Source of the DNA: Actinomycetota bacterium
GTDB lineage: Bacteria > Actinomycetota > UBA4738 > CALAEC01
Assembly (NCBI GenBank): GCA_050692555.1
Contig: JBOGVS010000002.1
Span: 50,651 to 114,650 of the forward strand
Length of the DNA: 64,000 nt
Direction: 5' to 3'
In this document: positions 1 through 64,000 of the stretch, one piece after another
Numbering within the stretch: the stretch's first letter is position 1
Layout of the letters: each line of letters starts with the position of its first letter
The notes under the pieces: model-generated
Seen by the model: the letters and a program-made list of their open reading frames with translations, nothing else
Told to the model about the DNA's origin: nothing
Databases searched by the model: none
Position numbers and translations under genes: made by a program

Positions 1-665
1 CTGGAGGGACCCCAGAACCTCGAGCCCCCGCTGGCCCCTGGCCCGGCGGCCGGGATCGGACGCGTCCGCGATGCGTTGCAGCTCATCGAGCACGCCGCGA
101 GGGACCACCATGACGCCGCCCATGAATCCCGCGCGCACGACCTCCAGCACCCGGCCGTCGATGAAGGCGCTGGTGTCCATGACGTTGACCTCGTTTGCGG
201 AGACCGTGAACGCCTGGGTCTTCAGGCCGAACACTCCGAACAGCTCGTCACGCTTGGCCCGTCCCAGCCGGTAGCCCACGTATCCCAATATCAGTCCGAC
301 AAGGACCACGGTGGGGTATGCCGCCGCAGGTGGGAGCTGGAACAGCATGATCGAAACCAGCGCAGCGATGACCAGGCCCAGGATCAGGCCCAGGACCGCG
401 GCCAGGAGCTCGGAGGCCGGCATGCGCTGGAACTCCCGCTCCACAGCGGAAACAGCGACCACCGCCCGCCGCCCCATGACCCCTCCGGCCACGTACCCGC
501 TCAGGCTTCCGAGCACCACGATCAGCAGGCGGGTGGTCTCTTGAACGGAAAGGGCCTCGGCGATCTGCCAGCCCCCCGCGGTGAACAGGGCCACCAGGGC
601 CAGGCGGACGAGCTCGACGAAGATGCCCTGGCTGGCGGGCTTGGTGGGTGGCTGGGGCTCGCTCA
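1..665 (-). CDS. PIN/TRAM-domain membrane protein (YacL-like), partial: the C-terminus runs off the window
   Basis: Minus-strand translation from GTG near 663 gives N-terminal TM helices followed by a PIN-like segment (VNVMDTSAFIDGRVLEVVRAGFMGG...PRGVLDELQRIA). It has no in-window stop, so it is absent from the ORF track. It lies downstream of carD, as in the radA/yacL neighbourhoods of Firmicutes and Actinobacteria. Confidence 0.55.
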
Positions 666-707
666 CATCCTCACGGTGCCCCTCGTGGGAGGCGAGCGCA
701 CTCTCCC

Positions 708-1217
708 TCAGCCGGATGGCTCGAGCACGACCGAGTGAGCTTCCTCGAGCACCTTGTCGATCATGCCCTCGGCCTTCTCCTCGACCACGCCGACCGCGAA
801 TACCAGCTCCGAGACCAGGATCTGCCGGGCCTTGGCCAGCATCCGCTTCTCCCCAGCGGACAGCCCCTTCTCGTTCTCTCGGATCGCCAGGTTCCGGACG
901 ACCTCGGCGACCTGATAGACGTCACCGGAACGGATCTTCTCGATGTTGGTCTTGTAGCGCCGGCTCCAGTTCGACGGCATCCGGGACTCGTCTTCCCGGA
1001 GGACGTCGAGGACCTTCTTGACCTCGCGCTTGCTGACCACCTCGCGCAGGCCGACCTCCTCGGTGCTCTCCACCGGAACCATGAGGGTGAGGTCTCCGTA
1101 CGCAAGCCGGAGGACAAAGTACTTCCGTTTCTCTCCGAGGAATACTCGTTCCGTTACCTTTTCGATGACTGCGGCCCCGTGATGGGGGTAGATGACCTTG
1201 TCACCTTTCCGGAACAC
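708..1217 (-). CDS. carD: CarD-family RNA-polymerase-binding transcriptional regulator
   Basis: MFRKGDKVIYPHHGAAVIEKV...NWSRRYKTNIEKIRSGDVYQVAEVVRNL...LSAGEKRMLAKARQIL matches the CarD_CdnL_TRCF N-terminal domain and the mycobacterial CarD C-terminus. Confidence 0.9.
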   Translation of the reverse strand: MFRKGDKVIYPHHGAAVIEKVTERVFLGEKRKYFVLRLAYGDLTLMVPVESTEEVGLREVVSKREVKKVLDVLREDESRMPSNWSRRYKTNIEKIRSGDVYQVAEVVRNLAIRENEKGLSAGEKRMLAKARQILVSELVFAVGVVEEKAEGMIDKVLEEAHSVVLEPSG

Positions 1218-1326
1218 AGCGCTCCTTCATGCCATATCGGTGGGCGGACAGTGGCTGCTCGCGGCGCCTCATTGTAGCAGGCTGAGTGAGCTTGCGCCAA
1301 CCAAAGTCCCTGGTCACACCATGTTT

Positions 1327-2712
1327 TCACGCAGCGGAACCGTCCGCTTCAATGTCACCCGACGCTGCGTCACGGTGATTCACGGACGAGGGACCGGCCG
1401 CCCGTCGGCGACACCACCGAAGCGCGTCGGCCAGTCGGCGGACGGGCACCACCTTCACGCCGGGGAGCGCCTCGGCGCCGGCGGGACAGAACACCGTCCG
1501 GATGCCGGCCGCCGCCGCGGCCGCCAACCGGGGACCCATGCCGGCCACCGGGCGAACCGCCCCGGTGAGGCTGACCTCGCCGACGAACGCGGAGCTCTGA
1601 GGCGGAGAAGTCCGGCTCACCGCCGAGGCCAGCGCGGCGGCAACCGCCAGGTCGGACCCCGGGTCGTCGACGTGGAGCCCACCCGCGGCGGCTCCATAGA
1701 CCTCCGAGTGGTTGAGCGACAGTCGAGCGACGCGATCGGTGACCGCAGCCACCAGCCCGAACCGCCGATGGTCCAGCCCGGAGGCGTGCCGCCGGGGGGA
1801 TCCACCGGTGGGCACGGCCAACGCCTGGATCTCCACCGCCAGTGCACGCCGGCCCGCCGATACGAGGGCCACCGAGGCTCCCGCCTCGGGTTCCAGGGAG
1901 ACCAGCCCCCGGGCCCGATCCACCTCCGTCAGCCCGCCCGGCCCCATCTCGAACCAGGCCACCTCCCCTTCCGGCCCGAACCGGTTCTTGCCACCGGCCA
2001 GAACCCTCAGCCCGGTGGCGCCGTCCCCGTCGAACGAGCACACCACGTCCACCGCGTGCTCCAGGGTCCGGGGACCAGCCAGGTCGCCGGACTTGGTCAC
2101 CTGGCCGGCGAGCACCACGGCGATCCCGGCCGACTTCGCCAGCCCGATCAACGCGTCGGCGCACGTACGGACCTGTGCGGGACCGCCCGGCAGAGACGGA
2201 AGGTCGGGGTCCCGGATCGCCTGGATGGAGTCCACCACCAGCACCGCTGGCCTGGCGGCCCGCGAGGCCTCCAGCACCCCGGGAAGCTCCCGCCCCGACA
2301 CGAATGAGGCGGCGTTTGGGTCCACCCCGACGCGCCGGGCCCGCTCCGCGACCTGCCCATGGGTCTCCTCGCCCGAAGCCACCAGGCAGGGGTGCCCGGC
2401 GGCGCCGAGGTGGCCCACGGCCTGGAGGAGAAGGGTGGACTTGCCGATCCCCGGCTCGCCCGCCACGAGGACTACCGAGCCGGGGACCAGGCCCCCGCCC
2501 AGAACCCGGTCCACGCCCGCGAACCCCGCGGACAGCTTCCGCTCAGAGTCCACAGTCCGGCCGTCGAAGACCTCCGGCGCGGACCCCGTGCCCGAGCCCC
2601 AGGGAGCCTCCTGGATGGACCCCCAGGCGCCGCAGCCGGGGCACCGGCCGGCCCACTGAGAGACCTGATGTCCGCACTCGGCGCACGAAAGAACCCGACG
2701 CACCTTCCCCAC
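1327..2712 (-). CDS. radA: DNA repair protein RadA (Sms)
   Basis: N-terminal C4 zinc ribbon (CAECGHQVSQWAGRCPGCGAWGS), Walker A GEPGIGKSTLLLQ, KNRFG motif and a Lon-like C-terminal domain. Confidence 0.95.
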   Translation of the reverse strand: MGKVRRVLSCAECGHQVSQWAGRCPGCGAWGSIQEAPWGSGTGSAPEVFDGRTVDSERKLSAGFAGVDRVLGGGLVPGSVVLVAGEPGIGKSTLLLQAVGHLGAAGHPCLVASGEETHGQVAERARRVGVDPNAASFVSGRELPGVLEASRAARPAVLVVDSIQAIRDPDLPSLPGGPAQVRTCADALIGLAKSAGIAVVLAGQVTKSGDLAGPRTLEHAVDVVCSFDGDGATGLRVLAGGKNRFGPEGEVAWFEMGPGGLTEVDRARGLVSLEPEAGASVALVSAGRRALAVEIQALAVPTGGSPRRHASGLDHRRFGLVAAVTDRVARLSLNHSEVYGAAAGGLHVDDPGSDLAVAAALASAVSRTSPPQSSAFVGEVSLTGAVRPVAGMGPRLAAAAAAGIRTVFCPAGAEALPGVKVVPVRRLADALRWCRRRAAGPSSVNHRDAASGDIEADGSAA

Positions 2713-2748
2713 ACCGCCCAGGCTAGTGCCGGGGGGTGACAGGGACCG

Positions 2749-2952
2749 CTACGCAGGCTGGGTGACCGCTTCGAGCAGCCGCCGGGAGGCCCCGGCCACC
2801 TCCCGCACGGCGGCGTCGAACGCCTCCGCGTTCTTCCGCGAGGGGATCCGGTACCCGCTGACCTTCCGGACGTACTGCAGCGCGGCCTCCTCGATCTCCC
2901 GTTCGGTGGCCGGCTCGTCCCGCCGGCGGAGAGTCTTGATGCTCCGACACAT
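2749..2952 (-). CDS. DUF2277-family small protein
   Basis: 67-aa ORF MCRSIKTLRRRDEPATEREIEEAALQYVRKVSGYRIPSRKNAEAFDAAVREVA, typical of DUF2277. The start was chosen at the internal Met of the longer track ORF 2749..3246. Confidence 0.55.
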   Translation of the reverse strand: MCRSIKTLRRRDEPATEREIEEAALQYVRKVSGYRIPSRKNAEAFDAAVREVAGASRRLLEAVTQPA

Positions 2953-2974
2953 GACCGGCAGGATACTCGTCCTG

Positions 2975-3631
2975 TCAGGCTCGGCCGGCCTCGATGTCGG
3001 CCACCCGGTCGCTGCCCGCAGCGCCGCATAGCTCGACCAGCGACACCCGGCCCGAAGCAAGGCGATCGCGAACCAGGCGGCGAACCTCCCGCAGGCGCCG
3101 GTACAACGCCCGGCCCGGGCAGGCCGTGCTGGCGTAGTCCAGGTGGCCCCGGATCGTACCCGCCGGAACCTCAAAGCGATCCACCGCCCAGGCCAGGACG
3201 TCGACCAGGACATCGACCTGCGCCGCCGAGGGACGCTGCTCGCCAAAGTGTCCCTCGCACATCACCAGGAGATGCCCCCTGGGGTCGTAGTTCGTGGCCG
3301 TGTCGCCCACGGCTCGGATCGGGCGTCCTTCGTACACGTTGCCGCGCCGATCGATCAGCAGGTGGTAGGCGATGTCCGGCCAGCCGCGGGCCTGATGGGC
3401 CCGCTGATGGGCCCGGAAGTGCGCCGGGGCGTCCCGGTTGTCGGTGAGCTTCGACGCGCTGTGGTGCACGGTGATCCGCCTGATGGTGTGCCGCTTGAAG
3501 CCGCCCCTCGGCTTCCGTGCCCCCCAGGCGTCCCGGCAGATCAATTCGATCGTGCGTTGCTGCGCGCTCGCCCGGCCACCGACCAGGAAGAGGGCCACAA
3601 GCTGGATGAACCGGCGCCGAGAGACGGCCAC
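2975..3631 (-). CDS. N-acetylmuramoyl-L-alanine amidase (amidase_2/PGRP domain), Tat-secreted
   Basis: Twin-arginine leader MAVSRRRFIQLVALFLVGG, then a PGRP/amidase_2-like core (ITVHHSA...YHLLIDRRGNVYEGRP...GHLDYASTACPG). Confidence 0.75.
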   Translation of the reverse strand: MAVSRRRFIQLVALFLVGGRASAQQRTIELICRDAWGARKPRGGFKRHTIRRITVHHSASKLTDNRDAPAHFRAHQRAHQARGWPDIAYHLLIDRRGNVYEGRPIRAVGDTATNYDPRGHLLVMCEGHFGEQRPSAAQVDVLVDVLAWAVDRFEVPAGTIRGHLDYASTACPGRALYRRLREVRRLVRDRLASGRVSLVELCGAAGSDRVADIEAGRA

Positions 3632-3699
3632 CTGCCGAGCCTAGCGCCCGGGATGCCGAGAGCCCAGCAACCTTTCGGCTGCCGGGCTCTTCGGCCTTA

Positions 3700-3725
3700 C
3701 CGTCCGCGGGCGTCCCCGCGGACGG
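3700..3725 (-). terminator. Perfect 10-bp stem hairpin downstream of clpC (CCGTCCGCGG-loop-CCGCGGACGG); no U-tract
   Basis: Read directly from the sequence. Located about 40 nt after the clpC stop in the clpC-amidase intergenic region. It may be a factor-independent terminator of the actinobacterial type, or an attenuator. Confidence 0.4.
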
Positions 3726-3762
3726 GGTGTGGTCCGGACCCGTTCCTTACCCCGGGCGGGGG

Positions 3763-6237
3763 CTAGGACTCCTGCTGGCCGGCCAGCTCGACCGGCGGGG
3801 TGTCCGGAGGCGGGGCGGCGGGTTCGAACACGATCTCGTCGTCCCGCACGCTCACGATGATCGTCTGACCGGCGGAGAACTCCTTGTACAGGATCTTCTC
3901 CGAGAGCGGATCCTCCACAAGCCGCTGGATCGTCCGCCGCAGGGGCCGGGCACCGAGCGAGGGGTCGTATCCCTTCTCGGCCAGGACCACCTTGGCCCCG
4001 TCGGTCAGCTCGATCTCCACGTCCTTCGACTTCAGCTGGGCCTCCACCCGCTTCATCATCAGGTCCACGATCTGCTTGACGTGCTCGCGGGACAGGGAGT
4101 GGAACACGATGATCTCGTCGATCCGGTTCAGGAACTCGGGACGGAAGGAGCGCTTCAGCTCCTCCATCACGTTGTCCCGCATCTTCTCGTAGGTGACGGA
4201 ATCCCCACCCGGCGAGAACCCCAGCGTGGTGCCCTTCTGGATGTCCCGGGTGCCCAGGTTGGAGGTCATGATGATCACGGTGTTCTTGAAGTCCACCGTG
4301 TGCCCCTGGGCGTCGGTGAGATGCCCGTCCTCCAGGATCTGCAGGAGCGTGTTGAACACGTCCGGGTGGGCCTTCTCGATCTCGTCGAACAGCACCACCG
4401 AGAACGGCTTGCGGCGCACCGCCTCGGTGAGCTGGCCGCCTTCCTCGTAGCCCACGTACCCCGGCGGCGAGCCGATCAGCCGGGACACGGTGTGCTTCTC
4501 CATGTACTCCGACATGTCCAGCTGGATAAGGGCGTCCTCGTCGCCGAACAGGAACTCGGCCAGCGCCTTGGACAGCTCGGTCTTCCCCACCCCGGAGGGC
4601 CCCAGGAAGACGAAGGAGCCCGACGGGCGCTTGGGGTCCTTGAGGCCGGCACGGGTCCGGCGGATGGACTTGGACACCGCGGCAACCGCCTCGTCCTGGT
4701 CGACGATGCGCTTGTGCAGCTCGTCCTCCATCCGGAGGAGCTTCTGGGTCTCCTCCTCGGTCAGCTTGAACACCGGGATGCCGGTCCATGCGGACAGGAC
4801 CTCGGCGATCTCCTCCTCGTCGACCTCCGACAGGATGTCGAGCTCGCCGGACTTCCACTCGGCCTCGCGGCGCTTCCGTTCGGTCTGAAGCTCCTGCTCC
4901 TCCTCCTTCAGGACCTGGGCCCGCTGGAAGTCCTGGGAGTCGACCGCCGACTCCTTCTGCATCCGGACCTCGGCGATCTTCTCGTCGACCTCTCGGACGT
5001 CCGGCGGCGCGGTCATCCGGCGGATCCGCATCCGCGACCCCGCCTCGTCGATCAGGTCGATGGCCTTGTCCGGAAGGAACCGGTCGCTGATGTACCGGTC
5101 CGACAGGTTGGCCGCGGCCACCAGGGCGTCGTCCGTGAACGACACGCGGTGGTGGGCCTCGTACCGATCCCGGAGCCCCTTGAGGATGTCGATGGTGTGG
5201 GACACGGATGGCTCTTTCACGTCGATGGGCTGGAACCTGCGCTCGAGCGCCGCGTCCTTCTCCAGGTGCTTGCGGTACTCGTCGCGGGTGGTGGCCCCGA
5301 TGGTCTGGAGCTCACCGCGGGCCAGCATGGGCTTGAGGATGGAAGCGGCGTCGATCGCTCCCTCCGCCGCTCCGGCGCCCACCAGGGTGTGGAGCTCGTC
5401 GATGAACAGCACGATGTCTCCGCGGGTGCGGATCTCCTTGAGCACCTTCTTCAGGCGCTCCTCGAAGTCACCGCGGTACCGGGACCCGGCCACCAGGGCG
5501 CCGAGGTCCAGCGTGTAGATCTTCTTTCCCTTGAGCGTCTCGGGGACGTTGCCCTTGACGATGTCCTGGGCCAGGCCCTCGACCACGGCGGTCTTGCCCA
5601 CTCCCGGTTCGCCGATCAGCACGGGGTTGTTCTTGGTCCGGCGGGACAGGACCTGCATGACCCGCTCGATCTCCTTCTCCCGGCCGATGACCGGATCGAG
5701 CTTGTTCTCGTGGGCCAGGCCGGTGAGGTTGCGCCCGAACTGATCCAGGACCATGGAGCCCTGCGGTGCCTGCTCCCCGGGGCCGGCTTCCTTCCCCCCG
5801 GTGTAGCCCGACAGGAGCTGGATGACCTGCTGGCGGACCCGGTTGAGGTCCGCGCCGAGCTTCTGGAGGACCTGGGCGGCGACACCTTCTCCCTCTCGGA
5901 TCAAGCCCAGGAGGATGTGCTCGGTACCGATGTAGTTGTGGCCGAGCTGGAGGGCTTCGCGAAGCGACAGCTCCAGCACCTTCTTGGCTCGAGGGGTGAA
6001 CGGGATATGGCCGGTGGGGGCCGACTGCCCCTGGCCGATGATCTCTTCGACCTGCTGTCGGACCGCCTCCAGGGAGATCCCCAGGGACTCGAGGGCCTTG
6101 GCGGCCACCCCTTCCCCTTCGTGGATCAGGCCCAGGAGGATGTGCTCGGTGCCGATGTAGTTGTGGTTGAGCATCCTCGCCTCTTCTTGGGCGAGGACCA
6201 CGACCCGGCGAGCCCGGTCGGTGAACCGCTCGAACAT
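3763..6237 (-). CDS. clpC: ATP-dependent Clp protease ATP-binding subunit ClpC1
   Basis: [37 protein letters not shown] (Clp_N repeats), two AAA+ modules ([15 protein letters not shown]; [18 protein letters not shown]), a UVR motif and the ClpB D2-small domain. The start was set at MFERF, 20 codons inside the track ORF. Confidence 0.95.
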
Positions 6238-6502
6238 CTCGTTCCTCTCCCTCCGAGCCGCACCTGCGGCTCCTTGGGTTCCGCCCCGGGGATCCACGGA
6301 ACCCCGTCCTACCCCCGAGGCACAGCGGGTGCCCCTTCGGGTGCGGCCTTCGCGCCCCCGGAGCGCCCTGCGCGACGATTATAACTCCGGGGTCCGACGG
6401 TCCCCCCGGAAGCCTTCTCTCGGCTCTCCGTGTAACCGCCGCGCCTCCACCCGTATTTCGGTCGGCACGGGGGCTCGGATGAGGTTTTCTAGGGGTTTTT
6501 CC

Positions 6503-6763
6503 CTAGGAGGTGGCCTTCTGGGTGCCCTCGGGGCCCTCCAGGCGGTCCTTGACCGTGCCGCTGGCCTGCTCGACCGCCCTGATGCTTCGCTCCGTCCCGG
6601 TCTCCACCACCTCGCGGCCCTTGCTCACCATCCGCTGGACCGAGGGGTTCCCGGTGAACTGGTCCCAGGCGGCCCTGAGCTCTTCGTACCGCTCTCGGCC
6701 TGCCTTGGTCCCCAGGACGTAGCCCACCCCGAAGCCGACCAGCAATCCCGTCTTGAATCCCAT
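6503..6763 (-). CDS. Small membrane protein, hypothetical
   Basis: 86-aa ORF starting MGFKTGLLVGFGVGYVLGTKAGRERYEELRAAW, with GGAGG 7 nt upstream of the ATG. It has one N-terminal TM/glycine-zipper helix followed by a charged tail. Confidence 0.4.
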   Translation of the reverse strand: MGFKTGLLVGFGVGYVLGTKAGRERYEELRAAWDQFTGNPSVQRMVSKGREVVETGTERSIRAVEQASGTVKDRLEGPEGTQKATS

Positions 6764-6879
6764 CCCGACCTCCTTCGATTCGACGGTCCCTATCATTCCC
6801 AACCCCGCCCGGTTGTATCAACCCCGGCTTGTCGGGCCGGGACCGGGGAATAGATGAGGGAGAGGAAAGGAGGCAGACC

Positions 6880-7113
6880 ATGGCCCAGGACCGCCACGAA
6901 CACGGCGAGACCGTCCACAACCACGAGCATCACCACATCGTGCATTACCTGTCACACGGTGAGGACTGGTCCCATCTCGCCGCGACCCATGGGCACGAGC
7001 ACAACCATCCGCGAGTGGAGCACAGCCATCAGGCCCACCGCGATCAGGAAGAAGAGCACGAGCGCGAGGGCCACATCCACGACCACGCCAGCCCGGCGGA
7101 TTCACCCGGCTAG
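6880..7113 (+). CDS. Histidine-rich small protein (putative metal-binding)
   Basis: MAQDRHEHGETVHNHEHHHIVHYLSHGEDWSHLAATHGHEHNHPRVEHSHQAHRDQEEEHEREGHIHDHASPADSPG: about 20 His in 77 aa. AGGAGG precedes the ATG at 6880. Confidence 0.5.
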   Translation: MAQDRHEHGETVHNHEHHHIVHYLSHGEDWSHLAATHGHEHNHPRVEHSHQAHRDQEEEHEREGHIHDHASPADSPG

Positions 7114-8468
7114 AGCACCGGGTCCTCGCCCGGCCGGCTGAGGATCCCGAACTCGGAGCGCCAGTACTTGGGGCTCGGCTTCATCGGACGCCAGTTGGGG
7201 AAGAACACCCGCTTGTCACGATCCAGGAGGTTCACCTTCTCCCCGTCGGTGGTGAACGTCCGCATGATGGGACGCCAGGACACGATCGCAGAGGCCTCCG
7301 GAGAAGGAGGCTCGGCGTGGTCGACGGCGAACAGCCCGAGCTGGCTCTCTTCGGCCAGGACGTGGTCGTCGGGGCCCAGGCGGACCGAGATGGCCGAGTA
7401 GGTCTGGTCCCTGAACGTCTCCAGGATCCGGATCAGAGCCGCTCCGCCCCGCCCGTCGGTTCGTGCCAGCGCCTCGGCCAGCGCTCGCACTGCGTCGTAG
7501 CCCTCCTGCTCCAGGCCGGCGGGGGCGTGCCCGGACGCTTGGGTGAAGGCTTCCCGGAACTCCTGCACCCGGGGCAGCATGTCCGCCCAGCCCGACCAGG
7601 TGTACGGGTAGCAGGCCACGATGCCCGGGCGCGCTGCTCCCTCCCTGGCGAACGCGGCCTGGAGGGCGTCGGCGGACAGGGCCAGCTGGGGTGGGTCCGG
7701 GATTCGGCCGAGCGCTCGGGACACCTCCACGGCGGTCAGCGTGGAGCCCAGGAACACCACGGCGTCTGCTCCCTGGGCGACCGAGGGAACGGTCCGGCGA
7801 GCTTCTCCCGCACCGACGGTTCCGGTGGCCGATGGGGCCGAGCCTTCCTCCGCCAGCGCTGCGGACATAACCGCCTGAGCCACATCTCCCCCCGGGCCCG
7901 GCTCCGTCAGGACCACGATCCGCTGGTGCCCTCGGTCCGCCACGAGATACCGGGCCAGCTTTCGGGCCTGCCACCTCAACGGGACGGAGGTCTGGAACGC
8001 GGACCGGAACAGGGCCCGGCCGCTGTACAGGTCGCCACCCAGGACCACCACCGGGACGCCGGCGGTCTCGATGTCCGTGCGGGCCTCGGAGACCGCCGCG
8101 GAGTCTCCCACCACCAGCACCGCTGCCGGCCGATCCACCATCGCCTGGCGGATCAGCGAGAGCGTCCGGGCCGGGTCGCCCAGGTCGTCGGCCACGCCGA
8201 GCTGGAGCGAACGGCCTTCCAGGCCGCCGGCCTCGTTGATCTCCAGCTGGGCCAGCCGCATCCCGTCGAGGAAAGAGGCGTCCGTCTCGGAGGTCGGGCC
8301 GCTCTCCGTTCCGATCACCCGCAACCGCACCGGCTCCGCCGATGCGGAGGGGGATCCTGCGGGTCCAGCCTCCGGTCGCCCGGATCCCCCGTTCTCACTA
8401 CCCGTGCAGGCGGAAGCGAGAAGAAGCGCCAATCCGACTGCCGCTGGGCGCCGCCGTTCGGGCCGCAA
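7110..8468 (-). CDS. ABC-transporter-type periplasmic substrate-binding lipoprotein (PBP1, Leu/Ile/Val-binding-like); orphan, no permease adjacent
   Basis: Lipoprotein signal MRPERRRPAAVGLALLLASAC, and the PBP type-1 fold is recognisable along the full length. It starts 1 nt after the lysS stop and its stop overlaps the His-rich gene stop by 4 nt. Confidence 0.7.
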   Translation of the reverse strand: MRPERRRPAAVGLALLLASACTGSENGGSGRPEAGPAGSPSASAEPVRLRVIGTESGPTSETDASFLDGMRLAQLEINEAGGLEGRSLQLGVADDLGDPARTLSLIRQAMVDRPAAVLVVGDSAAVSEARTDIETAGVPVVVLGGDLYSGRALFRSAFQTSVPLRWQARKLARYLVADRGHQRIVVLTEPGPGGDVAQAVMSAALAEEGSAPSATGTVGAGEARRTVPSVAQGADAVVFLGSTLTAVEVSRALGRIPDPPQLALSADALQAAFAREGAARPGIVACYPYTWSGWADMLPRVQEFREAFTQASGHAPAGLEQEGYDAVRALAEALARTDGRGGAALIRILETFRDQTYSAISVRLGPDDHVLAEESQLGLFAVDHAEPPSPEASAIVSWRPIMRTFTTDGEKVNLLDRDKRVFFPNWRPMKPSPKYWRSEFGILSRPGEDPVL

Positions 8469-8469
8469 C

Positions 8470-9963
8470 CTAGGTTTCTGGACGGAGCGTGGGGAACAGG
8501 ATGACCTCGCGGAGCGAAGGGGCGTCGGTGAGGACCATCAACAGGCGGTCCACCCCGAGTCCCAGTCCGCCGGCCGGGGGCATGCCGTGCTCCAGGGCGA
8601 CCAGGAACTCCTCGTCGTGCGGATGGGCCTCCTCGTCCCCGGCCGCCCGTTGGTCCCGCTGCATCTCGAACCTGCGGCGCTGCTCGTCGGGGTCGGTGAG
8701 CTCCGAGTAGGCCGGGGCGAGCTCCACCCCGCCCATCACCAGGTCGAAGTGCTCCGTGAGGTGAGGATCCTCCCGATGGGTCCTGGCCAGCGGCGAGACC
8801 TCGCGAGGGAAGTCCTTGACGATCGTGGGCTCGATCAGGGACTCCTCTACCAGCTTCTCGAACAGCTCGAGGACCAGCTTCCCGGCTCCCCAAGCCGGGT
8901 GGTAGCCGACCCCATGCTCGTCGCACAGAGCGTGGAGGTCGTCGATCGAGTCATCGATGGACACGGTCCGCCCGGTCGCCTCCGAGACCAGCTCGGTGAG
9001 GGTCGACCGGCGCCACGGCTTCTCCAGGTCCACCTCCGCTCCGCGCCAGGCAAAGGTGTGGCCTCCGTGCACCGCCACGCATGCCGCCTTCACCAGGCCC
9101 TCGACCAGGTCCATCATGTCCTCGTAGGAGCCGTAGGCCTGGTACGCCTCGAGCATCGTGAACTCCGGGAAGTGCGTGCGGTCGATCCCCTCGTTGCGGA
9201 AGTTCTTCCCCACCTCGTAGACCCGTTCGATACCCCCCACCAGAAGGCGCTTCAGATGGAGCTCCACGGCGATCCTCAGGTACACGTCGATGTCCAGCGC
9301 GTCGAAATGGGTGACGAACGGCCTGGCCAGCCCCCCACCGGGCACCGGCTGGAGGATCGGCGTCTCGACCTCCACGAACCCACGCTCGTCCAGGTGGGAG
9401 CGGAGCGCCGCGAGCATGCGGGCCCGGGCCGTCACGTGCTCTCTGACCTCGGGATTCGCCGCCAGGTCGAGGTACCGGCGCCGGTACCGGAGCTCCACGT
9501 CGCGGAGCCCGTGGAACTTCTCGGGCAACGGCCGCAGCGACTTGGTGAGCAACGTCAGACTGGAGGCCCGGACCGAGAGCTCCCCGCGTTTCGTCTTCAT
9601 CACCTCGCCCCCGGCGCCGACCCAGTCGCCAAGGTCCAGGTCCTCCAGGCCGGCGAAAGCGTCTGGGGCAAGGTCCTCCTCGGTGAGGAACAGCTGGATG
9701 GTGCCGGACCCGTCGCGGAGGACCCCGAACGCCAGCTTCCCATGGTGCCGGAGGGCCACCAGCCGTCCGGCCACCCGAACGGTCTGGCCCGAGGACTCGC
9801 CGGTGGCCAGTCCGTCGAACTTCTCGTGCAGCTCGGAAGCCATCGCGTCGCGGTCGAAGCGCAACGCGAATGGCTCCACGCCTCGTTCCCGGAGCTTGTC
9901 GAGCTTGTGCCGGCGAACCGCCAGGACATCCTCTGCGGGAGGCGGCTCCTGATCGTCCTTCAT
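8470..9963 (-). CDS. lysS: Lysine--tRNA ligase (class II)
   Basis: N-terminal OB anticodon-binding domain, then class II motifs (FRNEGIDRTHFPEFTMLEAY; GGLGLGVDRLLMVL). Confidence 0.95.
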   Translation of the reverse strand: MKDDQEPPPAEDVLAVRRHKLDKLRERGVEPFALRFDRDAMASELHEKFDGLATGESSGQTVRVAGRLVALRHHGKLAFGVLRDGSGTIQLFLTEEDLAPDAFAGLEDLDLGDWVGAGGEVMKTKRGELSVRASSLTLLTKSLRPLPEKFHGLRDVELRYRRRYLDLAANPEVREHVTARARMLAALRSHLDERGFVEVETPILQPVPGGGLARPFVTHFDALDIDVYLRIAVELHLKRLLVGGIERVYEVGKNFRNEGIDRTHFPEFTMLEAYQAYGSYEDMMDLVEGLVKAACVAVHGGHTFAWRGAEVDLEKPWRRSTLTELVSEATGRTVSIDDSIDDLHALCDEHGVGYHPAWGAGKLVLELFEKLVEESLIEPTIVKDFPREVSPLARTHREDPHLTEHFDLVMGGVELAPAYSELTDPDEQRRRFEMQRDQRAAGDEEAHPHDEEFLVALEHGMPPAGGLGLGVDRLLMVLTDAPSLREVILFPTLRPET

Positions 9964-10018
9964 GGTTGGGGGCCCCCGGCGATCGCAGCGAGCGAAGCGA
10001 GCGAGATCGTTGGGGTTT
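9964..10018 (-). repeat. About 55-nt conserved intergenic element, copy A. Sense sequence: AAAACCCCAACGATCTCGCTCGCTTCGCTCGCTGCGATCGCCGGGGGCCCCCAACC
   Basis: It fills the entire coaX-stop to lysS-ATG gap. A near-identical copy (about 90% identity) lies at 59544..59596 in sense orientation between the two trkA genes. It contains TCGCT tandem pentamers and a GGGGGCCCCC palindrome. Confidence 0.6.
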
Positions 10019-10786
10019 TCATTCGGCGTTCTTCTCGTAGACCAGGCGCAGCCCCTCCAGGGTGAGCCACGGCTCGTGGTGGTCGATGGAGCGACACTCA
10101 GCGATCACCATGGGCGCCAGGCCGCCGGTGGCGATCACGGTCGGCGAGCCGAGCTCCTTCGAGATCCGTTCCACCATGCCGTCGATCATCGAGGCGTAGC
10201 CGAATACCAACCCGGACTGCACGCTCTCAACGGTGTTCTTGCCGATCACCGAGCTGGGGGCGGCCAGCTCCACCAGCGGAAGGAGGGCCGTGTGATCGAA
10301 CAGGGCCCTGGCCGCCAGCTGGACCCCTGGGGCGATCGCTCCGCCCAGGTACTCGCCCTTCTCCGATACCACGTCGAAGGTGGTGGCCGTGCCGAAGTCC
10401 ACCACGATCGCCGGGCCGCCGTACCCGTCGAACGCCGCCAATGCGTTGACGATCCGGTCGGCGCCGACCTCCTTGGGGTTGTCGGTGGCCACGTGCACAC
10501 CGGTCTTCACTCCGGGTTCCACCACCACCGCCGGGAACCGAAAGTACCGGCTGACCATCTCTCGCATCGCCTGCGTGGACGAGGGGACGACGCTGGACAG
10601 CACCACTCCGGTCACGTTGCGGTCGAACGACAGGCCCTGTTGCTGGAGGAACCCTCCGAACAGGAGGGCCAGCTCGTCCGCGGTGCGCTCGGGCTCGGTG
10701 GCCATCCGCCACCGCCACGCCAGCTCGGCGTCGCGGAACACTCCCACCACCGTCTCGGTGTTCCCGATGTCGACCGCCAGGAGCAT
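10019..10786 (-). CDS. coaX: Type III pantothenate kinase
   Basis: MLLAVDIGNTETVVGVF (DIGNT motif) with the Bvg accessory factor/CoaX fold throughout. Confidence 0.9.
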   Translation of the reverse strand: MLLAVDIGNTETVVGVFRDAELAWRWRMATEPERTADELALLFGGFLQQQGLSFDRNVTGVVLSSVVPSSTQAMREMVSRYFRFPAVVVEPGVKTGVHVATDNPKEVGADRIVNALAAFDGYGGPAIVVDFGTATTFDVVSEKGEYLGGAIAPGVQLAARALFDHTALLPLVELAAPSSVIGKNTVESVQSGLVFGYASMIDGMVERISKELGSPTVIATGGLAPMVIAECRSIDHHEPWLTLEGLRLVYEKNAE

Positions 10787-11275
10787 CTACGCCTCCACCT
10801 CGATCGCGAAGTCGACGCCATTCTGACCTGTGGCCACCGGGGCGGGCGCCGGTTGGCTCCGGAGGGCCGCGGCGTGCTCTCCGATCTGAAGGGCGTAGTC
10901 GGCCAGGTCGGGTGGCAGGTTCGAACGCTCGGGACGGTCACCACGAGTGGCCAGCCTGGACATCTCGCTGAGGAACCGGAGGGCGGTTCCGCCCGCAGCT
11001 TCGATGGCCCGAACCGGACCGCCCACCTCCGCGATCCGCTCCCCGGGCCGGACCACGTCACCGTCCCGGCGGACCTCCCGCATCCGGACACCCACTCTGG
11101 ATAGGGTCTCCCGGGCCACGGCCAGGCCGGCCACCACGCCGTGTGACTGAGCCACCACCTGCCCGCGGCCGGTGGCCGCCTCGTCGGCACCGGCGTCCGG
11201 CCGCCAGTCTCGGAGATCCTCCTGGAGGGCCGGGACCACCGCCCGAAGGATCTGGACCCGGTCGAGCTCCCTCAC
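10787..11275 (-). CDS. Quinolinate phosphoribosyltransferase (NadC) N-terminal-domain-only ORF (truncated nadC remnant), 162 aa
   Basis: The GTG start overlaps the panC stop as GTGA, and the TAG stop abuts the coaX ATG. The sequence VRELDRVQILRAVVPALQEDL...HGVVAGLAVARE...DGDVVRPGERIAEVGGPVRAIEAAGGTALRFLSEMSRLAT aligns with residues about 10-120 of E. coli NadC. No TIM-barrel catalytic domain is present in any frame. Confidence 0.5.
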   Translation of the reverse strand: MRELDRVQILRAVVPALQEDLRDWRPDAGADEAATGRGQVVAQSHGVVAGLAVARETLSRVGVRMREVRRDGDVVRPGERIAEVGGPVRAIEAAGGTALRFLSEMSRLATRGDRPERSNLPPDLADYALQIGEHAAALRSQPAPAPVATGQNGVDFAIEVEA

Positions 11276-12123
11276 GCCGGCTCCAGCCGGAGGTTGTCGA
11301 TGAGCCGAGCCGGGCCCACCCGGGCGGCGACCAACGCCCGCACAGGGCCGTCGATCGTGGCGACCTCCTCGAAGGTCCGGTCGTCCACCACCGCCACGTA
11401 GTCGATCCGAGCCAGGGGCTCCGCCCCGATCCGCTTGGCCATCTCGGCCTTCACCGCCGCGGCGTCTCGCTCTCCTCCCTCCACCAGCCAGGCCGCCCGG
11501 GCCAGGGCCTCGTACAGACACGTGGCGGCCCGGCGTTCCTCCTCCGGCAGGTAGGCGTTGCGGGAGGACATCGCCATGCCGTCCTCCTCCCGAACCGTGG
11601 GGCATCCCACCACCTCCACCGGCAGGTCAAGGTCGGCCACCATCCTCCTGATCACCGCGAGCTGCTGGGCGTCCTTCTCCCCGAAGTACGCTCGACAGGG
11701 GCCCACGATCCCGAACAGCTTGGCCACCACGGTGCACACGCCGTGGAAGTGGCCGGGCCTGGCGGCCCCCTCCAGCCGCTGTCCCAGCGGACCGGGATCC
11801 ACGGTGACCTGGGGCTTCCCATCGGGGTACATCTCCTGGGCGTCCGGCGCGAACACCAGGTCCACGCCCTCCTTCTCACAGATGGCCAGGTCTCGGTCCA
11901 TGTCGCGCGGGTACGAGGCCAGGTCCTCGGACGGGCCGAACTGGAGCGGGTTCACGAAGATCGAGGCGCCCACGAAGTCGGCGTCTTCTCGGGCTCGGGC
12001 CAGGAGCGAGGCGTGGCCCCCGTGGAGAGCTCCCATCGTGGGGACGAACCCGACCGTGGCTCCCTCGGCCCGGGCTCCCTCGCAGGCCTCGGCGAACCCG
12101 GCCCGGTCGCCGGTCAGCTCCAT
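11272..12123 (-). CDS. panC: Pantoate--beta-alanine ligase
   Basis: VPTMGALHGGHASLL and the HIGH-like nucleotidyl-transferase motifs (FVNPLQFGPSEDL, SSRN). Confidence 0.95.
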   Translation of the reverse strand: MELTGDRAGFAEACEGARAEGATVGFVPTMGALHGGHASLLARAREDADFVGASIFVNPLQFGPSEDLASYPRDMDRDLAICEKEGVDLVFAPDAQEMYPDGKPQVTVDPGPLGQRLEGAARPGHFHGVCTVVAKLFGIVGPCRAYFGEKDAQQLAVIRRMVADLDLPVEVVGCPTVREEDGMAMSSRNAYLPEEERRAATCLYEALARAAWLVEGGERDAAAVKAEMAKRIGAEPLARIDYVAVVDDRTFEEVATIDGPVRALVAARVGPARLIDNLRLEPA

Positions 12124-12971
12124 TCGGCGAGCACCTCCTCGACGTCCCTCCTGGCCCGCTCATCCAGGTGGGGCGCGGCCAGGTCGAGGGCCGCGCGGGC
12201 CAGGGCCACGTACGCGGGCAAGGTGTCCGCGGCGTGTCGGGAGAGCGCCTCGAGGTTCCGCCGGACGGTTCCGGCGTCCCCCCGGGCCACGGGGCCGGTC
12301 AGCGCGGCCGCCGGGCCCAGTCGCAAGGTGTTGGCCATGGCGGCCTCGGCCAGCGGGGCGAACATGGGGACCGGATCCTCCAGGCCCGCCAGGCGGAACA
12401 GTCGCTCCGCCACCCCTTCCACGACCGCGACGTAGTTCGAGCAGAACACCGCGGCGGCGTGATACAGGGGACGGTCTTCCTCGGACAGCCTGAACGGCCG
12501 GGCGCCCACGTCGCCGGCCAGGCGCTCTCCCACCGTGAACGCCTCCTCTTCCCACGCGGTGACCGCCACGTGGCTCCCGGGCAGGCGGTCGATCCCGGCC
12601 TCGACGTCGGGGAAGGTCTGGAGGGGGTGCAGCACAAGGACCTCTGCGCCCGCTCCGCGGGCCGGGCCCAGGGCCAGGAGCGGCGTCGAGCCCGAGGGAT
12701 GGATCACGGACTGGTCATCGCGGAACGCGCCCCCGGCGGCCAGGTCGGCGCACACCGGGGCGACGGCGTCGTCGGGAAGGGCCAAGAGCACGGCCTGCCC
12801 CGCGCGCGCGGCATCCGAGGGCGGAACGAAAGGAGCGTGTGGGAGGAACCGCGCGGCTCTGGCTCTGGTGTCCTCGCGGCCGGAAACCGCCACGATCCGA
12901 TGCCCGGCCCGCTCGAGGAGTGCCGCGAACGCGGTCCCGACCCTGCCCGCCCCTACGACCGCGACGTCCAT
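12114..12971 (-). CDS. Rossmann-fold / DUF2520 protein (putative ketopantoate-reductase-like)
   Basis: MDVAVVGAGRVGTAFAALLERAGHRIVAVSGR dinucleotide fold with a DUF2520-like C-terminus. It overlaps the panC start by 10 nt, in the same position as mycobacterial Rv3603c-type genes. Confidence 0.75.
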   Translation of the reverse strand: MDVAVVGAGRVGTAFAALLERAGHRIVAVSGREDTRARAARFLPHAPFVPPSDAARAGQAVLLALPDDAVAPVCADLAAGGAFRDDQSVIHPSGSTPLLALGPARGAGAEVLVLHPLQTFPDVEAGIDRLPGSHVAVTAWEEEAFTVGERLAGDVGARPFRLSEEDRPLYHAAAVFCSNYVAVVEGVAERLFRLAGLEDPVPMFAPLAEAAMANTLRLGPAAALTGPVARGDAGTVRRNLEALSRHAADTLPAYVALARAALDLAAPHLDERARRDVEEVLAEWS

Positions 12972-12984
12972 GGGGTCGTGCGGG

Positions 12985-13503
12985 TCACGCCGGCGAGTAT
13001 ACGTCGCCCCCCTGGACCAGCGGCGGAGCGAAGGGACGGACGACGCCGAGGGCCAGCGGTCCGAGCCGCAACCCGGCGATCCGCCGACCCCCGGGCAGCT
13101 GCGGGTCGGCGTCGAGCTCGAGGAGCGGGATCAGCACGAATCCCCGTTCGTGCATCCGGGGATGGGGGACGGTGAGCCCCGGCTCGTCGATCTCCTGGTC
13201 CCCGAAGGTGAGCACGTCCACGTCGATCACCCGGGGACCCCACCGCTCCCCCCGGACCCGTCCCATGGCCTCTTCGACCTCCAGCCCGGTGTCGAGCAGC
13301 GCACGAGCCGAGATGCCCGTCTCCACCTCCACCACCGCGTTCAGGTAGTCCGGCTGGGACGGTCCCCCGACCGGGTCGGTCTCGTACACCCGCGAGGAGC
13401 GCACCGCCCAGACGCCTCGATCCGCCAGCATGGCCACCGCTCGCCGGAGGTTCTCCAGCCGGTCGCCGAGGTTGGACCCCAGCCCGAGGTACGCCCGGGT
13501 CAC
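12985..13503 (-). CDS. folK: 2-amino-4-hydroxy-6-hydroxymethyldihydropteridine pyrophosphokinase (HPPK)
   Basis: AYLGLGSNLGDR...VYETDPVGGPSQPDYLNAVVEVET...IDVDVLTFGD...VPHPRMHERGFVLIPL. Confidence 0.9.
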   Translation of the reverse strand: MTRAYLGLGSNLGDRLENLRRAVAMLADRGVWAVRSSRVYETDPVGGPSQPDYLNAVVEVETGISARALLDTGLEVEEAMGRVRGERWGPRVIDVDVLTFGDQEIDEPGLTVPHPRMHERGFVLIPLLELDADPQLPGGRRIAGLRLGPLALGVVRPFAPPLVQGGDVYSPA

Positions 13504-13847
13504 GAAGGGGCCGATGCCTCCGCGGACACGTCCTCGAGTCCCAGACGCGTCGCCGCCTCCGGTTTGTGCACCACGACCCTGCAGGAGCGGACGCCGGTGA
13601 GGCCGGCCACGGTGTGGGCCAGCCGTTCGGCGATGGTTTCGATGATCGCGTGGGACTCCGCCTCGATGAGGCCGCGGACGGCGGCCGTCGCTTCCCGGTA
13701 GTCGGCGGTGGTGGTCAGATCGTCCCCCTGCGCGTCCACCTCGATCTCCAGGTCCACCACGAACGGCTGGGGGCGATCACGTTCCCCCGCCCGCGCGCCG
13801 TGCCGTCCCTCGGCCCGGATCCCGGTGAGGCGCAGGACCTGCGGCAC
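13500..13847 (-). CDS. folB: Dihydroneopterin aldolase
   Basis: VLRLTGIRAEGRHGARAGERDRPQPFVVDLEI...DYREATAAVRGLIE is the FolB tunnelling fold. It has a 4-nt overlap with folK. Confidence 0.85.
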   Translation of the reverse strand: MPQVLRLTGIRAEGRHGARAGERDRPQPFVVDLEIEVDAQGDDLTTTADYREATAAVRGLIEAESHAIIETIAERLAHTVAGLTGVRSCRVVVHKPEAATRLGLEDVSAEASAPS

Positions 13848-14324
13848 TCAGGCCTCCCGGGCTCGCTTCGCCGCCCGGCGGGCCAGCGCGTCGGGGATCT
13901 TCCGGAAGTCCCAGGAGGCGATGCGTTCCGGCGTCAGGCGAAACCACCGCCGACGCTTCCACTTCTTGTACGGTGACTCGTTCCCGCCGAGGTACTTCTT
14001 CGACTGCGCGCGCTCCACTTCGGGAAGAAGAGGATCGTCCTCGGCGAGGGTCACCGTTCCGGTGACCACCACCCCACGGAGCACCTCGTATTCCTCACCG
14101 TCGTCCACCACCGCCGCGGCCTGCCCCTCTCGGAGCAGGTTCTCCACGGTCGGGTTGCCCAGGGTGGAGTTGAAGAACATAGAGCCCTCGTGCCACACGT
14201 ACCAGAGCGGAACGACGTGTGGGGTGCCGTCGGGGCCGACCGTGGCCACCCGGACGGTCCGCCGTTCGCGGAGAAAGGCATCGATCTCCTCATCCGTGAG
14301 GTCGATGTCCAGCTTCCTACCCAT
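13848..14324 (-). CDS. Pyridoxamine 5'-phosphate oxidase family protein (PPOX class, F420/FMN-binding split barrel)
   Basis: LRERRTVRVATVGPDGTPHVVPLWYVWHEGSMFF... is typical of PNPOx-like F420-dependent enzymes. It is embedded inside the fol operon. Confidence 0.7.
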   Translation of the reverse strand: MGRKLDIDLTDEEIDAFLRERRTVRVATVGPDGTPHVVPLWYVWHEGSMFFNSTLGNPTVENLLREGQAAAVVDDGEEYEVLRGVVVTGTVTLAEDDPLLPEVERAQSKKYLGGNESPYKKWKRRRWFRLTPERIASWDFRKIPDALARRAAKRAREA

Positions 14325-15210
14325 CCTCCGGCTCCGGCCGCTCGAACGAAACCCCCAGGTCGACCGGCACCGGCCCGCCGTGGCCGTGCCGCTCCCCCAG
14401 GTAGTGGACCTTGAGGTACTCCGAGATCAGGGGGGCCACCGTCTCCGCGGCGTCGTCGAGGACGAAGTGGGAGCATCCCGGGAGCACGGCGACGGTGGCC
14501 CCCGGCAGGGCCTCGCCCAGCCGGTCGGCGATGTCCGAGGGCTGGAACGGATCGTCCTCCCCCCATACGACCAGCGTTCGGGTGTCGAGCTCCGCCATGC
14601 GGTCCTCGGTGCCCAGCAGGCCGATGCCGTCGATCCCCCGGGCGGCCCGCACCAGCGCCGGCGGATCCGCCCGCCAGGGCCGGACGTACTCCTGGAGATC
14701 TTCGTCGGCCAGACGGTCCCGGCGACCCATCCCCAGATCGAAGGTCAGTCCCACCACACCTTCCGCGAAGTCCGTGGTGGTCTGCTCGGGGGTGGCCTCC
14801 TGGAGCATCCGGACCCCCTCGATCGGCCAGGTGTCGAAGGCGATCGAGTCCAGCAGGGCCATGGTCCGGACACCACCCTCGAGGGCCAGGATCTGGGCCA
14901 CCCCACCGCCGATGTCGTGGCCGACGACTGCGAACTCATCCACGCCGAGGGCCTCGAGGAGCTCTCGCACGTAGCCGGCCTGAGCCCGGATGGTCAACGC
15001 CGAAGCGTCCTCGGGCTTGTCCGAGTCCCCGTAACCCAGAAGGTCCGGGGCGATGGCCCGGAATCGCGGAGCCAGGATGGGAACCAGGTCCCGCCACAGG
15101 TGCGAGGAGGTGGGGAACCCATGCAGGAGAAGGACTCCGGGTCCGTCACCCTCGTCCGCGACGGCCATCTCACCGCCGGAGACCGCCACCCGCTTCTTGT
15201 CCAGGATCAT
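14317..15210 (-). CDS. Alpha/beta-fold hydrolase
   Basis: PGVLLLHGFPTSSHLWRDL...VVGHDIGGGVAQ (nucleophile elbow GHDIG)...VVWGEDDPF...CSHFV. The ATG overlaps the folP stop (ATGA) and the 3' end overlaps the PNPOx-like start by 8 nt. Confidence 0.8.
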   Translation of the reverse strand: MILDKKRVAVSGGEMAVADEGDGPGVLLLHGFPTSSHLWRDLVPILAPRFRAIAPDLLGYGDSDKPEDASALTIRAQAGYVRELLEALGVDEFAVVGHDIGGGVAQILALEGGVRTMALLDSIAFDTWPIEGVRMLQEATPEQTTTDFAEGVVGLTFDLGMGRRDRLADEDLQEYVRPWRADPPALVRAARGIDGIGLLGTEDRMAELDTRTLVVWGEDDPFQPSDIADRLGEALPGATVAVLPGCSHFVLDDAAETVAPLISEYLKVHYLGERHGHGGPVPVDLGVSFERPEPEDG

Positions 15211-16055
15211 CTTCCCAGCCGGATGGCGTCCACCACTCGCAGCAGCCGGACCATCGGCTCGACGTCGTGGACCCGGATCACGTGGGCGCCCCGAGCGGCC
15301 ACGTAGGCCACCGCCCCCGCGGTGCCTTCCAGCCGCTGGTCGACGGGCAGGTCCCCCAGGGCCGTGCCGATGAAGGACTTCCTCGACGGGCCCACCACCA
15401 CCGGGACCCCCAGGTCGAGGAACGCGTCGATCTCCCGCATGAGCCGGAGGTTGTGCTCGTAGGTCTTCCCGAACCCCAGCCCGGGGTCGACGGCAAGACG
15501 GTCCCGGTCGATCCCGGCGTGCACCGCAGCCTCGAGGCGTTCGGCCAGAAACCCGTGGATGTCCCCGACCACGTCGTCGTACCGGGGCTCGCGCTGCATG
15601 GTCTTCGGCTCCCCAAGCATGTGCATGAGGACCAATCCCGCCGCGGTCTCCCGGACCACTCCGAACATCTCTGGATCGCGCCCCGCGGTGACGTCGTTGA
15701 CCGCCACCGCCCCGGCGTCGAGCGCCGCGGCGGCCACCTCGGACTTCCGGGTGTCCACCGATACCGGGACGTCCACCTCCGCGGCCAGTCGCTTGATCAC
15801 CGGGACCACCCGGTCGAGCTCCTCGGTGGCGGGGACGGTCTCGGACCCCGGGCGGGTGGATTCCCCGCCGACGTCGAGCACGTCGGCGCCCTCCTCGGCC
15901 AGTCGAAGCCCGTGGCTCACCGCGTCCTCGGGGTCGAGGAACCGCCCACCGTCGGAGAAGGAATCGGGGGTCACGTTGACCACGCCCATGACCAGGGTCC
16001 GGTCTCCCCAGTGCAGGACGCGCTTTCCCAGCCTCCATCGAAGGGTGTCGGTCAT
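15207..16055 (-). CDS. folP: Dihydropteroate synthase
   Basis: VMGVVNVTPDSFSDGG...DVGGESTRPG...VDTRKSEVAAAAL...GLGFGKT (pterin-binding TIM barrel). Confidence 0.95.
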   Translation of the reverse strand: MTDTLRWRLGKRVLHWGDRTLVMGVVNVTPDSFSDGGRFLDPEDAVSHGLRLAEEGADVLDVGGESTRPGSETVPATEELDRVVPVIKRLAAEVDVPVSVDTRKSEVAAAALDAGAVAVNDVTAGRDPEMFGVVRETAAGLVLMHMLGEPKTMQREPRYDDVVGDIHGFLAERLEAAVHAGIDRDRLAVDPGLGFGKTYEHNLRLMREIDAFLDLGVPVVVGPSRKSFIGTALGDLPVDQRLEGTAGAVAYVAARGAHVIRVHDVEPMVRLLRVVDAIRLGR

Positions 16056-16135
16056 CCCTTCAAGGGTAGCCGCCGACCTGGATCGCCGTGGAACCTCACG
16101 GGCGGTTCAGGCGTCTTCCCGACTGGAGGCGCGGC

Positions 16136-16651
16136 ATGATACGGACCCAGACCAGGGAGGCGACGTTGTCCGAAGGGGGACGCCTCGGCGAGCTGTACGA
16201 GGCCCACGCGCCGGACGCCGCTCGCCTGGCGTATCTGCTCACCGGCGACCGGTCTTTGGCCGAGGACCTGGTTCAGGAAGCCTTCGTCCGGCTGTTCGGA
16301 CGATTCCGGGACATCCGGAACCCCGAGGCATTCCCCGCCTACCTCCGGACGACCGTGGTCAACCTGACCCGATCACACTTCCGGCGGAAGAAGGTGGAGC
16401 GGGCCTACCTCGAGCGCGAGGGTCGAGCCGACACCCGGGGCCCGGGACCCGAGCCCGGAGGCGAGCAGGAGATGTGGGACGCGTTGCAGCGGCTGTCCCC
16501 TCGCCAGCGGGCCGCCATCGTGCTGCGGTTCTACGAAGACCTCACCGAGGCCCAGACGGCCGACGTCTTGCGGTGTCCGGTAGGCACGGTGAAATCGCTG
16601 GTGTCACGGGGCATCGACCGATTGCGCGGGGAGCTGACGAGGAGTGAGTGA
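16136..16651 (+). CDS. ECF-subfamily RNA polymerase sigma-70 factor
   Basis: Sigma-70 region 2 (LAEDLVQEAFVRLF) and region 4 (LTEAQTADVLRCPVGTVKSLVSRG). The start was chosen at MIRTQ; the track ORF begins 16 codons upstream at 16088. Confidence 0.8.
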   Translation: MIRTQTREATLSEGGRLGELYEAHAPDAARLAYLLTGDRSLAEDLVQEAFVRLFGRFRDIRNPEAFPAYLRTTVVNLTRSHFRRKKVERAYLEREGRADTRGPGPEPGGEQEMWDALQRLSPRQRAAIVLRFYEDLTEAQTADVLRCPVGTVKSLVSRGIDRLRGELTRSE

Positions 16652-17909
16652 CGTGGACCGAGACGTTCGAACGCTGCTCGAGGAGAAGGCCGAAGAGATG
16701 CGACTCGATCCCCGGATCCCGGGCCGAGTCCTGAAGCGAGCCCGGCGGCGCCGAGTGGTCAGTGCCACCGTGGCCGGCGCGGTGACCCTGGCGGCGGCGG
16801 TGGGGTTTTACGCCGGCGCCCGGGCCCTGCTTGATGAGGCTCCCGGCCCTCCGCCAGACCGAGACGTACAGCCTGCAGGCCGCCCAGCATCTGCCCCGAT
16901 CTGGCCGAGCAGCGAGGAGGAGATCCGGGCCATCCAGTCGCAGGTGGCCGAGGGCCACATCCCCCTGTGGCTGTCTCCGGGGGGAGTGGCCCATATGTAC
17001 GCCGTCAACGTGCTGGGCTGGGACCCCGAGGATGTCGAAGTTCGGGTGCCCGGCGACGACCCGGTGACCGCGGTGATTGCAAACCCGACGATGTCCGAGG
17101 CAGCCGGGGTGGCCAGCGACGTTCGAACGGCCCTCACGTTGGCGCGCGTCCCCGACACCGAGGATGGTGTCTATGTCGTAGCGGAAGCGCACGCAGAATC
17201 CTTGGGACTCGAGAGTCCAACTCCGGGGGATCCGGTAGCTCCAGGCGGAACGGTCGTCTGGTCAGGAGCTCTCACGGGATCCTTCCCTAGGGTCGTGATT
17301 GACATCGAACTCGAGTGGGAGGGCGAGCTTGAGGGAGGGACCATTGGGAAGGAGCTGAGCCCCCCTGCGCAAGCGCGAATCATGCTGCCTGCAGGCGCCA
17401 CGACTGCCCCAAAAGCAACTGCCCGAATCCGAACAATATCGGGGCGGGTGCTAGCCATTACCCAGTTCCGCCTTTCCCTGAGCGCAGACGGTGAACAGCC
17501 AGTAACGGACGAAGTCGCCGCGACCCGCGATGGCCTTCGGGAAGCCGCCCAGCTGCGCGACTGGGAAACTCTCGAACGACTGATCCCGGACACCGGGTTC
17601 ACCCACAGCTACGGCGGGGACACGGACCCGATCGCCTACTGGCAGGACCTGGAGCAGGAGGGGGAACCGGTCCTCGACATCCTGGCCACCCTTCTAGAGC
17701 TGGCGCCCGAACAGTTCCGAGGGACGTACATCTGGCCGGCACCGGCGGCCGAGAGCGTCGAGGACTGGGACCAGAGCGACCTCGACGTCCTGCGATTGAC
17801 GAACTCCGATCGCGACATTCGCCTGTTCCAGAGGTACGGCCTGTACCTCGGCTGGCGGGTGGGGATCGAGCCCGACGGTACCTGGGTGTTCTTCGTCGCG
17901 GGAGACTGA
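16644..17909 (+). CDS. Putative anti-sigma factor: single-pass membrane protein with a large extracytoplasmic domain
   Basis: GTG start 8 nt inside the sigma gene. It has a short cytoplasmic N-terminus, one TM (VVSATVAGAVTLAAAVGFYAGA) and an extracytoplasmic domain of about 330 aa with no recognisable family. Confidence 0.5.
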   Translation: MSDVDRDVRTLLEEKAEEMRLDPRIPGRVLKRARRRRVVSATVAGAVTLAAAVGFYAGARALLDEAPGPPPDRDVQPAGRPASAPIWPSSEEEIRAIQSQVAEGHIPLWLSPGGVAHMYAVNVLGWDPEDVEVRVPGDDPVTAVIANPTMSEAAGVASDVRTALTLARVPDTEDGVYVVAEAHAESLGLESPTPGDPVAPGGTVVWSGALTGSFPRVVIDIELEWEGELEGGTIGKELSPPAQARIMLPAGATTAPKATARIRTISGRVLAITQFRLSLSADGEQPVTDEVAATRDGLREAAQLRDWETLERLIPDTGFTHSYGGDTDPIAYWQDLEQEGEPVLDILATLLELAPEQFRGTYIWPAPAAESVEDWDQSDLDVLRLTNSDRDIRLFQRYGLYLGWRVGIEPDGTWVFFVAGD

Positions 17910-17913
17910 GGGC

Positions 17914-18541
17914 CTAAGCTTCGATCAGGGCGGCGCGGGCGGGGGCGCCGTCGCCGCCCATCACCTTGAGCGGCAGGCACACGAACGTGTAGGTCCCCGG
18001 CTCCACCCTGGAGAGGTCCAAGCCCTCGACGATGATCGTCCCGCCGCCCAGCAGCGTGCGGTGAACCGGGTGGTCGGGTCCCTCGGTCTTCTCCACCGAC
18101 AGGAAGTCCACCCCGACCAGTTTCAGCCCGCGGTCCACGATCCACCGAGCGCCTTCGGGACTGACCGCCACGTAGTCGTCGGGGAACGCCGGCCGGGACT
18201 GGGTCCACAAATCGGAGTTCCGGGTCCGGCACAACAGCCGCTGCACGTCGTCGGGAAGCTGCAGGGCCTCGAGCTCCTTCGGGCCGACGGCGGAGGTCTG
18301 CCACCACGGCCTCGCCGAAGAACACCTCCAGATCCAGGCGGTCCACGGGATCGGCGCCGTCGATGAAATGAACGGGTGGGTCCACGTGGGTCCCGGTGTG
18401 GGAGCCCATGTGGATCTCGGACACGTTGGCCGGATCGCCGCGCTCCAGGAGCTTGGCTCGCTCGACCGTAACGCCGGGGTCCCCGGGCCAGGTCAGCAGG
18501 TCGTCCCCGATCCCCAGCGAGACGTCGATGATCCGGCTCAT
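17914..18541 (-). pseudogene. Cyclase-family protein (kynurenine formamidase-like), disrupted by a +1/-1 frameshift near 18285
   Basis: The N-terminal part MSRIIDVSLGIGDDLLTWPGDPGVTVE...HMGSHTGTHVDPPVHF...EVFFGEAVVADL is in one frame. The C-terminal part AVGPKELEALQLPDDVQRLLCRTRNSDLW...HPVHRTLLGGGTIIVEGLDLSRVEPGTYTFVCLPLKVMGG is in the adjacent frame. The two join cleanly if a single base is removed. Confidence 0.6.
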
Positions 18542-18638
18542 CCCCCCATCCTTTCCGGGCCCGGCTCCCTGGGTCGCCCACTGGCGAAACGGCCCCGCCC
18601 GCGGCAGGGTTATAGCAGGGCGCCCAGGGGAGGAGCCG

Positions 18639-19685
18639 ATGAAGGCAGTCACCCTCGTACCGCTGAAGTCGGGGACCGCCGAGCTCAGCGATGTCCCCGA
18701 GCCGGACCCCGCGGAAGGATCGGTGCTGGTGGAGGCCGTGGCGGTCGGCGTCGACGGCACCGACCAGGAGATCATCGACGGGCAGTACGGGGAGCCGCCG
18801 CCGGGGAAGGACCGCCTGGTCTTGGGCCATGAGTCCCTCGGCCGGGTCCTGGAGGCCCCCGCGGAAAGCGGGCTCTCAGAAGGCGACCTGGTGATCGGCA
18901 TCGTCCGGCATCCCGACCCGGTGCCCTGTCCACAGTGCGCCGCCGGCGAATGGGACATGTGCACCAACGGCCGGTACACCGAGCACGGGATCAAGGGGCG
19001 CGATGGGTTCATCAGGGAGCGCTACCGGCTGGAACCCGGCCGAGCCGTGAGGGCCGAGCCGTCGCTCGACGACCTGGCGGTGCTCACCGAGCCCACCAGC
19101 GTGGTGGCCAAGGCGTGGGACCACGTCGAGCGGATCGGCAGCCGGGCGACGTGGAAGCCTCGGCGCGCCCTGATCACCGGCGCCGGACCCATCGGCCTGT
19201 TCGCGGCGATGCTCGGGGCCCAGCGGGGGATCGAGATGCACGTGGTCGACAGGGTCAAGGAGGGCCCCAAGCCGGCGCTGGTCGAGGACCGGGGGTGGTG
19301 CTACCACTCCGACCTCGAGCAGACCGAGGAGGGCGGGTTCGACGTGGTGATCGAGTGCACGGGCGTCGGGGCGCTGGTGTTCCACGCCATCGAGCACACC
19401 GCTCCCGGAGGAGTGATGTGCCTCACCGGGATCGCCTCCAGCGACCGGAAGGTACCGCTGGACGCATCCCTGTTGAACAAGCACATGGTGCTCAACAACA
19501 CCGTGGTGTTCGGCTCCGTGAACGCCGGCCGGCGCCACTACGAGCAGGCCGCCGAGGCCCTGGCCAACGCCGATCCCGCCTGGCTGGAGCGGCTGATCAC
19601 CCGGCGGGTGCCGCTGGAGCGCTGGAGCGAGGCGCTGGAGCGGCAGCCCGACGACGTGAAGACCGTGATCGCCTTGGGGACCTGA
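18639..19685 (+). CDS. Zn-dependent MDR-family glucose 1-dehydrogenase-like (archaeal GDH type)
   Basis: Catalytic GHESLG motif, a structural Zn Cys cluster (PCPQCAAGEWDMC) and a Rossmann GAGPIGL motif. GGAGG precedes the ATG; the start was set at MKAVTLV inside the track ORF. Confidence 0.8.
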   Translation: MKAVTLVPLKSGTAELSDVPEPDPAEGSVLVEAVAVGVDGTDQEIIDGQYGEPPPGKDRLVLGHESLGRVLEAPAESGLSEGDLVIGIVRHPDPVPCPQCAAGEWDMCTNGRYTEHGIKGRDGFIRERYRLEPGRAVRAEPSLDDLAVLTEPTSVVAKAWDHVERIGSRATWKPRRALITGAGPIGLFAAMLGAQRGIEMHVVDRVKEGPKPALVEDRGWCYHSDLEQTEEGGFDVVIECTGVGALVFHAIEHTAPGGVMCLTGIASSDRKVPLDASLLNKHMVLNNTVVFGSVNAGRRHYEQAAEALANADPAWLERLITRRVPLERWSEALERQPDDVKTVIALGT

Positions 19686-19688
19686 GCC

Positions 19689-21800
19689 GTGGAGGCCGAG
19701 GAGAAGGTCGAGAAGCAGGGCGCTCAGGTCGACCTGCCCCCAGGGTCCATCCAGGTCCTCGAGGGCTCGACGTTCATGCTGTCCGACCCGCGAGGGGACG
19801 TGTTCGACGGGTCGGTGGCCGGCCTGTACCACGAGGACACCCGCCATCTGAACCGCTTCGTCCTGACGGTGAACGGAGAAGCCCCAACGGTGCTCACGTC
19901 CAACGAGGTGGACTACTACTCGGCGGTGTTCTTCCTCACCAACCCCGACCTCGACGGGATCGCCGGAAAGAACCTGACGATCCAACGGCACCGCTTCGTG
20001 GGGGACGGGATGCGGGAGACCATCACGGTCCGCAACCATCTCCGGGAGACGGTTCGCATCGAGCTTCGGTTGTCGGTGTGGGCGGACTTCGCCGACCTGT
20101 TCGAGGTCAAGGGGAAGGACTTCCGCAAGGCCGGCACCGCCGGCCGGTCCCACGACCCGGCGAACAGCACGCTGGGGTTCGACTACGAGCACGAGACGTT
20201 CCGGGCCGCCACCAGGGTCCGATCCAGCCAGCCCGCCCGGATCGACGGCGACGACCTGGTGTGGGACCTGGAGCTGGAGCCGCTCGGAACCTGGCACACA
20301 GGCGTGCTGGTGACGGTGAACGTGGACGAGGAGGTCATGGAGCCCACCCACGACACCTTCGGCCAGCCGGAGCGGAAGGCCAGCGCGGTGCTGAAGACGT
20401 GGCAGGACGAGGTCCCCCAGGTGACCGGGGGCTACGACGTCGTGTGGCACGTGATGGAGCGGTCGGTCGTGGACCTGGCCTCGCTGCGACTCCAGGCGTG
20501 TGTTGAGGGCAACGAGTTCTCGCTGCCCGCCGCCGGCCTCCCGTGGTTCATGGCCATCTTCGGCCGGGACACCCTGATCACCTCGTACCAGTCGATCTGG
20601 GTGGGCCCCGAGCTGGCCCGGGGCGCGCTCATCGCCCTGGCCGGCCTCCAGGGCAGGGAGATGAACGACTTCAAGGACGAGGAGCCGGGCAAGATCCTGC
20701 ACGAGATCAGGTTCGGGGAGCTGGCGTCGCTGGACCTCAAGCCCCACCGTCCGTATTACGGCTCGTCCGATTCCACTCCGCTGTGGCTGGTCCTGCTGTC
20801 CGAGTACTGGCGGTGGACCCGCGACGACGCCACCGTCCGGGACCTCAAGGACAACGCGCTCCGAGCCCTGGCATGGATCGACCGCTACGGCGACCTCGAC
20901 AGTGATGGTTATATCGAGTACAAGACGCGCTCCGAGCAGGGACTGCGCACGCAGGGCTGGAAGGACTCATGGAACGGCATCCTGTTCGCCGACGGCTCCA
21001 TGCCCGAGGTCCCCATCGCCCTGTGTGAGTTCCAGGGCTACGCCTACGACGCCAAGCAGCGAACCGCGGAGCTCGCCGAACAGGTGTGGAAGGACCCCGA
21101 GCTCGCGGCCCGGCTGCGCCGGGAGGCCCGGGAGCTCTTCGAGCGCTTCAACCGGGACTTCTGGATCGACGAGCGAGGCGGGTACTACGCCCTTGGCCTG
21201 GACAGGGACAAGCGCCAGATCGACTCGCTGACCTCCAACATGGGCCACCTGTTGTGGTCGGGCATCGTCCGTGAGGACCGGGCGCCGATCGTGGCCCGGC
21301 AGCTGCTGGGTGACGGTATGTGGTCGGGGTGGGGTGTTCGCACCATGTCGTGGGACGACGCCGGGTACAACCCCATCGGCTACCACATCGGGCCGGTGTG
21401 GCCCCACGACAACTCCATCATCTCCGCGGGCCTGTACCGATACGGCCTCCGCGAGGAGGCCAACCGGATCGCGGTGGCCATGCTGGAGGCGTCCTCGTAC
21501 ACGGAGTTCCGTCTCCCGGAGGTGTTCGCCGGCTATTCGCGCAGCGAGGCGCCGTTCCCGGTGCGCTACCCCACCGCCTCCAGCCCTCAGGCGTGGGCCA
21601 CCGGAGCCCCGTTCCTGTGGTTCCGGCTCGCCCTGGGACTGGAGCTGGGAGAAGGCGAGCTGACCATCGACCCCCTGGCCCCCAAGGAGCTCGGCCGGAT
21701 GGGGCTCCAGGGCATCCACGCCCTCGGTGAGCGCTGGGACCTGTGGGCCGAGGGGTCCGACGGGGAGATCACCAGAGCGAAGGGAGGAAATCACCGATGA
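19689..21800 (+). CDS. Amylo-alpha-1,6-glucosidase / GDE_C-family glycoside hydrolase (archaeal-type debranching-enzyme-like)
   Basis: GDE N-terminal domain and an (alpha/alpha)6 catalytic domain with FMAIFGRDTLITS, YYGSSDSTPLW and GYHIGPVWPHDN motifs. Confidence 0.8.
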   Translation: MEAEEKVEKQGAQVDLPPGSIQVLEGSTFMLSDPRGDVFDGSVAGLYHEDTRHLNRFVLTVNGEAPTVLTSNEVDYYSAVFFLTNPDLDGIAGKNLTIQRHRFVGDGMRETITVRNHLRETVRIELRLSVWADFADLFEVKGKDFRKAGTAGRSHDPANSTLGFDYEHETFRAATRVRSSQPARIDGDDLVWDLELEPLGTWHTGVLVTVNVDEEVMEPTHDTFGQPERKASAVLKTWQDEVPQVTGGYDVVWHVMERSVVDLASLRLQACVEGNEFSLPAAGLPWFMAIFGRDTLITSYQSIWVGPELARGALIALAGLQGREMNDFKDEEPGKILHEIRFGELASLDLKPHRPYYGSSDSTPLWLVLLSEYWRWTRDDATVRDLKDNALRALAWIDRYGDLDSDGYIEYKTRSEQGLRTQGWKDSWNGILFADGSMPEVPIALCEFQGYAYDAKQRTAELAEQVWKDPELAARLRREARELFERFNRDFWIDERGGYYALGLDRDKRQIDSLTSNMGHLLWSGIVREDRAPIVARQLLGDGMWSGWGVRTMSWDDAGYNPIGYHIGPVWPHDNSIISAGLYRYGLREEANRIAVAMLEASSYTEFRLPEVFAGYSRSEAPFPVRYPTASSPQAWATGAPFLWFRLALGLELGEGELTIDPLAPKELGRMGLQGIHALGERWDLWAEGSDGEITRAKGGNHR

Positions 21801-22723
21801 GGTTCGGGATCGTGGGACTGGGGCGCATGGGCGCAAACCTCGCCCGCCACGCAATGGAGAAGAGCCATCAGGTGGTCGGGTATGACCCGGCCGAGCAGGC
21901 GCGCAAGGAACTCGCCGGGGAGGGCATGGAGCCGGCGGCCTCGCTGGAGGAGCTTGCCGGGAAGCTGGAGCCGCCGCGGGTGGTCCTCCTGTACGTCCCG
22001 CATGGGGACATCACCGAGCAGGTCTGCCGAGACATCCGTCCCGTGCTTACTGAGGGCGACATCGTGATGGACGGAGGGAACTCCCACTGGAAGGACTCCG
22101 AGCGCCGGTACGGCTTCTTCGCCGAGACGGGAATCAAGTTCCTCGACTGCGGGACCAGCGGCGGCGTCGATGGAGCCCGCACCGGGGCGTGCTTCATGGC
22201 CGGCGGCCCCAGGGAGGCCTACGAGGTGGTGGAGCCTCTCCTCAAGGACCTGGCCATCGACGAGCTCGGCGTGGTCCACGCCAGCGAGGCCCCGGGCAGC
22301 GGGCACTTCGTCAAGCTGGTGCACAACGCCATCGAGTTCGGGATGAACCAGTCGATCGCCGAGGGCGTGGAGATGCTGATGCGCTCGGGGTACCCAATCG
22401 ATCTCCCGGCCGTATTCGTCAACTGGAACCACGGCTCGGTGATCCGAAGCTGGCTGGTCGAGCTCATGGGCCAGCAGCTGCAGAAGTACCTGGCCGAGTG
22501 GGACCAACTCTCCACGTACGTCGAGGACACCGAAGAGGTGAAGTGGGTGCTGAACTGGGCGATGGACGAGGACATCCCCTCTCCGGTGATCGCTCTCTCC
22601 CAACAGGCCCTCCTGCAGTTCCGGGACCTCGACTGGCCCGCAGCGAAGGCGCACGCGCTGCTGCGCAACGCCTACGGCGGCCACCCGATCCTCAAGGTGG
22701 GCGACACGAAGCCGCGCGCCTGA
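21797..22723 (+). CDS. 6-phosphogluconate dehydrogenase-like (decarboxylating, short NAD-dependent YqeC/Gnd-like form)
   Basis: MRFGIVGLGRMGANLARH...LDCGTSGGVDGARTGACFMAGG...HFVKLVHNAIEFGMNQSIAEG. ATGA overlap with the preceding gene. Confidence 0.8.
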   Translation: MRFGIVGLGRMGANLARHAMEKSHQVVGYDPAEQARKELAGEGMEPAASLEELAGKLEPPRVVLLYVPHGDITEQVCRDIRPVLTEGDIVMDGGNSHWKDSERRYGFFAETGIKFLDCGTSGGVDGARTGACFMAGGPREAYEVVEPLLKDLAIDELGVVHASEAPGSGHFVKLVHNAIEFGMNQSIAEGVEMLMRSGYPIDLPAVFVNWNHGSVIRSWLVELMGQQLQKYLAEWDQLSTYVEDTEEVKWVLNWAMDEDIPSPVIALSQQALLQFRDLDWPAAKAHALLRNAYGGHPILKVGDTKPRA

Positions 22724-22731
22724 AGGTCCGC

Positions 22732-23286
22732 CTACTCGAGGGCCGCGGCGGCGAACCCCACCTCGAAGCGGCGGCACCACACCACGGCCGTGGAGTACCG
22801 GTCCAGGTCGACGTCCTCCGGGAGATCGTAGTTCTGGTCGCCGATGTTGCCCTTCAGCACGCCGAGATCGACGAAGTCCCGGTCGTAGCCGTGCCAGTCG
22901 TCGGTCCCCGCCGGGGTCTTAGCCGAGAGATACACGACCAGGTCCGGGCCGTTGGAGGTCTCGAAGTCGTCGAACCGCAGGAACCGCCCGCCGGTCGCGG
23001 TCTCCACGATCAGGGCCCGGCCGGTGGACTGGTGCTCCAGGCTGATGAACTCGCCCTCGGCAACGGTGGACGGCCCGGGCATCCCGGCGGCCGTTCCCGG
23101 ATCCTCCTCAGCAGCGGTCTCCGTTTGTGCCGCGGGGGCACCCGGAAGGGCCTCGTTCACCCGGTCCTCGGTGAACAGGCGGTCCGGCCGGAACCACAGG
23201 AACCCGAACACCAGGGCCGCGAGGCCCACGACTCCCACGACCGCGGTGCGTCCCGGATGCCGCCTGATCGCCCCGGTGACGTCCAT
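22732..23286 (-). CDS. DM13-domain membrane-anchored protein (putative electron-transfer domain)
   Basis: N-terminal TM, then EGEFISLEHQSTGRALIVETATGGRFLRFDDFETSNGPDLVVYLS, which matches the DM13 domain. Confidence 0.65.
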   Translation of the reverse strand: MDVTGAIRRHPGRTAVVGVVGLAALVFGFLWFRPDRLFTEDRVNEALPGAPAAQTETAAEEDPGTAAGMPGPSTVAEGEFISLEHQSTGRALIVETATGGRFLRFDDFETSNGPDLVVYLSAKTPAGTDDWHGYDRDFVDLGVLKGNIGDQNYDLPEDVDLDRYSTAVVWCRRFEVGFAAAALE

Positions 23287-23398
23287 TGCTCTCGACCACC
23301 TTACGTTCGGGACGTTGCGGATTCCTTACCGTGCCCGGGATCACCGGGCTCAGAAGGGCGGCAAGGTCTCTGAAACAGTTCCGGGTGACAATGGAGCC

Positions 23399-24084
<686 letters not shown>

Positions 24085-24088
<4 letters not shown>

Positions 24089-25308
24089 ACCGCTGGCGCC
24101 CGATCGCCCTGGCCGCCGTGGTGGCGGCGTCCGGCGCGGGAGGGACGATCCTGGCCGGCGCCGCGGCCGGGATGGGAGCCGGCGAGGTGGCCCACCTCGC
24201 GGCTCTGATGCTCCCCGCGGTGGGTGCGACGCTGGTCGCGGTGTGGGCCGCGCGCCCGCTGCTCCGACGGGCCACGTTCCGGCAGCGCCTCATGTCGGTG
24301 GCGCTCGTGGCGGTGGTGGCCAGCCTGGCGAACCTGGCGGTGCTGGCCGGCCTGATGTTCGTGAGCGCCCACGACGCCACGCTCATGGCCGCGCTGGTCG
24401 CCTACTCGGTGGGTGCCGGTGCCGGCGTCGCCCTGGTGCTGGCCCGGGACACCACGTCGGCGGTGGACAGGCTGACCCATTCCGCGCTCGAGCTGGCCGA
24501 GGGCAACCTGGACGCTCGCGTCGGACCGATCGACGGAGGGCCGGAGCTCCAGGCCCTGGGCTCGGCGCTCGACGAGACGGCCACCCGGCTCCAGGCGTCG
24601 ATCGCCGCCGAGCGAGCCGGAGAGGCGAAACGCCGGGATCTGATCACCGCGGTGTCGCACGACCTCCGGACGCCACTGGCTGGGCTCCGGGCCATGGTGG
24701 AGGCGATCGACGACGGCGTGGTCGACGACCCTCCCAGCCTCCGGCGCTACGTCGGCGAGATGCGCCGGCAGGTTCAGTCCCTGGTCGTCCTGGTCGACGA
24801 TCTCTTCGAGCTGGTGCAGCTGGACGCCGGAGCCATCGAGGCAGAGTCGGAGAGGGCTCGGCTGGCGGACGTGGTGGGTTCCGCGGTGGCGGCCTGCGGG
24901 GCACAGGCCGCGGAGAAGCGGCTGGTGGTGGAACAACGCCTGAACAGCGCGGGCGAGGCCCTGTGCTCGCCCCGGCTCGTCCGCGTGCTCCAGAACCTGC
25001 TCCAGAACGCCATCCGGCACACGCCGGCCGACGGCACGGTCCGGATCGAGGCCCGCCCGGAGGCCGGCGGCGTGGAGGTCGTGGTGGAGGACGGCGGCGA
25101 GGGCATCCCCCCCGAGAGCGCCGACCTGGTGTTCGAACCGTTCTGGCGAGGCGAAGCGGCCCGGACCTCCCCGGGCTCCGGCCTGGGCCTGGCCCTGGCC
25201 AAGCGGATCGTGGAGACGCTCGGCGGGGCCATCAGCGTCCGCAGCGACTCCACCACGGGGGCGAGATTCGCGGTCCTGTTGCCGGGACGGGCGGCTTCGC
25301 CGCAGTAG
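24085..25308 (+). CDS. Sensor histidine kinase (multi-TM, HAMP, HisKA, HATPase_c)
   Basis: GTG start overlapping the RR stop as GTGA. H-box VSHDLRTPLAGL, N/G-boxes LQNLLQNAIRHT...GSGLGLALAKRIVE. Confidence 0.85.
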
Positions 25309-27081
25309 CTACAGACCGGCGGCGATCACCGCGCGGGTCACCCGATCGGCGATCGAGGGGAGCGGAGACTCCCGGCCGACCCACGGGTCACCGTCGAAGT
25401 ACAGCCCGAAGATCCGCTCCGCGGTGCGGGTGGCCAGGGCCTGGGTGGTGAGCGTGGGATTGGGACCCCCCAGGGAGTTGGCCAGCGCCGAGTTGTCCGC
25501 CACGAACAGGCGCTTGACCCACCGGGCCTCGGCGTTCTCATCGAGGACCGAGTCGTCCTCGCCGATCCCCATGCGCATCGTGGACTGGACGTGGAGGATC
25601 AGGGGCGGCCAGTTCAGCCGGTGGACATCGGTGGCCCCCGCCGCCCGGAGCAGCTCCACGGCCTTTCCCACGAGGAACTCCCGGTTCCGGAGGGTCCTGG
25701 CCGTTCGCTCGCGCGGGTGGAACTCCACCCGGGCCACGGGGCCGTGCTCGTCGGAAGGAAACGCCTGCGACAGCGTGACCCGGTTCTGGGCCTCGACGTC
25801 GTCGTCGGTGATCACCAGGACGTTCAGGATCCGGTTGACGTCGGACACCATCCTCTTGAGAGCCCCGCCGACGATCCGGCCCGAGGTGTCGGCGCCGCCG
25901 GCGGCGGGCAGGCCGTTGTCGTAGAACCCGGCCATCCCCGCGTCGCTGAACGTCGCCGAGAACGTCTGCAGTGCGGGAGGGAGCCCCACGTTCTCCAGGC
26001 CACCGCGCCCGGGGAAGTCGCACCGGGCCGAGGAGCCCGGGCCCTTGCTGGATCCGGTGTCGAACGGCATCACTCCGATGACCCAGTCGAAGAAATGGTC
26101 GGTGTAGCCGCGGCCCACCCAGTCGTTGGGGTTCGGGAGCCCGCTGTTGAACCACAGCCGGGGGTTCTCGGTGCAGCCGCCGGCCATGACCACCACCCGG
26201 GCGTCCTCGGTGACCTGCTCACCGCTCTCCCCCACCCGCCAGGTCACGCCCGTGGCCGCCGGAACCCCGTCCTCCTCGGCGGTGTGGATCTGCACCACGA
26301 ACGCGTCGGGGATCAGCTCGATCGAACGTCCCCCGCGGGCCCATGACGAAGCAGTGAGGGCCATGGGGATGTAGCTGTTGTCGGTGGACCGCTTGGCGAA
26401 CAGGTTCCGGGGCGCGTTGATCGGCTCCATACATCCCTGGAAGCAGTAGCCGCAGAACGTGCACCCCCGAGCCTTCGGATACACGAGCTGCCGCGCGTCG
26501 CTGGTCCGGCCCGCGGTCCCACCCGGCTGGAGGATGGCGTTCTCCTGCGGGCGGAACGAGTCGCGGGTGGTGTCCTTGGATACCTGCACGGGGAGCCCCA
26601 GGCCCTCGGCGCCGCGGAAGAACTCCTGCTCCTTGGTGCCCATGGCCGCGGTCTGGACGGGGAGGGTCTCCTCCACCCACTCGTAATACGGAACCAGCGA
26701 GCGGTAGGAAAAGGGAAACTCGTGAGCCCGGTCGTAGGCGTCACGGTCGGGTCGGTCGTAGCCGAGGAACACGCCGGGGGTGGCCCGGGGCGAGTTCCCG
26801 TAGTAGTGCTGAGTGGTACCGCCCACCCCGGAGAGCTGCCACAGGAAGGAGCTCTGGGGGATCTCCCGGAGCCACGCGGGCTTGGTCCGGTCGGCGGGTC
26901 CGAACCGGAAGTACCCGCCCAGCGGGTTGTTGGCGTCGTTCTCGAAGTGGGTCCATTCGCTCCGAGGGTCGGAGTGACGAGGCCCCGCCTCCAGCACCAG
27001 GACGTCGAGGCCCCGCTGGGCCAGCTCCTTCGCGGCCACCGCGCCGCCACCCCCGGCTCCGATCACGATGACGTCGCGCAT
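25309..27081 (-). CDS. GMC-family FAD-dependent oxidoreductase (gluconate 2-dehydrogenase flavoprotein-like)
   Basis: MRDVIVIGAGGGGAVAAKELAQRGLDVLVLEAG FAD fold, with GMC C-terminal motifs. Its stop codon abuts the convergent HK stop at 25308/25309. Confidence 0.85.
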   Translation of the reverse strand: MRDVIVIGAGGGGAVAAKELAQRGLDVLVLEAGPRHSDPRSEWTHFENDANNPLGGYFRFGPADRTKPAWLREIPQSSFLWQLSGVGGTTQHYYGNSPRATPGVFLGYDRPDRDAYDRAHEFPFSYRSLVPYYEWVEETLPVQTAAMGTKEQEFFRGAEGLGLPVQVSKDTTRDSFRPQENAILQPGGTAGRTSDARQLVYPKARGCTFCGYCFQGCMEPINAPRNLFAKRSTDNSYIPMALTASSWARGGRSIELIPDAFVVQIHTAEEDGVPAATGVTWRVGESGEQVTEDARVVVMAGGCTENPRLWFNSGLPNPNDWVGRGYTDHFFDWVIGVMPFDTGSSKGPGSSARCDFPGRGGLENVGLPPALQTFSATFSDAGMAGFYDNGLPAAGGADTSGRIVGGALKRMVSDVNRILNVLVITDDDVEAQNRVTLSQAFPSDEHGPVARVEFHPRERTARTLRNREFLVGKAVELLRAAGATDVHRLNWPPLILHVQSTMRMGIGEDDSVLDENAEARWVKRLFVADNSALANSLGGPNPTLTTQALATRTAERIFGLYFDGDPWVGRESPLPSIADRVTRAVIAAGL

Positions 27082-27824
27082 CAGCGGCCCTTGGTGCCCT
27101 CAGCCCGACGGCGGCCACCGTAGTAGCCGCGGAACTCCTCCCAGCCCTCGGCGGGGACCAGGCGTCCCGGCTGGTACCGAGTGAGATCCCAGCCCACCGG
27201 CCGCTCCGTCAGCTGCCGGGTGGCGGGGTCGAGTGCGTGCCACTCCCCGAAGGACACGAAGGTGGCGAACCCTGGGAGGATGCCGGCGGTGAACCGAAGG
27301 GCCCCGGAGGTCTCGTCGTCGCCTGGCGTGGCCTCGAGTCGCCGGAACACCTCGGCCTTCTCCGCGAAGGCCAGGCGGGCGAAATGCGAGGGGAACGGCC
27401 CGCCGGCGGCCACCGGGTTCACCTGCGCCGCGGTGGCGTTCAGGAGGTTGGCCACCGCCCCGGAGAGCGGCACGGTGGCGTCGTTGCCCTGGCCGATGTC
27501 CGGTGCGGGGACGAACCGGTCGAGGTTGGAGATCAGGTTCTCGGTCCCCTTCGCGGCGATGCCCCCCGGCTCCGCGGTGCTCTCCCCCTGGGCCACCGAG
27601 TACTCGTCGGGTCCCGGGACCACGAAGGCGATGAGCCCGTTGATGGTGTCCCGGGTGAGGTCCAGGTCCTGTGCCGAGGCCACGTCCAGCATGCCCCGGG
27701 CCCGAAGAACCCCCGGGAGCTGGGCCAACACCGCCCCGACCCCCACCATCCCGGCCCGGGCCAGAAAGGCCCGGCGGGTCAGCGATCGGTCTGAGAGCTC
27801 CTGGCCGTCGGGGGCGGCGGGCAT
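27081..27824 (-). CDS. Gluconate 2-dehydrogenase subunit 3-family small subunit, Tat-secreted
   Basis: Twin-arginine leader LTRRAFLARAGMVGVGAVL; about 247 aa. ATGA overlap with the GMC gene. The start was chosen at MPAAPDGQ inside the track ORF 27081..28094. Confidence 0.65.
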   Translation of the reverse strand: MPAAPDGQELSDRSLTRRAFLARAGMVGVGAVLAQLPGVLRARGMLDVASAQDLDLTRDTINGLIAFVVPGPDEYSVAQGESTAEPGGIAAKGTENLISNLDRFVPAPDIGQGNDATVPLSGAVANLLNATAAQVNPVAAGGPFPSHFARLAFAEKAEVFRRLEATPGDDETSGALRFTAGILPGFATFVSFGEWHALDPATRQLTERPVGWDLTRYQPGRLVPAEGWEEFRGYYGGRRRAEGTKGR

Positions 27825-27876
27825 CGTCGCCGAAGAGTTCGCCGCCGGTGCTTGGATTCCTCCCGGGGAGCCCGGC

Positions 27877-28362
27877 TCACGGCAGGGACCGCTCCATTTC
27901 GACCTCCAGGAGGGACGGATGAGAGCGGAGAGGCTTGGAACGCCCGGTCGGCTTGAATCCGGCCCGCCGGTACAGCTCGGTGGCCGCCTGGTTCGTCTCC
28001 GTGACCCACAGCCGGGCCTGGGTCCATCCTTCGGCCCCAGCCCAGCCCAGTGCCGCCTCCAGGAGCCGGGTGGCAAACCCCGTCCGGCGGGCATCCGGGA
28101 CCACCCACATTCCCCAGATCATCGCCGGACCCCCTGGCGTTTCCTCGGAGCATCCAGTCATGCCCACCCACGCTCCGTCGAGGATGGCAACGAAGATCGG
28201 GGTCCGGGCCGTCGCCCGCCAGCTCTCCTCCGGAAGCGCTTCCTCCTCGCGAAGGCTCCTGCCGAACGCGGAGGGAGCGTCCATCAGGGCCCGTAGCCGG
28301 AGGGTTCGGAGCTCCTCCCACTCCTCGGGGTGGACGCGCCGTACTTCGGCGGAGCCGGACAT
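27877..28362 (-). CDS. GNAT-family N-acetyltransferase
   Basis: The acetyl-CoA-binding motif (WVVPDARRTGFATRLLEAAL...LWVTETNQAATELYRRAGF) is present. It lies immediately downstream of folE. Confidence 0.7.
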   Translation of the reverse strand: MSGSAEVRRVHPEEWEELRTLRLRALMDAPSAFGRSLREEEALPEESWRATARTPIFVAILDGAWVGMTGCSEETPGGPAMIWGMWVVPDARRTGFATRLLEAALGWAGAEGWTQARLWVTETNQAATELYRRAGFKPTGRSKPLRSHPSLLEVEMERSLP

Positions 28363-28376
28363 CTGGTGTCGAGGGT

Positions 28377-28955
28377 TTACCGGTCGCCGCGGATGAGGCC
28401 CATGGCCTCGGCGCGGGTCCGGGCGTCGGTCTTGAACACCCCGCGAACCGCGGAGGTCACGGTGGTGGAGCCGGGCTTCTTCACTCCGCGCATCGACATG
28501 CACAGGTGCTCTGCCTCGATCACCACGAACACCCCTCGGGGCTTCAGCGTGCGTTCCAAGACCTCCGCGATCTCGGTGGTCAGCCGCTCCTGGACCTGCG
28601 GACGCTTGGCCAGCACGTCCACCAGCCGGGCCAGCTTCGACAGGCCGGTGATCCGCCCGTCCTCACCGGGGACGTAGCCAACGTGGGCCTTCCCGACCCA
28701 GGGAATGAGGTGGTGCTCACAGATCGAGTACAGGGTGATGTCCCGGACCATGATCATCTCGTCGTGGCCCACGTCGAACACCGTGTCCACCACGGCGTCG
28801 GGTTCCTGGTGGAGGCCGGCGAACACCTCCAGGTACATCTCGGCGACCCGCCGGGGAGTGTCCTTCAGGCCGTCACGGCCGGGGTCCTCGCCGATCCCCT
28901 CGAGGATGAGCCGCACGCCCTCCTCGACCTTCTGGGAATCGAAAGAGTCAGCCAA
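28377..28955 (-). CDS. folE: GTP cyclohydrolase I
   Basis: [13 protein letters not shown]...[30 protein letters not shown]...[10 protein letters not shown]...PQVQERLT. Confidence 0.95.
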
Positions 28956-30903
28956 GGGAGCTGCCGGGGCCGTCCTTGTCGTGGTGGACGCTCCGGCGGG
29001 CCACGGCGATCCCGGTGCCCTCGCGATGACCGTTTCGCGGCGCTCGCTTCCCCAGGCCCTCGAGCAGCTTGACCAGGTCGTCCTTCTCGATGGTCTCCCG
29101 CTCGATCAGCGCCGCGGCGATCTCGTCGAGCTTCGACCGCTCCGTCTGGAGGATCTCCAGGGCCTCGTCGTGGGCCTCGTCGATCAGTCTGCGAACCTCG
29201 GAGTCGATCTCGAACGCCACCTGGTCGGAGTAGTCCGGCTGGGTGGCGAAGTCCCGGCCCAGGAACACCTCGCCCTGACGCTGCCCCAGGGTGAGCGGCC
29301 CGAGCTGATCCGACATCCCGTATTCGGTGACCATGCCCCGGGCGATCTTGGTGGCCCGCTCCAGATCGTTTTGGGCACCGGTGGTGACATCCCCGATGAC
29401 CATCTCCTCCGCCACCCGGCCACCGAGCAGCATGGCCAGCTCGTCGATCATCTCTGACCGGGTTACCAGGAACTTGTCCTCGGTGGGAAGCGTCTGGGTG
29501 TACCCCAGCGCGCGCCCTCTGGGGATGATCGAGATCTTGTGCACCGGGTCGGAGTTGGGCAGCACGTGAGCCACCAGCGCGTGGCCGCCCTCGTGGTACG
29601 CGATGATCCGCTTCTCCCGCTCGGAGATCAGCCGGGTCTTGCGCTCGGGCCCGGCCATCACCCGGTCGATGGCCTCCTCGAGCTCGTACATGCTGATCGC
29701 CGACTTGCTACGCCGCGCGGTGAGCAACGCGGCCTCGTTGAGCACGTTGGCCAGGTCGGCGCCGGTGAACCCCGGGGTGCGACGAGCCACCACGTCCACA
29801 TCCACTTCCGTGTCGAGCGGCTTGCCCTTGCCGTGGACCTTGAGGATCCCCCGACGGCCCTCCAGGTCCGGCCGGTCGATCACCACCTGCCGGTCGAACC
29901 GTCCGGGGCGAAGGAGCGCGGGGTCCAGGATGTCGGGGCGGTTCGTCGCGGCCATCAGGATCACCGCGGTGCGGGTGTCGAACCCGTCCATCTCCACAAG
30001 GAGCTGGTTGAGGGTCTGCTCCCGCTCGTCGTGGCCACCACCCAGTCCCGCGCCTCGGTGCCTGCCCACCGCGTCGATCTCGTCGATGAACACGATGGCC
30101 GGAGCGTTGGTCTTGGCTTGCTCGAACAGGTCGCGGACCCGAGCCGCCCCCACGCCCACGAACATCTCCACGAAGTCGGATCCGGAGATCGAGAAGAACG
30201 GGACGCCGGCCTCTCCGGCCACCGCCCGAGCCAGTAGGGTCTTGCCGGTCCCCGGTGGCCCGTACAGCAGCACTCCCCTGGGTATCTTGGCTCCCATGGC
30301 CTGGAACTTCACCGGGTTCTCCAGGTACTCCTTGACCTCCCGGAGCTCCTCGACGGCCTCGTCGACGCCGGCGACGTCGTCGAACGTGGTCTTGGGCTGG
30401 TCCTTGGTGACCTGGCGAGCCTTGGACTTGCCGAACTGGAGCACCCGGTTCCCGCCGCCCTGGCCCTGATTGAAGATGAACAGGAAGATCCCGAACAGCA
30501 GGATGAACGGCAGGATGTTGATCAGGACGTTGACGATGGTGGAGCCCTTCTGCGGGTCGGCTTGTACGTCGACCCCGGCGTCCTTCAGGTTGGTGACCAG
30601 CTCGTCCTGATACTCGAGGGGGTACTCGGCCCGGAACGGACGGTTGCCGGCGAGCTCCCCCTGGACCACTTGCTCGCGTTCCAGGAACACGGCGGACTCC
30701 ACCTTCCCCTCCGAGGCCAGCGATTCGAGCTCGGTGAAGGTGATCTTGTCCGCAGCCGGGCCCCGGCTGCTGAAGTTGACGAACAACCACAGAGCCCCAA
30801 GCACCACCAGGAGGTAGAGGAGCGGACCACGAAGGAGCCGACGGATGTTCAACTCGTTGCGCTTCGTGGGGGCTCCCTTCCGGCGGGGACCGCGACCGAC
30901 CAA
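28948..30903 (-). CDS. ftsH: ATP-dependent zinc metalloprotease FtsH
   Basis: Two N-terminal TMs, an AAA module ([18 protein letters not shown]), the SRH and HEGGHA zinc motif. Confidence 0.95.
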
Positions 30904-30990
30904 AGCGATGGTAGCACAGGGCCTTGAGAACGGACCCCACGGCCGGACGAAGACGAACTATCGGCCACGCGCGCTTCCCGTCGCGCGCGG

Positions 30991-31380
30991 CTAGCCGGTT
31001 TCCGGAGTCCGGATCCCGGTGTCCAGGACCACGTCGACCTGGACGTAGACGCCGGGCTCGACCGTGACGGCTGTGGGACGGCCGGCCCGTGCCCCGGTGC
31101 CGGCGGGCTCGGCGATCAGCACGTAGTCGCCGGGCTCGAGGTCGACCACGAACGTCCCGTCTGCCTCGGTCTCGACGGTCTCGACCGTCTCACCGTTCGA
31201 CTCCACTCGTACGGTGGCCTGGACGGGCTCTGGAGGGCACGGGGAGGTCACGGTCTCCACGGGACAGGTGGGAGCCAGGACCACCCGGCCGCGGACGCCG
31301 GATCCGCCGGCTCCAGGAGCGGCCTCGGCGCAAGCCACCAGAACAACGGCGGCGGCCACCATGAGCGATGCACGTTTCAT
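30991..31380 (-). CDS. Secreted protein with a carboxypeptidase-regulatory-like / transthyretin-like beta-sandwich domain
   Basis: Signal peptide MKRASLMVAAAVVLVACA, then GRVV...DGTFVVDLEPGDYVLIAEPAG, typical of CarbopepD_reg-like domains. Confidence 0.45.
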   Translation of the reverse strand: MKRASLMVAAAVVLVACAEAAPGAGGSGVRGRVVLAPTCPVETVTSPCPPEPVQATVRVESNGETVETVETEADGTFVVDLEPGDYVLIAEPAGTGARAGRPTAVTVEPGVYVQVDVVLDTGIRTPETG

Positions 31381-31432
31381 ATTTCGTTGGACCCTCGGAG
31401 CGGAGCGGAAGGTTCCCGTCGGAGGCCCGGTC

Positions 31433-32050
31433 TCAGCCGGCCAGGTCCTCGTACGCCTCGGGCTTCAGGGTCGCAACGTAGGGGAGGTTGCGGTACTTCT
31501 CGGCGAAGTCGAGGCCGTACCCGACCACGAACACCGGAGGAATCTCGAACCCCTTGTACTTGATGTCCAGGTTCACCCGCTGGACCTCCGGCTTCTGCAT
31601 CAGCGCGAAGACCTCAAGCGTTGCCGGACGCCGGGCCCGGAGGTTCTTGAGCAGGTAGGCCAGGGTCAGGCCGGAGTCCACGATGTCCTCCACCAGCAGC
31701 ACGTTGCGGCCCTCGATGTCGTGGTCGAGGTCCTTGAGGATCCGGACCACGCCCGAGGTCTTGGTGGCGGCGCCGTACGAGGACACCGCCATGAAGTCGA
31801 AATGCAGGGGGAGCCGGATGTGCCGGGACAGGTCGGCCATCACCACGAACGCGCCCTTGAGGACGCCGACCAACAGCAGGTCCTGGCCGCGATAGTCCTG
31901 GGTGATGCGGTCGGCGAGAGATCGGATCTTGGCCTGGATCTCCTCGCCGGAGATCAGGATGCGATCGATGTCGCCCTCGAACTCCGCCACGTGGCTGAGC
32001 AGTGTATCGGCCGGCTTCTCGTCCTGTAGGTGCTCCACCCTTGTGCTCAC
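31433..32050 (-). CDS. hpt: Hypoxanthine-guanine phosphoribosyltransferase
   Basis: PRPP-binding motif VLLVEDIVDSGLTL. The GTG start is VSTRVEHL, overlapping the tilS stop. Confidence 0.85.
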   Translation of the reverse strand: MSTRVEHLQDEKPADTLLSHVAEFEGDIDRILISGEEIQAKIRSLADRITQDYRGQDLLLVGVLKGAFVVMADLSRHIRLPLHFDFMAVSSYGAATKTSGVVRILKDLDHDIEGRNVLLVEDIVDSGLTLAYLLKNLRARRPATLEVFALMQKPEVQRVNLDIKYKGFEIPPVFVVGYGLDFAEKYRNLPYVATLKPEAYEDLAG

Positions 32051-33096
32051 CGCTCCCCCTCTCGGGCCCGTGGGGAAGGACGAGAGATTCGAACATACCG
32101 CTTGGCCCGTTCCGCCATCAACTCTCCGGGCAGGTCGACCCGGCGCCCGGGACGGGCCGACGACAGTTCCAGGACCGCGGCGATGTGCGCCGCACCGGCC
32201 TCCTCCCATCCCCCACCCATGGCGGATGCCAGGCGGAGCGCCTGGCGGATCACCCGGGCGGCGATGGGCCGGGGAAGGGCCGCCAGCGCGGCGGCGTCCA
32301 GGCGAACCTCCTCGTCGAGCACGGTGGTGATCCGGCCGGCGGCGTCGGAGGCCACCGCCTCCAGGTAGGCGGCGTCGGACCGGACGTGCTCGGCGGTCCG
32401 GGCCAGCGTGGCTCGGAGGTTCCGGTCCAGGCGTTCCTCGAGGAACGGCAGGACGTCACCACGGACCCGGTTCCGGAGGAACCGCGGATCCAGGTTCGAG
32501 GGATCCTGGCGCGGCCGGAGGCGCAGCGCCCGGCAGAAGGCCACGATCTCCTGGCGGGTCACAGACAGGAGCGGCCGCACCGCCGTGAGCCCCAGTGGAG
32601 GGACCGAGGCCACCGGGGCGATCCCCGCCACCGCCTCCAGGCCGCCGCCCCGGGCCAGGCCCAGCAACACGGTCTCGGCCTGGTCGTCGAGCGTGTGACC
32701 GAGGGCGGCCCGGTCGGCTCCGGCCTCGGCGGCCACCTCGGTGAGCGCCGCGTACCGGGCCAGGCGGGCCCACGCTTCGACGGATTGACCGGCCCGCGGC
32801 CGGTCGATCGCCTCGCGCAGGAGGAACGGAAGGCCCAGTCGGTCGGCCTGTCGCCGAACGTACGCGGCGTCAGCCTCGGACCCGGCTCGGAGTCGATGGT
32901 CGAAGTGGAACACCGCCAGCCGGATCCGGAACAGCCGCCGGAGCAGGACCAGCGCGTGGAGCAGACACAGGGAGTCGGGCCCACCCGAGCATGCCACCAT
33001 GACGGTCTGTCGGGCCTCGAACATGCGGTGCTTCCTGGCGGTGGCGGTGACCCGCTCCAGCACGCGGGCGACCGGCGGCGGGCGCCGACCGGCCAT
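32047..33096 (-). CDS. tilS: tRNA(Ile)-lysidine synthetase
   Basis: PP-loop VMVACSGGPDSLCLLHAL with the TilS substrate-binding C-terminus. The start was chosen at MAGRRP, inside the track ORF. Confidence 0.8.
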   Translation of the reverse strand: MAGRRPPPVARVLERVTATARKHRMFEARQTVMVACSGGPDSLCLLHALVLLRRLFRIRLAVFHFDHRLRAGSEADAAYVRRQADRLGLPFLLREAIDRPRAGQSVEAWARLARYAALTEVAAEAGADRAALGHTLDDQAETVLLGLARGGGLEAVAGIAPVASVPPLGLTAVRPLLSVTRQEIVAFCRALRLRPRQDPSNLDPRFLRNRVRGDVLPFLEERLDRNLRATLARTAEHVRSDAAYLEAVASDAAGRITTVLDEEVRLDAAALAALPRPIAARVIRQALRLASAMGGGWEEAGAAHIAAVLELSSARPGRRVDLPGELMAERAKRYVRISRPSPRAREGER

Positions 33097-34154
33097 CAGG
33101 TCCGGGCGAGGCGCTCCACCCAGTCGTCGGGCCGGGCGATCTCGGCGAGGGTGGGGAGGTTCTCGGGGCGGTCCCACACCCGGAAGAACCCTTCCGGACG
33201 GGCCAGGTTGACCACCTCGGCCACGAACCGCTCCCCCAGGTCGTACTGGCGAACCTTCACGTCCAGCCCCACCGCTCGCTGAACCATCTTGTTGAAGCCC
33301 TGCCGGGTGCGGCGGCGATGGAGCACCGTGCGCATGCGAGAGGCCTCCCGAACTCGGCCCTCAGACAGCGTGTCCATCACGTAGTTGCCGTGCCCCTCGA
33401 GCAGGGACATCACGGCCTGCATCCGGCGGAACTTCTCTCGCTGCTCGGGGCTCATCAGCGCGAAGATCCATCCCATGTCCCGCCACGAGCTCGATCCCCG
33501 GCCCAGCTCCTCCCGGGCCCGGCGGAGCCGCTCGATGAGCTTGCGGGTGTCCAGCTCCAGCGTGGACAGGTAGCCCTTCACCAGCTGGTCGAGGTACGGA
33601 CGAAGCCAGGGGACCCCTTCGAACTGAACCCGGTGGGTGACCTCGTGGAGCGCGATCCACAGCCGGAAGTCCCGGCGAGGGAAGGCGTGCTGCTTCTCGA
33701 GCTCGGCGATGTTGGCTCCGACGAAGTAAAGGAGGTCCCGGTCGTCGGGGGGGAGGAACAGGTCGTACTGGCCCAGGACCTTGCGGGCCAGGTACCCCAT
33801 GATCCCTCCGATCTGTGCCGCCAGGACCTTGCGACGGACCGGGGCCATGGCGCCCTCGAGGCGTCGGCCCAGGACCCGTTGGGCCACCGGCTCCAGGAGC
33901 TGCTCGAAGCCGCGAAGGTTCTGCTCGATCCACTCGGACCGTGTCATGACCCAGGGGCGTGACGGCGGTCCCTGGACCTGGAGGCCGGTGAGCCCCGTGA
34001 CCAAATCGTCGGCTTCGGCGACGACGTCGGCCATCTCCTCGTCCAGGAGGGCGCGGTCGGTGCCCCCGAGTGGCGTGGCAGCTCCGGCGATCCCCCTGCC
34101 GATCCGGGCCGCGCTCTCCCAGTCGACCAGCCTGGCCGCAGCGGTCCCGTCCAC
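33096..34154 (-). CDS. Zinc-dependent metalloprotease, DUF2342/zincin-like (HEXXH)
   Basis: WIALHEVTHRVQFEGVPWL is a HEXXH zinc-binding motif. The family is commonly found upstream of tilS in Actinobacteria. Confidence 0.75.
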   Translation of the reverse strand: MDGTAAARLVDWESAARIGRGIAGAATPLGGTDRALLDEEMADVVAEADDLVTGLTGLQVQGPPSRPWVMTRSEWIEQNLRGFEQLLEPVAQRVLGRRLEGAMAPVRRKVLAAQIGGIMGYLARKVLGQYDLFLPPDDRDLLYFVGANIAELEKQHAFPRRDFRLWIALHEVTHRVQFEGVPWLRPYLDQLVKGYLSTLELDTRKLIERLRRAREELGRGSSSWRDMGWIFALMSPEQREKFRRMQAVMSLLEGHGNYVMDTLSEGRVREASRMRTVLHRRRTRQGFNKMVQRAVGLDVKVRQYDLGERFVAEVVNLARPEGFFRVWDRPENLPTLAEIARPDDWVERLART

Positions 34155-35242
34155 TAGCCGGCGTCGGCCTTCTCACGAGCGGCCTTGATCGCGGCGGCCC
34201 GCGCGCGACTCTCGGCGATGGGTCGGGCCATCCCCGCGTCGAGCTGCTCTTGGAGGACCCGCTCGAACGTCTCGCGATCGAGATCTCCGGCCGGAGCAGA
34301 GGGCTTGGGAGGCTCCTCTTCCTTCTTCTCCGCCGGAGCCGGGGCCTCGACCTTCGTCGGAGGCTCCTCGGCCGTCTCGGCCTCCACCTTCGGGGACGGC
34401 TCCTCGACCACCTCGGGCTCCTTGGCCCCTGCGGCCTCCTGCTTGGCCTCGGTCTCCGCGGCTGCTTCCTCCTTCTTCTCTTCCTCTTTCTCGGCCTCCG
34501 GGGCAGGCTCCGCCGGCTTGGCCGGCTCGGGTGGGGCGGCGGGGGCGGTCTCCGCTGCGGGCGCGGGTTCCGCGGCCCCGGACGCCTTGGCCCGGGCCGC
34601 ACGGACGGCCGCGGCCTTGGCCCGTCCCTCCGCCACCCTTCGGTCGACCCCCTTGTCCAGCTGGGTCTTCAGCTCTCGCTCGTAGACTTCCTGGTCCGGC
34701 TCCACGTGCGCCGGGGCGGCGCGAGCCGGAGCTGCAGGCTTCGGCTCCTCCTTGGGGGGCGCCTCCGTCTGGGCCGCTTCCGCGGCGGTCCCGGTCTTGG
34801 CCTCGGCCGGCACGGCTTCCGCGGGAGCCTTACCACCCTCGGCCTCCGTGGGAGCCGGGACCTGCTCGGCCGCGGTCTTCACCTCGGCTGCCGGCGGCGC
34901 CGGCGGTGTGGTCGAGGCCGCGGCGACCTGCTCGACGCGGGGAGCGGCGATGGCGGCCGCTGCGAACTGCGGCTGCCGTCGTCGCTGGGGGACCTTCGGT
35001 GGCTCCTCCCGGCCGAAGAACCGCGACGACAGGCGAACGTAGGCGACCCCGAGGAACAGAACGAGCCCCACAGCGCCGAGCGCGATGGGGAACGCCATCC
35101 AGTACGTCCACTCCCTGACCGGCTCGGGTGTCTCCCCCGGGATGGGGGTCTGCTGCGCGGAAGCCGTCAGCGGAACCAGAACGAGCAGCACGACACCGAT
35201 GGCAACGAGCAGCAGCTTCAGACGTGAGCGGGGAGCCAGCAT
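34154..35242 (-). CDS. Membrane protein with a long Ala/Pro/Glu-rich low-complexity region and an internal repeat
   Basis: Signal peptide plus a second TM. There is an internal repeat, VYERELKTQLDKGVDRRVAEGRAKAAAVRAARAKA versus TFERVLQEQLDAGMARPIAESRARAAAIKAAREKA, separated by A/P/E-rich linkers. Confidence 0.55.
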   Translation of the reverse strand: MLAPRSRLKLLLVAIGVVLLVLVPLTASAQQTPIPGETPEPVREWTYWMAFPIALGAVGLVLFLGVAYVRLSSRFFGREEPPKVPQRRRQPQFAAAAIAAPRVEQVAAASTTPPAPPAAEVKTAAEQVPAPTEAEGGKAPAEAVPAEAKTGTAAEAAQTEAPPKEEPKPAAPARAAPAHVEPDQEVYERELKTQLDKGVDRRVAEGRAKAAAVRAARAKASGAAEPAPAAETAPAAPPEPAKPAEPAPEAEKEEEKKEEAAAETEAKQEAAGAKEPEVVEEPSPKVEAETAEEPPTKVEAPAPAEKKEEEPPKPSAPAGDLDRETFERVLQEQLDAGMARPIAESRARAAAIKAAREKADAG

Positions 35243-35307
35243 GGCGGCCGGGATTCTAGCAAATCGTCCCTCACACTCATCCTAGGCCGATTCCGCGCCG
35301 AGTTACC

Positions 35308-36060
35308 ATGGCACTGATGCTCGTGCGAACAACGATCATCGTGGCGCTGCTGGCGACCGCGTGCAGTACCAGTCAGTCGGCTCCGCCTCCCGTAAAGGCC
35401 GTTCCCTCCGTGGCCGAGCCCTCGCCGGTTCCCTCCCCGGAGCCGGAGCCGGAGCCCGAGCCGGAGAGAAGCCTGATCGCCGAGGCCACGGTGCCGACGG
35501 TCCGGGTGTTCCGGGACCCGGAGGACCGGAAGCCGTTCACCACCTTCGAGAACCCCGGGCCGTGGGAGATCCCCAGGGTGTTCTTGGTCCGGCAGGTCCG
35601 CGACGACTGGCTGCGCACCTACCTGCCGATGCGTCCCAACGAGGCCAGCGGCTGGATCGAGTCCAAGGACGTGAAGCTGCTGGAGACCACGTACCGGCTG
35701 CTCGTCGACCTCTCCAGCAACCGGCTGACGGTGTTTCATCGGGACTCGGCGGTGATGCGGGAGCCGGTGGCCGTGGGAACAGGGGGAACCCCCACGCCAA
35801 CCGGAAGCTTCTACATCACGATGCTGGTCCGCCCCACGAACCAGGCCGCCTACGGGCCGTACGCCTTCGGCCTGTCCGCGTACTCCGAGGTGCTGTTCAC
35901 CTTCGCGGGGGGGGATGGCCAGGTGGGGATCCACGGGACCGCCGACACGGCCTCCATCGGCCGGGACGTGAGCCACGGATGCATCCGGGTCCGCAACGAC
36001 GCCATCACCCGGATGGCCAACCTGCTCCCCCTGGGCACCCCGGTGGAGATCAGGAGGTAG
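35308..36060 (+). CDS. L,D-transpeptidase (YkuD domain) lipoprotein
   Basis: Lipobox LLATAC; catalytic HGCIRV motif with a preceding beta-sandwich domain. Confidence 0.85.
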   Translation: MALMLVRTTIIVALLATACSTSQSAPPPVKAVPSVAEPSPVPSPEPEPEPEPERSLIAEATVPTVRVFRDPEDRKPFTTFENPGPWEIPRVFLVRQVRDDWLRTYLPMRPNEASGWIESKDVKLLETTYRLLVDLSSNRLTVFHRDSAVMREPVAVGTGGTPTPTGSFYITMLVRPTNQAAYGPYAFGLSAYSEVLFTFAGGDGQVGIHGTADTASIGRDVSHGCIRVRNDAITRMANLLPLGTPVEIRR

Positions 36061-36124
36061 CAAGCGCCTCAGGCCTGCCCGCTCATTTCTGACCCCGATG
36101 TGCCGATACTCCCTCAAGACGGAC

Positions 36125-37342
36125 ATGCGAAAACCCTCCCGGCCCGCAGCTCTCGTTTCCTTTCTTCTCTGTGTCCTGTTCCTGGGTGGCCAGGCGGCCG
36201 CCCGGCCATCCGCCCAGAAGGCCCAGGCCCCCGTGGCCGGGAAGATCGCCATGAGCTCAGGCCGGACCGGAGATCCCGAAATCTTCCTGATGGAGCACGA
36301 CGGCTCGGGCCTCCACCGGCTCACGTATCAGGCAGGGATCGACTCTCAGCCCGCGTGGTCGCCCGACGGCTCCCGTCTGGCGTTCACCAGCACCCGGGAC
36401 GGGAACAGTGAGATCTACGTCGTCGGCGTGGATGGCTCCGGACTGGCAAACCTGACCAACCATCCCGGTGAGGACTTCGGTCCGGCGTGGTCTCCGGACG
36501 GCTCCCAGATCGCGTTCCGGTCGCTGCGGGACGGGAACGGCGAGATCTACGTGATGGGCGCGGGCGGCTCCAACCCCACCAACCTCACGAACGACCCCGC
36601 CGCCGACTTCGAGCCGGCCTGGTCGCCCGACGGCACCGAGATCGCCTTCACCTCGTTCCGGGACGGCAACGGGGAGATCTACGTGATGGACTCGGACGGG
36701 TCCTTTCCCGATAACCTCACCCAGGACCCCGCCCAGGACGCCGAGCCCTTCTGGTCTCCGGACGGTGACAGGATCGCGTTCGAGTCCTCGCGGAACTTCA
36801 ACCTGGACATCTATTCAATGGACTGGGACGGCTCTGGTCAGACCAGGCTGACCACGGATCCGGCCGATGACTACGACCCGTCCTGGTCCCCGGACGGAGG
36901 CAAGATCGCCTTCGAGTCCTATCGTGACGCGAACAGCGAGATCTACGTGATGGGTCCCGACGGATCGGGCCAGACGAACATCACCCGGTCGCCTACGGGG
37001 GAGTTCGACCCCGCCTGGCAGCCGATGTCGCCCATGCCGACCGTCACCGGCGTCAAGGTGCGGGAGGGGAAGCCGGCCAAGTTCACGATCCGGCTCCCCG
37101 AACCGCCGGCCACCGCGACGACGCTCAAGTACCAGACCAGGAAGGGCTCCGCGAAGCCAGGGAAGGACTTCGTCTCGGCCAAGGGAACGCTGACCTTCGC
37201 CCCAGGGCAGACCACCGCCGTGGTCAAGGTCAAGACCAAGAAGGACAGCCGCCGGGAGAAGCGCGAGAGGTTCTTCCTGGAGGTTTCGGTGCTCGGAGCC
37301 CCCGGAATGACGGCCAGGGCCACCCTCAAGGACAGCGACTAG
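36125..37342 (+). CDS. Secreted TolB-like beta-propeller protein (six PD40/WD40-like repeats) with a C-terminal Calx-beta domain
   Basis: A repeat unit of the form PAWSPDGSRLAFTSTRDGNSEIYVVGVDGSG occurs 6-7 times. The C-terminal PAKFTIRLPEPPATATTLKYQTRKGSAKPGKDFVSAKGTLTFAPGQTTAVVKV is Calx-beta-like. Confidence 0.75.
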   Translation: MRKPSRPAALVSFLLCVLFLGGQAAARPSAQKAQAPVAGKIAMSSGRTGDPEIFLMEHDGSGLHRLTYQAGIDSQPAWSPDGSRLAFTSTRDGNSEIYVVGVDGSGLANLTNHPGEDFGPAWSPDGSQIAFRSLRDGNGEIYVMGAGGSNPTNLTNDPAADFEPAWSPDGTEIAFTSFRDGNGEIYVMDSDGSFPDNLTQDPAQDAEPFWSPDGDRIAFESSRNFNLDIYSMDWDGSGQTRLTTDPADDYDPSWSPDGGKIAFESYRDANSEIYVMGPDGSGQTNITRSPTGEFDPAWQPMSPMPTVTGVKVREGKPAKFTIRLPEPPATATTLKYQTRKGSAKPGKDFVSAKGTLTFAPGQTTAVVKVKTKKDSRREKRERFFLEVSVLGAPGMTARATLKDSD

Positions 37343-37456
37343 CAGCTGAGGTTTCGGGCCGATCTGAACAGCCAGGTGCGAAGCTCCGGGATTGTGTGGT
37401 CGGGATCATGACCATGTGGACGGAATCCCGACCAGTCTCGCGGAGAGCCCAGTTGA

Positions 37457-37529
37457 GCCGGAGGCGGGAATCGAACCCGCGACCCCGCGATTACGAATCG
37501 CGTGCTCTGCCAGGCTGAGCTACTCCGGC
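37457..37529 (-). tRNA. tRNA-Thr (anticodon CGU)
   Basis: The minus-strand sequence GCCGGAGTAGCTCAGCCTGGCAGAGCACGCGATTCGTAATCGCGGGGTCGCGGGTTCGATTCCCGCCTCCGGCT folds as a cloverleaf with a 7-bp acceptor stem, a D-arm, the anticodon loop TTCGTAA and a T-arm GTTCGATTC. CCA is not encoded. Confidence 0.85.
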
Positions 37530-37551
37530 GAACACACTCAAGCGTAGCGTG

Positions 37552-38694
37552 CTAGGACCCTGCCGTCACCGGCACCAGTGACAGAAGAGCGTCCTCCAGG
37601 ATCAGCCGGGCGTTGAGGTTGGTCTCGTCGGCCAGCGCGGCGCGGGCTTCCTCCAGGTCGGCGATGGCCTTGGCGGCCTCCGGCGCCGGAACGTCGGGCA
37701 GGCTCGCCACGCGGTCCAGGTTGATGGCCCACGACTCCGTTCCCCCCGCCCGCACCAGCAGGGCGTCTCGGAACCACGCTTGGAGAGCCAGCAACGCGGC
37801 GTCGAGGAACTCCCGCTCGGCTCGCCGCTCCTGGCGATGGTGCCGGGCCTGGAGCCGCCGGACCGCCGCGCGGTACTGGTCGACGGGGCGACCGGTCTCC
37901 GGATCCAGGAACGGCTCGAGATCGCCTTCGAGCCGCTTCGCCAGACGGTCCCGGTATCCCGCCGCCCCCTCGGTGAGCCCCTCCACCGCGCGGAGGGCGC
38001 CGGCCTCTCCGGCGGCCACCTCGGTCAGCGCGTGGAGGGCCGCGTCCCGGAACGCCAGACCTTCGGGGTCCGTGGCCACCCGTCGGGCCCGGCCCAGGTT
38101 CCCACCGGCCAGCCGAGCTGCGAGCCGGGCCCGGGGCTCCTCCACGCCCTCGCCCAGCAGGGTCTCCACGACGAACGCCTCGGACAGAGGCCGGAACGTC
38201 ACCGTGTGGCACCGCGACACGATGGTCTCCGGGATCTCGTGCGGCCGCGCCGACGAGAGAAGGAACACCGTGTCGGCGGGCGGTTCCTCAAGGGCCTTCA
38301 GCAGGACGTCGGCGGCCTCCTCGGTCATCCGATCGGCCTGCTCGACGCGGAAGATCTTCCGGCGGGGCTCGGGCGCGGTGAGGTAAGCCCGGGCCACCAG
38401 CCACCTCGCGGTGCCGTCCTCGTCGGGGCCCTCTCCCACCCGGATGTCCCGCCCCTCCGGCTCCACCAGCACCAGGTTGGGATGGCGGTCGCCGAGGGCC
38501 AGGCGGCAGTCCCGGCATTCCCCGCACCCCTCTCGTTCGCACACCAGCGCCGCGGTGAATGCACGAGCGGCGAGCTGCTTCCCCGAGCCCTCCGGACCGG
38601 CGAACAGGTACGCGTGATGGGGCCGCGCCGCCGCCCGCTCGAGGAACGCCACGGCATCCGGCTGGCCGGGGACCCCACGCAGGACCGCGCTCAC
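37552..38694 (-). CDS. holB: DNA polymerase III subunit delta' (HolB)
   Basis: HAYLFAGPEGSGKQLAARAF...CGECRDCRLALGDRHPNL...VLLKALEEPPADTVFLL is clamp-loader AAA+. The GTG start overlaps the tmk stop as GTGA. Confidence 0.8.
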   Translation of the reverse strand: MSAVLRGVPGQPDAVAFLERAAARPHHAYLFAGPEGSGKQLAARAFTAALVCEREGCGECRDCRLALGDRHPNLVLVEPEGRDIRVGEGPDEDGTARWLVARAYLTAPEPRRKIFRVEQADRMTEEAADVLLKALEEPPADTVFLLSSARPHEIPETIVSRCHTVTFRPLSEAFVVETLLGEGVEEPRARLAARLAGGNLGRARRVATDPEGLAFRDAALHALTEVAAGEAGALRAVEGLTEGAAGYRDRLAKRLEGDLEPFLDPETGRPVDQYRAAVRRLQARHHRQERRAEREFLDAALLALQAWFRDALLVRAGGTESWAINLDRVASLPDVPAPEAAKAIADLEEARAALADETNLNARLILEDALLSLVPVTAGS

Positions 38695-40712
38695 TCCTTC
38701 TTCTCCTCCGCTTCCTTCTCTTCCGTCTTCAGGAACTTCTCCAGGGCCTCCCGGACCCGTTGGTGCACCACGTACTCGGTGGCGTCCGCATCCACGACCA
38801 CGAACCGTTCCGGATGATCCTCGGCGATCCGAAGGAACGCATCCGCGACCTTGGCATGGAATCGCTCGTCCTCCCCCTCGATTCGATCCGGCTGGTCCCC
38901 CGCGCGGGCCAGGCCCTTGTCCGGCTCCACGTGGAGGAGGATCACCAGGTCGGGGAACAGCCCCTGGGTGGCCCACACGTTCAGCGAGAGGACGTCCTGC
39001 TCCCCGAGGCCCCGTCCCGCGCCCTGGTACGCCAGGGAGGAGTCCAGGTACCGGTCGCACAGCACGACCTTTCCCTCCTCCAGCGCCGGACGGATCACCC
39101 GGGAGACGTGCTGAGCCCGGCTGGCCGCAAACAGCAGGGCCTCGGCCCGAACGTCGATGGCCTCGTTGCTCCCTCGCAGCAGCGAGTCGCGGAGGCGCTC
39201 GCCCAGGGCGGTCCCCCCCGGCTCCCGGGTCACCAGGACGTCGTGCCCCTCCGACTCCAGCCAGTCCTTGGCCAGGTCGATCTGGGTGCCCTTCCCGGCC
39301 CCCTCAACACCTTCGAAGGCGATGAACGTCCCCCGCCGCTCGATCTTCCGGAGCCTGGGGAACAGCCGGAGGGCTCGGGGACGGGCGAGCCTGCTCTTCG
39401 ACAGGCCGATCCGGGAGAAGATGCCGCCGGCCAGCATGATGCCGGCGCCGACCCATATCGCCCCGCGAGGCCCGTCGTCGCCCGGCGTGAAGCCGAGGTC
39501 GGGGAAGGCCTGCGCCAGGACCGGGAAGCCGGCCAGGGACAGGAACAGGCCCAGACGAGCCAGCACCGTGAGCGTGCCGAACACCCTGCCCCGAAGCTCA
39601 TCGCTGACGTTCTCGTGCAGCAGCGTGTACCCGGTGACCCACGTGGAACCCGCCGCGGCTCCCATGATCACGGTGACGATAGCCGCCAGCAGAACGTTGG
39701 GCATGACCGCCAGCACGATGAGCGCGAATCCCCCGCCGAGGATCGCCAGCGGGAAGTAGATGTCCTTGTCCACCACCTTGTGGACCTGGCCGACGAGGGC
39801 CATGCCCGCGACCATCCCCAAACCCACCGCAGACACCAGGAACCCCCACGCCGTGGCAGTGCCTCCCAGGGTGAACTGGGCGAAGATCGGGCCAACCGAC
39901 ATCACCGCCCCGGCCCCCGTGAACGCCAGCACGATCCCCACCGTCATGGCCCGGGCGAACTGGTGCTCTCGAAGGAACCGGACACCCTCGCGCATGTCCG
40001 AGAAGGCCTCACCGAACTCGAGCTTTCCATCTCTCTTCTTGACTCCCCGGCCGATCCGCTCGGAAGCGAGGCCACGGATCATGTACGCCGAGAACGCGAA
40101 CGTGAGCGCGTCGGCCCACAGGGCGACGGACTCGGGGTTCTGATCGAAATAGGCGACCTGGGCGCCCAGCGCTCCGGCCAGTCCGGCCAGCGCCGTGTAC
40201 ACCAGGCCCGCCAGCGGCAGGGTCCCGTACCCGGTGCCCAGGGTGATGGTGTTCGCGTTGGCCAGCTGCCGGCGGGGAACCAGGTTGGGGATGATGGCGT
40301 CGCGGGCCGGGCTCCACAGCAGCGACAGGCACTCGATCAGGAACGAGATCGAGAAGATCCACGGCAGGTGGGGAATCAACGGGAGCGAGGCGTAGCCAAC
40401 GCCCCGGACCACGTCGGCCACGACCATGAGGCGCTTGCGATCGAACCGATCGACCAGTACCCCGGCGAACGGACCGAACACCAGCGAGGGGAGGAGCCGG
40501 GCCAGCATGATGCCGGAGACCGCGAAACCGGCGCTGCCGCCGCCGATCCGAGTGACCAGGGCCACCACGGCGACGAACCCCACCCAGTCCCCCAGCGAGG
40601 ACACCAAGATGGCCCGATACAGACGGGAGAACGAAGGATCCCGGAGAAGGGTGCGGAAGGTAGCGGGGCGGGTCCCCCGCAGGGCGGCGATCTCTTCGGT
40701 GACCGTCGCCAT
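38691..40712 (-). CDS. tmk: Fusion protein: N-terminal MFS-type 12-TM transporter domain (about 450 aa) plus C-terminal thymidylate kinase
   Basis: MFS-like membrane domain through residue about 455, then FIAFEGVEGAGKGTQ (P-loop), DRY motif and lid (LAYQGAGRGL) of dTMP kinase, in a single ORF of 673 aa. Confidence 0.85.
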   Translation of the reverse strand: MATVTEEIAALRGTRPATFRTLLRDPSFSRLYRAILVSSLGDWVGFVAVVALVTRIGGGSAGFAVSGIMLARLLPSLVFGPFAGVLVDRFDRKRLMVVADVVRGVGYASLPLIPHLPWIFSISFLIECLSLLWSPARDAIIPNLVPRRQLANANTITLGTGYGTLPLAGLVYTALAGLAGALGAQVAYFDQNPESVALWADALTFAFSAYMIRGLASERIGRGVKKRDGKLEFGEAFSDMREGVRFLREHQFARAMTVGIVLAFTGAGAVMSVGPIFAQFTLGGTATAWGFLVSAVGLGMVAGMALVGQVHKVVDKDIYFPLAILGGGFALIVLAVMPNVLLAAIVTVIMGAAAGSTWVTGYTLLHENVSDELRGRVFGTLTVLARLGLFLSLAGFPVLAQAFPDLGFTPGDDGPRGAIWVGAGIMLAGGIFSRIGLSKSRLARPRALRLFPRLRKIERRGTFIAFEGVEGAGKGTQIDLAKDWLESEGHDVLVTREPGGTALGERLRDSLLRGSNEAIDVRAEALLFAASRAQHVSRVIRPALEEGKVVLCDRYLDSSLAYQGAGRGLGEQDVLSLNVWATQGLFPDLVILLHVEPDKGLARAGDQPDRIEGEDERFHAKVADAFLRIAEDHPERFVVVDADATEYVVHQRVREALEKFLKTEEKEAEEKKE

Positions 40713-40719
40713 CTAGGTC

Positions 40720-43020
40720 TTAGGCCGCCTCCGTCGGTCCTCCCTCACCGGCTTGGTACCCACACTCACTGCACTTGATCCCCTTCGGCGCGTCCACCAG
40801 CAGCCCGCCGCACTTCGGACAGGGCTCCGGCAGCGGCCGGTGCCCCACGGTGAAGTCACACTCAGGGTAACGGTTGCAGCCGTAGAAGACGCCCCCGCGC
40901 CGCCGGCGGGTCCGCTTGACGATGAGCTCGCCTTCCTTGCACTGCGGGCAGGCCACCCCGGTCTTCTCCTCCTCCTTCTTCACGTACTTGCAGTCCGGGT
41001 ACCGGTCGCAGCCCACGAACATGCCGTACCGCCCCATCTTCTTCACCAGGTTCCCGACTGGGTCTCGCCCCTCCTCCGCACACTGGGGGCAGGTCTCGCC
41101 GATGGGCTCCGGCTCGGGGCGCTCGCCGCCGTCGAGGTTCCTGGAGTAGTCGCAGTCCGGGTAGCGATCGCACGAGATGAACCGTCCGAACCGGCCGAGC
41201 TTGTTGACCAGTTGGCCTTCCTTGCACTTCGGACAGGTCTCACCGATCGGCTCGGCGGTGATCTCCTGGCGGTCGATCTCCTCGTTCTTCTTCTCCAGGA
41301 GCCGCTCGAACGGGCCGTAGAACTCGTCGAGCACCTGTATCCAGCCCATCTTGCCCTCGGCGATCTCGTCGAGCTCCTCCTCCATCCGCGCGGTGAAGGA
41401 GTAGTCGACGATCTCCGTGAAGTGGTCGACCAGGAGGTCGATGACCACGAAGGCGACGTCCTCGGGGAACAGGCGCCGCTCTTCCAGCCGCACGTACTTG
41501 CGGTCCAGGAGGTTGGAGATGGTCGGGGCGTACGTCGACGGACGTCCGATGCCCAGACGCTCCAGCTCCTTGACCAGCGAGGCCTCCGTGTACCGGGGCG
41601 GCGGCTGGGTGAAGTGCTGCTCGGGGAGGATCCCCAGCAGCCGGAGCACCTGCTCCTCGGTCAGCTCGGGGAGCCTCGACTCCTCGTCCTGGTCGGGGGC
41701 GTCGTCCGCCGACTCCCAGTACACCCGGCGGAACCCGTCGAACTTCACGGTCTGCCCGGTGGCCCGGAGCAGGTACCGTGGGGCGTTTCCGGCGACCGCC
41801 TCGACGTCCACGGAGACCTGGTCCAGCAGTGCCTCCGCCATCTGGCTGGCCACGGCTCGCTGCCACACCAGCCGATACAGCTTGGCCTGGTCCGCGGTCA
41901 GGTGCGGTGCGACGTCGTCCGGGAGCCGGACCGCCTTCGTGGGGCGGATGGCCTCGTGGGCTTCCTGCGCCCCTCGAGACTTGGTCCTGTACCGCCGGCC
42001 ACGGGCCAGCGCGTACTCGTCTCCGAACTGCCGTTTCACCACGGTCCGGATCTCCCTGATGGACGTCTCGGCCAGGTTGGTGGAGTCCGTACGCATGTAG
42101 GTGATCAGGCCAACCTGCCCCTCCCCGGGGAGCTCGACGCCCTCATAGAGCTGCTGGGCCACCCGCATGGCCTTTCGGGAGGAGAAATACAGCTTCCGCC
42201 CGGCCTCCTGCTGCAGGGTCGACGTGGTGAACGGCGGCGCGGGGCGGCGCTTGCGCTCGCTCCTGCGGATCTCCGCCACCTTGTAGGTGGCCCGCTCCAG
42301 GTTGCCGGCGTGCTCCGTGGCCTCCTTCTCCTTGAGGACCTTCCCCTTCTTGTCGGGAGAAGCGGCCAGCTTGTCGTCGTCGATCTGGAACAGGCGCGAG
42401 GTGAACGCGTCATCATCGGCGTCTGGGGTAAGGCGGGCGTCGACGGTCCAGTACTCCTTGGGCTTGAACGCGTCGATCTCCCGCTGGCGCTCCACGATGA
42501 GGCGAAGGGCCACGGACTGCACCCGTCCCGCTGACAGACCGGTTCGCACCTTCTTCCATAGAAGGGGCGACAGGTTGTAACCGACCAAGCGGTCGAGGAT
42601 CCGCCGGGCCTGTTGAGCCTCGACCAGGCGGAGATCGATCGACCGCGGGTTGTCGAACGCTTCCTTCACGGCGTCCTCGGTGATCTCCGTGAACGTCACC
42701 CGCTTGGCGTCCTGCGGCTTGACGTTCAACACCTCGGTCAGATGGAAGGCGATGGCCTCGCCTTCTCGGTCGAAGTCGGTGGCCAGCCACAGCTCGTCCG
42801 CCCGCTTGTGCGCGGCCTTCAGCGTGGACACCACCTTCTTCTTCTCCTCCGGGACCACGAAGTCCGGACGGAAGTCACGCTCGGTGTCCACGCCCATGGG
42901 GTTCTTGGGGAGGTCGCGGATGTGCCCGTAGGACGCCTTCACGGAGAAGCCACGCCCGAGATACCGCTCGAGCGTCTTCGCCTTGGTCGGCGACTCCACG
43001 ATCACCAGATTCTTCGTCAT
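40720..43020 (-). CDS. topA: DNA topoisomerase I with four C-terminal C4 zinc ribbons
   Basis: Toprim MTKNLVIVESPTKAKT and catalytic Tyr region (ITYMRTDST). Four Cys4 motifs: CPKCK...CDRYPDC, CPQC...CDRYPDC, CPQCK...CNRYPEC and CPKCG...CSECG. Confidence 0.95.
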   Translation of the reverse strand: MTKNLVIVESPTKAKTLERYLGRGFSVKASYGHIRDLPKNPMGVDTERDFRPDFVVPEEKKKVVSTLKAAHKRADELWLATDFDREGEAIAFHLTEVLNVKPQDAKRVTFTEITEDAVKEAFDNPRSIDLRLVEAQQARRILDRLVGYNLSPLLWKKVRTGLSAGRVQSVALRLIVERQREIDAFKPKEYWTVDARLTPDADDDAFTSRLFQIDDDKLAASPDKKGKVLKEKEATEHAGNLERATYKVAEIRRSERKRRPAPPFTTSTLQQEAGRKLYFSSRKAMRVAQQLYEGVELPGEGQVGLITYMRTDSTNLAETSIREIRTVVKRQFGDEYALARGRRYRTKSRGAQEAHEAIRPTKAVRLPDDVAPHLTADQAKLYRLVWQRAVASQMAEALLDQVSVDVEAVAGNAPRYLLRATGQTVKFDGFRRVYWESADDAPDQDEESRLPELTEEQVLRLLGILPEQHFTQPPPRYTEASLVKELERLGIGRPSTYAPTISNLLDRKYVRLEERRLFPEDVAFVVIDLLVDHFTEIVDYSFTARMEEELDEIAEGKMGWIQVLDEFYGPFERLLEKKNEEIDRQEITAEPIGETCPKCKEGQLVNKLGRFGRFISCDRYPDCDYSRNLDGGERPEPEPIGETCPQCAEEGRDPVGNLVKKMGRYGMFVGCDRYPDCKYVKKEEEKTGVACPQCKEGELIVKRTRRRRGGVFYGCNRYPECDFTVGHRPLPEPCPKCGGLLVDAPKGIKCSECGYQAGEGGPTEAA

Positions 43021-43059
43021 CTCAAAGCCCGCCTAGTTACATGAGGGGATGAGCGTCTG

Positions 43060-43563
43060 TCAAGTGTTCACCCGATGGCGGCCACTCACGCTCCAGGGGT
43101 CGGTGTCGGCCGCTACGGTCACTTGCTTGAGCACCAGGGTGTCGGCGATCCGATCGTGCCAACCCTGCTTGCGCGGGTCCGCGGCGATCCAGAGGTATCC
43201 GATCCCCAGCGTAGCGGCCACGATCACGCGGCCGATCACCTCGCGGAACACCACGGTCAACCAGCCCGGGCGCTCCAGTCCTGCCGTTACAACACGCAAC
43301 CGCACCGCATGCTTCCCGAGCGTCCCGCCGGTGGTCCCCGTGGTCAGCACCAGGTACACCCAAAACGCTCCCAAAACGGCCAGGCCGGAAGCCCGCACCG
43401 AGCCCAGAACCAGGGGGTCGGGGAGTACCGCGCGCCACAGCCGGCGGAACGGCACCGCCCACGCCGCGGTAACCAGGAGGTCGATGAGGAAGGCGCCCAG
43501 CCTGGACCCCAAACCGGCGTACACCAGGAGCCGCTCCTGGGCGGCCCGACCGGTGGCGCTCAT
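43060..43563 (-). CDS. RDD-family membrane protein
   Basis: YAGLGSRLGAFLIDLLV...GGTLGKHAVRLRVV...RKQGWHDRIADTLV is the RDD motif set. Confidence 0.7.
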   Translation of the reverse strand: MSATGRAAQERLLVYAGLGSRLGAFLIDLLVTAAWAVPFRRLWRAVLPDPLVLGSVRASGLAVLGAFWVYLVLTTGTTGGTLGKHAVRLRVVTAGLERPGWLTVVFREVIGRVIVAATLGIGYLWIAADPRKQGWHDRIADTLVLKQVTVAADTDPWSVSGRHRVNT

Positions 43564-44510
43564 GCCACGTAGAGATACTTGAGCACCGGCCCGGTGACCC
43601 CCACCCGGCGCTCGATCTCCTCCACTGGGCTGTCGAACCCGGGGAACCGTGGCCGCAGGAGGTCGGCCAGGGAGACGTCGGGTGCGTACTCCACCACGAT
43701 GGCCTGGTCGAGCCCGGCGAGTTCACGCGCGGTCGCCACCGCGGCGTCGAAGTCGCCGAGCTGGTCCACCAGGCCGGCCTCCTCAGCCTGCGCTCCCGAC
43801 AGCGGCCGGCCATCGGCCACCCCGGTGACCTCACCGGAGGAGAGATGCCGGCCCTCCGCGACCACGCCGGTGAACCGGTCGTAGGCCTCGTCCAGGAGGG
43901 TCTGGAAGATCTCTCGCTCCTCCTCGGTGAGCTGGCGGAACGGCGATCCGATGTCCTTCAGCCGCCCCGCGGTGATCACCACCGGCTCGATCCCGAGCTT
44001 GCCCGCGGCGTCCTGGAGGTTGACCAGCACCAGGATCACCCCGATAGATCCCGTGATCGTCGAAGGGTTGGCCACGATCCGGTCGGCGCCCGCGGAGATG
44101 AAGTACCCACCGGAGGCGGCCACCCCGCCCATGGACGCCACCACCGGCTTGCCCGCTCGTCGAAGGTCGAGCACTTCCCGGTACACCTCGTCCGCGGCGA
44201 CAACCGAGCCACCGGGAGTGTTGAGCCGAAGGATCACCGCCTTCACCGTGTCGTCCCGGCGGGCCTGCTGGAGCTGGGACACCAGGTCGGCGGCCACGGC
44301 AACGCCATCGCCGGCGCCGGTCTCCACGATCTCACCCTCCACGTTCACCACCGCGATCACGTCGTCGCCCTCGCCCTGCACGAACACCTCGTCCCAGGGG
44401 CCAGTGTCGGCACCAACGCCGGTTCCCGAATAACGGCCCACGACGTACACCATGCCCAGGAACAGGGCGACGGCTGCGGCCAGCGAAACCCATCGTTTCG
44501 TGTTCACGAC
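43560..44510 (-). CDS. sppA: Signal peptide peptidase SppA (36K type)
   Basis: ClpP/crotonase fold with a Ser-Lys dyad (SMGGVAASGGYFIS...ITGSIGV). The start is uncertain (VNTKRW or upstream); the track ORF extends to 44558. Confidence 0.75.
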   Translation of the reverse strand, partial: VVNTKRWVSLAAAVALFLGMVYVVGRYSGTGVGADTGPWDEVFVQGEGDDVIAVVNVEGEIVETGAGDGVAVAADLVSQLQQARRDDTVKAVILRLNTPGGSVVAADEVYREVLDLRRAGKPVVASMGGVAASGGYFISAGADRIVANPSTITGSIGVILVLVNLQDAAGKLGIEPVVITAGRLKDIGSPFRQLTEEEREIFQTLLDEAYDRFTGVVAEGRHLSSGEVTGVADGRPLSGAQAEEAGLVDQLGDFDAAVATARELAGLDQAIVVEYAPDVSLADLLRPRFPGFDSPVEEIERRVGVTGPVLKYLYVA

Positions 44511-44563
44511 CCGGCCATGGTAGCGCGGAGCACCGCGTGAACCCGGTGATAGGCTCACAGCCC

Positions 44564-45205
44564 ATGCTCGAATGGCTCGAGCACATCATCACCGACTACC
44601 TCGCCGACTACGGATACATCGCCGTATTCGTGCTGATGGTGCTGGAGTCGGCGTGCATCCCCATCCCGTCCGAAGTCACCATGGTGTTCGGCGGGTTTCT
44701 CGTCTCCCGCGGAGAGCTCGACTTCTTCTGGGTGGCCATGCTGGGCACCCTCGCCAACGTGGTGGGGTCGTGGCTGGCGTATTGGGTGGGCCTTCTTGGC
44801 GGCCGGCCGCTGATCCTCCGGTGGGGCCGCTACATCCTGCTCCGAGAACACGAGCTGGACCGCGCGCACGAGTGGTTCGAGCGCCACGGCGAGGCGGCGG
44901 TGTTCGTGTCCCGGCTCCTTCCCGTGGTTCGCACGTTCATCAGCCTTCCCGCCGGCGTGGCCAGGATGCCGTTCGGGAAGTTCACCCTGTACACCTTCCT
45001 GGGGTGCCTGCCGTGGACGTTCGCGCTCACGTGGGCCGGTGTGGTGCTGGGCGACAACTGGGAGACGTTCCTCCGCTACGGCGAGCCGATCAGCTGGGTC
45101 ATCGCGCTGGGGTCCGTGGCGTTCATCACGTGGTGGGTGGTGAAGCGGATCCGGGCGCGGCGAGCGGCGGAGCGAGCCTCCGGCGCCGACGAGCCCTTGC
45201 TTTGA
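44564..45205 (+). CDS. DedA-family membrane protein (SNARE-associated domain)
   Basis: YGYIAVFVLMVLESACIPIPSEVTMVFGGFL...GRYILLREHELDRAHEWFERHGEAAVFVSRLLPVVRTFISLPAG. Confidence 0.8.
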   Translation: MLEWLEHIITDYLADYGYIAVFVLMVLESACIPIPSEVTMVFGGFLVSRGELDFFWVAMLGTLANVVGSWLAYWVGLLGGRPLILRWGRYILLREHELDRAHEWFERHGEAAVFVSRLLPVVRTFISLPAGVARMPFGKFTLYTFLGCLPWTFALTWAGVVLGDNWETFLRYGEPISWVIALGSVAFITWWVVKRIRARRAAERASGADEPLL

Positions 45206-45262
45206 CGCCGGGCCACCCTGCTGGTAGGGTGTCCGGCGACGCAGGCTGACCAGACGACTGGA

Positions 45263-45301
45263 GGCCGCGGCACCACTCGTGCCGCGGCCCCTTTTTCGTT
45301 T
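45263..45301 (+). terminator. Rho-independent terminator after dedA
   Basis: GGCCGCGGCAC-cactc-GTGCCGCGGCC followed by CCTTTTTCGTTTT: an 11-bp GC stem plus a U-tract, rare in this GC-rich window. Confidence 0.7.
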
Positions 45302-45409
45302 TGGGACGCGGGGGCACCAGGTGCTCCCGCTGTGGCGCGGCGTGCGCGGTTGACCGGACAACCGGAGACCGGGACGGGAGCGGTTGGACGAGTCGACAGG
45401 AGGTAGGGA

Positions 45410-46471
45410 ATGCGCAGGCCGACTTCTCGCACAGCGTCCGCCCTGGCGATATCGATGCTCGCCGCGGTGGCATGCTCGAGTGCCGGGGGCACCACCGCGT
45501 CCGGGGAATGCGTACCGCCGGAGACCCCGGTGATCACGCTCGCGGCGTACAGCACCCCTCGTGAGGCGTACGGAAAGATCATCCCGGCCTTCACCGAGCA
45601 GTGGGCCGAAGAGCACGGCGGCCAGAGGGTCATCTTCCAGGAGTCCTACGGCGCCAGCACGACCCAGGCCGAGAACATGATCGCCGGGTTCGAGGCCGAC
45701 GTCGCGGCTCTGTCCCTGGCGCCCGACCTCGATCAGGTGGTGGACGCCGGACTCATCACCCACGACTGGACAGCCGAGCCGGACAACGGGATGGTCTCCA
45801 GCTCGGTGGTCGTGCTCGACGTCCGTCCCGGAAATCCGGACGGGATCCAGGACTTCGACGACCTGACGACGCCGGGGACCGAGGTCCTCACCCCAGACCC
45901 GGCTTCGAGTGGCGGGGCCCGGTGGAACATCGTGGCCGCCTACGGCGCCTCGATGCGCGGTCACGCCGGAGGCACCGAGGGCGACACGGCTGCGGCACAG
46001 GAGCTGCTCAGAGGGATCTTCGCCAACGTGACCGTGCTCGACAAGAGCGCCCGCGACTCGATCAAGAACATCGAGGCCGGCAACGGCACGGTGGCCATCA
46101 CCTACGAGAACGAGGTGCTCACGGCCCAGGAGGCCGGGCTGGAAGACGAGATGGTCATCCCGCCGTCGACCGTGCTGATCGAGAACCCCGTGGCGGTGGT
46201 CGATGAGTACGCGGCGAAGCACTGCGTGGAGGACGTCGCCCGGGGCTTCGTGGACTTCCTCCACACCGACGAGGCCAAGGAGCTGTTCGCCACGGTCGGG
46301 TTCCTCCGACCCACCGACCCTGCCGAGGCCGCGGCGGGAGACGGCGAGCGGTTCCCGCCCATCGAGGACCTCTTCACGGTGGATGACCTCGGCGGCTGGG
46401 AAGCCATCGAGCGGGACGTGTTCGGGGAGCAGGGCGCCTTCACGTTGGCCTTCGACGAGGCTCAGGCCTAA
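45410..46471 (+). CDS. sbp: Sulfate/thiosulfate ABC transporter substrate-binding lipoprotein
   Basis: Lipobox LAAVAC. Sbp/CysP family motifs are present, including TPDPASSGGARWN. Confidence 0.85.
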   Translation: MRRPTSRTASALAISMLAAVACSSAGGTTASGECVPPETPVITLAAYSTPREAYGKIIPAFTEQWAEEHGGQRVIFQESYGASTTQAENMIAGFEADVAALSLAPDLDQVVDAGLITHDWTAEPDNGMVSSSVVVLDVRPGNPDGIQDFDDLTTPGTEVLTPDPASSGGARWNIVAAYGASMRGHAGGTEGDTAAAQELLRGIFANVTVLDKSARDSIKNIEAGNGTVAITYENEVLTAQEAGLEDEMVIPPSTVLIENPVAVVDEYAAKHCVEDVARGFVDFLHTDEAKELFATVGFLRPTDPAEAAAGDGERFPPIEDLFTVDDLGGWEAIERDVFGEQGAFTLAFDEAQA

Positions 46472-46473
46472 CG

Positions 46474-47334
46474 ATGGGAGTGGGGACGCTCGAACGAGGA
46501 CGGACGGGAGGCCGCGCCCGGCTTCAGCTGGGCGCGGCACTCGGCTGCTACGGCCTCCGCGGGACGGCTCTCGTCTACCTCGGCGCCCTGGTCATCCTGC
46601 CGGTGGTGGCCATCGTGGCCGAGGGATTCGGCGGCGGCCTGTCGGCCCTGGGGAGCGCGCTGACCACGACCGGGGCGGTGCAGGCCATCGTCCTCACCCT
46701 GGTCATGGCGACCCTGACCGCGATCATCAACGGGGTGTTCGGCACCCTGCTGGCGTACGTGCTCGTACGTCTGCGCTTCCCCGGACGCGGGGTGCTGTCC
46801 ACGATCGTGGACCTTCCGTTCGCCATCCCCACCCTGGTCGCCGGGGTCATGCTCGTGGCCCTGTACGGTCCCAACTCGCCGGTGGGGGCGTTCCTCCAGG
46901 GGATTGGGATCAAGGTCATCTTTGCCCAGCTGGGGATCCTGCTGGCCATGCTGTTCGTCACGCTGCCGCTGGTGGTCCGGACAGTCCAGCCCGTGCTTCT
47001 CGAGCTGGACCCCGCGGAGGAGGAGGCCGCCCGGGTGCTGGGTGCCAGGCGGTGGACCACGTTCCGCAAGGTGATGCTGCCGGCACTCCGTCCGGCCATA
47101 GCCGCCGGGGCCCTCCTGGCCTTCGCCCGCGCGCTCGGCGAGTTCGGAGCCATCGTGCTCGTCTCCGGGAACATCACCGGGCGGACCCTCACGGCCCCGG
47201 TGTTCATCTTCCAGCTCACCACGCAGTTCCGCTACGCGGAAGCCGCCGCCGTCTCGGCCCTGCTGTTCGGCCTCTCGCTGGTCCTCGTCCTGGTCACCGA
47301 GCGGCTGACCGCCCACCGGAGTGATGCCGGGTGA
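46474..47334 (+). CDS. cysT: Sulfate ABC transporter permease CysT
   Basis: BPD_transp_1 permease with EAA loop ([16 protein letters not shown]). Second gene after sbp. Confidence 0.85.
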
Positions 47335-48176
47335 GCACCGAGTCGGGACTGGAAGCGCTGGGCAAGGACCGCGGGCGCCTGGCCCGCGGAGCGATGATCA
47401 CGGGCGCGCTCCTGTTCGTCGGGATCCTGCTGATCGCCCCACTGATCGCCATCGTGTGGTCGGCGCTCGATCAGGGGGCGGGGATCGTGGGCCGGACGTT
47501 CGGGCTGGCCGACGTGCAACATGCGTTCCTGCTCACGCTGGTCATCACCTTGATCACCGTGGTGGTCACGGGCGTGCTCGGCATCGTGGTGGCCCTGGTG
47601 TTGGCCAGAGACCGGTTCCCCGGCAAGGGGCTCCTGAGCGCCGTGGTGGACCTGCCCCTGGCCGTCTCCCCGGTGATCGTGGGGCTCATGGCGGTGATCC
47701 TGTTCGGCCGGGGCGGGTGGTTCGAGGCGTTCTTCGCCGCTCGTGGGATCCAGATCCTGTTCGCGCTGCCGTCCATGGTCCTGGTGACGATCTTCATCTG
47801 CATCCCGTTCGTGATCCGCGAGGTGACGCCGGTGCTCCAGGAGCTGGGCATGGAGGAGGAGCAAGCGGCCTGGACCCTGGGAGCCTCCCGGATCACCACG
47901 TTCTTCCGGGTGACGCTTCCGAACGTCCGGTGGGGGCTGCTCTACGGGGTGGCCCTGTCGTCGGCGCGTGCGATGGGGGAGATCGGGGCGGTTCTGATCG
48001 TCAGCGGCGCCATCCAGGGCCACACCGAGACGGCCACGCTGTACATCCTCACCGCCCTGGAGGAACGGCAGGACGCCCAGGGGTTCGTGGTGGCTCTGAC
48101 GCTGGCCGCGGCGTCGGTCCTCATCCTCCTGGCCATCGAGTTCTTCAAGCGGCGGCAGAGAAAGGAGGCGACGTGA
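47331..48176 (+). CDS. cysW: Sulfate ABC transporter permease CysW
   Basis: Paralogous permease ([19 protein letters not shown]). 4-nt overlap with cysT. Confidence 0.85.
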
Positions 48177-49252
48177 GCGCGACGGTGATCGTGGAGAACC
48201 TGGTCAAGAGCTTCGGCGACTTCCGTGCCGTGGACGACGTCAGCTTCGACGCCCAGGACGGCAAGATCACCGCCCTGCTCGGCCCGAGCGGCTCCGGCAA
48301 GAGCACCGTGCTCAGGACCATCGCGGGACTGGAGCGGCCCGACGGCGGCCGGATCACCCTGGTGGGAGTGGACCAGACCGACGCCACCGTCCAGGAGCGC
48401 CGGGTCGGCTTCGTCTTCCAGCACTACGCGCTGTTCCGGCACATGACCGTGCGGCAGAACATCGGATTCGGCCTCTCGGTGCGGAGGGAGGCCAAGGCGT
48501 CCATCCGCAAGCGGGTGGACGAGCTGTTGGAGCTGGTCCAGCTGACGCCCTTCGCGGGACGGTACCCCCACAACCTGTCCGGCGGGCAGCGTCAGCGGGT
48601 GGCGCTGGCCCGGGCCCTGGCCGCCCGGCCCCGGGTCCTGCTTCTCGACGAGCCCTTCGGAGCACTCGACGCTCGCGTCCGCCAGGACCTCCGTCACTGG
48701 CTCGACGAGCTCCACCGGGAGCTGGGGGTCACCAGCATCCTGGTCACCCACGATCAGGAGGAGGCTCTGGAGCTGGCCGACCGGGTGGTGCTGATGCATC
48801 ACGGGCGTGTCCAGCAGGTGGGCAGCCCGGAGGACGTCTACAACAATCCGGCCACTCCTTTCGTGGCCGGGTTCCTGGGGGCCGCCAACGTGCTGGTGGG
48901 GCGGGTGCGTGACGGCCGCCTGCAGGTCGGGAGCGAGGCCCTCGGCGATGCCGCTCACCTCAACGAGGGCACCCCGGCCCGGGCATACGTCCGGCCCCAC
49001 GACGTCCGGGTGTCGGCGCCCGGAAATGGCGGCCCGGCCGTCGAGGCTACACTGGAGCGCATCAACAACCTGGGATGGATGTCCAAGCTGTACCTCCGTT
49101 TCTCCGACGGCCAGGGACTGATCGCCCACATCCCGAACGAGGAAGTGGGCCCGCACCAACCGGGCGAACACGTGTGGGTGGACCTGCGCCAGGCCAAGGT
49201 CTTCGACGCCGGCGACGCCGAAGCCGAGGCGCCGACGCGGTCGAGCGGATAG
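48173..49252 (+). CDS. cysA: Sulfate/thiosulfate import ATP-binding protein CysA
   Basis: GTG start overlapping the cysW stop. Walker [10 protein letters not shown], signature [15 protein letters not shown] and a TOBE-like C-terminal domain. Confidence 0.9.
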
Positions 49253-49289
49253 CCCGGAGCGAGATGCCAGCCCAGGGGAGAAGTCGCCC

Positions 49290-50141
49290 GTGAGACCGGA
49301 TCGCGCGCCCTACCTCGGTCTGGTCCCGGAGCCCCAGCCGGGCGAGGTCAAGCTGTCCATGCGTGAGGTCTCGAAGACATTCGTGTCCGCTCGAGGGGAC
49401 ACCGTGCACGCTCTCGAGGACGTGACCTTCGACGTGGCGCCCGGCGAGTTCGTCTGTCTGCTGGGGCCAACGGGGAGCGGCAAGTCCACCATCCTGAACA
49501 TCCTTGCCGGGCTCGAACGGGCCGACCGGGGCGTGACCCTGATGGACGGCCGGCCGGTAACGGGGCCCGGACCCGACCGCGCGGTCCTGTTCCAGGACCC
49601 GGCTCTATTTCCGGCGATGAGCGTCTTGGGCAACGTCGAGTTCGCCCTGCGCATGGTGGGTGTCCCGGAAACGGAGCGGCGGGAGACGGCCATGCAGTGG
49701 CTTTCGAGGGTTCGTCTGACCACATTCGCTCGAGCCCAACCCCACGAGCTGTCGGCGGGCATGCGCCAGAGAGCCGCGCTTGCCAGAGCGCTCGCGTGTC
49801 GCCCGGATGTCCTCCTGGCCGACGAGCCGTTCGGCTCTTTGGACGCGCAGGCCCGAGAGCTCCTCCAGGAGCAGGTGCAGGAACTGTGGGCGGACACGGG
49901 GGCGACATTGGTGTTCGTGACCCACAACGTCCGGGAGGCGGCGCTGCTGGCCGACCGGGTGCTGCTCATGTCCGCATCGCCCGGGACCCTCCTCGAGGAG
50001 TACCGGATCCGGTCCCCCCGCCCCAGGCACCTCGAGGACCCGCTGCTGGCTCGGGTCGTGGTGGATATCCACGACCGGCTGCAGGAGGAGGTGAGCAAGG
50101 TTGTCGCGCGGGAGACGGACGCGCAGGAAGGTCTGGGCTAG
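49290..50141 (+). CDS. ABC transporter ATP-binding protein, NitT/TauT (SsuB/TauB-like) family
   Basis: GPTGSGKSTILNILAGL...LSAGMRQRAALARAL...LLADEPFGSLD. Confidence 0.8.
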   Translation: MRPDRAPYLGLVPEPQPGEVKLSMREVSKTFVSARGDTVHALEDVTFDVAPGEFVCLLGPTGSGKSTILNILAGLERADRGVTLMDGRPVTGPGPDRAVLFQDPALFPAMSVLGNVEFALRMVGVPETERRETAMQWLSRVRLTTFARAQPHELSAGMRQRAALARALACRPDVLLADEPFGSLDAQARELLQEQVQELWADTGATLVFVTHNVREAALLADRVLLMSASPGTLLEEYRIRSPRPRHLEDPLLARVVVDIHDRLQEEVSKVVARETDAQEGLG

Positions 50142-50880
50142 CCTCGCCGCGGTCGCCGGTGTGATCGGGTTGTGGTCGCTGCTCTCGGCGGGGCCGGTCT
50201 CGCCCTCTGACCTTCCATCCCCGGCCGCCGTGTGGTCGGCCTTGGTGGAGCGGTGGAGGGACGGCACCATTCCCATCGGCATCGAGACGAGCCTCATCAG
50301 GCTCGTCGTCGGCATGCTGGTGGCCGCAGCCGTCGGCACGTTGTTCGGCGTGTGGATGGCCTCGAATCGCTGGGTCCAGGACAGCCTCGGTCCGCTGATT
50401 GCCGGCCTTCTGGCGGTGCCTCCGATCGCATTGCTTCCGCTGGCCATCCTGTGGCTCGGGTTCACCGAACGGGCCGTGGTGTTCGTCGTCATCGTGGGAG
50501 CGTTGCCGGCGATCGCCATGGCCACGGCGGCCAGCATCCGCCAGGTGCCACCGCTCCTGATCCGCGCAGGCCGCACCCTGGGGGCTCAGGGATGGCTCCT
50601 GTACCGGCACGTCGTAGTGCCGACGGCGGTGCCCGGTTACGTCCAGGGGTTGCGCCAAGGGTGGGTATTCGCATGGCGGTCGTTGATGGCCGGCGAGCTG
50701 ATCGTGGCCGGTGGCCGAGGGCTCGGCCACGCACTGGACCGGGCCGGACGCGGTTTCGACGCCCCGACGGTGCTCGCGCTCATGGTTGCGATCGCCGCGA
50801 TCGGCATCCTCATCGACGCGGGCTTCGCCGCGATCGACCGCCGGGTGCGGGCGAAGCGCGGCCTGCTGGTCGCAGGCTGA
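50101..50880 (+). CDS. ABC transporter permease, SsuC/TauC-like
   Basis: Six TM BPD_transp_1 permease. It overlaps the ATPase gene 3' end by about 40 nt. Confidence 0.8.
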   Translation: MSRGRRTRRKVWASLAAVAGVIGLWSLLSAGPVSPSDLPSPAAVWSALVERWRDGTIPIGIETSLIRLVVGMLVAAAVGTLFGVWMASNRWVQDSLGPLIAGLLAVPPIALLPLAILWLGFTERAVVFVVIVGALPAIAMATAASIRQVPPLLIRAGRTLGAQGWLLYRHVVVPTAVPGYVQGLRQGWVFAWRSLMAGELIVAGGRGLGHALDRAGRGFDAPTVLALMVAIAAIGILIDAGFAAIDRRVRAKRGLLVAG

Positions 50881-50915
50881 GGTCGATCGAACATGCTGTG
50901 GAGTAGGGTGCCCGC

Positions 50916-51089
50916 ATGACCGAGGCGGCCGACTCCGGCGACTTCAGCGAACTCTCCGAGGAGGAGCGTCGGATCCTCCTCCAGGTCGTCGAGGTGCTGC
51001 GCCGGATCCGGTTCGGCACGATCCTGCTGATCGTGCAGGACGGGAAGGTAGTGCAGATCGAGATGGCCGAGAAGTTCCGACTTCGGTAG
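50916..51089 (+). CDS. YezD/DUF2292-family 57-aa protein (not in the ORF track)
   Basis: MTEAADSGDFSELSEEERRILLQVVEVLRRIRFGTILLIVQDGKVVQIEMAEKFRLR. The hallmark segment (IRFGTILLIVQDGKVVQIE) matches my recollection of the DUF2292/YezD motif. Confidence 0.5.
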   Translation: MTEAADSGDFSELSEEERRILLQVVEVLRRIRFGTILLIVQDGKVVQIEMAEKFRLR

Positions 51090-51141
51090 GCCTGGGGCTT
51101 CCTCGGTGGTCGTCCCGTCGCGAGATCGAGACCGACGCCGA

Positions 51142-53445
51142 CTACCTCTTCAGCTGGAACGGCACGCTCGACAGGACCACCCGCGGCTCGAACAGCAGCA
51201 TCCGCTTGATGAACAGCGCCCGGTTGTTGTGCAGCAGTCGGTGCCACCACCGGGTGACCAGGAACTCCGGGACGATCACTGCGGCAATCGTCCCCGGGTC
51301 GGCCGTCTCCTTCCGGACCTCCTCCAGCAGGGGGACGGTGAGGTCCCGGAACGGTGTCTCCACCACATCGAGCTGCATCCGGATGCCTCGCTCTGCCCAC
51401 TGCCGGAGGATCTCCGGTGCCTCCTCCGGCTCGGTGGCCAGGAAGACCGCCCGGGTCTTATGCGCATTGAGGCTGCGGGCGTAGTTGACCGCCCGAACCG
51501 TGGCATCGTGAGCTGCGGCCACAAAGACCAGGGCCACCACCCGCTCGGGGACCAGTGGACGCCCGACGGCATCCTCCGGCTGGTCCCTGCGGGCCAGCAC
51601 GGGAACGTCGGTGACGACCACTCCCGGCTCCTTCAGCAGGCGGAGCTTAAGGCGGAACGTTACCGGACGCGTGATGGCCCGTACCAGGGACCGCGTGGTG
51701 AACAGCTCCGGGATGACCACGGTCACGAAGTCCTTCCCGCCCCGAGGGATACGGCGCACGTGGTCGATCACCCCGTCGACCGGATCGGGGCTCCCCACGG
51801 ACATCAGGCGAGGGGCGCCCGGCGCCATCCTGTTCCACAGACCTTCGGCTTCGGTCGGGAGACGCTTCCCAACGTAGAGCGCATCGATGGAGGCGGGACG
51901 GAACGACCGCACGTATCCCACGGCCTCGGCCGCGGCGGCATCGATGTCCGTCATCACCAGCACCACGCGGGTCTCGCCGACATCCCCGAACGCGGTCCGG
52001 CCCCGTCCGAGCTCCTTCACCACCTCCTCGTAGTGCCGGTGGACCAACGAGAAGAGACCGACCAGGATGGGCATCGCCGCGATAACGATCCACGCTCCGC
52101 CGGCGAACTTCGTGACGGCCACGATCACCAAGACCACGCCCGTGGCGACGGCACCGATCGAGTTGATGACGGCGGCACGCTTCCAGCCCGACTCCCGAAG
52201 ACGGAGCCAGCGCCGCACCATACCCGTCTGGGACAGGGTGAATGCGGTGAACACCCCCACCACGTACAGCTGGATGAGCCGCGTCAGGTCGGCGTCGAAT
52301 GCCCACACCAGAAGGCCGGCCAGCGCGGCCAGCACGAAGATCCCGTTGGAGAACACCAGCCGGTCTCCCCGATTCTTGAATTGACTGGGCATGAAGCGGT
52401 CGCGGGCGAGGATCGCCGAGAGGCGAGGGAAGTCCTGGTACGCCGTGTTCGCCGCCAGGATCAGGATGAGCGCGGTGAAGACCTGGAGCACGTAGAACAT
52501 CGTGCCGCCTGAGAACACGGTCTCCCCGATCTGAGCAAGGACCGACTTCGCCCCCTCGAGGTGCTGACTAACCCGCACGTCCAGTGACCGCGCCAGGAAC
52601 GTGATCCCCAGGAACATGCTGATCGACATGGTCCCCATGACCGCAAGCGTCGTTGCCGCGTTGCGCGACTGGGGGCGGCGGAACGCCTGAACCCCATCGG
52701 CGATGGCCTCCACGCCGGTGAGCGCCGTCGAGCCGGAGGCGAACGCCTTCAGGACGACGAACAACGATAGGGCCTGCCCGGCTTCGAGAGGCAGAGTCGC
52801 GGAGGTCGCCTGACGGCACCCGCCGATGCACTGCACCAGGCCGGTGACCAAGGTGACGGCCACACAGGCCACGAACCCATACGTGGGGATGGCGAAGAGC
52901 GTCCCGGCTTCCTTCACGCCTCGCAGGTTGGCCAGCGAGATGATCGCGATAAGGATCAGGGCGATCGGTACGCGCGCGCCTGCCAACCCCGGCACGGCGG
53001 AGACGATGGCGATCGTTCCCGCCGTCACGCTGACGGCGACGGTAAGGACGTAGTCCTGCAGGATCGCCGCCGCAGCGATCAGACCAGGGACTGTCCCCAG
53101 GTTCTCCCGGGCCACGATGTAGGAACCGCCACCCGCCGGATAGGCCCGCACGGTCTGCCGATAGGAGGTGATGACCACGGCGAGCACCGCGGCGATCACC
53201 GCTGCGATCGGCAGCATCAGGCTGAAGGCGGCCGCTCCCGCCGCCGCCAGCACCAGCATCATCTCCTCGGTGGCGTATGCCACTGAGGAGAGGGGGTCCG
53301 ACGAGAAGACCGGGAGGGCCAGGGTCTTGGGCAGGAGGTGGTGCTCGTGCTTCGCGGTGGAGATGGCCCGGCCCAGTACCACGCGCTTCAAAAGGCCCCG
53401 CCCCCCCGGTTCCGTCCCCCGGGAGGGACGAACGGTCGTCCCCAT
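51142..53445 (-). CDS. APC-superfamily permease fused to two C-terminal USP-like (adenine-nucleotide alpha-hydrolase-like) domains; paralog 1
   Basis: N-terminal 12-TM permease (LLPKTLALPVFSSDPLSSVAYATEE...), then two tandem alpha/beta domains of about 130 aa (RVVLVMTDIDAAAAEAVGYVRS...; RVVALVFVAAAHDATVRAVNYARSL...AAVIVPEFL) with USP-like topology but no ATP-binding Gly motif. The start was chosen at MGTTV by alignment to the paralog. Confidence 0.8.
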   Translation of the reverse strand: MGTTVRPSRGTEPGGRGLLKRVVLGRAISTAKHEHHLLPKTLALPVFSSDPLSSVAYATEEMMLVLAAAGAAAFSLMLPIAAVIAAVLAVVITSYRQTVRAYPAGGGSYIVARENLGTVPGLIAAAAILQDYVLTVAVSVTAGTIAIVSAVPGLAGARVPIALILIAIISLANLRGVKEAGTLFAIPTYGFVACVAVTLVTGLVQCIGGCRQATSATLPLEAGQALSLFVVLKAFASGSTALTGVEAIADGVQAFRRPQSRNAATTLAVMGTMSISMFLGITFLARSLDVRVSQHLEGAKSVLAQIGETVFSGGTMFYVLQVFTALILILAANTAYQDFPRLSAILARDRFMPSQFKNRGDRLVFSNGIFVLAALAGLLVWAFDADLTRLIQLYVVGVFTAFTLSQTGMVRRWLRLRESGWKRAAVINSIGAVATGVVLVIVAVTKFAGGAWIVIAAMPILVGLFSLVHRHYEEVVKELGRGRTAFGDVGETRVVLVMTDIDAAAAEAVGYVRSFRPASIDALYVGKRLPTEAEGLWNRMAPGAPRLMSVGSPDPVDGVIDHVRRIPRGGKDFVTVVIPELFTTRSLVRAITRPVTFRLKLRLLKEPGVVVTDVPVLARRDQPEDAVGRPLVPERVVALVFVAAAHDATVRAVNYARSLNAHKTRAVFLATEPEEAPEILRQWAERGIRMQLDVVETPFRDLTVPLLEEVRKETADPGTIAAVIVPEFLVTRWWHRLLHNNRALFIKRMLLFEPRVVLSSVPFQLKR

Positions 53446-53642
53446 CAGCGGGTCTCGATCCCGCCGTTCCGGGCGCGCGAAGGATCCTCGGCCGGGCTCC
53501 GGGAGCCCGCCATCAGCCGCAGGATGTCCTCGTGGAGCCGGGCCTCCCGGCTGGCGTGCGCGTACTCGCGCCAGGCGATCCAAGACCGGATCACCGGCCC
53601 GACCAGCAGGCCGATCACGAAGCCACTCACCAGCTCAGCCAC
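53445..53642 (-). CDS. 65-aa single-TM micro-ORF translationally coupled to the permease-USP gene
   Basis: GTG start preceded by GGGAGGAGG at an 8-nt spacing. Product VAELVSGFVIGLLVGPVIRSWIAWREYAHASREARLHEDILRL... is a TM helix plus a charged tail. Its stop overlaps the permease ATG (TGATG). Confidence 0.35.
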   Translation of the reverse strand: MAELVSGFVIGLLVGPVIRSWIAWREYAHASREARLHEDILRLMAGSRSPAEDPSRARNGGIETR

Positions 53643-53791
53643 CTGCCCTACCTCCTCCCTCGCTGTTAACGGGCTCAGTGTCGGAGACCACCCGTAAACG
53701 GCCGGTGTGAGTTGGGGGTGAAGCCGTAAGAAGGTCGTTAAGAGGGCACGGAGGCGTTGTCAGTGACGGAGGGGGCGCCCAGACTGATCAC

Positions 53792-55213
53792 GTGCGCGCG
53801 CTTCAGCCGTCCCGATGGCCCCCGCCGTTCCGCGTGGCCATGCCGGCCCTCCTGTTCCCGGGCATCGCCACCGCGCTTGCCGCCCTTCCCTTTACCGTCT
53901 CCACGACCACAGCATCGATGGCCTTCGTCTTGGCGGTCACCGGGGCCGCCGTGGTCGGGGGTTCGGCTGCGGGGTTCGGAGCATCCCTCGTCTCGTTCCT
54001 GGCGCTCAACTTCTTCTTCACGCCTCCGCGGTTCACCTTGAGCGCCGGCAAAGGCGAGGACGTGGTCGCTCTGGTCGTGTTCCTGTTGGTCTCGGCGGTG
54101 GTGGGTTCGCTGTTGTCCCGCGCCATCGCCCAGCGCGTGCGGGCCGAGCGACGGGAGCGAGAAGCCCGGCTCCTTCAATACCTGGGGACGAGACTGTTGT
54201 CGGGAGAACCGCCCGAGGAGATCCTTCAGAGCTTCGGCCAGGCGCTCACCGAGCTGGTCGGCGTGAAGCGGTACGAGGTCTTCCTGGAACCCGGGAACCG
54301 TCTCGCCGTTGAGGCGGGCATCGCCGAACCGGGCCTTCATCTGGAGGAATTCCCAATCCTGTCAGGGAGCGATCGGGTCGGGTCGATCCGCATCCATGCC
54401 GGAGGCGAGCCGTCGGGGCTGGAGGAAGACCGCCGACGCCTGATCCGGGCGTTCGCGGCGCAGCTGGCCCTGGCCCTGGAGAGCGCCCGTCTGGCCCAGG
54501 TGGCCCGGGACGCCCGGGTGAGCGCGGAGCGCAGTCAGCTCCAGGCCGCCCTCCTTCAGTCGGTGACCCACGACCTCCGCACCCCTCTGGCCTCCATCAC
54601 GGCCTCCGTCACCAGCCTCCTCGACGCGAGCATGGAGCTCCGCCGGGAGGACCAGGGTGATCTCCTTGAAACGATCCGCCAGGAGGCCGAACGGCTGGAC
54701 AGATTGGTCGGAAATCTCCTCGACCTGTCCCAGCTGCGGGCCGGCGCCTTGACGCCGTCCAAGCGACCGGCGGCGATCGACGAGGTGGTGGAGGGAGTTC
54801 TAGCTCGCATGGAACCCACGTTGCGCCGGCACCGTCTCAACGTGATCCTCCGAGAGGGTCTGCCCGAGGTACCTTTCGACGTGGTCCAGATCGATCAGGC
54901 CCTGACGAACATCCTGGAGAACGCGGCGAAGTACAGCCCGCCGGGATCCCAGATCACCGTCTCCGCCGCTCGCTGGGACAACACCGTGCAGGTACGGATC
55001 GCCGACCAGGGTCCGGGGATTCCGGGTGACGCGCGTGAACGGGTATTCGAGCCGTTCTTCCGGGCGCCCGGAGGTGCGGCGGAGGGTACGGGGCTGGGGC
55101 TGGCGATCGCCCACGCCGTGGTGACAGCGCACGGGGGCACAATCTGGATCGAGCAAGCACCCGGCGGTGGCACCGCGGTGACCTTCCGGCTCCCATTGAG
55201 CAACCCTGCCTGA
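53792..55213 (+). CDS. KdpD-like sensor histidine kinase lacking the N-terminal KdpD and USP domains (DUF4118 membrane domain, GAF-like region, HisKA, HATPase_c)
   Basis: DUF4118-type TM block with LNFFFTPPRFTLS, H-box VTHDLRTPLASI, and ATPase motifs NILENAAKYSPPGS...GTGLGLAIAHAVV. The start (GTG at 53792 or ATG at 53840) is uncertain. Confidence 0.85.
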   Translation: MRALQPSRWPPPFRVAMPALLFPGIATALAALPFTVSTTTASMAFVLAVTGAAVVGGSAAGFGASLVSFLALNFFFTPPRFTLSAGKGEDVVALVVFLLVSAVVGSLLSRAIAQRVRAERREREARLLQYLGTRLLSGEPPEEILQSFGQALTELVGVKRYEVFLEPGNRLAVEAGIAEPGLHLEEFPILSGSDRVGSIRIHAGGEPSGLEEDRRRLIRAFAAQLALALESARLAQVARDARVSAERSQLQAALLQSVTHDLRTPLASITASVTSLLDASMELRREDQGDLLETIRQEAERLDRLVGNLLDLSQLRAGALTPSKRPAAIDEVVEGVLARMEPTLRRHRLNVILREGLPEVPFDVVQIDQALTNILENAAKYSPPGSQITVSAARWDNTVQVRIADQGPGIPGDARERVFEPFFRAPGGAAEGTGLGLAIAHAVVTAHGGTIWIEQAPGGGTAVTFRLPLSNPA

Positions 55214-55914
55214 TGGTAATCAGGGTGCTGGTCGTGGACGACGATCCGCAGATCCTCCGAGCCGTGCGCACGAGTCTCCAGGCGAGGGGGTACGACGTCC
55301 TGACCGCGGGAAACGGCGAGACGGCTCTCGATCTCATGAGCTCAGAGAACGTCGACATGATGGTCCTGGATCTCAGCCTGCCGGGCATCGACGGGCACGA
55401 GGTGATCCGAAGGATGCGGACCTTCTCGGAGGTGCCGGTGCTGGTCCTTTCGGTACGCGAGTCCCAGGACGACAAGATCCTGGCGCTGGACGCGGGGGCC
55501 GACGACTACGTCACCAAGCCCTTTGGCATCGGCGAGCTACTGGCCCGGATGCGCGCTCTGGAACGCCGCGCTCATCCCAACGCCGCTTCGCCACCGATCC
55601 TTCGGTTCGGTGAGCTGGAAGTCGACCTCCGCCGGCAGCTCGTGCGCCGGGGGAGCGAGCCGATCCGGCTCACCCCCACCGAATACCGCCTGCTGGAAGC
55701 CATGGTCACCAACCCCGGGAAGCTGCTCACCCATCGGTGGCTCTTGAGCAGGGTGTGGGGGCCTGGATACGCGACCGAGACCCACTACGTGCGGATCTAC
55801 GTCCGACAGCTCCGACAGAAACTGGGCGATGATCCGGCCCGCCCCCGGTACGTCGTCACGGAGTCCGGACTGGGCTACCGGTGGCTCCCTGAGCCCGAGG
55901 AGCGGGCCCCCTGA
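55213..55914 (+). CDS. KdpE-like OmpR-family response regulator
   Basis: Receiver domain plus winged helix. The C-terminal LTHRWLLSRVWGPGYATETHYVRIYVRQLRQKLGDDPARPRYVVTESGLGYRW closely matches E. coli KdpE. 1-nt overlap with the HK gene. Confidence 0.9.
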   Translation: MVIRVLVVDDDPQILRAVRTSLQARGYDVLTAGNGETALDLMSSENVDMMVLDLSLPGIDGHEVIRRMRTFSEVPVLVLSVRESQDDKILALDAGADDYVTKPFGIGELLARMRALERRAHPNAASPPILRFGELEVDLRRQLVRRGSEPIRLTPTEYRLLEAMVTNPGKLLTHRWLLSRVWGPGYATETHYVRIYVRQLRQKLGDDPARPRYVVTESGLGYRWLPEPEERAP

Positions 55915-55997
55915 GGAGACGGCGGGGGGGTAGCTCGCCAGGAGTCGTCCAGAAAAGACATCACCCGGCGAGCGGACCCCCTGAGGAGACATTGAGC

Positions 55998-56543
55998 TCA
56001 CAGCTCGATCTCAGAAGCCACCGACTGGAGACCCTCGATCCCCAGGGCGATGAACTCGTCGAGGGGTACTCCGAGACTGTCCTCGACATCGGTGATCTCC
56101 TGGCGGTTGACACCGGGAGCGAAGGCCTTCTCCTTCAGCTTCTTCTTCACCGACGAGACCTTCATTCCGTCCGCCTTTTGCGGCCGGACCAACGCCGCGG
56201 CGACCAGCAGTCCGGCGACCGCATCGGCGTGCACCACGGCCTTGGACATCCGATCCGTCCGATAGGACTCGTGGGCATGGGCCAGGACCCCGTTCACCAC
56301 CTTCTCGTCGACGCCTGCTTCCCGCAGCCATTCGGCCGCCTGGTAGGCGTGCCGGTCCGGGTTGTCGTGCGTCTGGTCCTGGTCGAGATCGTGGAACAGC
56401 CCGACGAGCGCCCATGTGTCCTCGTCCTCGCCGAAATGCTGGGCCAGCCGCCGCATCACTCCCTCCACGCTGATCAGGTGGCGGACGGTGGTCTCCTTCT
56501 CCCCTTTCTCCCGTACCAGCTTCAGCGCTTCACCTCGATCCAT
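55998..56543 (-). CDS. HD-domain phosphohydrolase
   Basis: HD motif (VGLFHDLD...HAYQAAEWL...VLAHAHE). Co-oriented with permease paralog 2 and overlapping it by 14 nt. Confidence 0.7.
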   Translation of the reverse strand: MDRGEALKLVREKGEKETTVRHLISVEGVMRRLAQHFGEDEDTWALVGLFHDLDQDQTHDNPDRHAYQAAEWLREAGVDEKVVNGVLAHAHESYRTDRMSKAVVHADAVAGLLVAAALVRPQKADGMKVSSVKKKLKEKAFAPGVNRQEITDVEDSLGVPLDEFIALGIEGLQSVASEIEL

Positions 56544-58815
56544 TCGACCTCCTGATCTTGTAGGGCACGCTCGAGAGCACCACCCGCGATTCGAACAACA
56601 GCATGCGCTTGATGAACAGAGCCCGGTTGTTGTGGAGCAGCCGATGCCACCACCGGGTCACGAGGAACTCGGGCAGGATCACCGCGGCCAGGGTGGACGG
56701 GTCGGTCGTGACTCGCCGGACCTCTTCGAGAAGCGGCGGCCCCAGGTCGCGGAACGGAGCCTCGACCACGTCGAGGCGGATGCCGATGCCTCGCTCTGCC
56801 CACCGCTGCAGGATCTCGGGGGCTTCCTCCGGTTCGGTGGCCAGGAAGACGGCTCTGGTCTCGTGGGCGTTCAGGCTCCGGGCGTAGTTGACGGCCCGCA
56901 CGGTGGCATCGTTGACGGAGGAGACGAACACCAGAGCTTCCACTCGCGGAGGGATCAGCGCCCGGCCGTCCACCCCCACGAGCTCCCCTTCTTGTGCCAG
57001 CACCGGCACGTCGGTCACGACCACCTGTGGCTCGGCCAGGAGCCTAACCTTCAGGCGGAACGTGACCGGCTTTACCAGAGCCCGCACAAGCGACCTCGTC
57101 GGGAAGAACTCAGGGATCACAACGGTCACGAAGTCCCCCGGGTCACGAGGGACCCGGCGAACATGCTCGATGACCGCCTCCACTCGCGATCTCCCCTCCG
57201 CCGGCTCCAGCGGCGGAAGCCCGCGACTCATCTCGGCCCAGAGCGCCTGGGCGTCCCCGATCGGCCGGTCCCCGGCGTAGACGGGGTGGACCTCGGCCGG
57301 CCGGAGCGAGCGGACGTATCCGAGGGCCTCGGCGGTGGCGGGATCGAAGTCGGTCAGCACCAGCACGACCCGGTTGAGCCCCGGATCACGGTAGTTGACG
57401 TCGTGGCGATCCAGCGCAGCGGAGACCGCCGTGTAATGCCGATTCACCTGGAGCAGGGCGGTGATCATGATCGGCAGGGCCGCGACGACCATCCAGGCTC
57501 CTTCGGCAAACCGGGTCACCACCACCACGGCGAGGACCACTCCGGTCGTGGTCGCCCCGATCCCGTTTATCATCGCGTTCCGTCGCCAGCCCGCTTCCTT
57601 GGTGCTGGCCCACCTCCGCACCATCCCGGATTGAGAAAGGGTGAACGCGGTGAACACGCCGACCAGGTAGAGCGGGATCAGGCGCGTGAGCCTTCCATCA
57701 AATGCCCACACCAGCGCTCCGGCCAGGACCGACAGCACCAGGATCCCGTTCGAGAACACCAGCCGGTCTCCGCGGTTCTTGAACTGCCCGGGCATGAAGC
57801 GATCTCGCGCCAGGATCGCCGACAGCCGGGGGAAGTCCTGGTACGCGGTGTTGGCGGCCACGATCAGGATCATGGCCGTGAACGCCTGCAGCCCGATAAA
57901 GAGCGCACCGCGACCGAAGATCGTTGCCCCGATCTGAGACAAAACCGACCGCGAGGCCACGATCTCCTCCGTGACCCGGACGTCCAGCGTCCTGGCCAGG
58001 AACGTGATCCCCAGGAACATGGAGATCGACATCACGGCCATCACCGAGAGCGTCGCCGCGGCATTCTTGCCTTGCGGCCTCCGGAAGGCCTGGACGCCGT
58101 CGGCGATGGCCTCAACCCCCGTCAGGGCGGATGATCCCTGAGTGAAGGCCTGCAACACGAGGAAGATCGTGATCGACTGCGTGGCCTCCAGAGGCAGCCC
58201 GGCGGTGGCTGCTTCCGGGCATCCGCCGACGCATCTGACGAGCCCGGTTATCACGGTCAAGCCCACCACCGCGACGAAGCCGTAGGTGGGGACGGCGAAC
58301 AACATGCCCGACTCCCGCACCCCCCGGAGGTTGACCAGCGCAATGAGGGCGATGAACCCCAACGCCAGGTTCACGCGATGCGGCGCGAGCTCGGGGACGG
58401 CTGACGTGATCGCGATTGCTCCGGCGGTCACACTGACCGCGGCGGTGACGACGTAGCCGATCAGGATGGCGGAGGCGGCCAGGAGGCCCGGGAAGGTGCC
58501 GAGGTTCTCGCGGGCCACGATGTATGAGCCACCTCCGCGAGGATATGCCCGGACGGTCTGGCGATAGGAAGTCACGACGATCAGGAGGACGGCCGCGATG
58601 GCCAGCCCGATGGGCACCATGAGAGCCAGGGCTGCCGCGCCGGCCAGCACCAGGATCAACATCATCTCCTCGGTGGCGTAGGCCACGGAAGACAGGGGAT
58701 CTGAGGAGAACACCGGCAGGGCTAACGTCTTGGGGAGGAGGTGATGTTCTGTCTTGGCGGTGGAGATCGCCCGGCCCAGAATGACCCGCTTCAGGGTGTC
58801 GCCGACGGTGGCCAC
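56530..58815 (-). CDS. APC-superfamily permease fused to two C-terminal USP-like domains; paralog 2 (Rv2690c-like position next to trkA)
   Basis: Full-length paralog of 51142..53445; the 3' ends share about 85% nucleotide identity. Divergently adjacent to the trkA pair, as M. tuberculosis Rv2690c is to ceoB/ceoC. Confidence 0.8.
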   Translation of the reverse strand: MATVGDTLKRVILGRAISTAKTEHHLLPKTLALPVFSSDPLSSVAYATEEMMLILVLAGAAALALMVPIGLAIAAVLLIVVTSYRQTVRAYPRGGGSYIVARENLGTFPGLLAASAILIGYVVTAAVSVTAGAIAITSAVPELAPHRVNLALGFIALIALVNLRGVRESGMLFAVPTYGFVAVVGLTVITGLVRCVGGCPEAATAGLPLEATQSITIFLVLQAFTQGSSALTGVEAIADGVQAFRRPQGKNAAATLSVMAVMSISMFLGITFLARTLDVRVTEEIVASRSVLSQIGATIFGRGALFIGLQAFTAMILIVAANTAYQDFPRLSAILARDRFMPGQFKNRGDRLVFSNGILVLSVLAGALVWAFDGRLTRLIPLYLVGVFTAFTLSQSGMVRRWASTKEAGWRRNAMINGIGATTTGVVLAVVVVTRFAEGAWMVVAALPIMITALLQVNRHYTAVSAALDRHDVNYRDPGLNRVVLVLTDFDPATAEALGYVRSLRPAEVHPVYAGDRPIGDAQALWAEMSRGLPPLEPAEGRSRVEAVIEHVRRVPRDPGDFVTVVIPEFFPTRSLVRALVKPVTFRLKVRLLAEPQVVVTDVPVLAQEGELVGVDGRALIPPRVEALVFVSSVNDATVRAVNYARSLNAHETRAVFLATEPEEAPEILQRWAERGIGIRLDVVEAPFRDLGPPLLEEVRRVTTDPSTLAAVILPEFLVTRWWHRLLHNNRALFIKRMLLFESRVVLSSVPYKIRRSNGSR

Positions 58816-58867
58816 CGGGAGATTCTAAGCGGGGCGGGTTCCAAACCCCCCTCACCCGCGCTAGCCT

Positions 58868-59533
58868 GTGAGATCGATGCATCTGGTGATCATGGGTTGC
58901 GGGCGGGTGGGGGCCGAACTGACCGTGCAGCTTTCCAAGGCCGGACACACCGTCTGCATCGTCGACAAGCGGAAGGAGGCCTTCGAGCGTCTCCCGCCGG
59001 GGTTCAACGCCAAGACCATCGTGGGCATCGGGTTCGACCGCGAGGTCCTGGAGGAGGCCGGGATCAAGGAGGCCGACGCGTTCATCGCCGTGTCCAACGG
59101 GGACAACTCCAACATCGTCTCGGCCCGGGTGGCCCGGGAGCACTACCGGGTCCCCAAGGTCATCGCCCGGATCTACGACCCCCGGCGAGCGGAGATCTAC
59201 GAGCGGCTGGACATCCCCACGGTGGCCACGGTCCGGTGGGCGGCCAAGCAGGTCCAGTACCTCCTGTTCCACGGCAAGGAGACCATGCGGGACACCCTGG
59301 CTGGCGGCTCCCTCCTCCACCTGGCGGTTGGGATCCCCGATCACCTGGTTGGCAAGCAGGCCGACAGCGTGCACTCAGAGGGGGAGGTGGAGGTCGTCGG
59401 GGTCGAGCGGGGCGGCGAGGGGTTCATCCCCACCCCCGACTCCACCTTCAAGGAAGGCGACGTGGCCCACTTCATCGTGCACAAAGACCACGTGGACAAG
59501 TTCGACATGCTGCTCGAACCGGTGGCCGAATGA
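58868..59533 (+). CDS. trkA: TrkA-family K+ transport regulatory protein (RCK N + C domains)
   Basis: HLVIMGCGRVGAEL Rossmann fold with a TrkA_C domain; CeoB-like. Confidence 0.85.
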   Translation: MRSMHLVIMGCGRVGAELTVQLSKAGHTVCIVDKRKEAFERLPPGFNAKTIVGIGFDREVLEEAGIKEADAFIAVSNGDNSNIVSARVAREHYRVPKVIARIYDPRRAEIYERLDIPTVATVRWAAKQVQYLLFHGKETMRDTLAGGSLLHLAVGIPDHLVGKQADSVHSEGEVEVVGVERGGEGFIPTPDSTFKEGDVAHFIVHKDHVDKFDMLLEPVAE

Positions 59534-59543
59534 AGATCGTCGC

Positions 59544-59596
59544 AAAACCCCACGTCTCTCGCTCGCTTCGCTCGCTGCGAGCCGCGGGGGCCCCAC
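59544..59596 (+). repeat. About 55-nt conserved intergenic element, copy B. Sequence: AAAACCCCACGTCTCTCGCTCGCTTCGCTCGCTGCGAGCCGCGGGGGCCCCACTCC
   Basis: About 90% identical to the reverse complement of 9964..10018. Followed by a GGTACAgggTGTACC inverted repeat. It lies between the trkA1 stop and the trkA2 start. Confidence 0.6.
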
Positions 59597-59639
59597 TCCC
59601 TGGTACAGGGTGTACCGACAGATCCCAGGGGGTGGGTCC

Positions 59640-60323
59640 TTGAGGATCGTGGTGGCCGGCGCGGGCAACATCGGCCGTTACATGGCCCACGACCTGGTGG
59701 AGCGAGGCCACGAGGTGTCGCTGATCGAGCAGGACCCCGCCATGGCCGAGCGGGCTAGCCACGACGTCGCCGAGGACGTCACTATGGTTTTGGGCGATGC
59801 CTGCGAGCCATGGGTCCTGGACAAGGCCGACGTCCGCTCCTCGGACGTGATGGTTGCCGCGACGGGCGACGACGAGGACAACCTGGTGATCTCCTTGCTC
59901 TCGAAACAGGAGTACGGCGTTCCCCGAGTGGTGGCCCGGGTCAACCACCCCAAGAACGAGTGGCTGTTCAACGAGACCTGGGGCGTCGACGTGGCCATGA
60001 GCCCACCGCACGTCCTCACCGCTCTGGTCGAGGAAGCCGTGACGGTGGGCGACCTGGTGCGGCTGTTCAAGCTGGAGCGAGGCCAGGTCACCCTGGTGGA
60101 GCTGACCATCGACGAGAACGCCCCGATGCAGGGCCGGCCCCTCTACGAGCTCCGGCTTCCTCCCGACTCCGCCATCGTGGCCATCCTCCGGGGCGGCCAC
60201 GTGGTCATCCCCCAACCCGAGACCCAGATCGTGGGCGGGGACGAGGTCATGGCCATCGCCACGCCGGAAGCCGAGGATAAGCTTCGCACCACGTTGCTCG
60301 GCCCGCCCTCGTCGAGCGGGTAG
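59640..60323 (+). CDS. trkA: TrkA-family K+ transport regulatory protein, second copy (CeoC-like)
   Basis: RIVVAGAGNIGRYMAHDLVERGHEV Rossmann fold with a TrkA_C domain. The start is probably TTG/GTG (59640 or 59648). Confidence 0.8.
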   Translation: MRIVVAGAGNIGRYMAHDLVERGHEVSLIEQDPAMAERASHDVAEDVTMVLGDACEPWVLDKADVRSSDVMVAATGDDEDNLVISLLSKQEYGVPRVVARVNHPKNEWLFNETWGVDVAMSPPHVLTALVEEAVTVGDLVRLFKLERGQVTLVELTIDENAPMQGRPLYELRLPPDSAIVAILRGGHVVIPQPETQIVGGDEVMAIATPEAEDKLRTTLLGPPSSSG

Positions 60324-60683
60324 CTACGACGCGAACTCGAACCGAGGATTGACCATCCGGTAGGAGGCGCTGTCCACGGCGATCACGCCCTCGAGGACCA
60401 CCGGGGTGCCCAGGGACAGACCGGGGATGTGGCTCCGCCCCAGCCACGCCGCGGTGACCTCGCCGGTACCGTCGGAGACCACGGCCTCCAGAGTCACCGA
60501 GCCGTTCATCGGCCGAAGGGTGAGCCTGCTCACTTGCCCGGCCACCCGGACCGGTTCCCGGCTGGGGCAGCCCTCGATCCGCCGCACGCCGGGGACGCTC
60601 TCGGCCCACGTCTTGATCTCCTCATCCAGCAGCTCCTCGTCGGACCGCCGGAAGCGATGGAGGAACCTGCTCAACCGGCCCAC
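60324..60683 (-). CDS. OB-fold nucleic-acid-binding domain protein, hypothetical
   Basis: 119-aa ORF. The C-terminal VRVAGQVSRLTLRPMNGSVTLEAVVSDGTGEVTAAWLGRSHIPGLSLGTPVVLEGV resembles tRNA_anti-like OB folds. Confidence 0.5.
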   Translation of the reverse strand: MGRLSRFLHRFRRSDEELLDEEIKTWAESVPGVRRIEGCPSREPVRVAGQVSRLTLRPMNGSVTLEAVVSDGTGEVTAAWLGRSHIPGLSLGTPVVLEGVIAVDSASYRMVNPRFEFAS

Positions 60684-60692
60684 ACCACTAGG

Positions 60693-62954
60693 CTAACTCG
60701 CCTTGGTGGTCACCGCCGCGGCTTCGGGGCTGGGCGGCCCGCTCTCCGGGACCAGCTCGGCGGTCTTGAGCCGTTTCGAGTACCAGATGGCCCCGGTCAC
60801 CACGGCCAGGGCACCCACGGCCACCACCGCCCGCACCACGCCGTCGTCGGCGAAGGAGACCACCAACGGAGCGGCCAGCAGAGCCACCAGGTTCATCACC
60901 TTGATCAGCGGGTTGAGCGCAGGCCCCGCGGTGTCCTTGAACGGGTCCCCCACCGTGTCCCCGATCACCGTGGCCTTGTGAGGCTCGGACCCCTTGCCTC
61001 CGTAGAGGCCCTCCTCGATGAGCTTCTTGGCGTTGTCCCACGCCCCACCGGCGTTCGAGAGCATCACCGCCAGCAGCTGGCCGGTGAGGATGGCACCGGC
61101 CAGGTACGCCCCCAGGGCCTCGGCCTCCAGGGCGAAGCCAACGAAGATGGGGGCCAAGACGGCCAGCAGCCCGGGCGTGAGGAGCTCGCGCAACGAGGTC
61201 CGGGTACAGATGTCCACCACCCGGCCGTAGTCCGGGGTCTCGGTCCCGTCCATGATCCCCGGGTGGTCGCGGAACTGGTTGCGAACCTCCACCACCACCT
61301 GGGCCGCGGCCCGGCCCACCGCCCGGATGGCCAGTGCGGAGAACATGAACGCGATCGACCCCCCGATCAGCAGACCGACCAGCACGTCGGGGTGGTTGAT
61401 CCGGATGTCCAGACCGCCGCCCACCGCCTGCTCGAACGATCCGAACAGTGAGGTGGCGGCGATCACCGCGGTGGCGATGGCCATCCCCTTGGTGATGGCC
61501 TTGGTGGAGTTCCCCACGGCGTCGAGACCGGCGAGGATCTCCGCGGGCTTCCCCTCGAACTCGCCGGACATCTCGGCGATCCCCTGGGCGTTGTCGGCGA
61601 CCGGACCGTAGGTGTCCATGGACACGATGACACCGACCGTTGTGAGCATCCCCATCCCGGTCAGCGAGATGAAGTACAGACGCTCGGCGGTGTTGTCCCC
61701 CAGGAGGAACGCTCCGGTCATCGTCGCCGCGATCAGCAGGATGGCGTACACGGTGGACTCCAGGCCCACCGAGAAGCCCGAGAGGATCGTGGTCGCCGCG
61801 CCGGTCTGCGAGGACGAGGCGATCTCCTGGACCGGCTTGCGCTTGGTGGACGTGAAGTGCTCGGTGATGACCTGGATCAGGGCGGCCAGGACCAGGCCCA
61901 TCACCACGGCCCAGAACACCCTGATGTCGTCGACGTACAGCGTGGCCACCACATACACCGCGGCCGCCGACAGGATGGCCGAGAGGAAGAAGCCCCGGTT
62001 GATGGCCCTCATCCCGTGCTCGGTCTCCGACCGGGGGCGCACGGCGTAGATCCCGATGATCGAGGTGATGACCCCGATGGCCCGGACGAACAGCGGGAAC
62101 ATCACGCCGACGATGGCGCCCTCCGGCGACCCTGCGAACGCCGCGGCTCCCAGGATGATCGAGGCCACCAGGGTGACCTCGTAGGACTCGAACAGGTCGG
62201 CGGCCATCCCCGCGCAGTCGCCCACGTTGTCCCCGACGTTGTCTGCGATCACCGCCGCGTTGCGGGGGTCGTCCTCCGGGATGTTCTTCTCCACTTTCCC
62301 CACCAGGTCCGCGCCCACGTCGGCGGCCTTGGTGAAGATCCCTCCGCCGACCCGCATGAACATGGCCAGGAGGGCTCCCCCGAACCCGAACCCCACCAGC
62401 ACGGAGGTGGCGTCCTCCTTGTAGATGAGGAGGATGGCCGCGGCTCCCAGGAGCCCCAGGCCCACGGTGAACATCCCGGCGACCCCACCGGTCCGGAACG
62501 CTATGGTCAGGGCTCGCCGGAGCCCCGCCTCACGGGCGGCGTTGGCCACCCGCACGTTGCCCCGCACCGCCAGCCACATCCCGGCGAAGCCGGTGACGGC
62601 CGAGAACCCCGCCCCCAGGACGAAGGCGAGGGACCGCCCGAACCGGATCGAGAAGTCGCCGGCCCGCACCGGGTCGACCGGGAGGACGAAGAACAGCGCC
62701 ACGGCCAGGATGCCCAGGAACAGCCCGACGGTCCGGAACTGGCGGTTCAGATACGCGCGACTCCCAACCTGGATGGCCTCGGCGATCTGGCGCATCTTCG
62801 GGGTGCCCTCGGGCGCCGCCAGGACCCAGCGACGGAGCACGTAGGCCACCACCAGAGCCAGGAGGGAGATCCCCAGGATGACCATCAGGGCGTTGTCTTC
62901 GAACGATCCGAAGACGGCCTCGATGGAGCCGCCTTCCTGGCCCAGCACGTGCAT
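60693..62954 (-). CDS. hppA: Membrane-bound proton/sodium-translocating pyrophosphatase
   Basis: 16-TM V-PPase. Motifs [41 protein letters not shown] and [14 protein letters not shown]. Confidence 0.9.
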
Positions 62955-63004
62955 TCCGCCTTCCTCCTCGAAGGGGTGATTCGGGGTCGGCTGAGAGCCG
63001 ACGG

Positions 63005-63010
63005 ATTATA
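63005..63010 (-). promoter_or_regulatory. Perfect TATAAT -10 hexamer about 45 nt upstream of hppA
   Basis: Minus-sense sequence ...GGCTATAATCCGTCGGCTCTCAGCCGAC... lies between the antiporter stop and the hppA start. A consensus -10 box is unusual in roughly 70% GC DNA. No clear -35 is present. Confidence 0.35.
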
Positions 63011-63012
63011 GC

Positions 63013-64000
63013 CTAGCCCCTGTTGCCGGCCTCGCCTTCCTCGCCTCGTCGCACCAGAGGACCCAGGACCGGCGGGGTCGCCAGTGTGGTGACCACGGTC
63101 ATGACGATCACCACACCGAACAGGTCGGCGTCGAGGCCCAGACCCAGACCCAGTGAAGCCACGATCAGTCCCACCTCGCCGCGAGGCACCATTCCCACCC
63201 CCACGGTCAGCGCGGTCGCCCGGCCCAGTCCGGCCGAGCCCAGGTACCCTCCCGCCACCTTGGTGATCACCGCGAGGACCGTGACCGCGGCGGCCAGCCC
63301 CAGGATCGAGGGATCCCCGAACACGGTCGGGTCGAGGCGACTGCCGGTGATGGCGAAGAAGAAGGGGACCAGGAACTCGTACACGGGCTCGATCTGGGTG
63401 GCCACCTCCTCCTTGCGGAACTCGAATACCAGCCCGGCGAGAAACGCTCCGATGATCGCGGCCAGCCCGATGACCTCGGAGAGCGCGGCGAGGCCCAGGG
63501 TGAGGAGCACCGCGATCAGGAACGGTGATTCGGGGACCCCCGGGAGCCTGAGAACCCTGGACAGGCGCCGGGTGGCCCCCGGTCCCAGGAGGAGGACGAC
63601 CGCCAGGAACACGAGCACCTCGCCCACGAGGAACAGGAACGAGAAGGTGGAGAGGTCGCCAGCGGCCAGTCCGGCCACCACCGCCAGCACGATGATCGCC
63701 AGGATGTCGTCGACCACCGCCGCCCCGAGCACCACCCGGGCGGCCGTGGTCTGCACGGCGTTGAGGTCCCGCAACACCCGGGCGGTGACCCCAACGCTGG
63801 TGGCCACGATGGCAGCAGAGACGAACAAGGAGTCCACCCGGTCGTAGCCCAGCCCGAACATGAGGCCGATCCCCGCGGCGAACGGCAGCACGACCCCGAG
63901 GAACCCCGCCGACAGCGCCGCCCGCCCGACGCGCCGGAGGTCATCCAGCCGGGTCTCCAGCCCCACGGTGAACAGCAGGATGATGACGCCCAGCTCCGCC
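63013..64000 (-). CDS. Cation:proton antiporter (CPA1/CPA2, Na+/H+ or K+/H+ exchanger family); N-terminus lies outside the window
   Basis: C-terminal 317 aa show Na_H_Exchanger TM helices (LGAIIGAFLAGLVF...EPVYEFLVPFFFAITG). Confidence 0.8.
   Translation of the reverse strand, partial: AELGVIILLFTVGLETRLDDLRRVGRAALSAGFLGVVLPFAAGIGLMFGLGYDRVDSLFVSAAIVATSVGVTARVLRDLNAVQTTAARVVLGAAVVDDILAIIVLAVVAGLAAGDLSTFSFLFLVGEVLVFLAVVLLLGPGATRRLSRVLRLPGVPESPFLIAVLLTLGLAALSEVIGLAAIIGAFLAGLVFEFRKEEVATQIEPVYEFLVPFFFAITGSRLDPTVFGDPSILGLAAAVTVLAVITKVAGGYLGSAGLGRATALTVGVGMVPRGEVGLIVASLGLGLGLDADLFGVVIVMTVVTTLATPPVLGPLVRRGEEGEAGNRG

Follow-up and report, generated by a model that had tools for sequence, protein, structure and literature searches.

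A small hairpin repeat at stop/start junctions of uncultured soil Actinomycetota: a probable mobile element with putative relay ORFs

Results

Two copies of a hairpin repeat lie in operon junctions of the window

Near 10 kb of the window (the whole 64-kb stretch of DNA analyzed here), the minus strand carries folP-folB-folK-panC-coaX-lysS in the classical arrangement, and the entire gap between coaX and lysS is occupied by a 55-nt element, hereafter copy 1. The lysS start is ATG 9963, since the N-terminus of the protein aligns with homologues. A second copy was located on the plus strand between two trkA genes. Coordinates of all features are listed in Table 1. The first-pass annotation had placed a sense-oriented element in these two operon gaps; both copies were found there, and at each of them the C-rich strand is sense with respect to the flanking genes.

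Table 1. Genes, element copies and associated features in the window (W1 and W2 denote copies 1 and 2 in Table 3).
Feature	Position	Strand	Remarks
lysS, class II lysyl-tRNA synthetase	8470..9963	-	downstream of copy 1; Pfam tRNA-synt_2
coaX, type III pantothenate kinase	10019..10786	-	upstream of copy 1; Pfam Pan_kinase
Element copy 1, short form	9964..10018	-	AAAACCCCAACGATC-TCGCTCGCTTCGCTCGCTGCGA-TCGCCGGGGGCCCCCAACC; C-rich strand = mRNA strand
Left target copy, ATGAA	10018..10022	-	holds coaX stop and mini-ORF 1 start
Right target copy, ATGAA	9959..9963	-	holds mini-ORF 1 stop and lysS start
Mini-ORF 1, 20 codons	9960..10022	-	MKTPTISLASLAAIAGGPQP*; ATG 10022-10020 overlaps coaX TGA 10021-10019; TGA 9962-9960 overlaps lysS ATG 9963-9961
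Hairpin of copy 1	9974..10015	+	G-rich strand, antisense to operon; 11-bp stem, 9974-9984 with 10005-10015
trkA1	58868..59533	+	upstream of copy 2; Pfam TrkA_N/TrkA_C; stop 59531-59533
trkA2	59640..60323	+	downstream of copy 2; TTG start; Pfam TrkA_N/TrkA_C
Element copy 2, short form	59544..59594	+	AAAACCCCACGTCTC-core-GCCGCGGGGGCCCC; core 59559-59580; C-rich strand = mRNA strand
Left copy of 13-nt target duplication	59530..59542	+	ATGAAGATCGTCG; ancestral trkA2 start, MKIV...
Right copy of 13-nt target duplication	59640..59652	+	TTGAGGATCGTGG; present trkA2 start
Mini-ORF 2, 37 codons	59530..59643	+	MKIVAKPHVSRSLRSLRAAGAPLPGTGCTDRSQGVGP*; ATG overlaps trkA1 stop (ATGA); TGA 59641-59643 overlaps trkA2 TTG 59640-59642
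Second hairpin, copy 2 only	59591..59636	+	CCCCACTCCCTGG...CCAGGGGGTGGG; predicted fold, 12-bp stem

In a repeat search, no inverted repeat of the window was longer than the pair formed by positions 9969-10019 and 59544-59594, with 86% identity over 51 nt. The similarity noted previously was thus borne out, with a 24-nt core (TCTCGCTCGCTTCGCTCGCTGCGA) identical in both copies, but its figure of about 90% was too high. At up to 3 mismatches, this 24-mer had no third site in the window, and none of 100 dinucleotide shuffles matched it. A covariance model of the repeat family, trained on 21 members, gave scores of 76.5 and 75.3 bits for copies 1 and 2, against 16 bits for the next-best hit in the window; a search with this model with filters off detected no diverged copies in the window. 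The tandem pentamers and the palindrome described earlier were seen again as a twofold direct repeat of TCGCTCGCT and as GGGGGCCCC(C).

Copy 2 differs from copy 1 in that it has a second hairpin, which resembles the outer stem of a longer form of the element in related metagenome-assembled genomes (MAGs). The 3' arm of this hairpin (GGGGGTGGG) lies 3-4 nt 5' of the trkA2 TTG.

The repeat belongs to a family dispersed in related soil MAGs

One genome per species was scanned for exact matches to the 22-nt core, which yielded 26 loci. Ten of them share the window flanks, ACCCCACGGATC-core-TCCGCGGGG[G/A]CCCC, and reside in the Actinomycetota MAGs SMAG_U4591, SMAG_U4612, and SMAG_U4702; a metagenome scan added 8 contigs with the hairpin. 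The further copies that the first-pass annotation had proposed to look for in related genomes were thus recovered as a hairpin family from both MAGs and metagenome contigs. The relatives carrying the element are soil MAGs labelled 'Actinomycetota bacterium', as is the host of the window, with 3-6 exact-core copies per related MAG and 2 in the window. A covariance-model search of about 335 kb of related loci revealed no diverged-core copies beyond the exact-core ones. An exact core match was the route to nearly all members, so that the core's invariance is in part an artefact of ascertainment; the orthologous copy L037, the second unit of locus L034, and both window copies were found independently of such a match. 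Viral contigs and plasmid and phage collections contained no match to the element, and we found nothing in the published literature on the core sequence.

Two forms were distinguished. The short form, comprising the window copies, L018, and L029-L037, is a bare hairpin of about 50 nt (unit about 46-55 nt). It occupies the sites secY?-adk, rph?-rdgB, ?-era, trkA-trkA, and other junctions, and lies near a meaB-like gene at L029; the flanking genes of the family (lysS, trkA, adk, era, rdgB, meaB) are functionally unrelated. At L034, two tandem units 46 nt apart are accompanied by a partial third 5' arm, whereas both window copies are single. The long form (about 160 nt; SMAG_U4591 and SMAG_U4612) contains the same hairpin within a larger multi-stem structure and is oriented oppositely to the short form with respect to neighboring genes. 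Three 20-22-mers from its other modules had no match in the window with up to 3 mismatches allowed.

Long-form copies precede the start codons of gap, sdhB, rplS, gltA, an aldehyde dehydrogenase gene, and a PIN-domain gene (weak Pfam hit) after carD. A riboswitch or leader was considered for this position and rejected, since the downstream genes are unrelated and the copies within one genome are nearly identical to each other.

Filled and empty orthologous sites reveal insertion with target duplication

Orthologous junctions were retrieved via LysS and TrkA1 homologues (Table 2). The filled coaX/lysS sites, in the window and L037, hold 55 nt flanked by two copies of ATGA. The empty sites in relatives read ...gaaggATGAgcg, ...gagtgATGAgtg, or ...gaacgATGAccg, an example of the full junction being ...gccgaaggATGAgcgac.

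Table 2. State of the two junctions in relatives of the window host.
Junction	Source	Identity to window	State
coaX/lysS	L037	LysS 92%	filled
coaX/lysS	L038	LysS 88%	empty, ATGA overlap, no spacer
coaX/lysS	L039-41	LysS 77%	empty, ATGA overlap, no spacer
coaX/lysS	L042-43	LysS 75%	empty, ATGA overlap, no spacer
trkA1/trkA2	L044	TrkA1 95%	empty, ATGA overlap
trkA1/trkA2	L045	TrkA1 94%	empty, ATGA overlap
trkA1/trkA2	P0126 contig	TrkA1 87%	empty, ATGA overlap (gene coordinates only)
trkA1/trkA2	L036	TrkA1 81%	filled
trkA1/trkA2	L046	TrkA1 81% (80% by blastp)	7-nt spacer, without element

At the trkA1/trkA2 junction, empty sites read gccgaATGA(A/G)GATCGTGGTCGCC, also given as gccgaATGA(A/G)GATCGTGG. 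The window TrkA2 is 94% identical to that of L044, whose start reads MRIVVAGAGNIGRH. A further copy occupies this junction in L036; it is placed differently, and its stem matches that of window copy 1, not copy 2. As the relatives nearer to the window than L036 are empty, the insertions in the window and in L036 are independent, and the same junction was hit twice. We also considered whether the longer TrkA1 homologues (229-256 aa) arise from C-terminal read-through into an element, and rejected this: they are extended at the N-terminus, which reflects start-calling only.

Target duplications vary in length, from ATGA(A) at copy 1 (a 4-6 nt class) to 13 nt at copy 2 and about 20 nt in L032. 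The earlier suggestion of a small REP/MITE-like repeat was therefore right in kind, in that this is a dispersed hairpin insertion, bordered by direct repeats, for which both filled and empty sites exist. These sites also refute the view that the two window copies resemble each other by chance, or through low complexity in GC-rich DNA, without common origin. That the core is a simple TCGCTCGCT direct repeat, and that the 22-mer also occurs in unrelated taxa such as haloarchaea and Dyella, would agree with such a view. However, no core match is expected by chance in the window, and the flanks and the compensatory stem changes (see below) are common to 21 copies, so that we regard its probability as negligible.

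Insertions favor stop/start junctions and one orientation, and most are bridged by short ORFs

The layout of the short form was read against GC3-defined flanking genes. About 11 separate insertion events were distinguished, 9 of which lie at or beside the stop/start junction of co-directional genes (putative operons), 0-8 nt past the upstream stop and 0-9 nt ahead of the downstream start. The C-rich strand is the sense strand in all of these roughly 11 events (two-sided chance about 0.001).

Nine copies are spanned by an open reading frame whose start overlaps the upstream stop and whose stop overlaps the downstream start, in the form NTGA but for TAATG in L018 (Table 3). The mini-ORF frame of copy 1 is kept in the orthologous copy L037. 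In copy 1, these overlaps have the geometry of termination-reinitiation coupling. The first-pass annotation had hinted at an unusual translation-initiation context at lysS, and the direction was right: a 20-codon ORF overlaps both the coaX stop and the lysS ATG. No canonical Shine-Dalgarno sequence was found upstream of lysS; GGGGG lies 9 nt 5' of its ATG (-14 to -10) instead.

Table 3. ORFs bridging nine short-form copies.
Copy	Downstream gene	ORF	Overlap at start / stop	Start-to-start distance (nt)	Remarks
W1	lysS	MKTPTISLASLAAIAGGPQP*	ATGA / ATGA	59	copy 1
L037	lysS	MKSPTISLASLAAIAGGHKR*	ATGA / ATGA	59	same event as W1, outside the 8 events
W2	trkA2	37 codons	ATGA / TTGA	110	copy 2
L036	trkA2	MSSHPQRSRSLRSLRSPGAP*	ATGA / GTGA	59	
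L033	rdgB	MNTPRISLASLAAIRGGPKNA*	ATGA / GTGA	62	
L035	era	VTLNPTNLARFARCDSRGPQ*	GTGA / ATGA	59	
L034	membrane protein	one 41-codon ORF across two tandem units	ATGA / ATGA	122	
L032	unnamed	36 codons	ATGA / ATGA	107	
L018	unnamed	about 19 codons	GTGA / TAATG	59	

The start-to-start distance equals 2 mod 3 in all 8 measurable events (59, 59, 59, 59, 62, 107, 110, and 122), as is required if the frame opened by the left ATG is to close at the right TGA. Were the lengths free, the chance of this would be (1/3)^7, about 5e-4, for the seven NTGA-NTGA events, and 1/81 for the four non-59 lengths alone; with 59 nt in four of the 8 events, the rule may partly reflect a fixed unit length rather than selection at each site. 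Open frames of 20-40 codons are common in high-GC DNA, so that openness by itself is weak evidence and the case rests on the overlaps and the frame rule.

The core is read in a different frame in mini-ORF 2 than in mini-ORF 1, and all three frames are used in the family (ISLASLAAI, NLARFARCD, and SRSLRSLRS). What is conserved is therefore not a peptide but the open frame and its overlaps. This bears on the reading of the mini-ORFs as functional micro-proteins and of the repeat as a conserved small gene, which the presence of ORFs of 20-41 codons with start and stop in nearly all copies might suggest; given that the same core is translated on paper into three unlike peptides, we consider it highly improbable.

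Three copies depart from the pattern. At L030 (adk), an internal ATG and a 2-nt spacer are used, and the ancestral TAA-AC-ATG spacing is reproduced. L031 lies 39 nt past a stop, where two successive mini-ORFs would be needed, ending 4 nt beyond the start. L029 is situated 21 nt 5' of the meaB-like gene, within a 190-nt spacer and off any junction.

The covarying hairpin is more stable on the non-coding strand

In copy 1, the invariant core, at whose center lies a GCGAAGC mini-hairpin, is enclosed on the G-rich strand by the 11-bp stem, and TTTT (10016-10019) follows directly. RNA folding gave -24.3 kcal/mol for this strand and -15.3 kcal/mol for the mRNA strand. Compared with shuffled sequences, the mRNA strand folded no better (z = +0.27), whereas the G-rich strand reached z = -2.0. 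Among the 21 copies, the 11-bp stem was 97% paired and 98% of the cells of the whole structure were paired; slid controls dropped to 28-50% paired. Covariation was found at 4 pairs, with 11 cells showing double-sided changes, and none of 500 shuffles reached the observed values. The asymmetry between strands extends to the family: 26 G.U pairs were counted on the G-rich strand versus 1 on the C-rich strand, paired cells amounted to 225/231 versus 200/231, and folding energies ranged from -21 to -29 kcal/mol versus -14 to -26 kcal/mol. The RNA structure prediction advised earlier thus returned a covarying hairpin, with the better fold on the non-coding strand.

Since folding is better on the G-rich strand, we infer that this is the strand on which the hairpin matters. 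Most likely it acts at the DNA level, in single-stranded form, and is recognized during mobilization. The loop is invariant among the copies and contains GCGAAGC, the sequence of an unusually stable DNA mini-hairpin. The tolerated orientation would then be the one that places the weaker hairpin, with A.C mismatches, on the mRNA, where ribosomes could read through it.

These data also weigh on a function in mRNA, namely that of a REP-like RNA element (a stabilizing hairpin, an RNase III/E site, or an attenuator setting the coaX:lysS and trkA1:trkA2 ratios) for which insertion and ORF are incidental. REPs stabilize upstream mRNA, and the intercistronic position, the conservation of the stem with compensatory changes, and a 3' arm GGGG that is base-paired within the hairpin and spaced from the start codon like a Shine-Dalgarno sequence would all suit such a role. 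Nevertheless, the hairpin is consistently worse on the mRNA, where the 26 G.U pairs become A.C mismatches and copy 1 folds no better than shuffles, the flanking genes have no functional theme, and close relatives manage without the element; an mRNA function is thus improbable. Nor did the cis-regulatory RNA proposed in the first pass gain ground: the flanking genes are functionally unrelated, and the Rfam search recommended there recovered no family, with Rfam 15 at the gathering threshold returning only a tRNA in the window and nothing in 10 related loci, and at E<=1 only sub-threshold noise.

The 11-bp GC-rich stem followed by TTTT, on the plus strand at copy 1 and the minus strand at copy 2, could alternatively, together with GGGGTTTT, serve as intrinsic terminator or as an antisense RNA's 3' end and so keep antisense transcription out of the operons, and the wobble pairs do favor the G-rich strand. 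Yet the T-run is confined to the window copies and L034, 15 or more others having TGCC, TGGA, ATGG, TATT, and the like at this place, and AAA serves as codon 2 (Lys) of the mini-ORF in copy 1 and L034 and as codon 6 in copy 2. A consensus terminator scan called neither window site. No promoter-like site that would drive antisense transcription was found, and none was detected by the scan at either copy, which also speaks against the internal promoter suggested previously. We judge an antisense terminator to be very unlikely.

Discussion

We propose that the repeat is probably a small non-autonomous mobile element of uncultured soil Actinomycetota that lands on stop/start overlaps, where it is bridged by a relay mini-ORF. 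The element inserts at the 4-nt overlaps (ATGA, GTGA) that join translationally coupled operon genes, and NTGA is duplicated on both sides. The left NTGA retains the upstream stop and opens a short ORF that runs across the element; the right NTGA supplies the stop of this ORF and retains the start of the downstream gene. In the proposed relay, ribosomes ending coaX (or trkA1) would re-initiate on the overlapping ATG of the mini-ORF, unwind the hairpin, translate 20 (copy 1) or 37 (copy 2) codons, stop at the start codon of lysS (ATG) or trkA2 (TTG), and initiate anew there. The downstream gene would thus stay expressed even though it has no Shine-Dalgarno sequence itself, and the peptide would be irrelevant; the relay would also account for the lack of such a sequence at lysS. 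Translation of the mini-ORFs and the ribosome relay are suggested here by the geometry of the sequence. The GGGGG 5' of lysS could act as a weak Shine-Dalgarno sequence, which would make coupling unnecessary.

The closest known parallel is provided by interspersed repetitive units of mycobacteria (MIRUs; Supply et al., 1997, summarized in PMC12548453 and PMC3184786). These are 40-100 bp long, lie in polycistronic operons, contain GC-rich inverted repeats and ORFs overlapping the adjacent genes, and are known from both filled and empty sites, with direct repeats of a tetranucleotide (PMC3184786). The present element shares with them a short unit (46-55 nt) dispersed in an actinobacterial genome, internal GC-rich inverted repeats, and an intergenic position in putative operons in one orientation (9 of 11 events at or beside junctions, about 11 of 11 with the C-rich strand sense). 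MIRUs often form tandem arrays whose copy number varies (VNTR); in the element, tandem units occur at one locus (L034). ORF ends that overlap the flanking stop and start (-4 spacing) are found in nine of its copies and approximately in L030 and L031. Filled and empty orthologous sites with a duplicated tetranucleotide, here ATGA, are likewise common to both, although some sites of the element carry 13 or about 20 nt.

The two also differ. MIRUs are described as 'found only in mycobacteria' (PMC6286618), whereas the host of the element is an uncultured non-mycobacterial lineage of Actinomycetota. The G-rich strand is antisense in the element but sense in MIRUs, by our reading of MIRU motifs A (TGACGAGGAGCGGCGCAGATGGCA) and B (GGCGCCGGTGACGATGCAGAGCGTAGCGA; PMC6286618), which contain ATGA and GAGGAG. 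Moreover, each unit of the element consists of one long hairpin whose loop is invariant, and the target duplications are between 4 and about 20 nt long. Local alignment to the M. tuberculosis MIRU motifs B+A was not significant, with p of about 0.09 for the G-rich strand and 0.58 for the sense strand (dinucleotide shuffles; the sequences are short and of low complexity). A MIRU-type repeat of M. intracellulare (CGACGATGCAGAGCGAAGCGATG; PMC10117815) aligned with the G-rich strand of copy 1 as CGACGAT-GCA--GAGCGAAGCGA against CGGCGATCGCAGCGAGCGAAGCGA; none of 500 shuffles scored as high, on the G-rich (antisense) strand only and again for short, low-complexity sequences. The element thus appears to work like a MIRU by analogy, and we file it as a new family of the MIRU kind, not as a MIRU. 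Our literature search on MIRU-like repeats in other actinobacteria returned nothing relevant. The MIRU analogue was absent from the first-pass annotation, as were the insertion at ATGA overlaps, the bridging ORF, and the better antisense hairpin.

Other palindromic repeats are less similar. Like REP/BIME sequences (RAYT, IS200/IS605-like Y1), the element is a short GC-rich imperfect palindrome, dispersed and extragenic, that folds better on one strand and has a conserved tetranucleotide block, here GGGG, beside the stem. In contrast, REPs usually follow the last gene of an operon or lie between convergent genes, and have neither a bridging ORF nor a link to stop/start overlaps; no RAYT or other transposase was present among the genes listed at the fetched loci. 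With MITEs (Correia/NEMIS, RUP) and the Rickettsia palindromic element (RPE), it has in common that it is non-autonomous, forms a hairpin, and is flanked by target-site duplications. However, it is much shorter than typical MITEs, and its duplications (4-6, 13, and about 20 nt) lack their fixed length. We know of no IS terminal repeats that match the element. Expressed sequence can accommodate RPEs and some MITEs because these stay in frame (PMC3184786). RPEs insert within ORFs and join the protein, whereas the element remains a separate cistron.

A classical cut-and-paste transposase is hard to reconcile with target duplications that vary between 4 and about 20 nt. The element might move by nick-and-fill or by microhomology-mediated copying from one NTGA-flanked junction to another. 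Targeting of NTGA overlaps is supported by the two independent insertions at the trkA junction and by the 9 of 11 events at or beside stop/start junctions. The element has its GCGAAGC-containing core in common with mycobacterial MIRU-type repeats and with repeats in MAGs of Geodermatophilaceae, Micromonosporaceae, and Jatrophihabitantaceae; in these other core-bearing families, orientation was read by eye from start and stop codons. Speculatively, and with clearly less confidence than in the proposal above, the element might be still active and target NTGA overlaps by an undescribed mechanism, involving a single-stranded G-rich hairpin and variable duplications, and the shared core could be the sign of an old superfamily of 'translation-neutral' operon parasites that extends through the Actinomycetota and is recognized by one conserved protein.

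MIRUs have been used in tuberculosis genotyping for 25 years; to our knowledge, neither the way they move nor the reason for their location at start codons has been explained. The present repeat would add a second, sequence-distinct family, from uncultured soil Actinomycetota, with the same strategy of landing on an ATGA overlap, duplicating it, and bridging the insertion with a throw-away ORF. This suggests a general means by which selfish DNA can reside within operons and avoid polar effects. Handles on target choice and on the strand that is recognized come from the clean contrast of filled and empty sites, the recurrently hit junction, and the strand-asymmetric, covarying hairpin. For annotation, the finding would explain genes such as lysS that seemingly lack a ribosome-binding site, and it flags unannotated putative relay ORFs.

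A long form of the element

A longer version of the MIRU-like element, approximately 160 nt in length, was found in the MAGs SMAG_U4591 and SMAG_U4612, in which the bare hairpin of the short form constitutes one module. The sense strand of this long form is the G-rich strand, and its start lies directly 3' of the upstream stop codon (e.g., TAG|GGGGTCCAGGGGG). Two hairpins are enclosed by an outer stem (CCAGGGGGAA/TTCCCCCTGG), and a hairpin with strong covariation (GCTGCC/GGCAGC, CTCGCC/GGCGAG, and CGATCC/GGATCG), followed by GGACTGAGGA, forms the 3' end. RNAalifold analysis of the long form predicted 50 base pairs, with compensatory changes in 7 of them, and no Rfam family matched it. The genes downstream include gap, sdhB, rplS, and gltA, among others.

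Locations of the features described
Feature	Location	Strand	Remark
Long-form element	L002:440-670; L003:6095-6325; L012:7270-7500; L015:3975-4205; L021:3533-3763; also L024, L026, L005		
Other core-bearing Actinomycetota repeats	L004, L006, L025, L009, L013, L017, L020, L010, L014		around the core match
Tandem array with core variant	L019:4400-5760		uncultured Actinomycetota MAG
22-mer hairpin sites, unrelated organisms	L011:257-295; L022:3766-3804; L001:6546-6567; L007:3565-3605; L016:1170-1205 and 1369-1404		
162-aa gene between panC and coaX	window 10787-11275 (L027:8689-9177)		QRPTase_N domain (PF02749) match
Four 132-nt units	window 36395-36922		head-to-tail
tRNA gene	window 37456-37529	-	sole Rfam gathering-threshold match in the window
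Duplicated segment, ~2.2 kb	window 51144-53281 and 56547-58684		constant offset of 5403 nt
Element insertion with junction duplication	L032:1500-1700		
Tandem element units	L034:8290-8420		

The core in other repeats and organisms

Further intergenic repeat families carry the 22-nt core of the hairpin loop in identical form; their hosts are Geodermatophilaceae, Micromonosporaceae, Jatrophihabitantaceae, and additional Actinomycetota MAGs. One such repeat (L006 and L025) is approximately 210 nt long and consists of GCGAGCG-rich units; its sense strand is the G-rich strand, and its 3' end (...GAGGCGGGGCAATCATGA) lies on the start of the next gene. The L006 and L025 repeats resemble the MIRU sequence even more than the element does. 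Additionally, a variant of the core (gatcgctcgcttcgctcgctgctcgaccaccgggtggtt...) is carried by the units, each of approximately 57 nt, of the array in L019.

In unrelated organisms as well, the 22-mer forms a hairpin loop. Examples include a Halobacteriales MAG, where the hairpin is a perfect palindrome resembling a terminator; a Halobacterium MAG, where the site lies immediately downstream (3') of a tRNA; Dyella subtropica, where it adjoins a tRNA; an archaeal MAG of low GC content; and an Acidimicrobiia MAG, with two sites within tandem tRNA-like units. Either simple-repeat convergence or something shared could account for these occurrences.

Other features of the window

In actinobacterial pan clusters, PanD usually occupies the position between panC and coaX; no aspartate decarboxylase (PanD) family was among the domain matches listed for the gene found there. 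The head-to-tail units share 63–73% identity and are probably a repeated protein domain. The duplicated segments (72–80% identity) probably correspond to a pair of paralogues. The copy that lies upstream of trkA1 is an ORF of 761 aa, and in relatives the corresponding ORF matches AA_permease_2.

Tandem copies and target duplication

The only tandem (VNTR-like) array of the element was seen in L034, where two units lie 46 nt apart with the intervening CCCC common to both, together with a partial third 5' arm; a single 41-codon ORF runs through both units and the partial arm. In L032, a junction sequence of approximately 20 nt (TCGATGATCGTCTGGCTC) is duplicated on both sides of the element insertion. 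This far exceeds the 4–5 nt seen elsewhere, and the length of the target duplication is therefore variable in the element family.

Follow-up and report, generated by a model that had tools for sequence, protein, structure and literature searches.

A twelve-gene block between folE and folP in a member of an uncultured clade of Actinomycetota

The folate genes of mycobacteria lie in the cluster ftsH-folE-folP-folB-folK (Rv3610c-Rv3606c in M. tuberculosis), which we take to be the general actinobacterial arrangement. The window, the whole stretch of 64,000 nucleotides analysed here, resembles this cluster in genes, order and orientation: all five genes (5/5) are present, in the expected order and on one strand. 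The wider backbone is also like the mycobacterial and actinobacterial one, with hpt and tilS upstream and panC, coaX, lysS and clpC downstream. The window is unlike the mycobacterial cluster in that 12.3 kb of mostly opposite-strand genes lie between folE and folP, and in that folP and folB are separated by an alpha/beta hydrolase gene and a PNPOx-like gene.

Chromosomal hotspots without mobile elements are described as turning over by recombination in the core genes that flank them (Oliveira, Touchon, Cury & Rocha 2017, PMC5635113). As for the enzymes encoded in the block, the structure PDB 7VMA has been assigned to GH176, a family with a member that has alpha-1,2-glucosidase activity (preprint 10.64898/2026.07.01.735942).

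Layout of the folE-folP junction

The gap between folP and folE spans 16056-28376 (12,321 bp) and holds 12 genes, as determined with Pfam, NCBIfam and GC3 frame analysis. These genes fill the coding space, with intergenic gaps of at most about 115 bp. The first-pass annotation had claimed a block of about 12 kb at this place, and every gene that it named was found. Gene calls on a contig of the NCBI assembly GCA_975419715.1 match the block layout, and an identical FolP protein is present there. The features are as follows.

12985-13503, minus strand: folK (Pfam HPPK, 1.6e-40)
13500-13847, minus strand: folB (Pfam FolB, 4e-22)
13848-14324, minus strand: PNPOx-like gene between folB and folP (Pfam)
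14317-15210, minus strand: alpha/beta hydrolase gene between folB and folP (Pfam)
15207-16055, minus strand: folP, dihydropteroate synthase, left boundary gene (Pfam Pterin_bind, 6e-86)
16090-16116, plus strand: ECF-type promoter GGAACC-N15-GCGTCT upstream of the sigma gene (alignment of related loci)
16136-16651, plus strand: ECF sigma factor, SigE family (Sigma70_r2 and r4; TIGR02983)
16653-17909, plus strand: presumed anti-sigma factor, overlapping the sigma gene; one transmembrane (TM) helix, residues 35-53
17910-17920, no strand: junction lacking a 1,456-bp cassette (second ECF sigma and anti-sigma) relative to L166 (blastn)
17914-18541, minus strand: PF04199 'cyclase' (arylformamidase-like metal hydrolase), a pseudogene in two frames (Pfam 9e-20 on the joined halves)
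18639-19685, plus strand: zinc-type glucose 1-dehydrogenase of the archaeal type (ADH_N and Glu_dehyd_C, 8e-68)
19689-21800, plus strand: GH176-like exo-alpha-glucosidase, annotated 'glycogen debranching enzyme' (GDE_N_bis/MGH1-like; GDE_N_bis 6e-50)
21797-22723, plus strand: short-form decarboxylating 6-phosphogluconate dehydrogenase, gnd_rel (TIGR00872, 318 bits against a cutoff of 297)
22724-22731, no strand: junction lacking a 1,171-bp Na+/H+ exchanger gene relative to L166 (blastn)
22732-23286, minus strand: membrane-anchored DM13 protein (Pfam DM13, 1e-24; N-terminal TM helix, residues 14-32)
23399-24088, plus strand: OmpR-type response regulator (Pfam)
24085-25308, plus strand: HAMP histidine kinase with four TM helices (Pfam; TM prediction)
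25309-27081, minus strand: GMC-family FAD oxidoreductase (GMC_oxred_N and GMC_oxred_C)
27081-27824, minus strand: small protein of 247 aa with a twin-arginine (Tat) signal, TRRAFL motif, upstream partner of the GMC gene
27877-28362, minus strand: GNAT acetyltransferase, directly downstream of folE (Acetyltransf_1, 7e-18)
28377-28955, minus strand: folE, right boundary gene (GTP_cyclohydroI, 1e-75)
28948-30903, minus strand: ftsH, right boundary gene (Peptidase_M41 and AAA)

The block had been placed from 16088, where the longest ORF does start; the sigma gene is more likely to begin at 16136, because the conserved promoter occupies 16090-16116. Likewise, the proposed splitting of the fol genes by the block holds for folE and folP, to which must be added two more non-fol genes that keep folP and folB 1,359 bp apart. 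Most of the wider clade has the alpha/beta hydrolase gene at this position; the PNPOx-like gene, among the loci compared, occurs there only in the ingroup and in L012. Because 12.3 kb of mostly opposite-strand genes intervene, folP-folB-folK cannot be co-transcribed with folE and need transcription separate from that of ftsH-folE.

Gene modules and their distribution in the clade

A block was found at the folE-folP junction in all nine related loci of the same clade (9/9), which come from seven or more genomes or metagenome contigs distinct at species level; FolP identity is 70-76% for the different species. The carriers are L166, L162, L163/L164, L165, L002, L005/L173 and the P0157 contig, from independent assemblies; these relatives are known from MAGs and metagenome contigs, several of them truncated. 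L003 and L004 end past the ECF/anti-sigma genes beside folP and show the ECF side only. A common core of cyclase, glucose dehydrogenase and GH176 glucosidase is present in every locus that reaches beyond the folP-proximal genes (7/7). The clade has seven different gene contents between folP and folE, with variable modules recurring in separate branches at matching relative positions, and the junction of other members also holds a Fic protein, a cation-efflux protein and a solute-binding protein.

The sigma factor scores 158.2 bits against TIGR02983 (NCBIfam cutoff 141.55) and has only regions 2 and 4 by Pfam. The promoter sequence upstream of its gene is conserved in 8/8 related loci aligned, and this is the only intergenic copy within the block, suggesting a sigma factor that drives its own, autoregulatory-type promoter. 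The presumed anti-sigma factor is predicted to have a short cytoplasmic N-terminus, a single TM helix and an outer domain of about 365 aa; no match in Pfam or NCBIfam and no anti-sigma domain was detected. It is only 51% identical to the L166 version, whereas its flanks are 96-99% identical. In this comparison of two sequences, the outer domain looks like a swapped allele. A sensor domain that differs at half its residues between otherwise 96-99% identical strains is a small lead.

In the core, the PF04199 hydrolase gene is divergent from those for glucose dehydrogenase and the GH176 glucosidase. The nearest solved structures of the dehydrogenase are the Haloferax and Sulfolobus glucose dehydrogenases. 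The glucosidase matches 7VMA (TgAMY) over its full length (5e-89, residues 27-683). From these assignments, the core would free glucose from an alpha-glucoside through the GH176 enzyme, and the dehydrogenase would oxidise it to gluconolactone or gluconate. The 6-phosphogluconate dehydrogenase could connect this sugar oxidation to the pentose-phosphate route; among the relatives it occurs only in L166 and L002, where it is accompanied by the Na+/H+ exchanger, and in the window it stands alone. The constant trio of GH176, glucose dehydrogenase and PF04199 is a second lead. The frameshift that had been reported for the cyclase is real: the gene is broken by an 11-bp deletion at 18289 relative to the 96% identical strain L166, not by a homopolymer error. 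The cyclase is intact (212-213 aa) in L162, L163, L165, L166 and L173.

The window, L166, L165, L173 and L082 all carry the GMC flavoprotein and its Tat-signal partner at the same relative position. The flavoprotein is weakly similar to the alpha subunit of the B. cepacia FAD-glucose dehydrogenase and to the large subunit of the Gluconobacter fructose dehydrogenase, and no signal peptide of its own was found. R17 and R18 of the partner do not vary across 24 homologues, and the protein is paired with a GMC gene in 69/80 metagenome loci. It matched nothing in Pfam, NCBIfam or the PDB, and no relation to the known gamma/hitchhiker subunits was found. The block holds no cytochrome c subunit gene, and no recurrent third gene stands beside the pair at other loci. 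Together, the features of the two proteins point to an extracytoplasmic dehydrogenase whose flavoprotein would be exported by hitchhiking on the Tat-signal partner. Because the L174 copy of the GMC protein, from an unrelated context, is closer (78% identity) than the syntenic L165 copy (75%), the GMC module may have been exchanged between lineages. This highly conserved flavoprotein, with a partner matching no known family or fold, is a further lead.

The window, L166 and L162 share the two-component system in matching relative position, and the L162 orthologues are 77% and 67% identical. The GNAT gene, among the relatives, occurs only in L166.

We considered whether the twelve genes form one integrated system, for example a sugar-oxidation regulon controlled by envelope signals through the ECF sigma factor or the two-component system. 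A sugar/redox theme is common to the glucose dehydrogenase, GH176, 6-phosphogluconate dehydrogenase, GMC and DM13 proteins, the cyclase-dehydrogenase-GH176 core is constant, and the window, L166 and L162 all have the DM13 gene divergent from that for the response regulator. However, the ECF promoter motif occurs within the block only upstream of the sigma gene. The core is also found without any ECF pair (L165), without the two-component system or GMC (L163) and without DM13 (L173), and dozens of unrelated contexts contain the GMC-Tat pair, which has no neighbour that recurs. A single system is thus quite unlikely, and no evidence was found that the modules belong to one regulon.

Age and origin of the block

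The block-bearing loci form one clade with 200/200 bootstrap support on concatenated backbone proteins; the tree is a neighbour-joining tree of query-anchored tblastn segments, not a genome phylogeny, and L005 contributes 260 columns only. Outside this clade, the gap between folE and folP is shorter than 130 bp in 25/33 outgroup loci, which come from very divergent lineages, and the remaining outgroup loci have unrelated fillings. Because folE and folP are adjacent in most other Actinomycetota sampled, the block is a derived, lineage-specific insertion.

Another reading of these outgroups is that the block goes back to the ancestor of a much wider group of Actinomycetota and that adjacent folE and folP elsewhere reflect repeated loss. 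Several outgroups have insertions at the junction, some with an ECF sigma/anti-sigma pair beside folP (L006, L019 and L023), and these could be read as remnants. Yet these pairs have the reverse orientation with respect to folP and share only 31-34% identity with the window sigma factor, and no glucose dehydrogenase, GH176, cyclase or DM13 gene was found in any outgroup filling. More distant GH176 homologues lie in unrelated contexts (L167, L169, L171 and L172). Given the short gaps in very divergent lineages, we regard such wide ancestry as very unlikely. L172, a more distant relative, has a GH176-cyclase pair elsewhere in its genome, which is compatible with translocation or transfer as the origin of the inserted genes.

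The insertion could instead be a recently acquired genomic island, brought into the genome or species by horizontal transfer, a reading towards which the first-pass annotation had leaned. The block does break a widely conserved gene cluster, carries accessory-type functions and differs in content between close relatives, and the anti-sigma (GC3 0.757) and GNAT (GC3 0.821) genes are among the lowest in GC3 of the window genes analysed. As a whole, however, its composition is native, like that of the flanks. For 4-kb segments inside the block, the tetranucleotide distance ranges from z -1.6 to +1.3, and block genes do not differ from other genes in GC (p = 0.57), GC3 (p = 0.14) or codon-usage distance (p = 0.52; Mann-Whitney tests). 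The codon-usage and tetranucleotide check proposed for a foreign block therefore gave no departure from the flanks.

The reported absence of integrase, tRNA and direct-repeat boundaries was borne out. Pfam and NCBIfam searches found no integrase, recombinase, transposase or phage gene inside the block or at its borders. No tRNA was confirmed at the borders; the only Rfam tRNA in the window is tRNA-Thr at 37456-37529, and a tRNA-Ser called by ARAGORN at 27920-28013 was rejected, lying inside the GNAT ORF without Rfam confirmation. No att or boundary direct repeats were found, the best candidate being 38 nt of 71% identity inside coding DNA. Similarity to plasmid records was confined to single genes or one gene pair, the matches covering no more than 19% of the query with 63-68% identity among those listed, and phage records gave no match to the block.

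The comparison with close relatives, set beforehand as the test of the insertion claim, found a block at the same position in them, with the same core in every clade member reaching that far. The block proteins diverge in step with the backbone, the block orthologues being 65-83% identical and the backbone proteins 59-85%. Changes specific to the window genome, moreover, are deletions. Against L166, stepwise identity is 96.7%, 95.6% and 99.1% (blastn, two sequences), and L166 retains the second ECF/anti-sigma pair, the Na+/H+ exchanger and the intact cyclase. L002, L005 and L163 carry the second ECF/anti-sigma cassette as well, and the exchanger is at the same spot in L002 (74% identity). The window thus carries a reduced version of the block, and the newest changes in its genome are losses, not gains. 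We consider a recent island highly improbable. What stands of the earlier view is a derived, lineage-specific insertion with gene flux in its content. Finally, although the source is a MAG contig, an assembly or binning artefact has practically no chance of being the explanation, since the same order is found in independent NCBI, JGI and ENA assemblies, including that of a strain 96-99% identical.

With good confidence, we regard the block as a chromosomal, vertically inherited, lineage-specific region that arose by one insertion in the clade ancestor and then became a mobile-element-free hotspot flanked by core genes. The inserted genes would have entered once, at the folE-folP junction in the common ancestor of this uncultured clade, splitting ftsH-folE-folP-folB-folK. 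The core of PF04199 hydrolase, glucose dehydrogenase and GH176 would have been retained in every member with a locus that extends to it. Self-contained modules (one or two ECF/anti-sigma pairs, 6-phosphogluconate dehydrogenase with the Na+/H+ exchanger, DM13, the two-component system, GMC-Tat and GNAT) would have been gained or lost as whole genes, most likely via homologous recombination in conserved flanking or internal genes. The window copy would then have dropped the second ECF/anti-sigma pair and the exchanger, and its cyclase would have been hit by the 11-bp deletion. By parsimony, the variable modules were probably present in the ancestor and lost afterwards rather than gained repeatedly.

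A bolder proposal, which we put forward as unlikely, would make the junction a very long-lived exchange site with gene-precise swaps and no mobile-element genes. The core would then be an undescribed alpha-glucoside-to-gluconate route with the 'cyclase' as lactonase, and the GMC protein and its Tat partner a new exported type of two-subunit dehydrogenase, widespread in soil bacteria.

Comparison with described systems

The block glucosidase is alike in full-length sequence to TgAMY (PDB 7VMA) of CAZy GH176, the family that also holds the Arthrobacter humicola A8F5 alpha-1,2-glucosidase; the likeness is one of overall match. Its placement next to a glucose dehydrogenase and a PF04199 hydrolase is an arrangement absent from preprint 10.64898/2026.07.01.735942. 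The GMC-Tat pair is like the Tat-hitchhiking FAD dehydrogenases (the gamma-alpha-beta enzyme of B. cepacia, PDB 6A2U; the Gluconobacter enzyme, PDB 7W2J) in that a catalytic subunit lacking a signal is encoded directly after a small twin-arginine protein. The block GMC protein has a Cys-rich motif, CTFCGYCFQGC, after the stretch that aligns with the B. cepacia alpha subunit.

Like classical genomic islands and integrative elements, the block consists of accessory genes that break conserved synteny. Unlike them, it has no integrase, tRNA/att site or compositional bias, and as a whole it is not patchy among close relatives. An island-like block in a textbook cluster is here old, native and decaying, and a wrong call was averted. 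The age of an insertion cannot be read from comparison with a distant reference such as Mycobacterium.

The block, known from MAGs, is closer to the hotspots described from species pangenomes (PMC5635113). It shares with them a fixed position between core genes (folE/ftsH and folP), a content that differs among related genomes and the lack of integrase, transposase and phage genes; whole-gene indels and mosaic identity in near-identical strains are compatible with recombination. Unlike those hotspots, the block has kept its core through the whole history of the clade, so it is mostly old rather than strain-specific. It offers a clean example of a mobile-element-free hotspot between essential genes in an uncultured actinobacterial lineage.

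Gene content and composition of the folP-folE interval

Genes were called from third-position G+C (the window is about 69% G+C) and checked against Pfam and NCBIfam. The first-pass annotation had described a block of about 12 kb between folP and folE, and both its extent and its listed genes were recovered. The interval measures 12,321 bp (16056-28376) and holds exactly those genes, including the frameshifted cyclase. An NCBI contig with an identical FolP (GCA_975419715.1, CDIQYQ010000028.1) carries gene calls that match ours.

Genes at the folP-folE junction (window coordinates)
Left flank, minus: clpC, lysS, coaX, panC and a DUF2520 gene (backbone)
12985-13503, minus: folK
13500-13847, minus: folB
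13848-15210, minus: PNPOx-like gene and alpha/beta hydrolase, between folB and folP
15207-16055, minus: folP
Within 16056-28376: ECF sigma factor, SigE family (NCBIfam score above cutoff)
16653-17909: presumed anti-sigma factor, a single-pass membrane protein, overlapping the ECF sigma gene
Within 16056-28376: PF04199 "cyclase", split across two frames
Within 16056-28376: glucose dehydrogenase (GDH)
Within 16056-28376: GDE_N_bis/MGH1-like glycosidase
Within 16056-28376: short 6-phosphogluconate dehydrogenase (6PGD; gnd_rel, above NCBIfam cutoff)
Within 16056-28376: DM13 protein
Within 16056-28376: OmpR-type response regulator and HAMP histidine kinase
25309-27081, minus: GMC flavoprotein
27081-27824, minus: 247-aa protein with a TRRAFL twin-arginine motif, preceding the GMC gene
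Within 16056-28376: GNAT
28377-28955, minus: folE
28948-30903, minus: ftsH

The alpha/beta hydrolase and PNPOx-like frames overlap or abut their neighbours inside the folate operon (13848-15210); between folP and folB, the hydrolase occurs in the block-bearing clade and most of its sister clade (L006-L026), and the PNPOx-like gene in the block-bearing clade and L012. The gene calls of the GCA_975419715.1 contig also place a 162-aa gene with solely the quinolinate phosphoribosyltransferase N-terminal domain (PF02749) between panC and coaX (10787-11275, minus), a spot that holds panD in mycobacteria.

We compared the composition of 16-28 kb with that of the flanks (GC-skew, codon usage, tetranucleotides), and the block resembled its surroundings. 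The GC level is flat across the block, and the tetranucleotide distances of its 4-kb windows lie between -1.6 and +1.3 SD of the window-wide distribution. Block genes did not differ from the other 41 window genes in GC, GC3 or codon-usage distance (Mann-Whitney p = 0.57, 0.14 and 0.52, respectively). The GC-skew does change sign over 16-28 kb, but this was rejected as a sign of foreign origin because most block genes are on the plus strand and the change reflects the coding-strand switch. Gene content, Rfam and a repeat search agreed with the earlier observation that integrase, tRNA and direct-repeat boundaries are absent. The interval 16056-28376 contains no integrase or transposase, nor space for any, and the direct and inverted repeats in 15000-29500 are just short, low-identity matches within coding DNA, none marking borders. 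A tRNA-Ser called by ARAGORN (27920-28013, plus, 94 nt, anticodon tga) was rejected as an integration site; it runs antisense within the GNAT frame, is not in Rfam at the gathering threshold and is very probably a spurious call in GC-rich sequence. Plasmid records gave single-gene or gene-pair similarity at most, with no block-level match, and phage records had nothing in common with the block. A literature search on folE/folP synteny yielded nothing pertaining to Actinomycetota.

The same junction in related genomes

A FolP scan with one genome per species gave 80 loci, onto which all window proteins were mapped; complete intervals of further genomes were found through homologues of the glycosidase and the Tat partner. 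The relatives are MAGs or metagenome contigs throughout, and some are incomplete. In the four closest species (L002-L005; FolP identity 70-76%), the ECF sigma gene always adjoins folP in the same divergent orientation. Beyond it, where the contig continues, lie anti-sigma, cyclase, GDH and glycosidase genes, with 6PGD and DM13 as well in L002.

Content of the junction in further relatives (GH176, the glycosidase)
L162: ECF, anti-sigma, small ORF, cyclase, GDH, GH176, DM13, response regulator, kinase, small ORF
L163/L164: two ECF/anti-sigma pairs, cyclase, GDH, GH176, DM13
L165: cyclase, GDH, GH176, DM13, GMC, Tat partner, one ORF
L173 (full L005 contig): two ECF/anti-sigma pairs, cyclase, GDH, GH176, solute-binding protein, cation-efflux protein, GMC, Tat partner, Fic, one ORF
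P0157 (JGI contig): ECF, anti-sigma, cyclase, GDH, GH176, solute-binding protein, cation-efflux protein
L082 (short metagenome contig): folE, Tat partner, GMC, DM13

The cyclase-GDH-GH176 trio was present in all intervals reaching past the ECF genes (7/7), and all other content was variable. In a neighbour-joining distance tree of concatenated LysS, CoaX, PanC, DUF2520, FolK, FolP, FolE and FtsH, the nine block-bearing loci formed one clade (bootstrap 200/200). Identities of window proteins to their orthologs in these relatives were 65-83% for block proteins and 59-85% for backbone proteins; the exception among block proteins was the anti-sigma factor, with 30-51% identity to its relatives.

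In the sister group and beyond, the folE-folP gap is below 130 bp in 25 of 33 loci. Where the gap is larger, the fillings are unrelated to the block: a distinct, co-directional ECF pair (L006), a large adenylate-cyclase/AAA/TPR protein with an ECF pair like that of L006 (L019 and L023), an FTR1 permease with a cupredoxin-like protein (L020), or a TMEM175-like channel (L008 and L016). The contents of L006, L019 and L023 are independent fillings of the folE/folP junction. The L019 and L023 fillings (4730-9963 and 4806-9961) span about 5.2 kb and encode a 1,200-1,300-aa zinc-ribbon/adenylate-cyclase/AAA/TPR protein; their anti-sigma factor carries TolB-like repeats, and the same ECF pair stands alone in L006. 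In the outgroups L007 (about 4700-9330) and L008 (about 1900-8630), the variable DNA (4.7-6.8 kb) separates ftsH from folE instead of folE from folP, and it contains HAD hydrolase, glyoxalase-like, GNAT-like, DnaJ-like and other ORFs; the adjacent junction thus accepts insertions as well.

Most simply, a single insertion took place at the clade's base. Later turnover best explains the remaining variation, since every variable module is found again at an equivalent position on separate branches; that modules were lost rather than gained rests on parsimony. An exchange of the GMC-Tat pair between lineages may also have occurred, because the window GMC protein is 78% identical to the copy in L174, which stands in an unrelated context, versus 75% to the syntenic L165 copy. 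The first-pass annotation had considered this block the likeliest place for lineage-specific or horizontally acquired functions. The first part stands, given that folE and folP are mostly adjacent in the outgroup; the second does not, since relatives within the clade carry a block at the same place. The block is a lineage-specific region, old, native and passed on by vertical inheritance, whose junction is prone to turnover; it is not an island acquired recently or horizontally.

Reduction and allelic divergence relative to a near-identical strain

The near-identical strain L166 (JGI metagenome) shares 95.6-99.1% DNA identity with the window over 22 kb and has two additional cassettes: a second ECF/anti-sigma pair (1,456 bp) between anti-sigma and cyclase, and a 389-aa Na+/H+ exchanger (1,171 bp) between 6PGD and DM13. 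L002, L005 and L163 share the second ECF pair, and L002 the exchanger; therefore, the window state is derived by deletion. Both deletions stop within a few bases of adjacent stop codons, and no repeats flank them. The cyclase is intact in L166 (212 aa), and the window copy lacks 11 bp (CTCGTTCGCCT) at 18289. The block in this genome is thus a shrinking, reduced copy. The N-terminal part of the GNAT shows a 1-bp difference (window 28297, L166 19776), with calls of 161 aa in the window and 135 aa in L166; the gene may be damaged in one of the two strains, or may start later in L166.

Identity to L166 changes stepwise along 11169-30632, from 96.7% (panC to ECF sigma) to 95.6% (cyclase to 6PGD) and 99.1% (DM13 to ftsH), which suggests a mosaic of recombination tracts. 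The anti-sigma protein is 51% identical to that of L166, against 98% for the adjacent sigma factor and 96-99% for the flanking DNA. Its outer domain (about 17042-17910) has no DNA similarity to L166 over 17042-17555 and 78% over 17556-17910, and no other gene analysed in the window has a lower GC3 (0.757). No match of this sensor domain to known families was found. These data suggest that a sensor domain exposed at the surface has been exchanged for another allele or has diversified fast. Together with the identity steps, the pattern would fit allele replacement by homologous recombination, the mechanism that has been proposed for hotspots that lie between core genes and lack mobile elements (PMC5635113).

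The motif GGAACC-N15-GCGTCT precedes the sigma gene and is kept in eight relatives. Its other matches in the block all fall inside coding DNA, with counts no better than in shuffled sequence. The sigma factor looks autoregulated because the motif stands upstream of its own gene and not elsewhere in the intergenic DNA of the block; this motif search found nothing tying it to the sugar genes. A scan for sigma-70 promoters and terminators was uninformative, with 0 promoters and terminator-like sites no commoner than in shuffles.

Predicted sugar oxidation and the GMC-Tat pair

The glycosidase matches PDB 7VMA (TgAMY; 5e-89), a protein placed in CAZy family GH176; exo-acting alpha-1,2-glucosidase activity has been shown for another member, and the debranching-enzyme label of most homologues was transferred from TgAMY (preprint 10.64898/2026.07.01.735942). 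The nearest relatives of the GDH are archaeal, the glucose 1-dehydrogenases from Haloferax and Sulfolobus. Because of these two matches, it is plausible that the core releases glucose from an alpha-glucoside through the GH176 enzyme and that GDH would then oxidize it to gluconolactone. Action of the PF04199 metal hydrolase on the lactone is speculation, and 6PGD would connect the route to the pentose-phosphate pathway. Depending on the member, the clade keeps the core without any ECF pair, two-component system, GMC or DM13, which argues against a single integrated system.

More distant GH176 homologues occur in other contexts (L167, L169 and L171). In L172, far from the fol genes, the GH176 gene adjoins a PF04199 gene, and this pair (3315-6033) is accompanied by a Pyridox_ox_2 gene and trehalose phosphatase. 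In L169 (9130-20306) the surroundings of a homologue include a Na+/H+ exchanger, transketolase, transaldolase-PGI and short 6PGD. Such recurrent neighbours outside the fol context hint at a functional link.

The GMC flavoprotein is very conserved, with 70-79% identity even to proteins that carry the labels Acidimicrobiales, Thermoleophilaceae or Dehalococcoidia, and the Tat-signal small protein is its near-constant upstream partner. The pair showed no recurrent neighbours from which a substrate could be inferred. No signal peptide or TM segment was found in the GMC protein. The small protein had no Pfam, NCBIfam or PDB match, its AlphaFold model gave no convincing fold match, and it appears to represent a small-subunit family not yet described. 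Among solved structures, the GMC protein comes closest, though with weak scores, to the catalytic subunits of the B. cepacia FAD-glucose dehydrogenase and the Gluconobacter fructose dehydrogenase. In both of these enzymes, the flavoprotein is exported together with a small Tat-signal subunit.

Follow-up and report, generated by a model that had tools for sequence, protein, structure and literature searches.

Why does an uncultured actinobacterium encode a dehydrogenase for glucose, a glycoside hydrolase, and a 6-phosphogluconate dehydrogenase in immediate succession, and do these genes specify one metabolic pathway? The genes are located in a 64,000-nucleotide stretch of DNA that was analyzed as a whole (the window; ~69% GC). 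The features of the locus are as follows:

17914..18541, minus strand, frameshifted cyclase-family gene (PF04199, arylformamidase-like), with Pfam Cyclase matches in two frames
18542..18638, no strand, divergent intergenic region of 97 bp, flanked by the start of the cyclase gene (18541, minus strand) and that of the GDH gene (18639)
18639..19685, plus strand, gene 1, predicted Zn-dependent medium-chain (MDR) glucose 1-dehydrogenase (GDH), archaeal type, 348 aa
19689..21800, plus strand, gene 2, predicted GH176-family glycoside hydrolase, 703 aa
21797..22723, plus strand, gene 3, predicted short-form NAD+-dependent decarboxylating 6-phosphogluconate dehydrogenase (GND, gnd_rel), 308 aa

The three genes form a co-directional and translationally coupled operon; the coordinates, the 3-nt gap, and the ATGA overlap are all as originally predicted. 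Gene 1 starts with the ATG at 18639, with GGGGAGGAG 4 nt upstream, and ends with the TGA at 19683-19685; this is followed by 'gcc' and then by the GTG of gene 2 at 19689, that is, by a spacer of 3 nt. The ATG of gene 3 (21797-21799) and the TGA of gene 2 (21798-21800) share the sequence ATGA, an overlap that indicates translational coupling; AAGGGAGGAA is located upstream of the gene 3 start, and the gene ends with the TGA at 22721-22723. All three genes have a Shine-Dalgarno-like site; their third-position GC contents (0.92, 0.92, and 0.89 for genes 1, 2, and 3) identify the three ORFs as genuine coding frames. The operon is delimited by the divergent cyclase-family gene upstream and by a convergent DM13 gene downstream that ends 8 nt past gene 3. 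The 97-bp divergent region is presumed to be the promoter region, with no sigma-70-like promoter or conserved motif detected in it. Relative to L081 (a 97% relative), the cyclase gene has an 11-bp deletion between window positions 18289 and 18288; an intact 212-aa copy adjoins the GDH in L081-L083, L086, L088, L172, and the P0037 contig, and in L090 an intact 212-aa copy is found within a gnd-pgi operon. Whether this conserved divergent neighbor is part of the system is uncertain.

The family labels initially given to the three proteins agree with their Pfam domain calls. For gene 1, the description as an archaeal-type glucose dehydrogenase is borne out by Glu_dehyd_C (228.5 bits, 8.3e-68; also ADH_N) and by its best solved relatives, all of which are archaeal glucose dehydrogenases (Haloferax mediterranei 2b5v, 1.7e-45; Saccharolobus 2cd9; Thermoplasma 3wic). 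It is closest to the Haloferax enzyme and retains all four catalytic Zn ligands (D39/H64/E65/E151 align with 38/63/64/150 in HmGDH); the structural lobe contains D93/C97/C100/C108, the Rossmann motif reads GAGPIG, and D204, located after β2, suggests NAD rather than NADP as cosubstrate. Relatives in its cluster are named 'glucose 1-dehydrogenase' by NCBI. Gene 3 (NAD_binding_2, 133.1 bits; also 6PGD) exceeds the cut-offs of TIGR00872 (318.1 vs 297.2) and NF007161 (330.3 vs 271), as expected for the short NAD-dependent enzyme that had been proposed. Its best solved relative is Mycobacterium tuberculosis Gnd2 (8ihe, 3e-58), and its motifs include GLGRMG, D30 after β2 (which suggests NAD), N95, S121-G-G, K173/H176/N177/E180, and R217; a MAG at NCBI encodes an identical protein (P0121) that has the same NAD-dependent 6PGDH name.

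The CAZy family of gene 2 had been left between GH133, GH63, and others; the family can be assigned, and it is neither of those named. The sole PDB sequence match is 7VMA (E=5e-89, residues 27-683; ~31% identity, with the gene 2 protein ~80 residues longer), the structure of TgAMY from Thermococcus gammatolerans on which GH176 was founded, and this match places gene 2 in GH176 by sequence. GH133 was rejected: the GDE_C profile scores at its threshold (21.4 vs 21, with no single stretch passing alone; GDE_N_bis scores 170.2 bits and MGH1-like_GH 44.9 bits), and no solved glycogen debranching enzyme (GDE) chain matches the sequence at E<=0.01. The protein has an N-terminal β-sandwich and an (α/α)6 barrel and lacks a hydrophobic N-terminal stretch typical of a signal peptide; 7VMA is also top-ranked by Foldseek (4.2e-32) with a low-confidence model (mean pLDDT 64.7). 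Twelve residues (R293, D294, H338, E339, W424, D426, Y565, H566, W571, E611, Q634, and W636) recur unchanged in 7VMA and do not vary across alignment A1, and every position aligned with a residue published as catalytic acid, base, or 'fixer' Asp or as a glucose/kojibiose contact is conserved. The sole well-characterized GH176 member is an inverting exo-α-1,2-glucosidase with an exo-type pocket, and the family includes the kojibiose hydrolase of Arthrobacter humicola A8F5 (bioRxiv 10.64898/2026.07.01.735942). The active-site residues of the kojibiose hydrolase that occur in gene 2 also occur in TgAMY, so they do not define the substrate; the branch to which gene 2 belongs is large and uncharacterized (>7000 relatives at E<=1e-10).

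Taken together, we judge it somewhat more probable than its negation that the operon encodes the cytoplasmic breakdown of an α-glucoside via a gluconate shunt into the pentose phosphate pathway. Gene 2, as a GH176 α-glucosidase that is exo-acting and probably inverts the anomer, would free β-D-glucose from an intracellular α-glucoside (candidates are trehalose, a kojibiose-type 2-O-α-glucoside, a compatible solute bearing a glucosyl group, or a short glucan (glycogen) stub); the β anomer, the substrate acted on in EC 1.1.1.47, would be handed to the MDR glucose 1-dehydrogenase and oxidized via glucono-1,5-lactone to gluconate with reduction of NAD(P)+. A gluconokinase encoded elsewhere is then predicted to yield 6-phosphogluconate, which the NAD+-dependent short 6PGDH would convert to ribulose 5-phosphate and CO2. 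The route is incomplete as encoded, since a Pfam scan of ~50 GC3-selected window ORFs identified no gluconokinase, gluconolactonase, zwf, or pgl; tblastn of the window with an approximate E. coli GntK query also identified no gluconokinase. Thus, the original prediction of a glycosidase that supplies a hexose for oxidation toward a pentose is strengthened by the comparative linkage described below but falls short of a complete route among the scanned window ORFs.

Do the same genes occur together in other genomes? The trio is present in L081, L084/L085, and L086/L087, with GH15 equivalents in L174 and L170 and a rearranged set in L090/L092, so the predicted association recurs; however, it is modular, not a fixed unit. 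Within the clade, the genes always lie in one and the same folP-folE islet: GDH-GH176-GND is found in L086/L087 as in the window, L081 and L084/L085 have this set together with a Na+/H+ exchanger, GDH-GH176 without GND is found in L082, L083, L001, L172, and the P0037 contig, and GDH-GND-Na+/H+ exchanger without GH176 in L088/L089; GND is missing in five of the 10 sister lineages examined, and one has GDH-GND only. In the identity matrices of GDH and GH176, GND-bearing and GND-free variants are intermixed, implying that GND was lost or gained more than once. Elsewhere, the linkage recurs independently: L174 encodes GH15(TREH_N)-GDH-GND in an unrelated context, L170 encodes GDH (41% identity)-GND-GH15-like, and in L090/L092 a GDH-GH176 pair is located beside a divergent gnd(TIGR00872, 392 bits)-pgi-cyclase-HAD-AKR operon in which the gnd is non-orthologous. 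In L096, a gluconokinase gene (TIGR01313, 125.8 vs 113.75) directly follows the GDH, showing that at least one lineage directs what the GDH makes to 6-phosphogluconate.

In metagenomes, the slot after the GDH is often occupied by a different glycosidase. Among 57 informative loci (GDH-anchored metagenome loci with >=600 bp downstream), 31 have a GH15 trehalase-like gene as the next gene after the GDH, in the same orientation, and a GH15 or GH176 gene is present in 41 of 80 GDH-anchored loci. GH15 occurs in 38 loci in 0.48 Mb vs only 2 across a 1.49-Mb GH176-anchored control, that is, it is enriched ~60-fold beside this GDH family; OtsA-like GT20 genes are among the neighbors in these lineages. 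A literature search found no published description of the GDH-GH15 pairing, so the pair in soil metagenomes is an observation made here and not an established system. From the perspective of gene 2, neither a GDH nor a GND is close to most of the GH176 homologs found in 80 reference genomes (GDH in only 2, a distant gnd in only 2).

These distributions bear on whether gene 3 belongs to the unit, that is, whether the functional unit is the GDH-glycosidase pair and gnd is an ordinary pentose-phosphate gene co-transcribed in a variable islet. The GND-free sister lineages, the prevalence of the two-gene GDH-GH15 module (gnd is present in only 2 of the 80 GDH-anchored loci), and close GND orthologs (67-80% identity) in unrelated contexts without any GDH (L171, L173) agree with this explanation, as does the identity of the window GND, which is higher to L173, L088, and L174 (76-80%) than to the trio-bearing L085 and L086 (70-72%). 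However, GDH-GND recurs without GH176, with GH15, and with a non-orthologous gnd, the GDH-gluconokinase pair leads to the substrate of GND, and the ATGA overlap couples translation of gnd; we regard restriction of the unit to the pair as unlikely.

Gene 2 might instead be an amylo-α-1,6-glucosidase that trims the glucose stubs of limit dextrins in glycogen debranching, with genes 1 and 3 disposing of the glucose. Its homologs are publicly named 'glycogen debranching enzyme' or 'amylo-alpha-1,6-glucosidase', and TgAMY reportedly acts on branched dextrins, with a preference for branched maltodextrin. TgAMY also has a short loop 3 and a more open pocket; gene 2 aligns to 7VMA with no indel after H338/E339, the segment of loop 3 in the kojibiose hydrolase, so its loop is likewise short. 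Against this, direct α-1,6 bond cleavage by TgAMY was never demonstrated, and its blocked pocket is atypical for debranching enzymes (bioRxiv 10.64898/2026.07.01.735942); glgP, glgX, glgB, and pgm are not nearby in any examined locus; and other lineages fill the post-GDH position with trehalase-like GH15 and have OtsA-like neighbors. We consider debranching quite improbable.

Still less probable is that the MDR enzyme oxidizes a sugar phosphate (e.g., glucose 6-phosphate), another aldose, or a polyol, which with gnd would give a kinase-free, Zwf-independent oxidative pentose phosphate branch. GDH-GND without a glycosidase in L088/L089, the pgi that adjoins gnd beside the GDH in L090, and the lack of a kinase among the scanned window ORFs would fit, and gene 1 passes no NCBIfam equivalog model. 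However, its catalytic residues and active-site substitutions (V, E, and L in place of N89, Q150, and H297 of the Saccharolobus enzyme) match those of the Haloferax glucose dehydrogenase, and more than half of the GDH-anchored loci have a glucose-releasing glycosidase and one has a gluconokinase. Chance adjacency in an islet that also holds unrelated genes in varying content (ECF sigma/anti-sigma genes, DM13, a two-component system, and a GMC oxidoreductase) is disfavored as hardly credible, given the translational coupling, the combination of the same functions in at least three unrelated contexts with non-orthologous parts, and the GH15 enrichment.

How does the proposed gluconate shunt compare with known systems? 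Gene 1 shares the Glu_dehyd_C fold family and conserved Glu114- and Asn307-equivalent sugar-binding positions with the archaeal MDR enzymes (Haloferax mediterranei, Saccharolobus solfataricus, Thermoplasma), and its Asp/His/Glu/Glu catalytic Zn set with that of Haloferax; unlike these, it is bacterial, and unlike the Haloferax enzyme its structural lobe has three Cys and an Asp. The archaeal enzymes serve non-phosphorylative/semi-phosphorylative Entner-Doudoroff pathways, whereas the partners of gene 1 are a glycosidase and a 6PGDH, with no gluconate dehydratase or KDG aldolase nearby. Gene 3 resembles the TIGR00872 short forms (M. tuberculosis Gnd2 8IHE, Gluconacetobacter 6VPB) in length (~300 aa), catalytic K/H/N/E motif, and Rossmann domain with Asp after β2; its sub-branch has Phe181 (IEFG) instead of Tyr (IEYG) and Arg217 (SVIRSWL) instead of the Gly or Ser of the solved enzymes. 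Gene 2 is two-domain and similar to TgAMY over its full length; unlike gene 2, the A8F5 kojibiose hydrolase has a capped pocket, and neither characterized enzyme is reported with a dehydrogenase partner, whereas gene 2 adjoins two. With GH133, the glucosidase of the eukaryotic-type glycogen debranching enzyme, it shares the (α/α)6 barrel and a weak GDE_C match but has no transferase domain. The GDH-GH15 pairs contain the same GDH family (55-67% identity) with, as predicted here, an inverting glucose-releasing α-glucosidase directly downstream and gnd sometimes appended (L174), but their glycosidase is GH15 (clan GH-L) rather than GH176.

The closest pathway analogy is the cytoplasmic gluconate shunt by which methanotrophs process storage-derived glucose, proven by mutants and enzymology (Rozova et al., 2021; PMC8062543). 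There, an NAD(P)-dependent glucose 1-dehydrogenase converts free glucose that stems from intracellular glycogen or trehalose to gluconate, glucokinase is bypassed, and 6-phosphogluconate is the point of entry into the pentose phosphate or Entner-Doudoroff pathway; next to one of the shunt genes is amy, which encodes a glucan hydrolase, as the glycosidase adjoins the GDH here. The methanotroph GDH is an SDR enzyme and its linked genes are gntK and amy (PMC8062543), whereas the operon encodes a predicted GDH of the archaeal MDR type linked to gnd and GH176, with the kinase unlinked. If our proposal is correct, the operon would be a local version of this known gluconate shunt.

The operon comprises three genes on the forward strand, and two genes flank it:

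17914-18541, reverse strand: a cyclase-family (PF04199) gene that diverges upstream from its start at 18541.
18639 (ATG) to 19683-19685 (TGA), forward strand: gene 1, a predicted MDR glucose 1-dehydrogenase (GDH); GGGGAGGAG precedes the start.
19689 (GTG) to 21798-21800 (TGA), forward strand: gene 2, a predicted GH176 hydrolase, separated from gene 1 by a spacer of 3 nt.
21797 (ATG) to 22721-22723 (stop), forward strand: gene 3 (gnd), a predicted short NAD-dependent 6PGDH (GND); its start overlaps the stop of gene 2 (ATGA), and AAGGGAGGAA precedes it.
Immediately downstream, convergent: a DM13 gene, the end of which lies 8 nt past gene 3.

When the starts, stops, spacers and flanks were inspected, the coordinates and spacings in the original prediction proved exact; the three genes make up one operon. 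The window is GC-rich (~69%), and high GC creates many spurious ORFs in it; third-position GC contents of 0.92, 0.92 and 0.89 (genes 1, 2 and 3, respectively) mark these three as real coding frames. The GC3-based gene caller that we used is crude, that is, it missed or over-extended some genes; the key coordinates were all checked by tblastn or against precomputed gene calls. A scan of positions 18200-23500 detected neither promoter nor terminator, and an alignment of the cyclase-GDH intergenic regions of six loci revealed no conserved motif.

An islet of variable content, which interrupts the stretch from folP to folE-ftsH, contains the operon; the flanks of the islet form a conserved actinobacterial block (tilS-hpt-ftsH-folE ... 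folP-folB-folK-panC-coaX-lysS). The other genes in the islet (ECF sigma/anti-sigma pairs, DM13, a two-component system and a GMC oxidoreductase) differ in their presence among relatives. The GMC-family FAD oxidoreductase, of 590 aa, adjoins the secreted-type DM13 gene, and after it comes a 337-aa ORF that matches nothing in Pfam (both within 25309-28094, reverse strand); this pair is present in L081 and L083 (two of the homologous loci, L001-L174, collected from reference genomes and metagenome contigs), and is absent from the other sister loci. Elsewhere in the window, an uninterrupted 673-aa ORF (38691-40712, reverse strand) joins an MFS transporter (residues 35-392) to a thymidylate kinase domain (residues 466-652); this could be a gene fusion, or else two genes that no stop codon separates.

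The original prediction asked for the family of the hydrolase to be checked (GH133, GH63 or other); neither GH133 nor GH63 is borne out, and similarity, fold and catalytic residues all place gene 2 in CAZy GH176. In Pfam, residues 25-205 match GDE_N_bis (170 bits), MGH1-like_GH is matched partially (profile positions 171-328 of 356, 44.9 bits), and GDE_C scores 21.4 bits (cut-off 21), no individual stretch reaching the cut-off; no matching NCBIfam model was found. The sole PDB match in a phmmer search is 7VMA (E=5e-89, 302.6 bits; query residues 27-683 on residues 9-607 of the 620-residue chain), that is, the Thermococcus gammatolerans enzyme TgAMY, which is the founding member of GH176 (bioRxiv 10.64898/2026.07.01.735942, a July 2026 preprint). 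GH133 (amylo-alpha-1,6-glucosidase) was rejected on the threshold-level GDE_C score and the lack of any match to GDE chains in the PDB at E<=0.01; GH63 (mannosylglycerate/glucosylglycerate hydrolases and YgjK) was rejected on the partial MGH1-like_GH match and the lack of any sequence match to solved GH63 chains. An AF2 model built from an 11-sequence alignment (mean pLDDT 64.7, active-site loops below 50) was used for the top-level fold match alone and not for analysis of the pocket; it has strands through residues 21-217 followed by helices through residues 225-650, and Foldseek ranks 7VMA first (4.2e-32), far ahead of the rest (GH63 YgjK, ~1e-16). The likeness to GH63 is at the level of fold only, consistent with the proposal that GH176 and GH63 share clan GH-G (bioRxiv 10.64898/2026.07.01.735942).

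Twelve residues of gene 2 (R293, D294, H338, E339, W424, D426, Y565, H566, W571, E611, Q634 and W636) are identical in the alignment with 7VMA and invariant among eleven relatives. The counterparts of the catalytic acid, base and 'fixer' Asp are D426, E611 and D294, with the mapping to the A8F5 enzyme (the kojibiose hydrolase from Arthrobacter humicola) made by motif only; identical counterparts also exist for the subsite -1 residues published for A8F5, for the Trp platform (three residues) and for a His/Glu pair at subsite +1. Because these residues are common to both studied enzymes, they identify subsite -1 as one for an alpha-glucoside; they do not specify the aglycone. Gene 2 and 7VMA align without insertion or deletion in the stretch that follows H338/E339, which means that loop 3 is as short as that of TgAMY. 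By eye, the N-terminus lacks a hydrophobic stretch typical of a signal peptide, so gene 2 probably acts in the cytoplasm.

Sequence searches found more than 7,000 relatives of gene 2, and CAZy lists 4,892 GH176 members, of which just two enzymes have been studied, one with a disputed activity (bioRxiv 10.64898/2026.07.01.735942). Almost every member bears the name 'glycogen debranching enzyme', passed on by annotation transfer. This annotated role could be correct; direct proof of the alpha-1,6 debranching claimed for TgAMY was never given, and the activity does not match the blocked pocket; the second studied enzyme, from Arthrobacter, is an inverting exo-alpha-1,2-glucosidase that hydrolyzes kojibiose (bioRxiv 10.64898/2026.07.01.735942).

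Domain content and zinc ligands place gene 1 among the MDR glucose 1-dehydrogenases (Glu_dehyd_C, EC 1.1.1.47), a prediction from its sequence: it contains Glu_dehyd_C (228.5 bits; cut-off 34.9) and ADH_N, and the six best PDB sequences all come from glucose dehydrogenases of archaea (2b5v of Haloferax mediterranei first, 1.7e-45, then Saccharolobus and Thermoplasma). Its relatives carry the NCBI name 'glucose 1-dehydrogenase'; an NCBIfam equivalog model for glucose dehydrogenase either does not exist or was not passed. D39, H64, E65 and E151 align with the catalytic zinc-ligand positions of the H. mediterranei enzyme, which we take to be Asp/Cys38, His63, Glu64 and Glu150; H64, E65 and E151 are invariant in our alignment of GDH relatives, and D39 is replaced by Cys in L088. 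That GDH (L088, 8917-9963; a variant without GH176) carries Cys for Asp at the first ligand position (GVCGTD), as does Saccharolobus GDH, unlike all other members of the clade. The same substitution is the sole difference within the aligned stretch between 2b5w, the D38C mutant entry, and 2b5v. At the positions of Saccharolobus N89, Q150 and H297, gene 1 has V, E and L, matching the Haloferax enzyme; however, unlike that enzyme, it keeps the Cys-rich lobe (D93, C97, C100 and C108). Asp204, located after beta2, suggests NAD+ as the cofactor.

Gene 3 exceeds the curated cut-offs of TIGR00872 (318.1 vs 297.2) and NF007161 (330.3 vs 271), and aligns with Mycobacterium tuberculosis Gnd2 and other short 6PGDHs; at K173, H176, N177, E180 and S121-G122-G123 the alignment shows the same residues in 8ihe, 6xeq and 6vpb. 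Score and catalytic residues thus predict a short, NAD+-dependent, decarboxylating 6PGDH (TIGR00872, EC 1.1.1.343), and D30 after beta2 fits NAD+. The residues that bind the substrate phosphate are Tyr191, Arg287 and Arg446 (sheep numbering). The sub-branch that includes gene 3 has Phe181 throughout at the Tyr191 position, where the solved short forms have Tyr, so we considered a non-phosphorylated substrate as a possibility; the sub-branch also has Arg217 at another phosphate-binding position, where the solved short forms carry Gly or Ser and the long forms Arg287.

Within the clade of the window (GH176 identity 72-97%), every locus lies in the folP-folE islet next to the divergent cyclase gene, and the trio is modular:

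Gene arrangements in the clade of the window.
GDH-GH176-GND: the window and L086/L087.
GDH-GH176-GND-Na+/H+ exchanger: L081 and L084/L085.
GDH-GH176 only: L082, L083, L001, L172 and the contig encoding protein P0037.
GDH-GND-Na+/H+ exchanger, without GH176: L088/L089.

The exchanger that follows gnd is CPA2-type (L081, 13040-14209; L084, 4045-5346; L088, 10925-12130); in the window DM13 is directly next, and a 35%-identical exchanger is located at 63013-63999. A recent insertion of gnd, limited to the 97% relative, is ruled out by the presence of the trio in contigs of 75-78% identity (L084-L087), and is also countered by the GDH-GND arrangement without GH176 in L088/L089. In the identity matrices, lineages with and without gnd interleave (e.g., the nearest loci to L082, a locus without gnd, are L086 and L085, both with gnd). 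The GND of the window shares 76-80% identity with GNDs from different contexts (L173, L088 and L174) and only 70-72% with those of the sister trios L085 and L086, which share 83% identity. Interleaving lineages and a GND that is nearer to those from other contexts imply repeated loss, gain or replacement, and hint that gnd was separately acquired or replaced at the same position.

As a family, GH176 is not tied to these partners: among 80 reference genomes anchored on GH176 (48-75% identity), GDH is adjacent in only two and a distant gnd occurs in two. Clustering of the neighbors in the same 80 genomes found no universal partner; the recurrent neighbors are a GT4 glycosyltransferase and SDR dehydrogenases. 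An SDR dehydrogenase directly adjoins GH176 in L066, L071, L074, L076, L079 and L080 (Gaiellales) and in L018, L044 and L048 (Micromonosporaceae). The SDR cluster is heterogeneous: the Gaiellales members are YdfG-like, located immediately upstream of GH176 with a GT4 gene downstream, and one member belongs to a loose 'glucose 1-dehydrogenase' subfamily (the Plantactinospora SDR passes the NCBIfam model for that SDR subfamily, 226.7 vs 215).

When GDH is the anchor, the usual partner is GH15. We collected 80 metagenome loci (GDH identity 55-67%), 57 of which have >=600 bp downstream of GDH; in 31 of the 57, GH15 is immediately downstream on the same strand (e.g., L094, L097, L112-L114, L116, L118, L120, L122, L124-L127, L133, L137, L142, L145, L149, L151, L154, L158-L160 and L164). 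Anywhere in the 80 loci, GH15 is found in 38, GH176 in eight and either in 41. GH15 occurs in 2 loci in a control of 1.49 Mb of GH176-anchored loci, that is, it is ~60-fold enriched beside GDH. In soil metagenome contigs the GH15 after GDH carries a TREH_N domain. The best NCBIfam match of this GH15 is the archaeal trehalase TreH1, below the cut-off, and a search of PDB sequences found no match, so the label trehalase-like rests on sub-cut-off similarity to TreH1. A second GH176 branch, 37-38% identical to that of the window, occurs in L114 (2772-5051), L125 (1580-5000), L153 (1-1915) and L155 (1232-4678), paired head-to-tail with GT4; the pair diverges from GDH-GH15, and an OtsA-like GT20 gene is close by. 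The GH176-GT4 pair looks like a synthesis/hydrolysis pair for an alpha-glucoside. GH176 and GH15 are present together in these four loci, so they are not simply redundant.

The same functions also recur with other parts. L174 encodes GH15(TREH_N)-GDH-GND; L170 encodes a 41%-identical GDH, GND and then a GH15/glucodextranase-like gene, which was called as three pieces (7946-10367; 92, 392 and 254 aa) and may be frameshifted. In L090/L092, GDH-GH176 lies beside a divergent operon, gnd-pgi-cyclase-HAD-AKR, the gnd of which is non-orthologous (32-41% identity, method-dependent) and still above the TIGR00872 cut-off. In L096, the gene directly after GDH (64% identity to the GDH of the window) encodes a gluconokinase (1410-1694), which passes TIGR01313 (125.8 bits) although it is cut by the contig end; this is the only GDH-kinase linkage among ~170 loci. 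Thus, the trio does recur in other genomes, with the same parts in L081 and L084-L087 and functional equivalents in L174, L170 and L090/L092, but as a unit it is not fixed, since some sister loci have GDH-GH176 or GDH-GND only.

Across these loci the constant element is the MDR GDH, most often accompanied by an alpha-glucosidase that releases glucose and belongs to an inverting family. GH15 is an established anomer-inverting family. Inversion has been reported for GH176 (bioRxiv 10.64898/2026.07.01.735942), and beta-D-glucose is the substrate of glucose 1-dehydrogenases. Variably attached to them are 6PGDH and gluconokinase, the enzymes through which gluconate enters the pentose phosphate pathway. 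We therefore read the operon as a gluconate shunt: gene 2 would hydrolyze an alpha-glucoside to beta-glucose, gene 1 would oxidize this to gluconolactone and hence gluconate, an unlinked kinase would make 6-phosphogluconate, and gene 3 would yield ribulose 5-phosphate. The first, second and fourth steps are proposed from family membership and linkage; we infer the kinase step and the substrate. GDH and 6PGDH are the shunt genes present in the 64-kb window: a Pfam scan of ~50 GC3-selected ORFs, including those near the operon, found no gluconokinase, lactonase, zwf, pgl or sugar transporter, and a tblastn search of the whole window with an E. coli GntK sequence was also negative for gluconokinase.

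The cyclase-family neighbor might be the missing lactonase. Intact 212-aa copies flank GDH in every sister locus examined, and homologs are found within the L090 gnd-pgi operon and close to the GH176 gene of L002 and L003; in the window, an 11-bp deletion between 18289 and 18288, relative to L081 (the 97% relative), splits the gene into two frames, so that it is a pseudogene or reflects an assembly error.

Other explanations could account for parts of the arrangement. The gnd gene, present in some lineages of the clade and missing from others, could be a passenger; GH176 could debranch glycogen, as annotated; and the GDH could act on a sugar phosphate. Each of these fits the recurrent linkage of non-orthologous genes less well than the shunt does, and the same linkage tells against adjacency by chance.

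Taken together, the loci tentatively suggest a widespread module in soil Actinomycetota and their neighbors, a composite reading that we consider possible but doubtful in its entirety: an inverting alpha-glucosidase (mostly trehalase-like GH15, GH176 here) would pass beta-D-glucose straight to an archaeal-type MDR GDH, often with NAD-6PGDH or gluconokinase, so that stored or compatible-solute glucosides (e.g., trehalose or kojibiose-type) might be mobilized by a gluconate shunt and not by glucokinase and G6PDH; the GH176 branch might have a specificity new to the family, and the cyclase neighbor might supply the lactonase. One element is much firmer: the genomic context makes it very likely that the product of this actinobacterial GH176 branch is free beta-glucose that is oxidized on the spot, a concrete functional clue for one large branch of a family that is mostly annotated by transfer. 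If the broader reading is true, uncultured soil actinobacteria draw on internal sugar reserves by a gluconate shunt, which would matter for how dormancy, recovery from desiccation and carbon use are modeled.

All three operon proteins fall into known families, and their names in public annotation pipelines are already close to those used here; the shunt itself and the three enzyme families are known, and nothing is overturned. In the literature searched, we found no description of a GDH-GH15 or GDH-GH176 cluster; the GH176 assignment of the large actinobacterial branch with the contextual clue to its product, the pairing of an archaeal-type GDH with GH15/GH176 glucosidases, and the modular attachment of 6PGDH or gluconokinase are likewise undescribed there. 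A gluconate shunt for internal glucosides would strike a specialist as reasonable more than surprising. Methanotrophs provide the direct precedent: they convert storage-derived glucose by way of a GDH and GntK into the ED or pentose phosphate pathway (PMC8062543); however, their GDH is SDR-type, whereas that of the window is an archaeal-type MDR enzyme.
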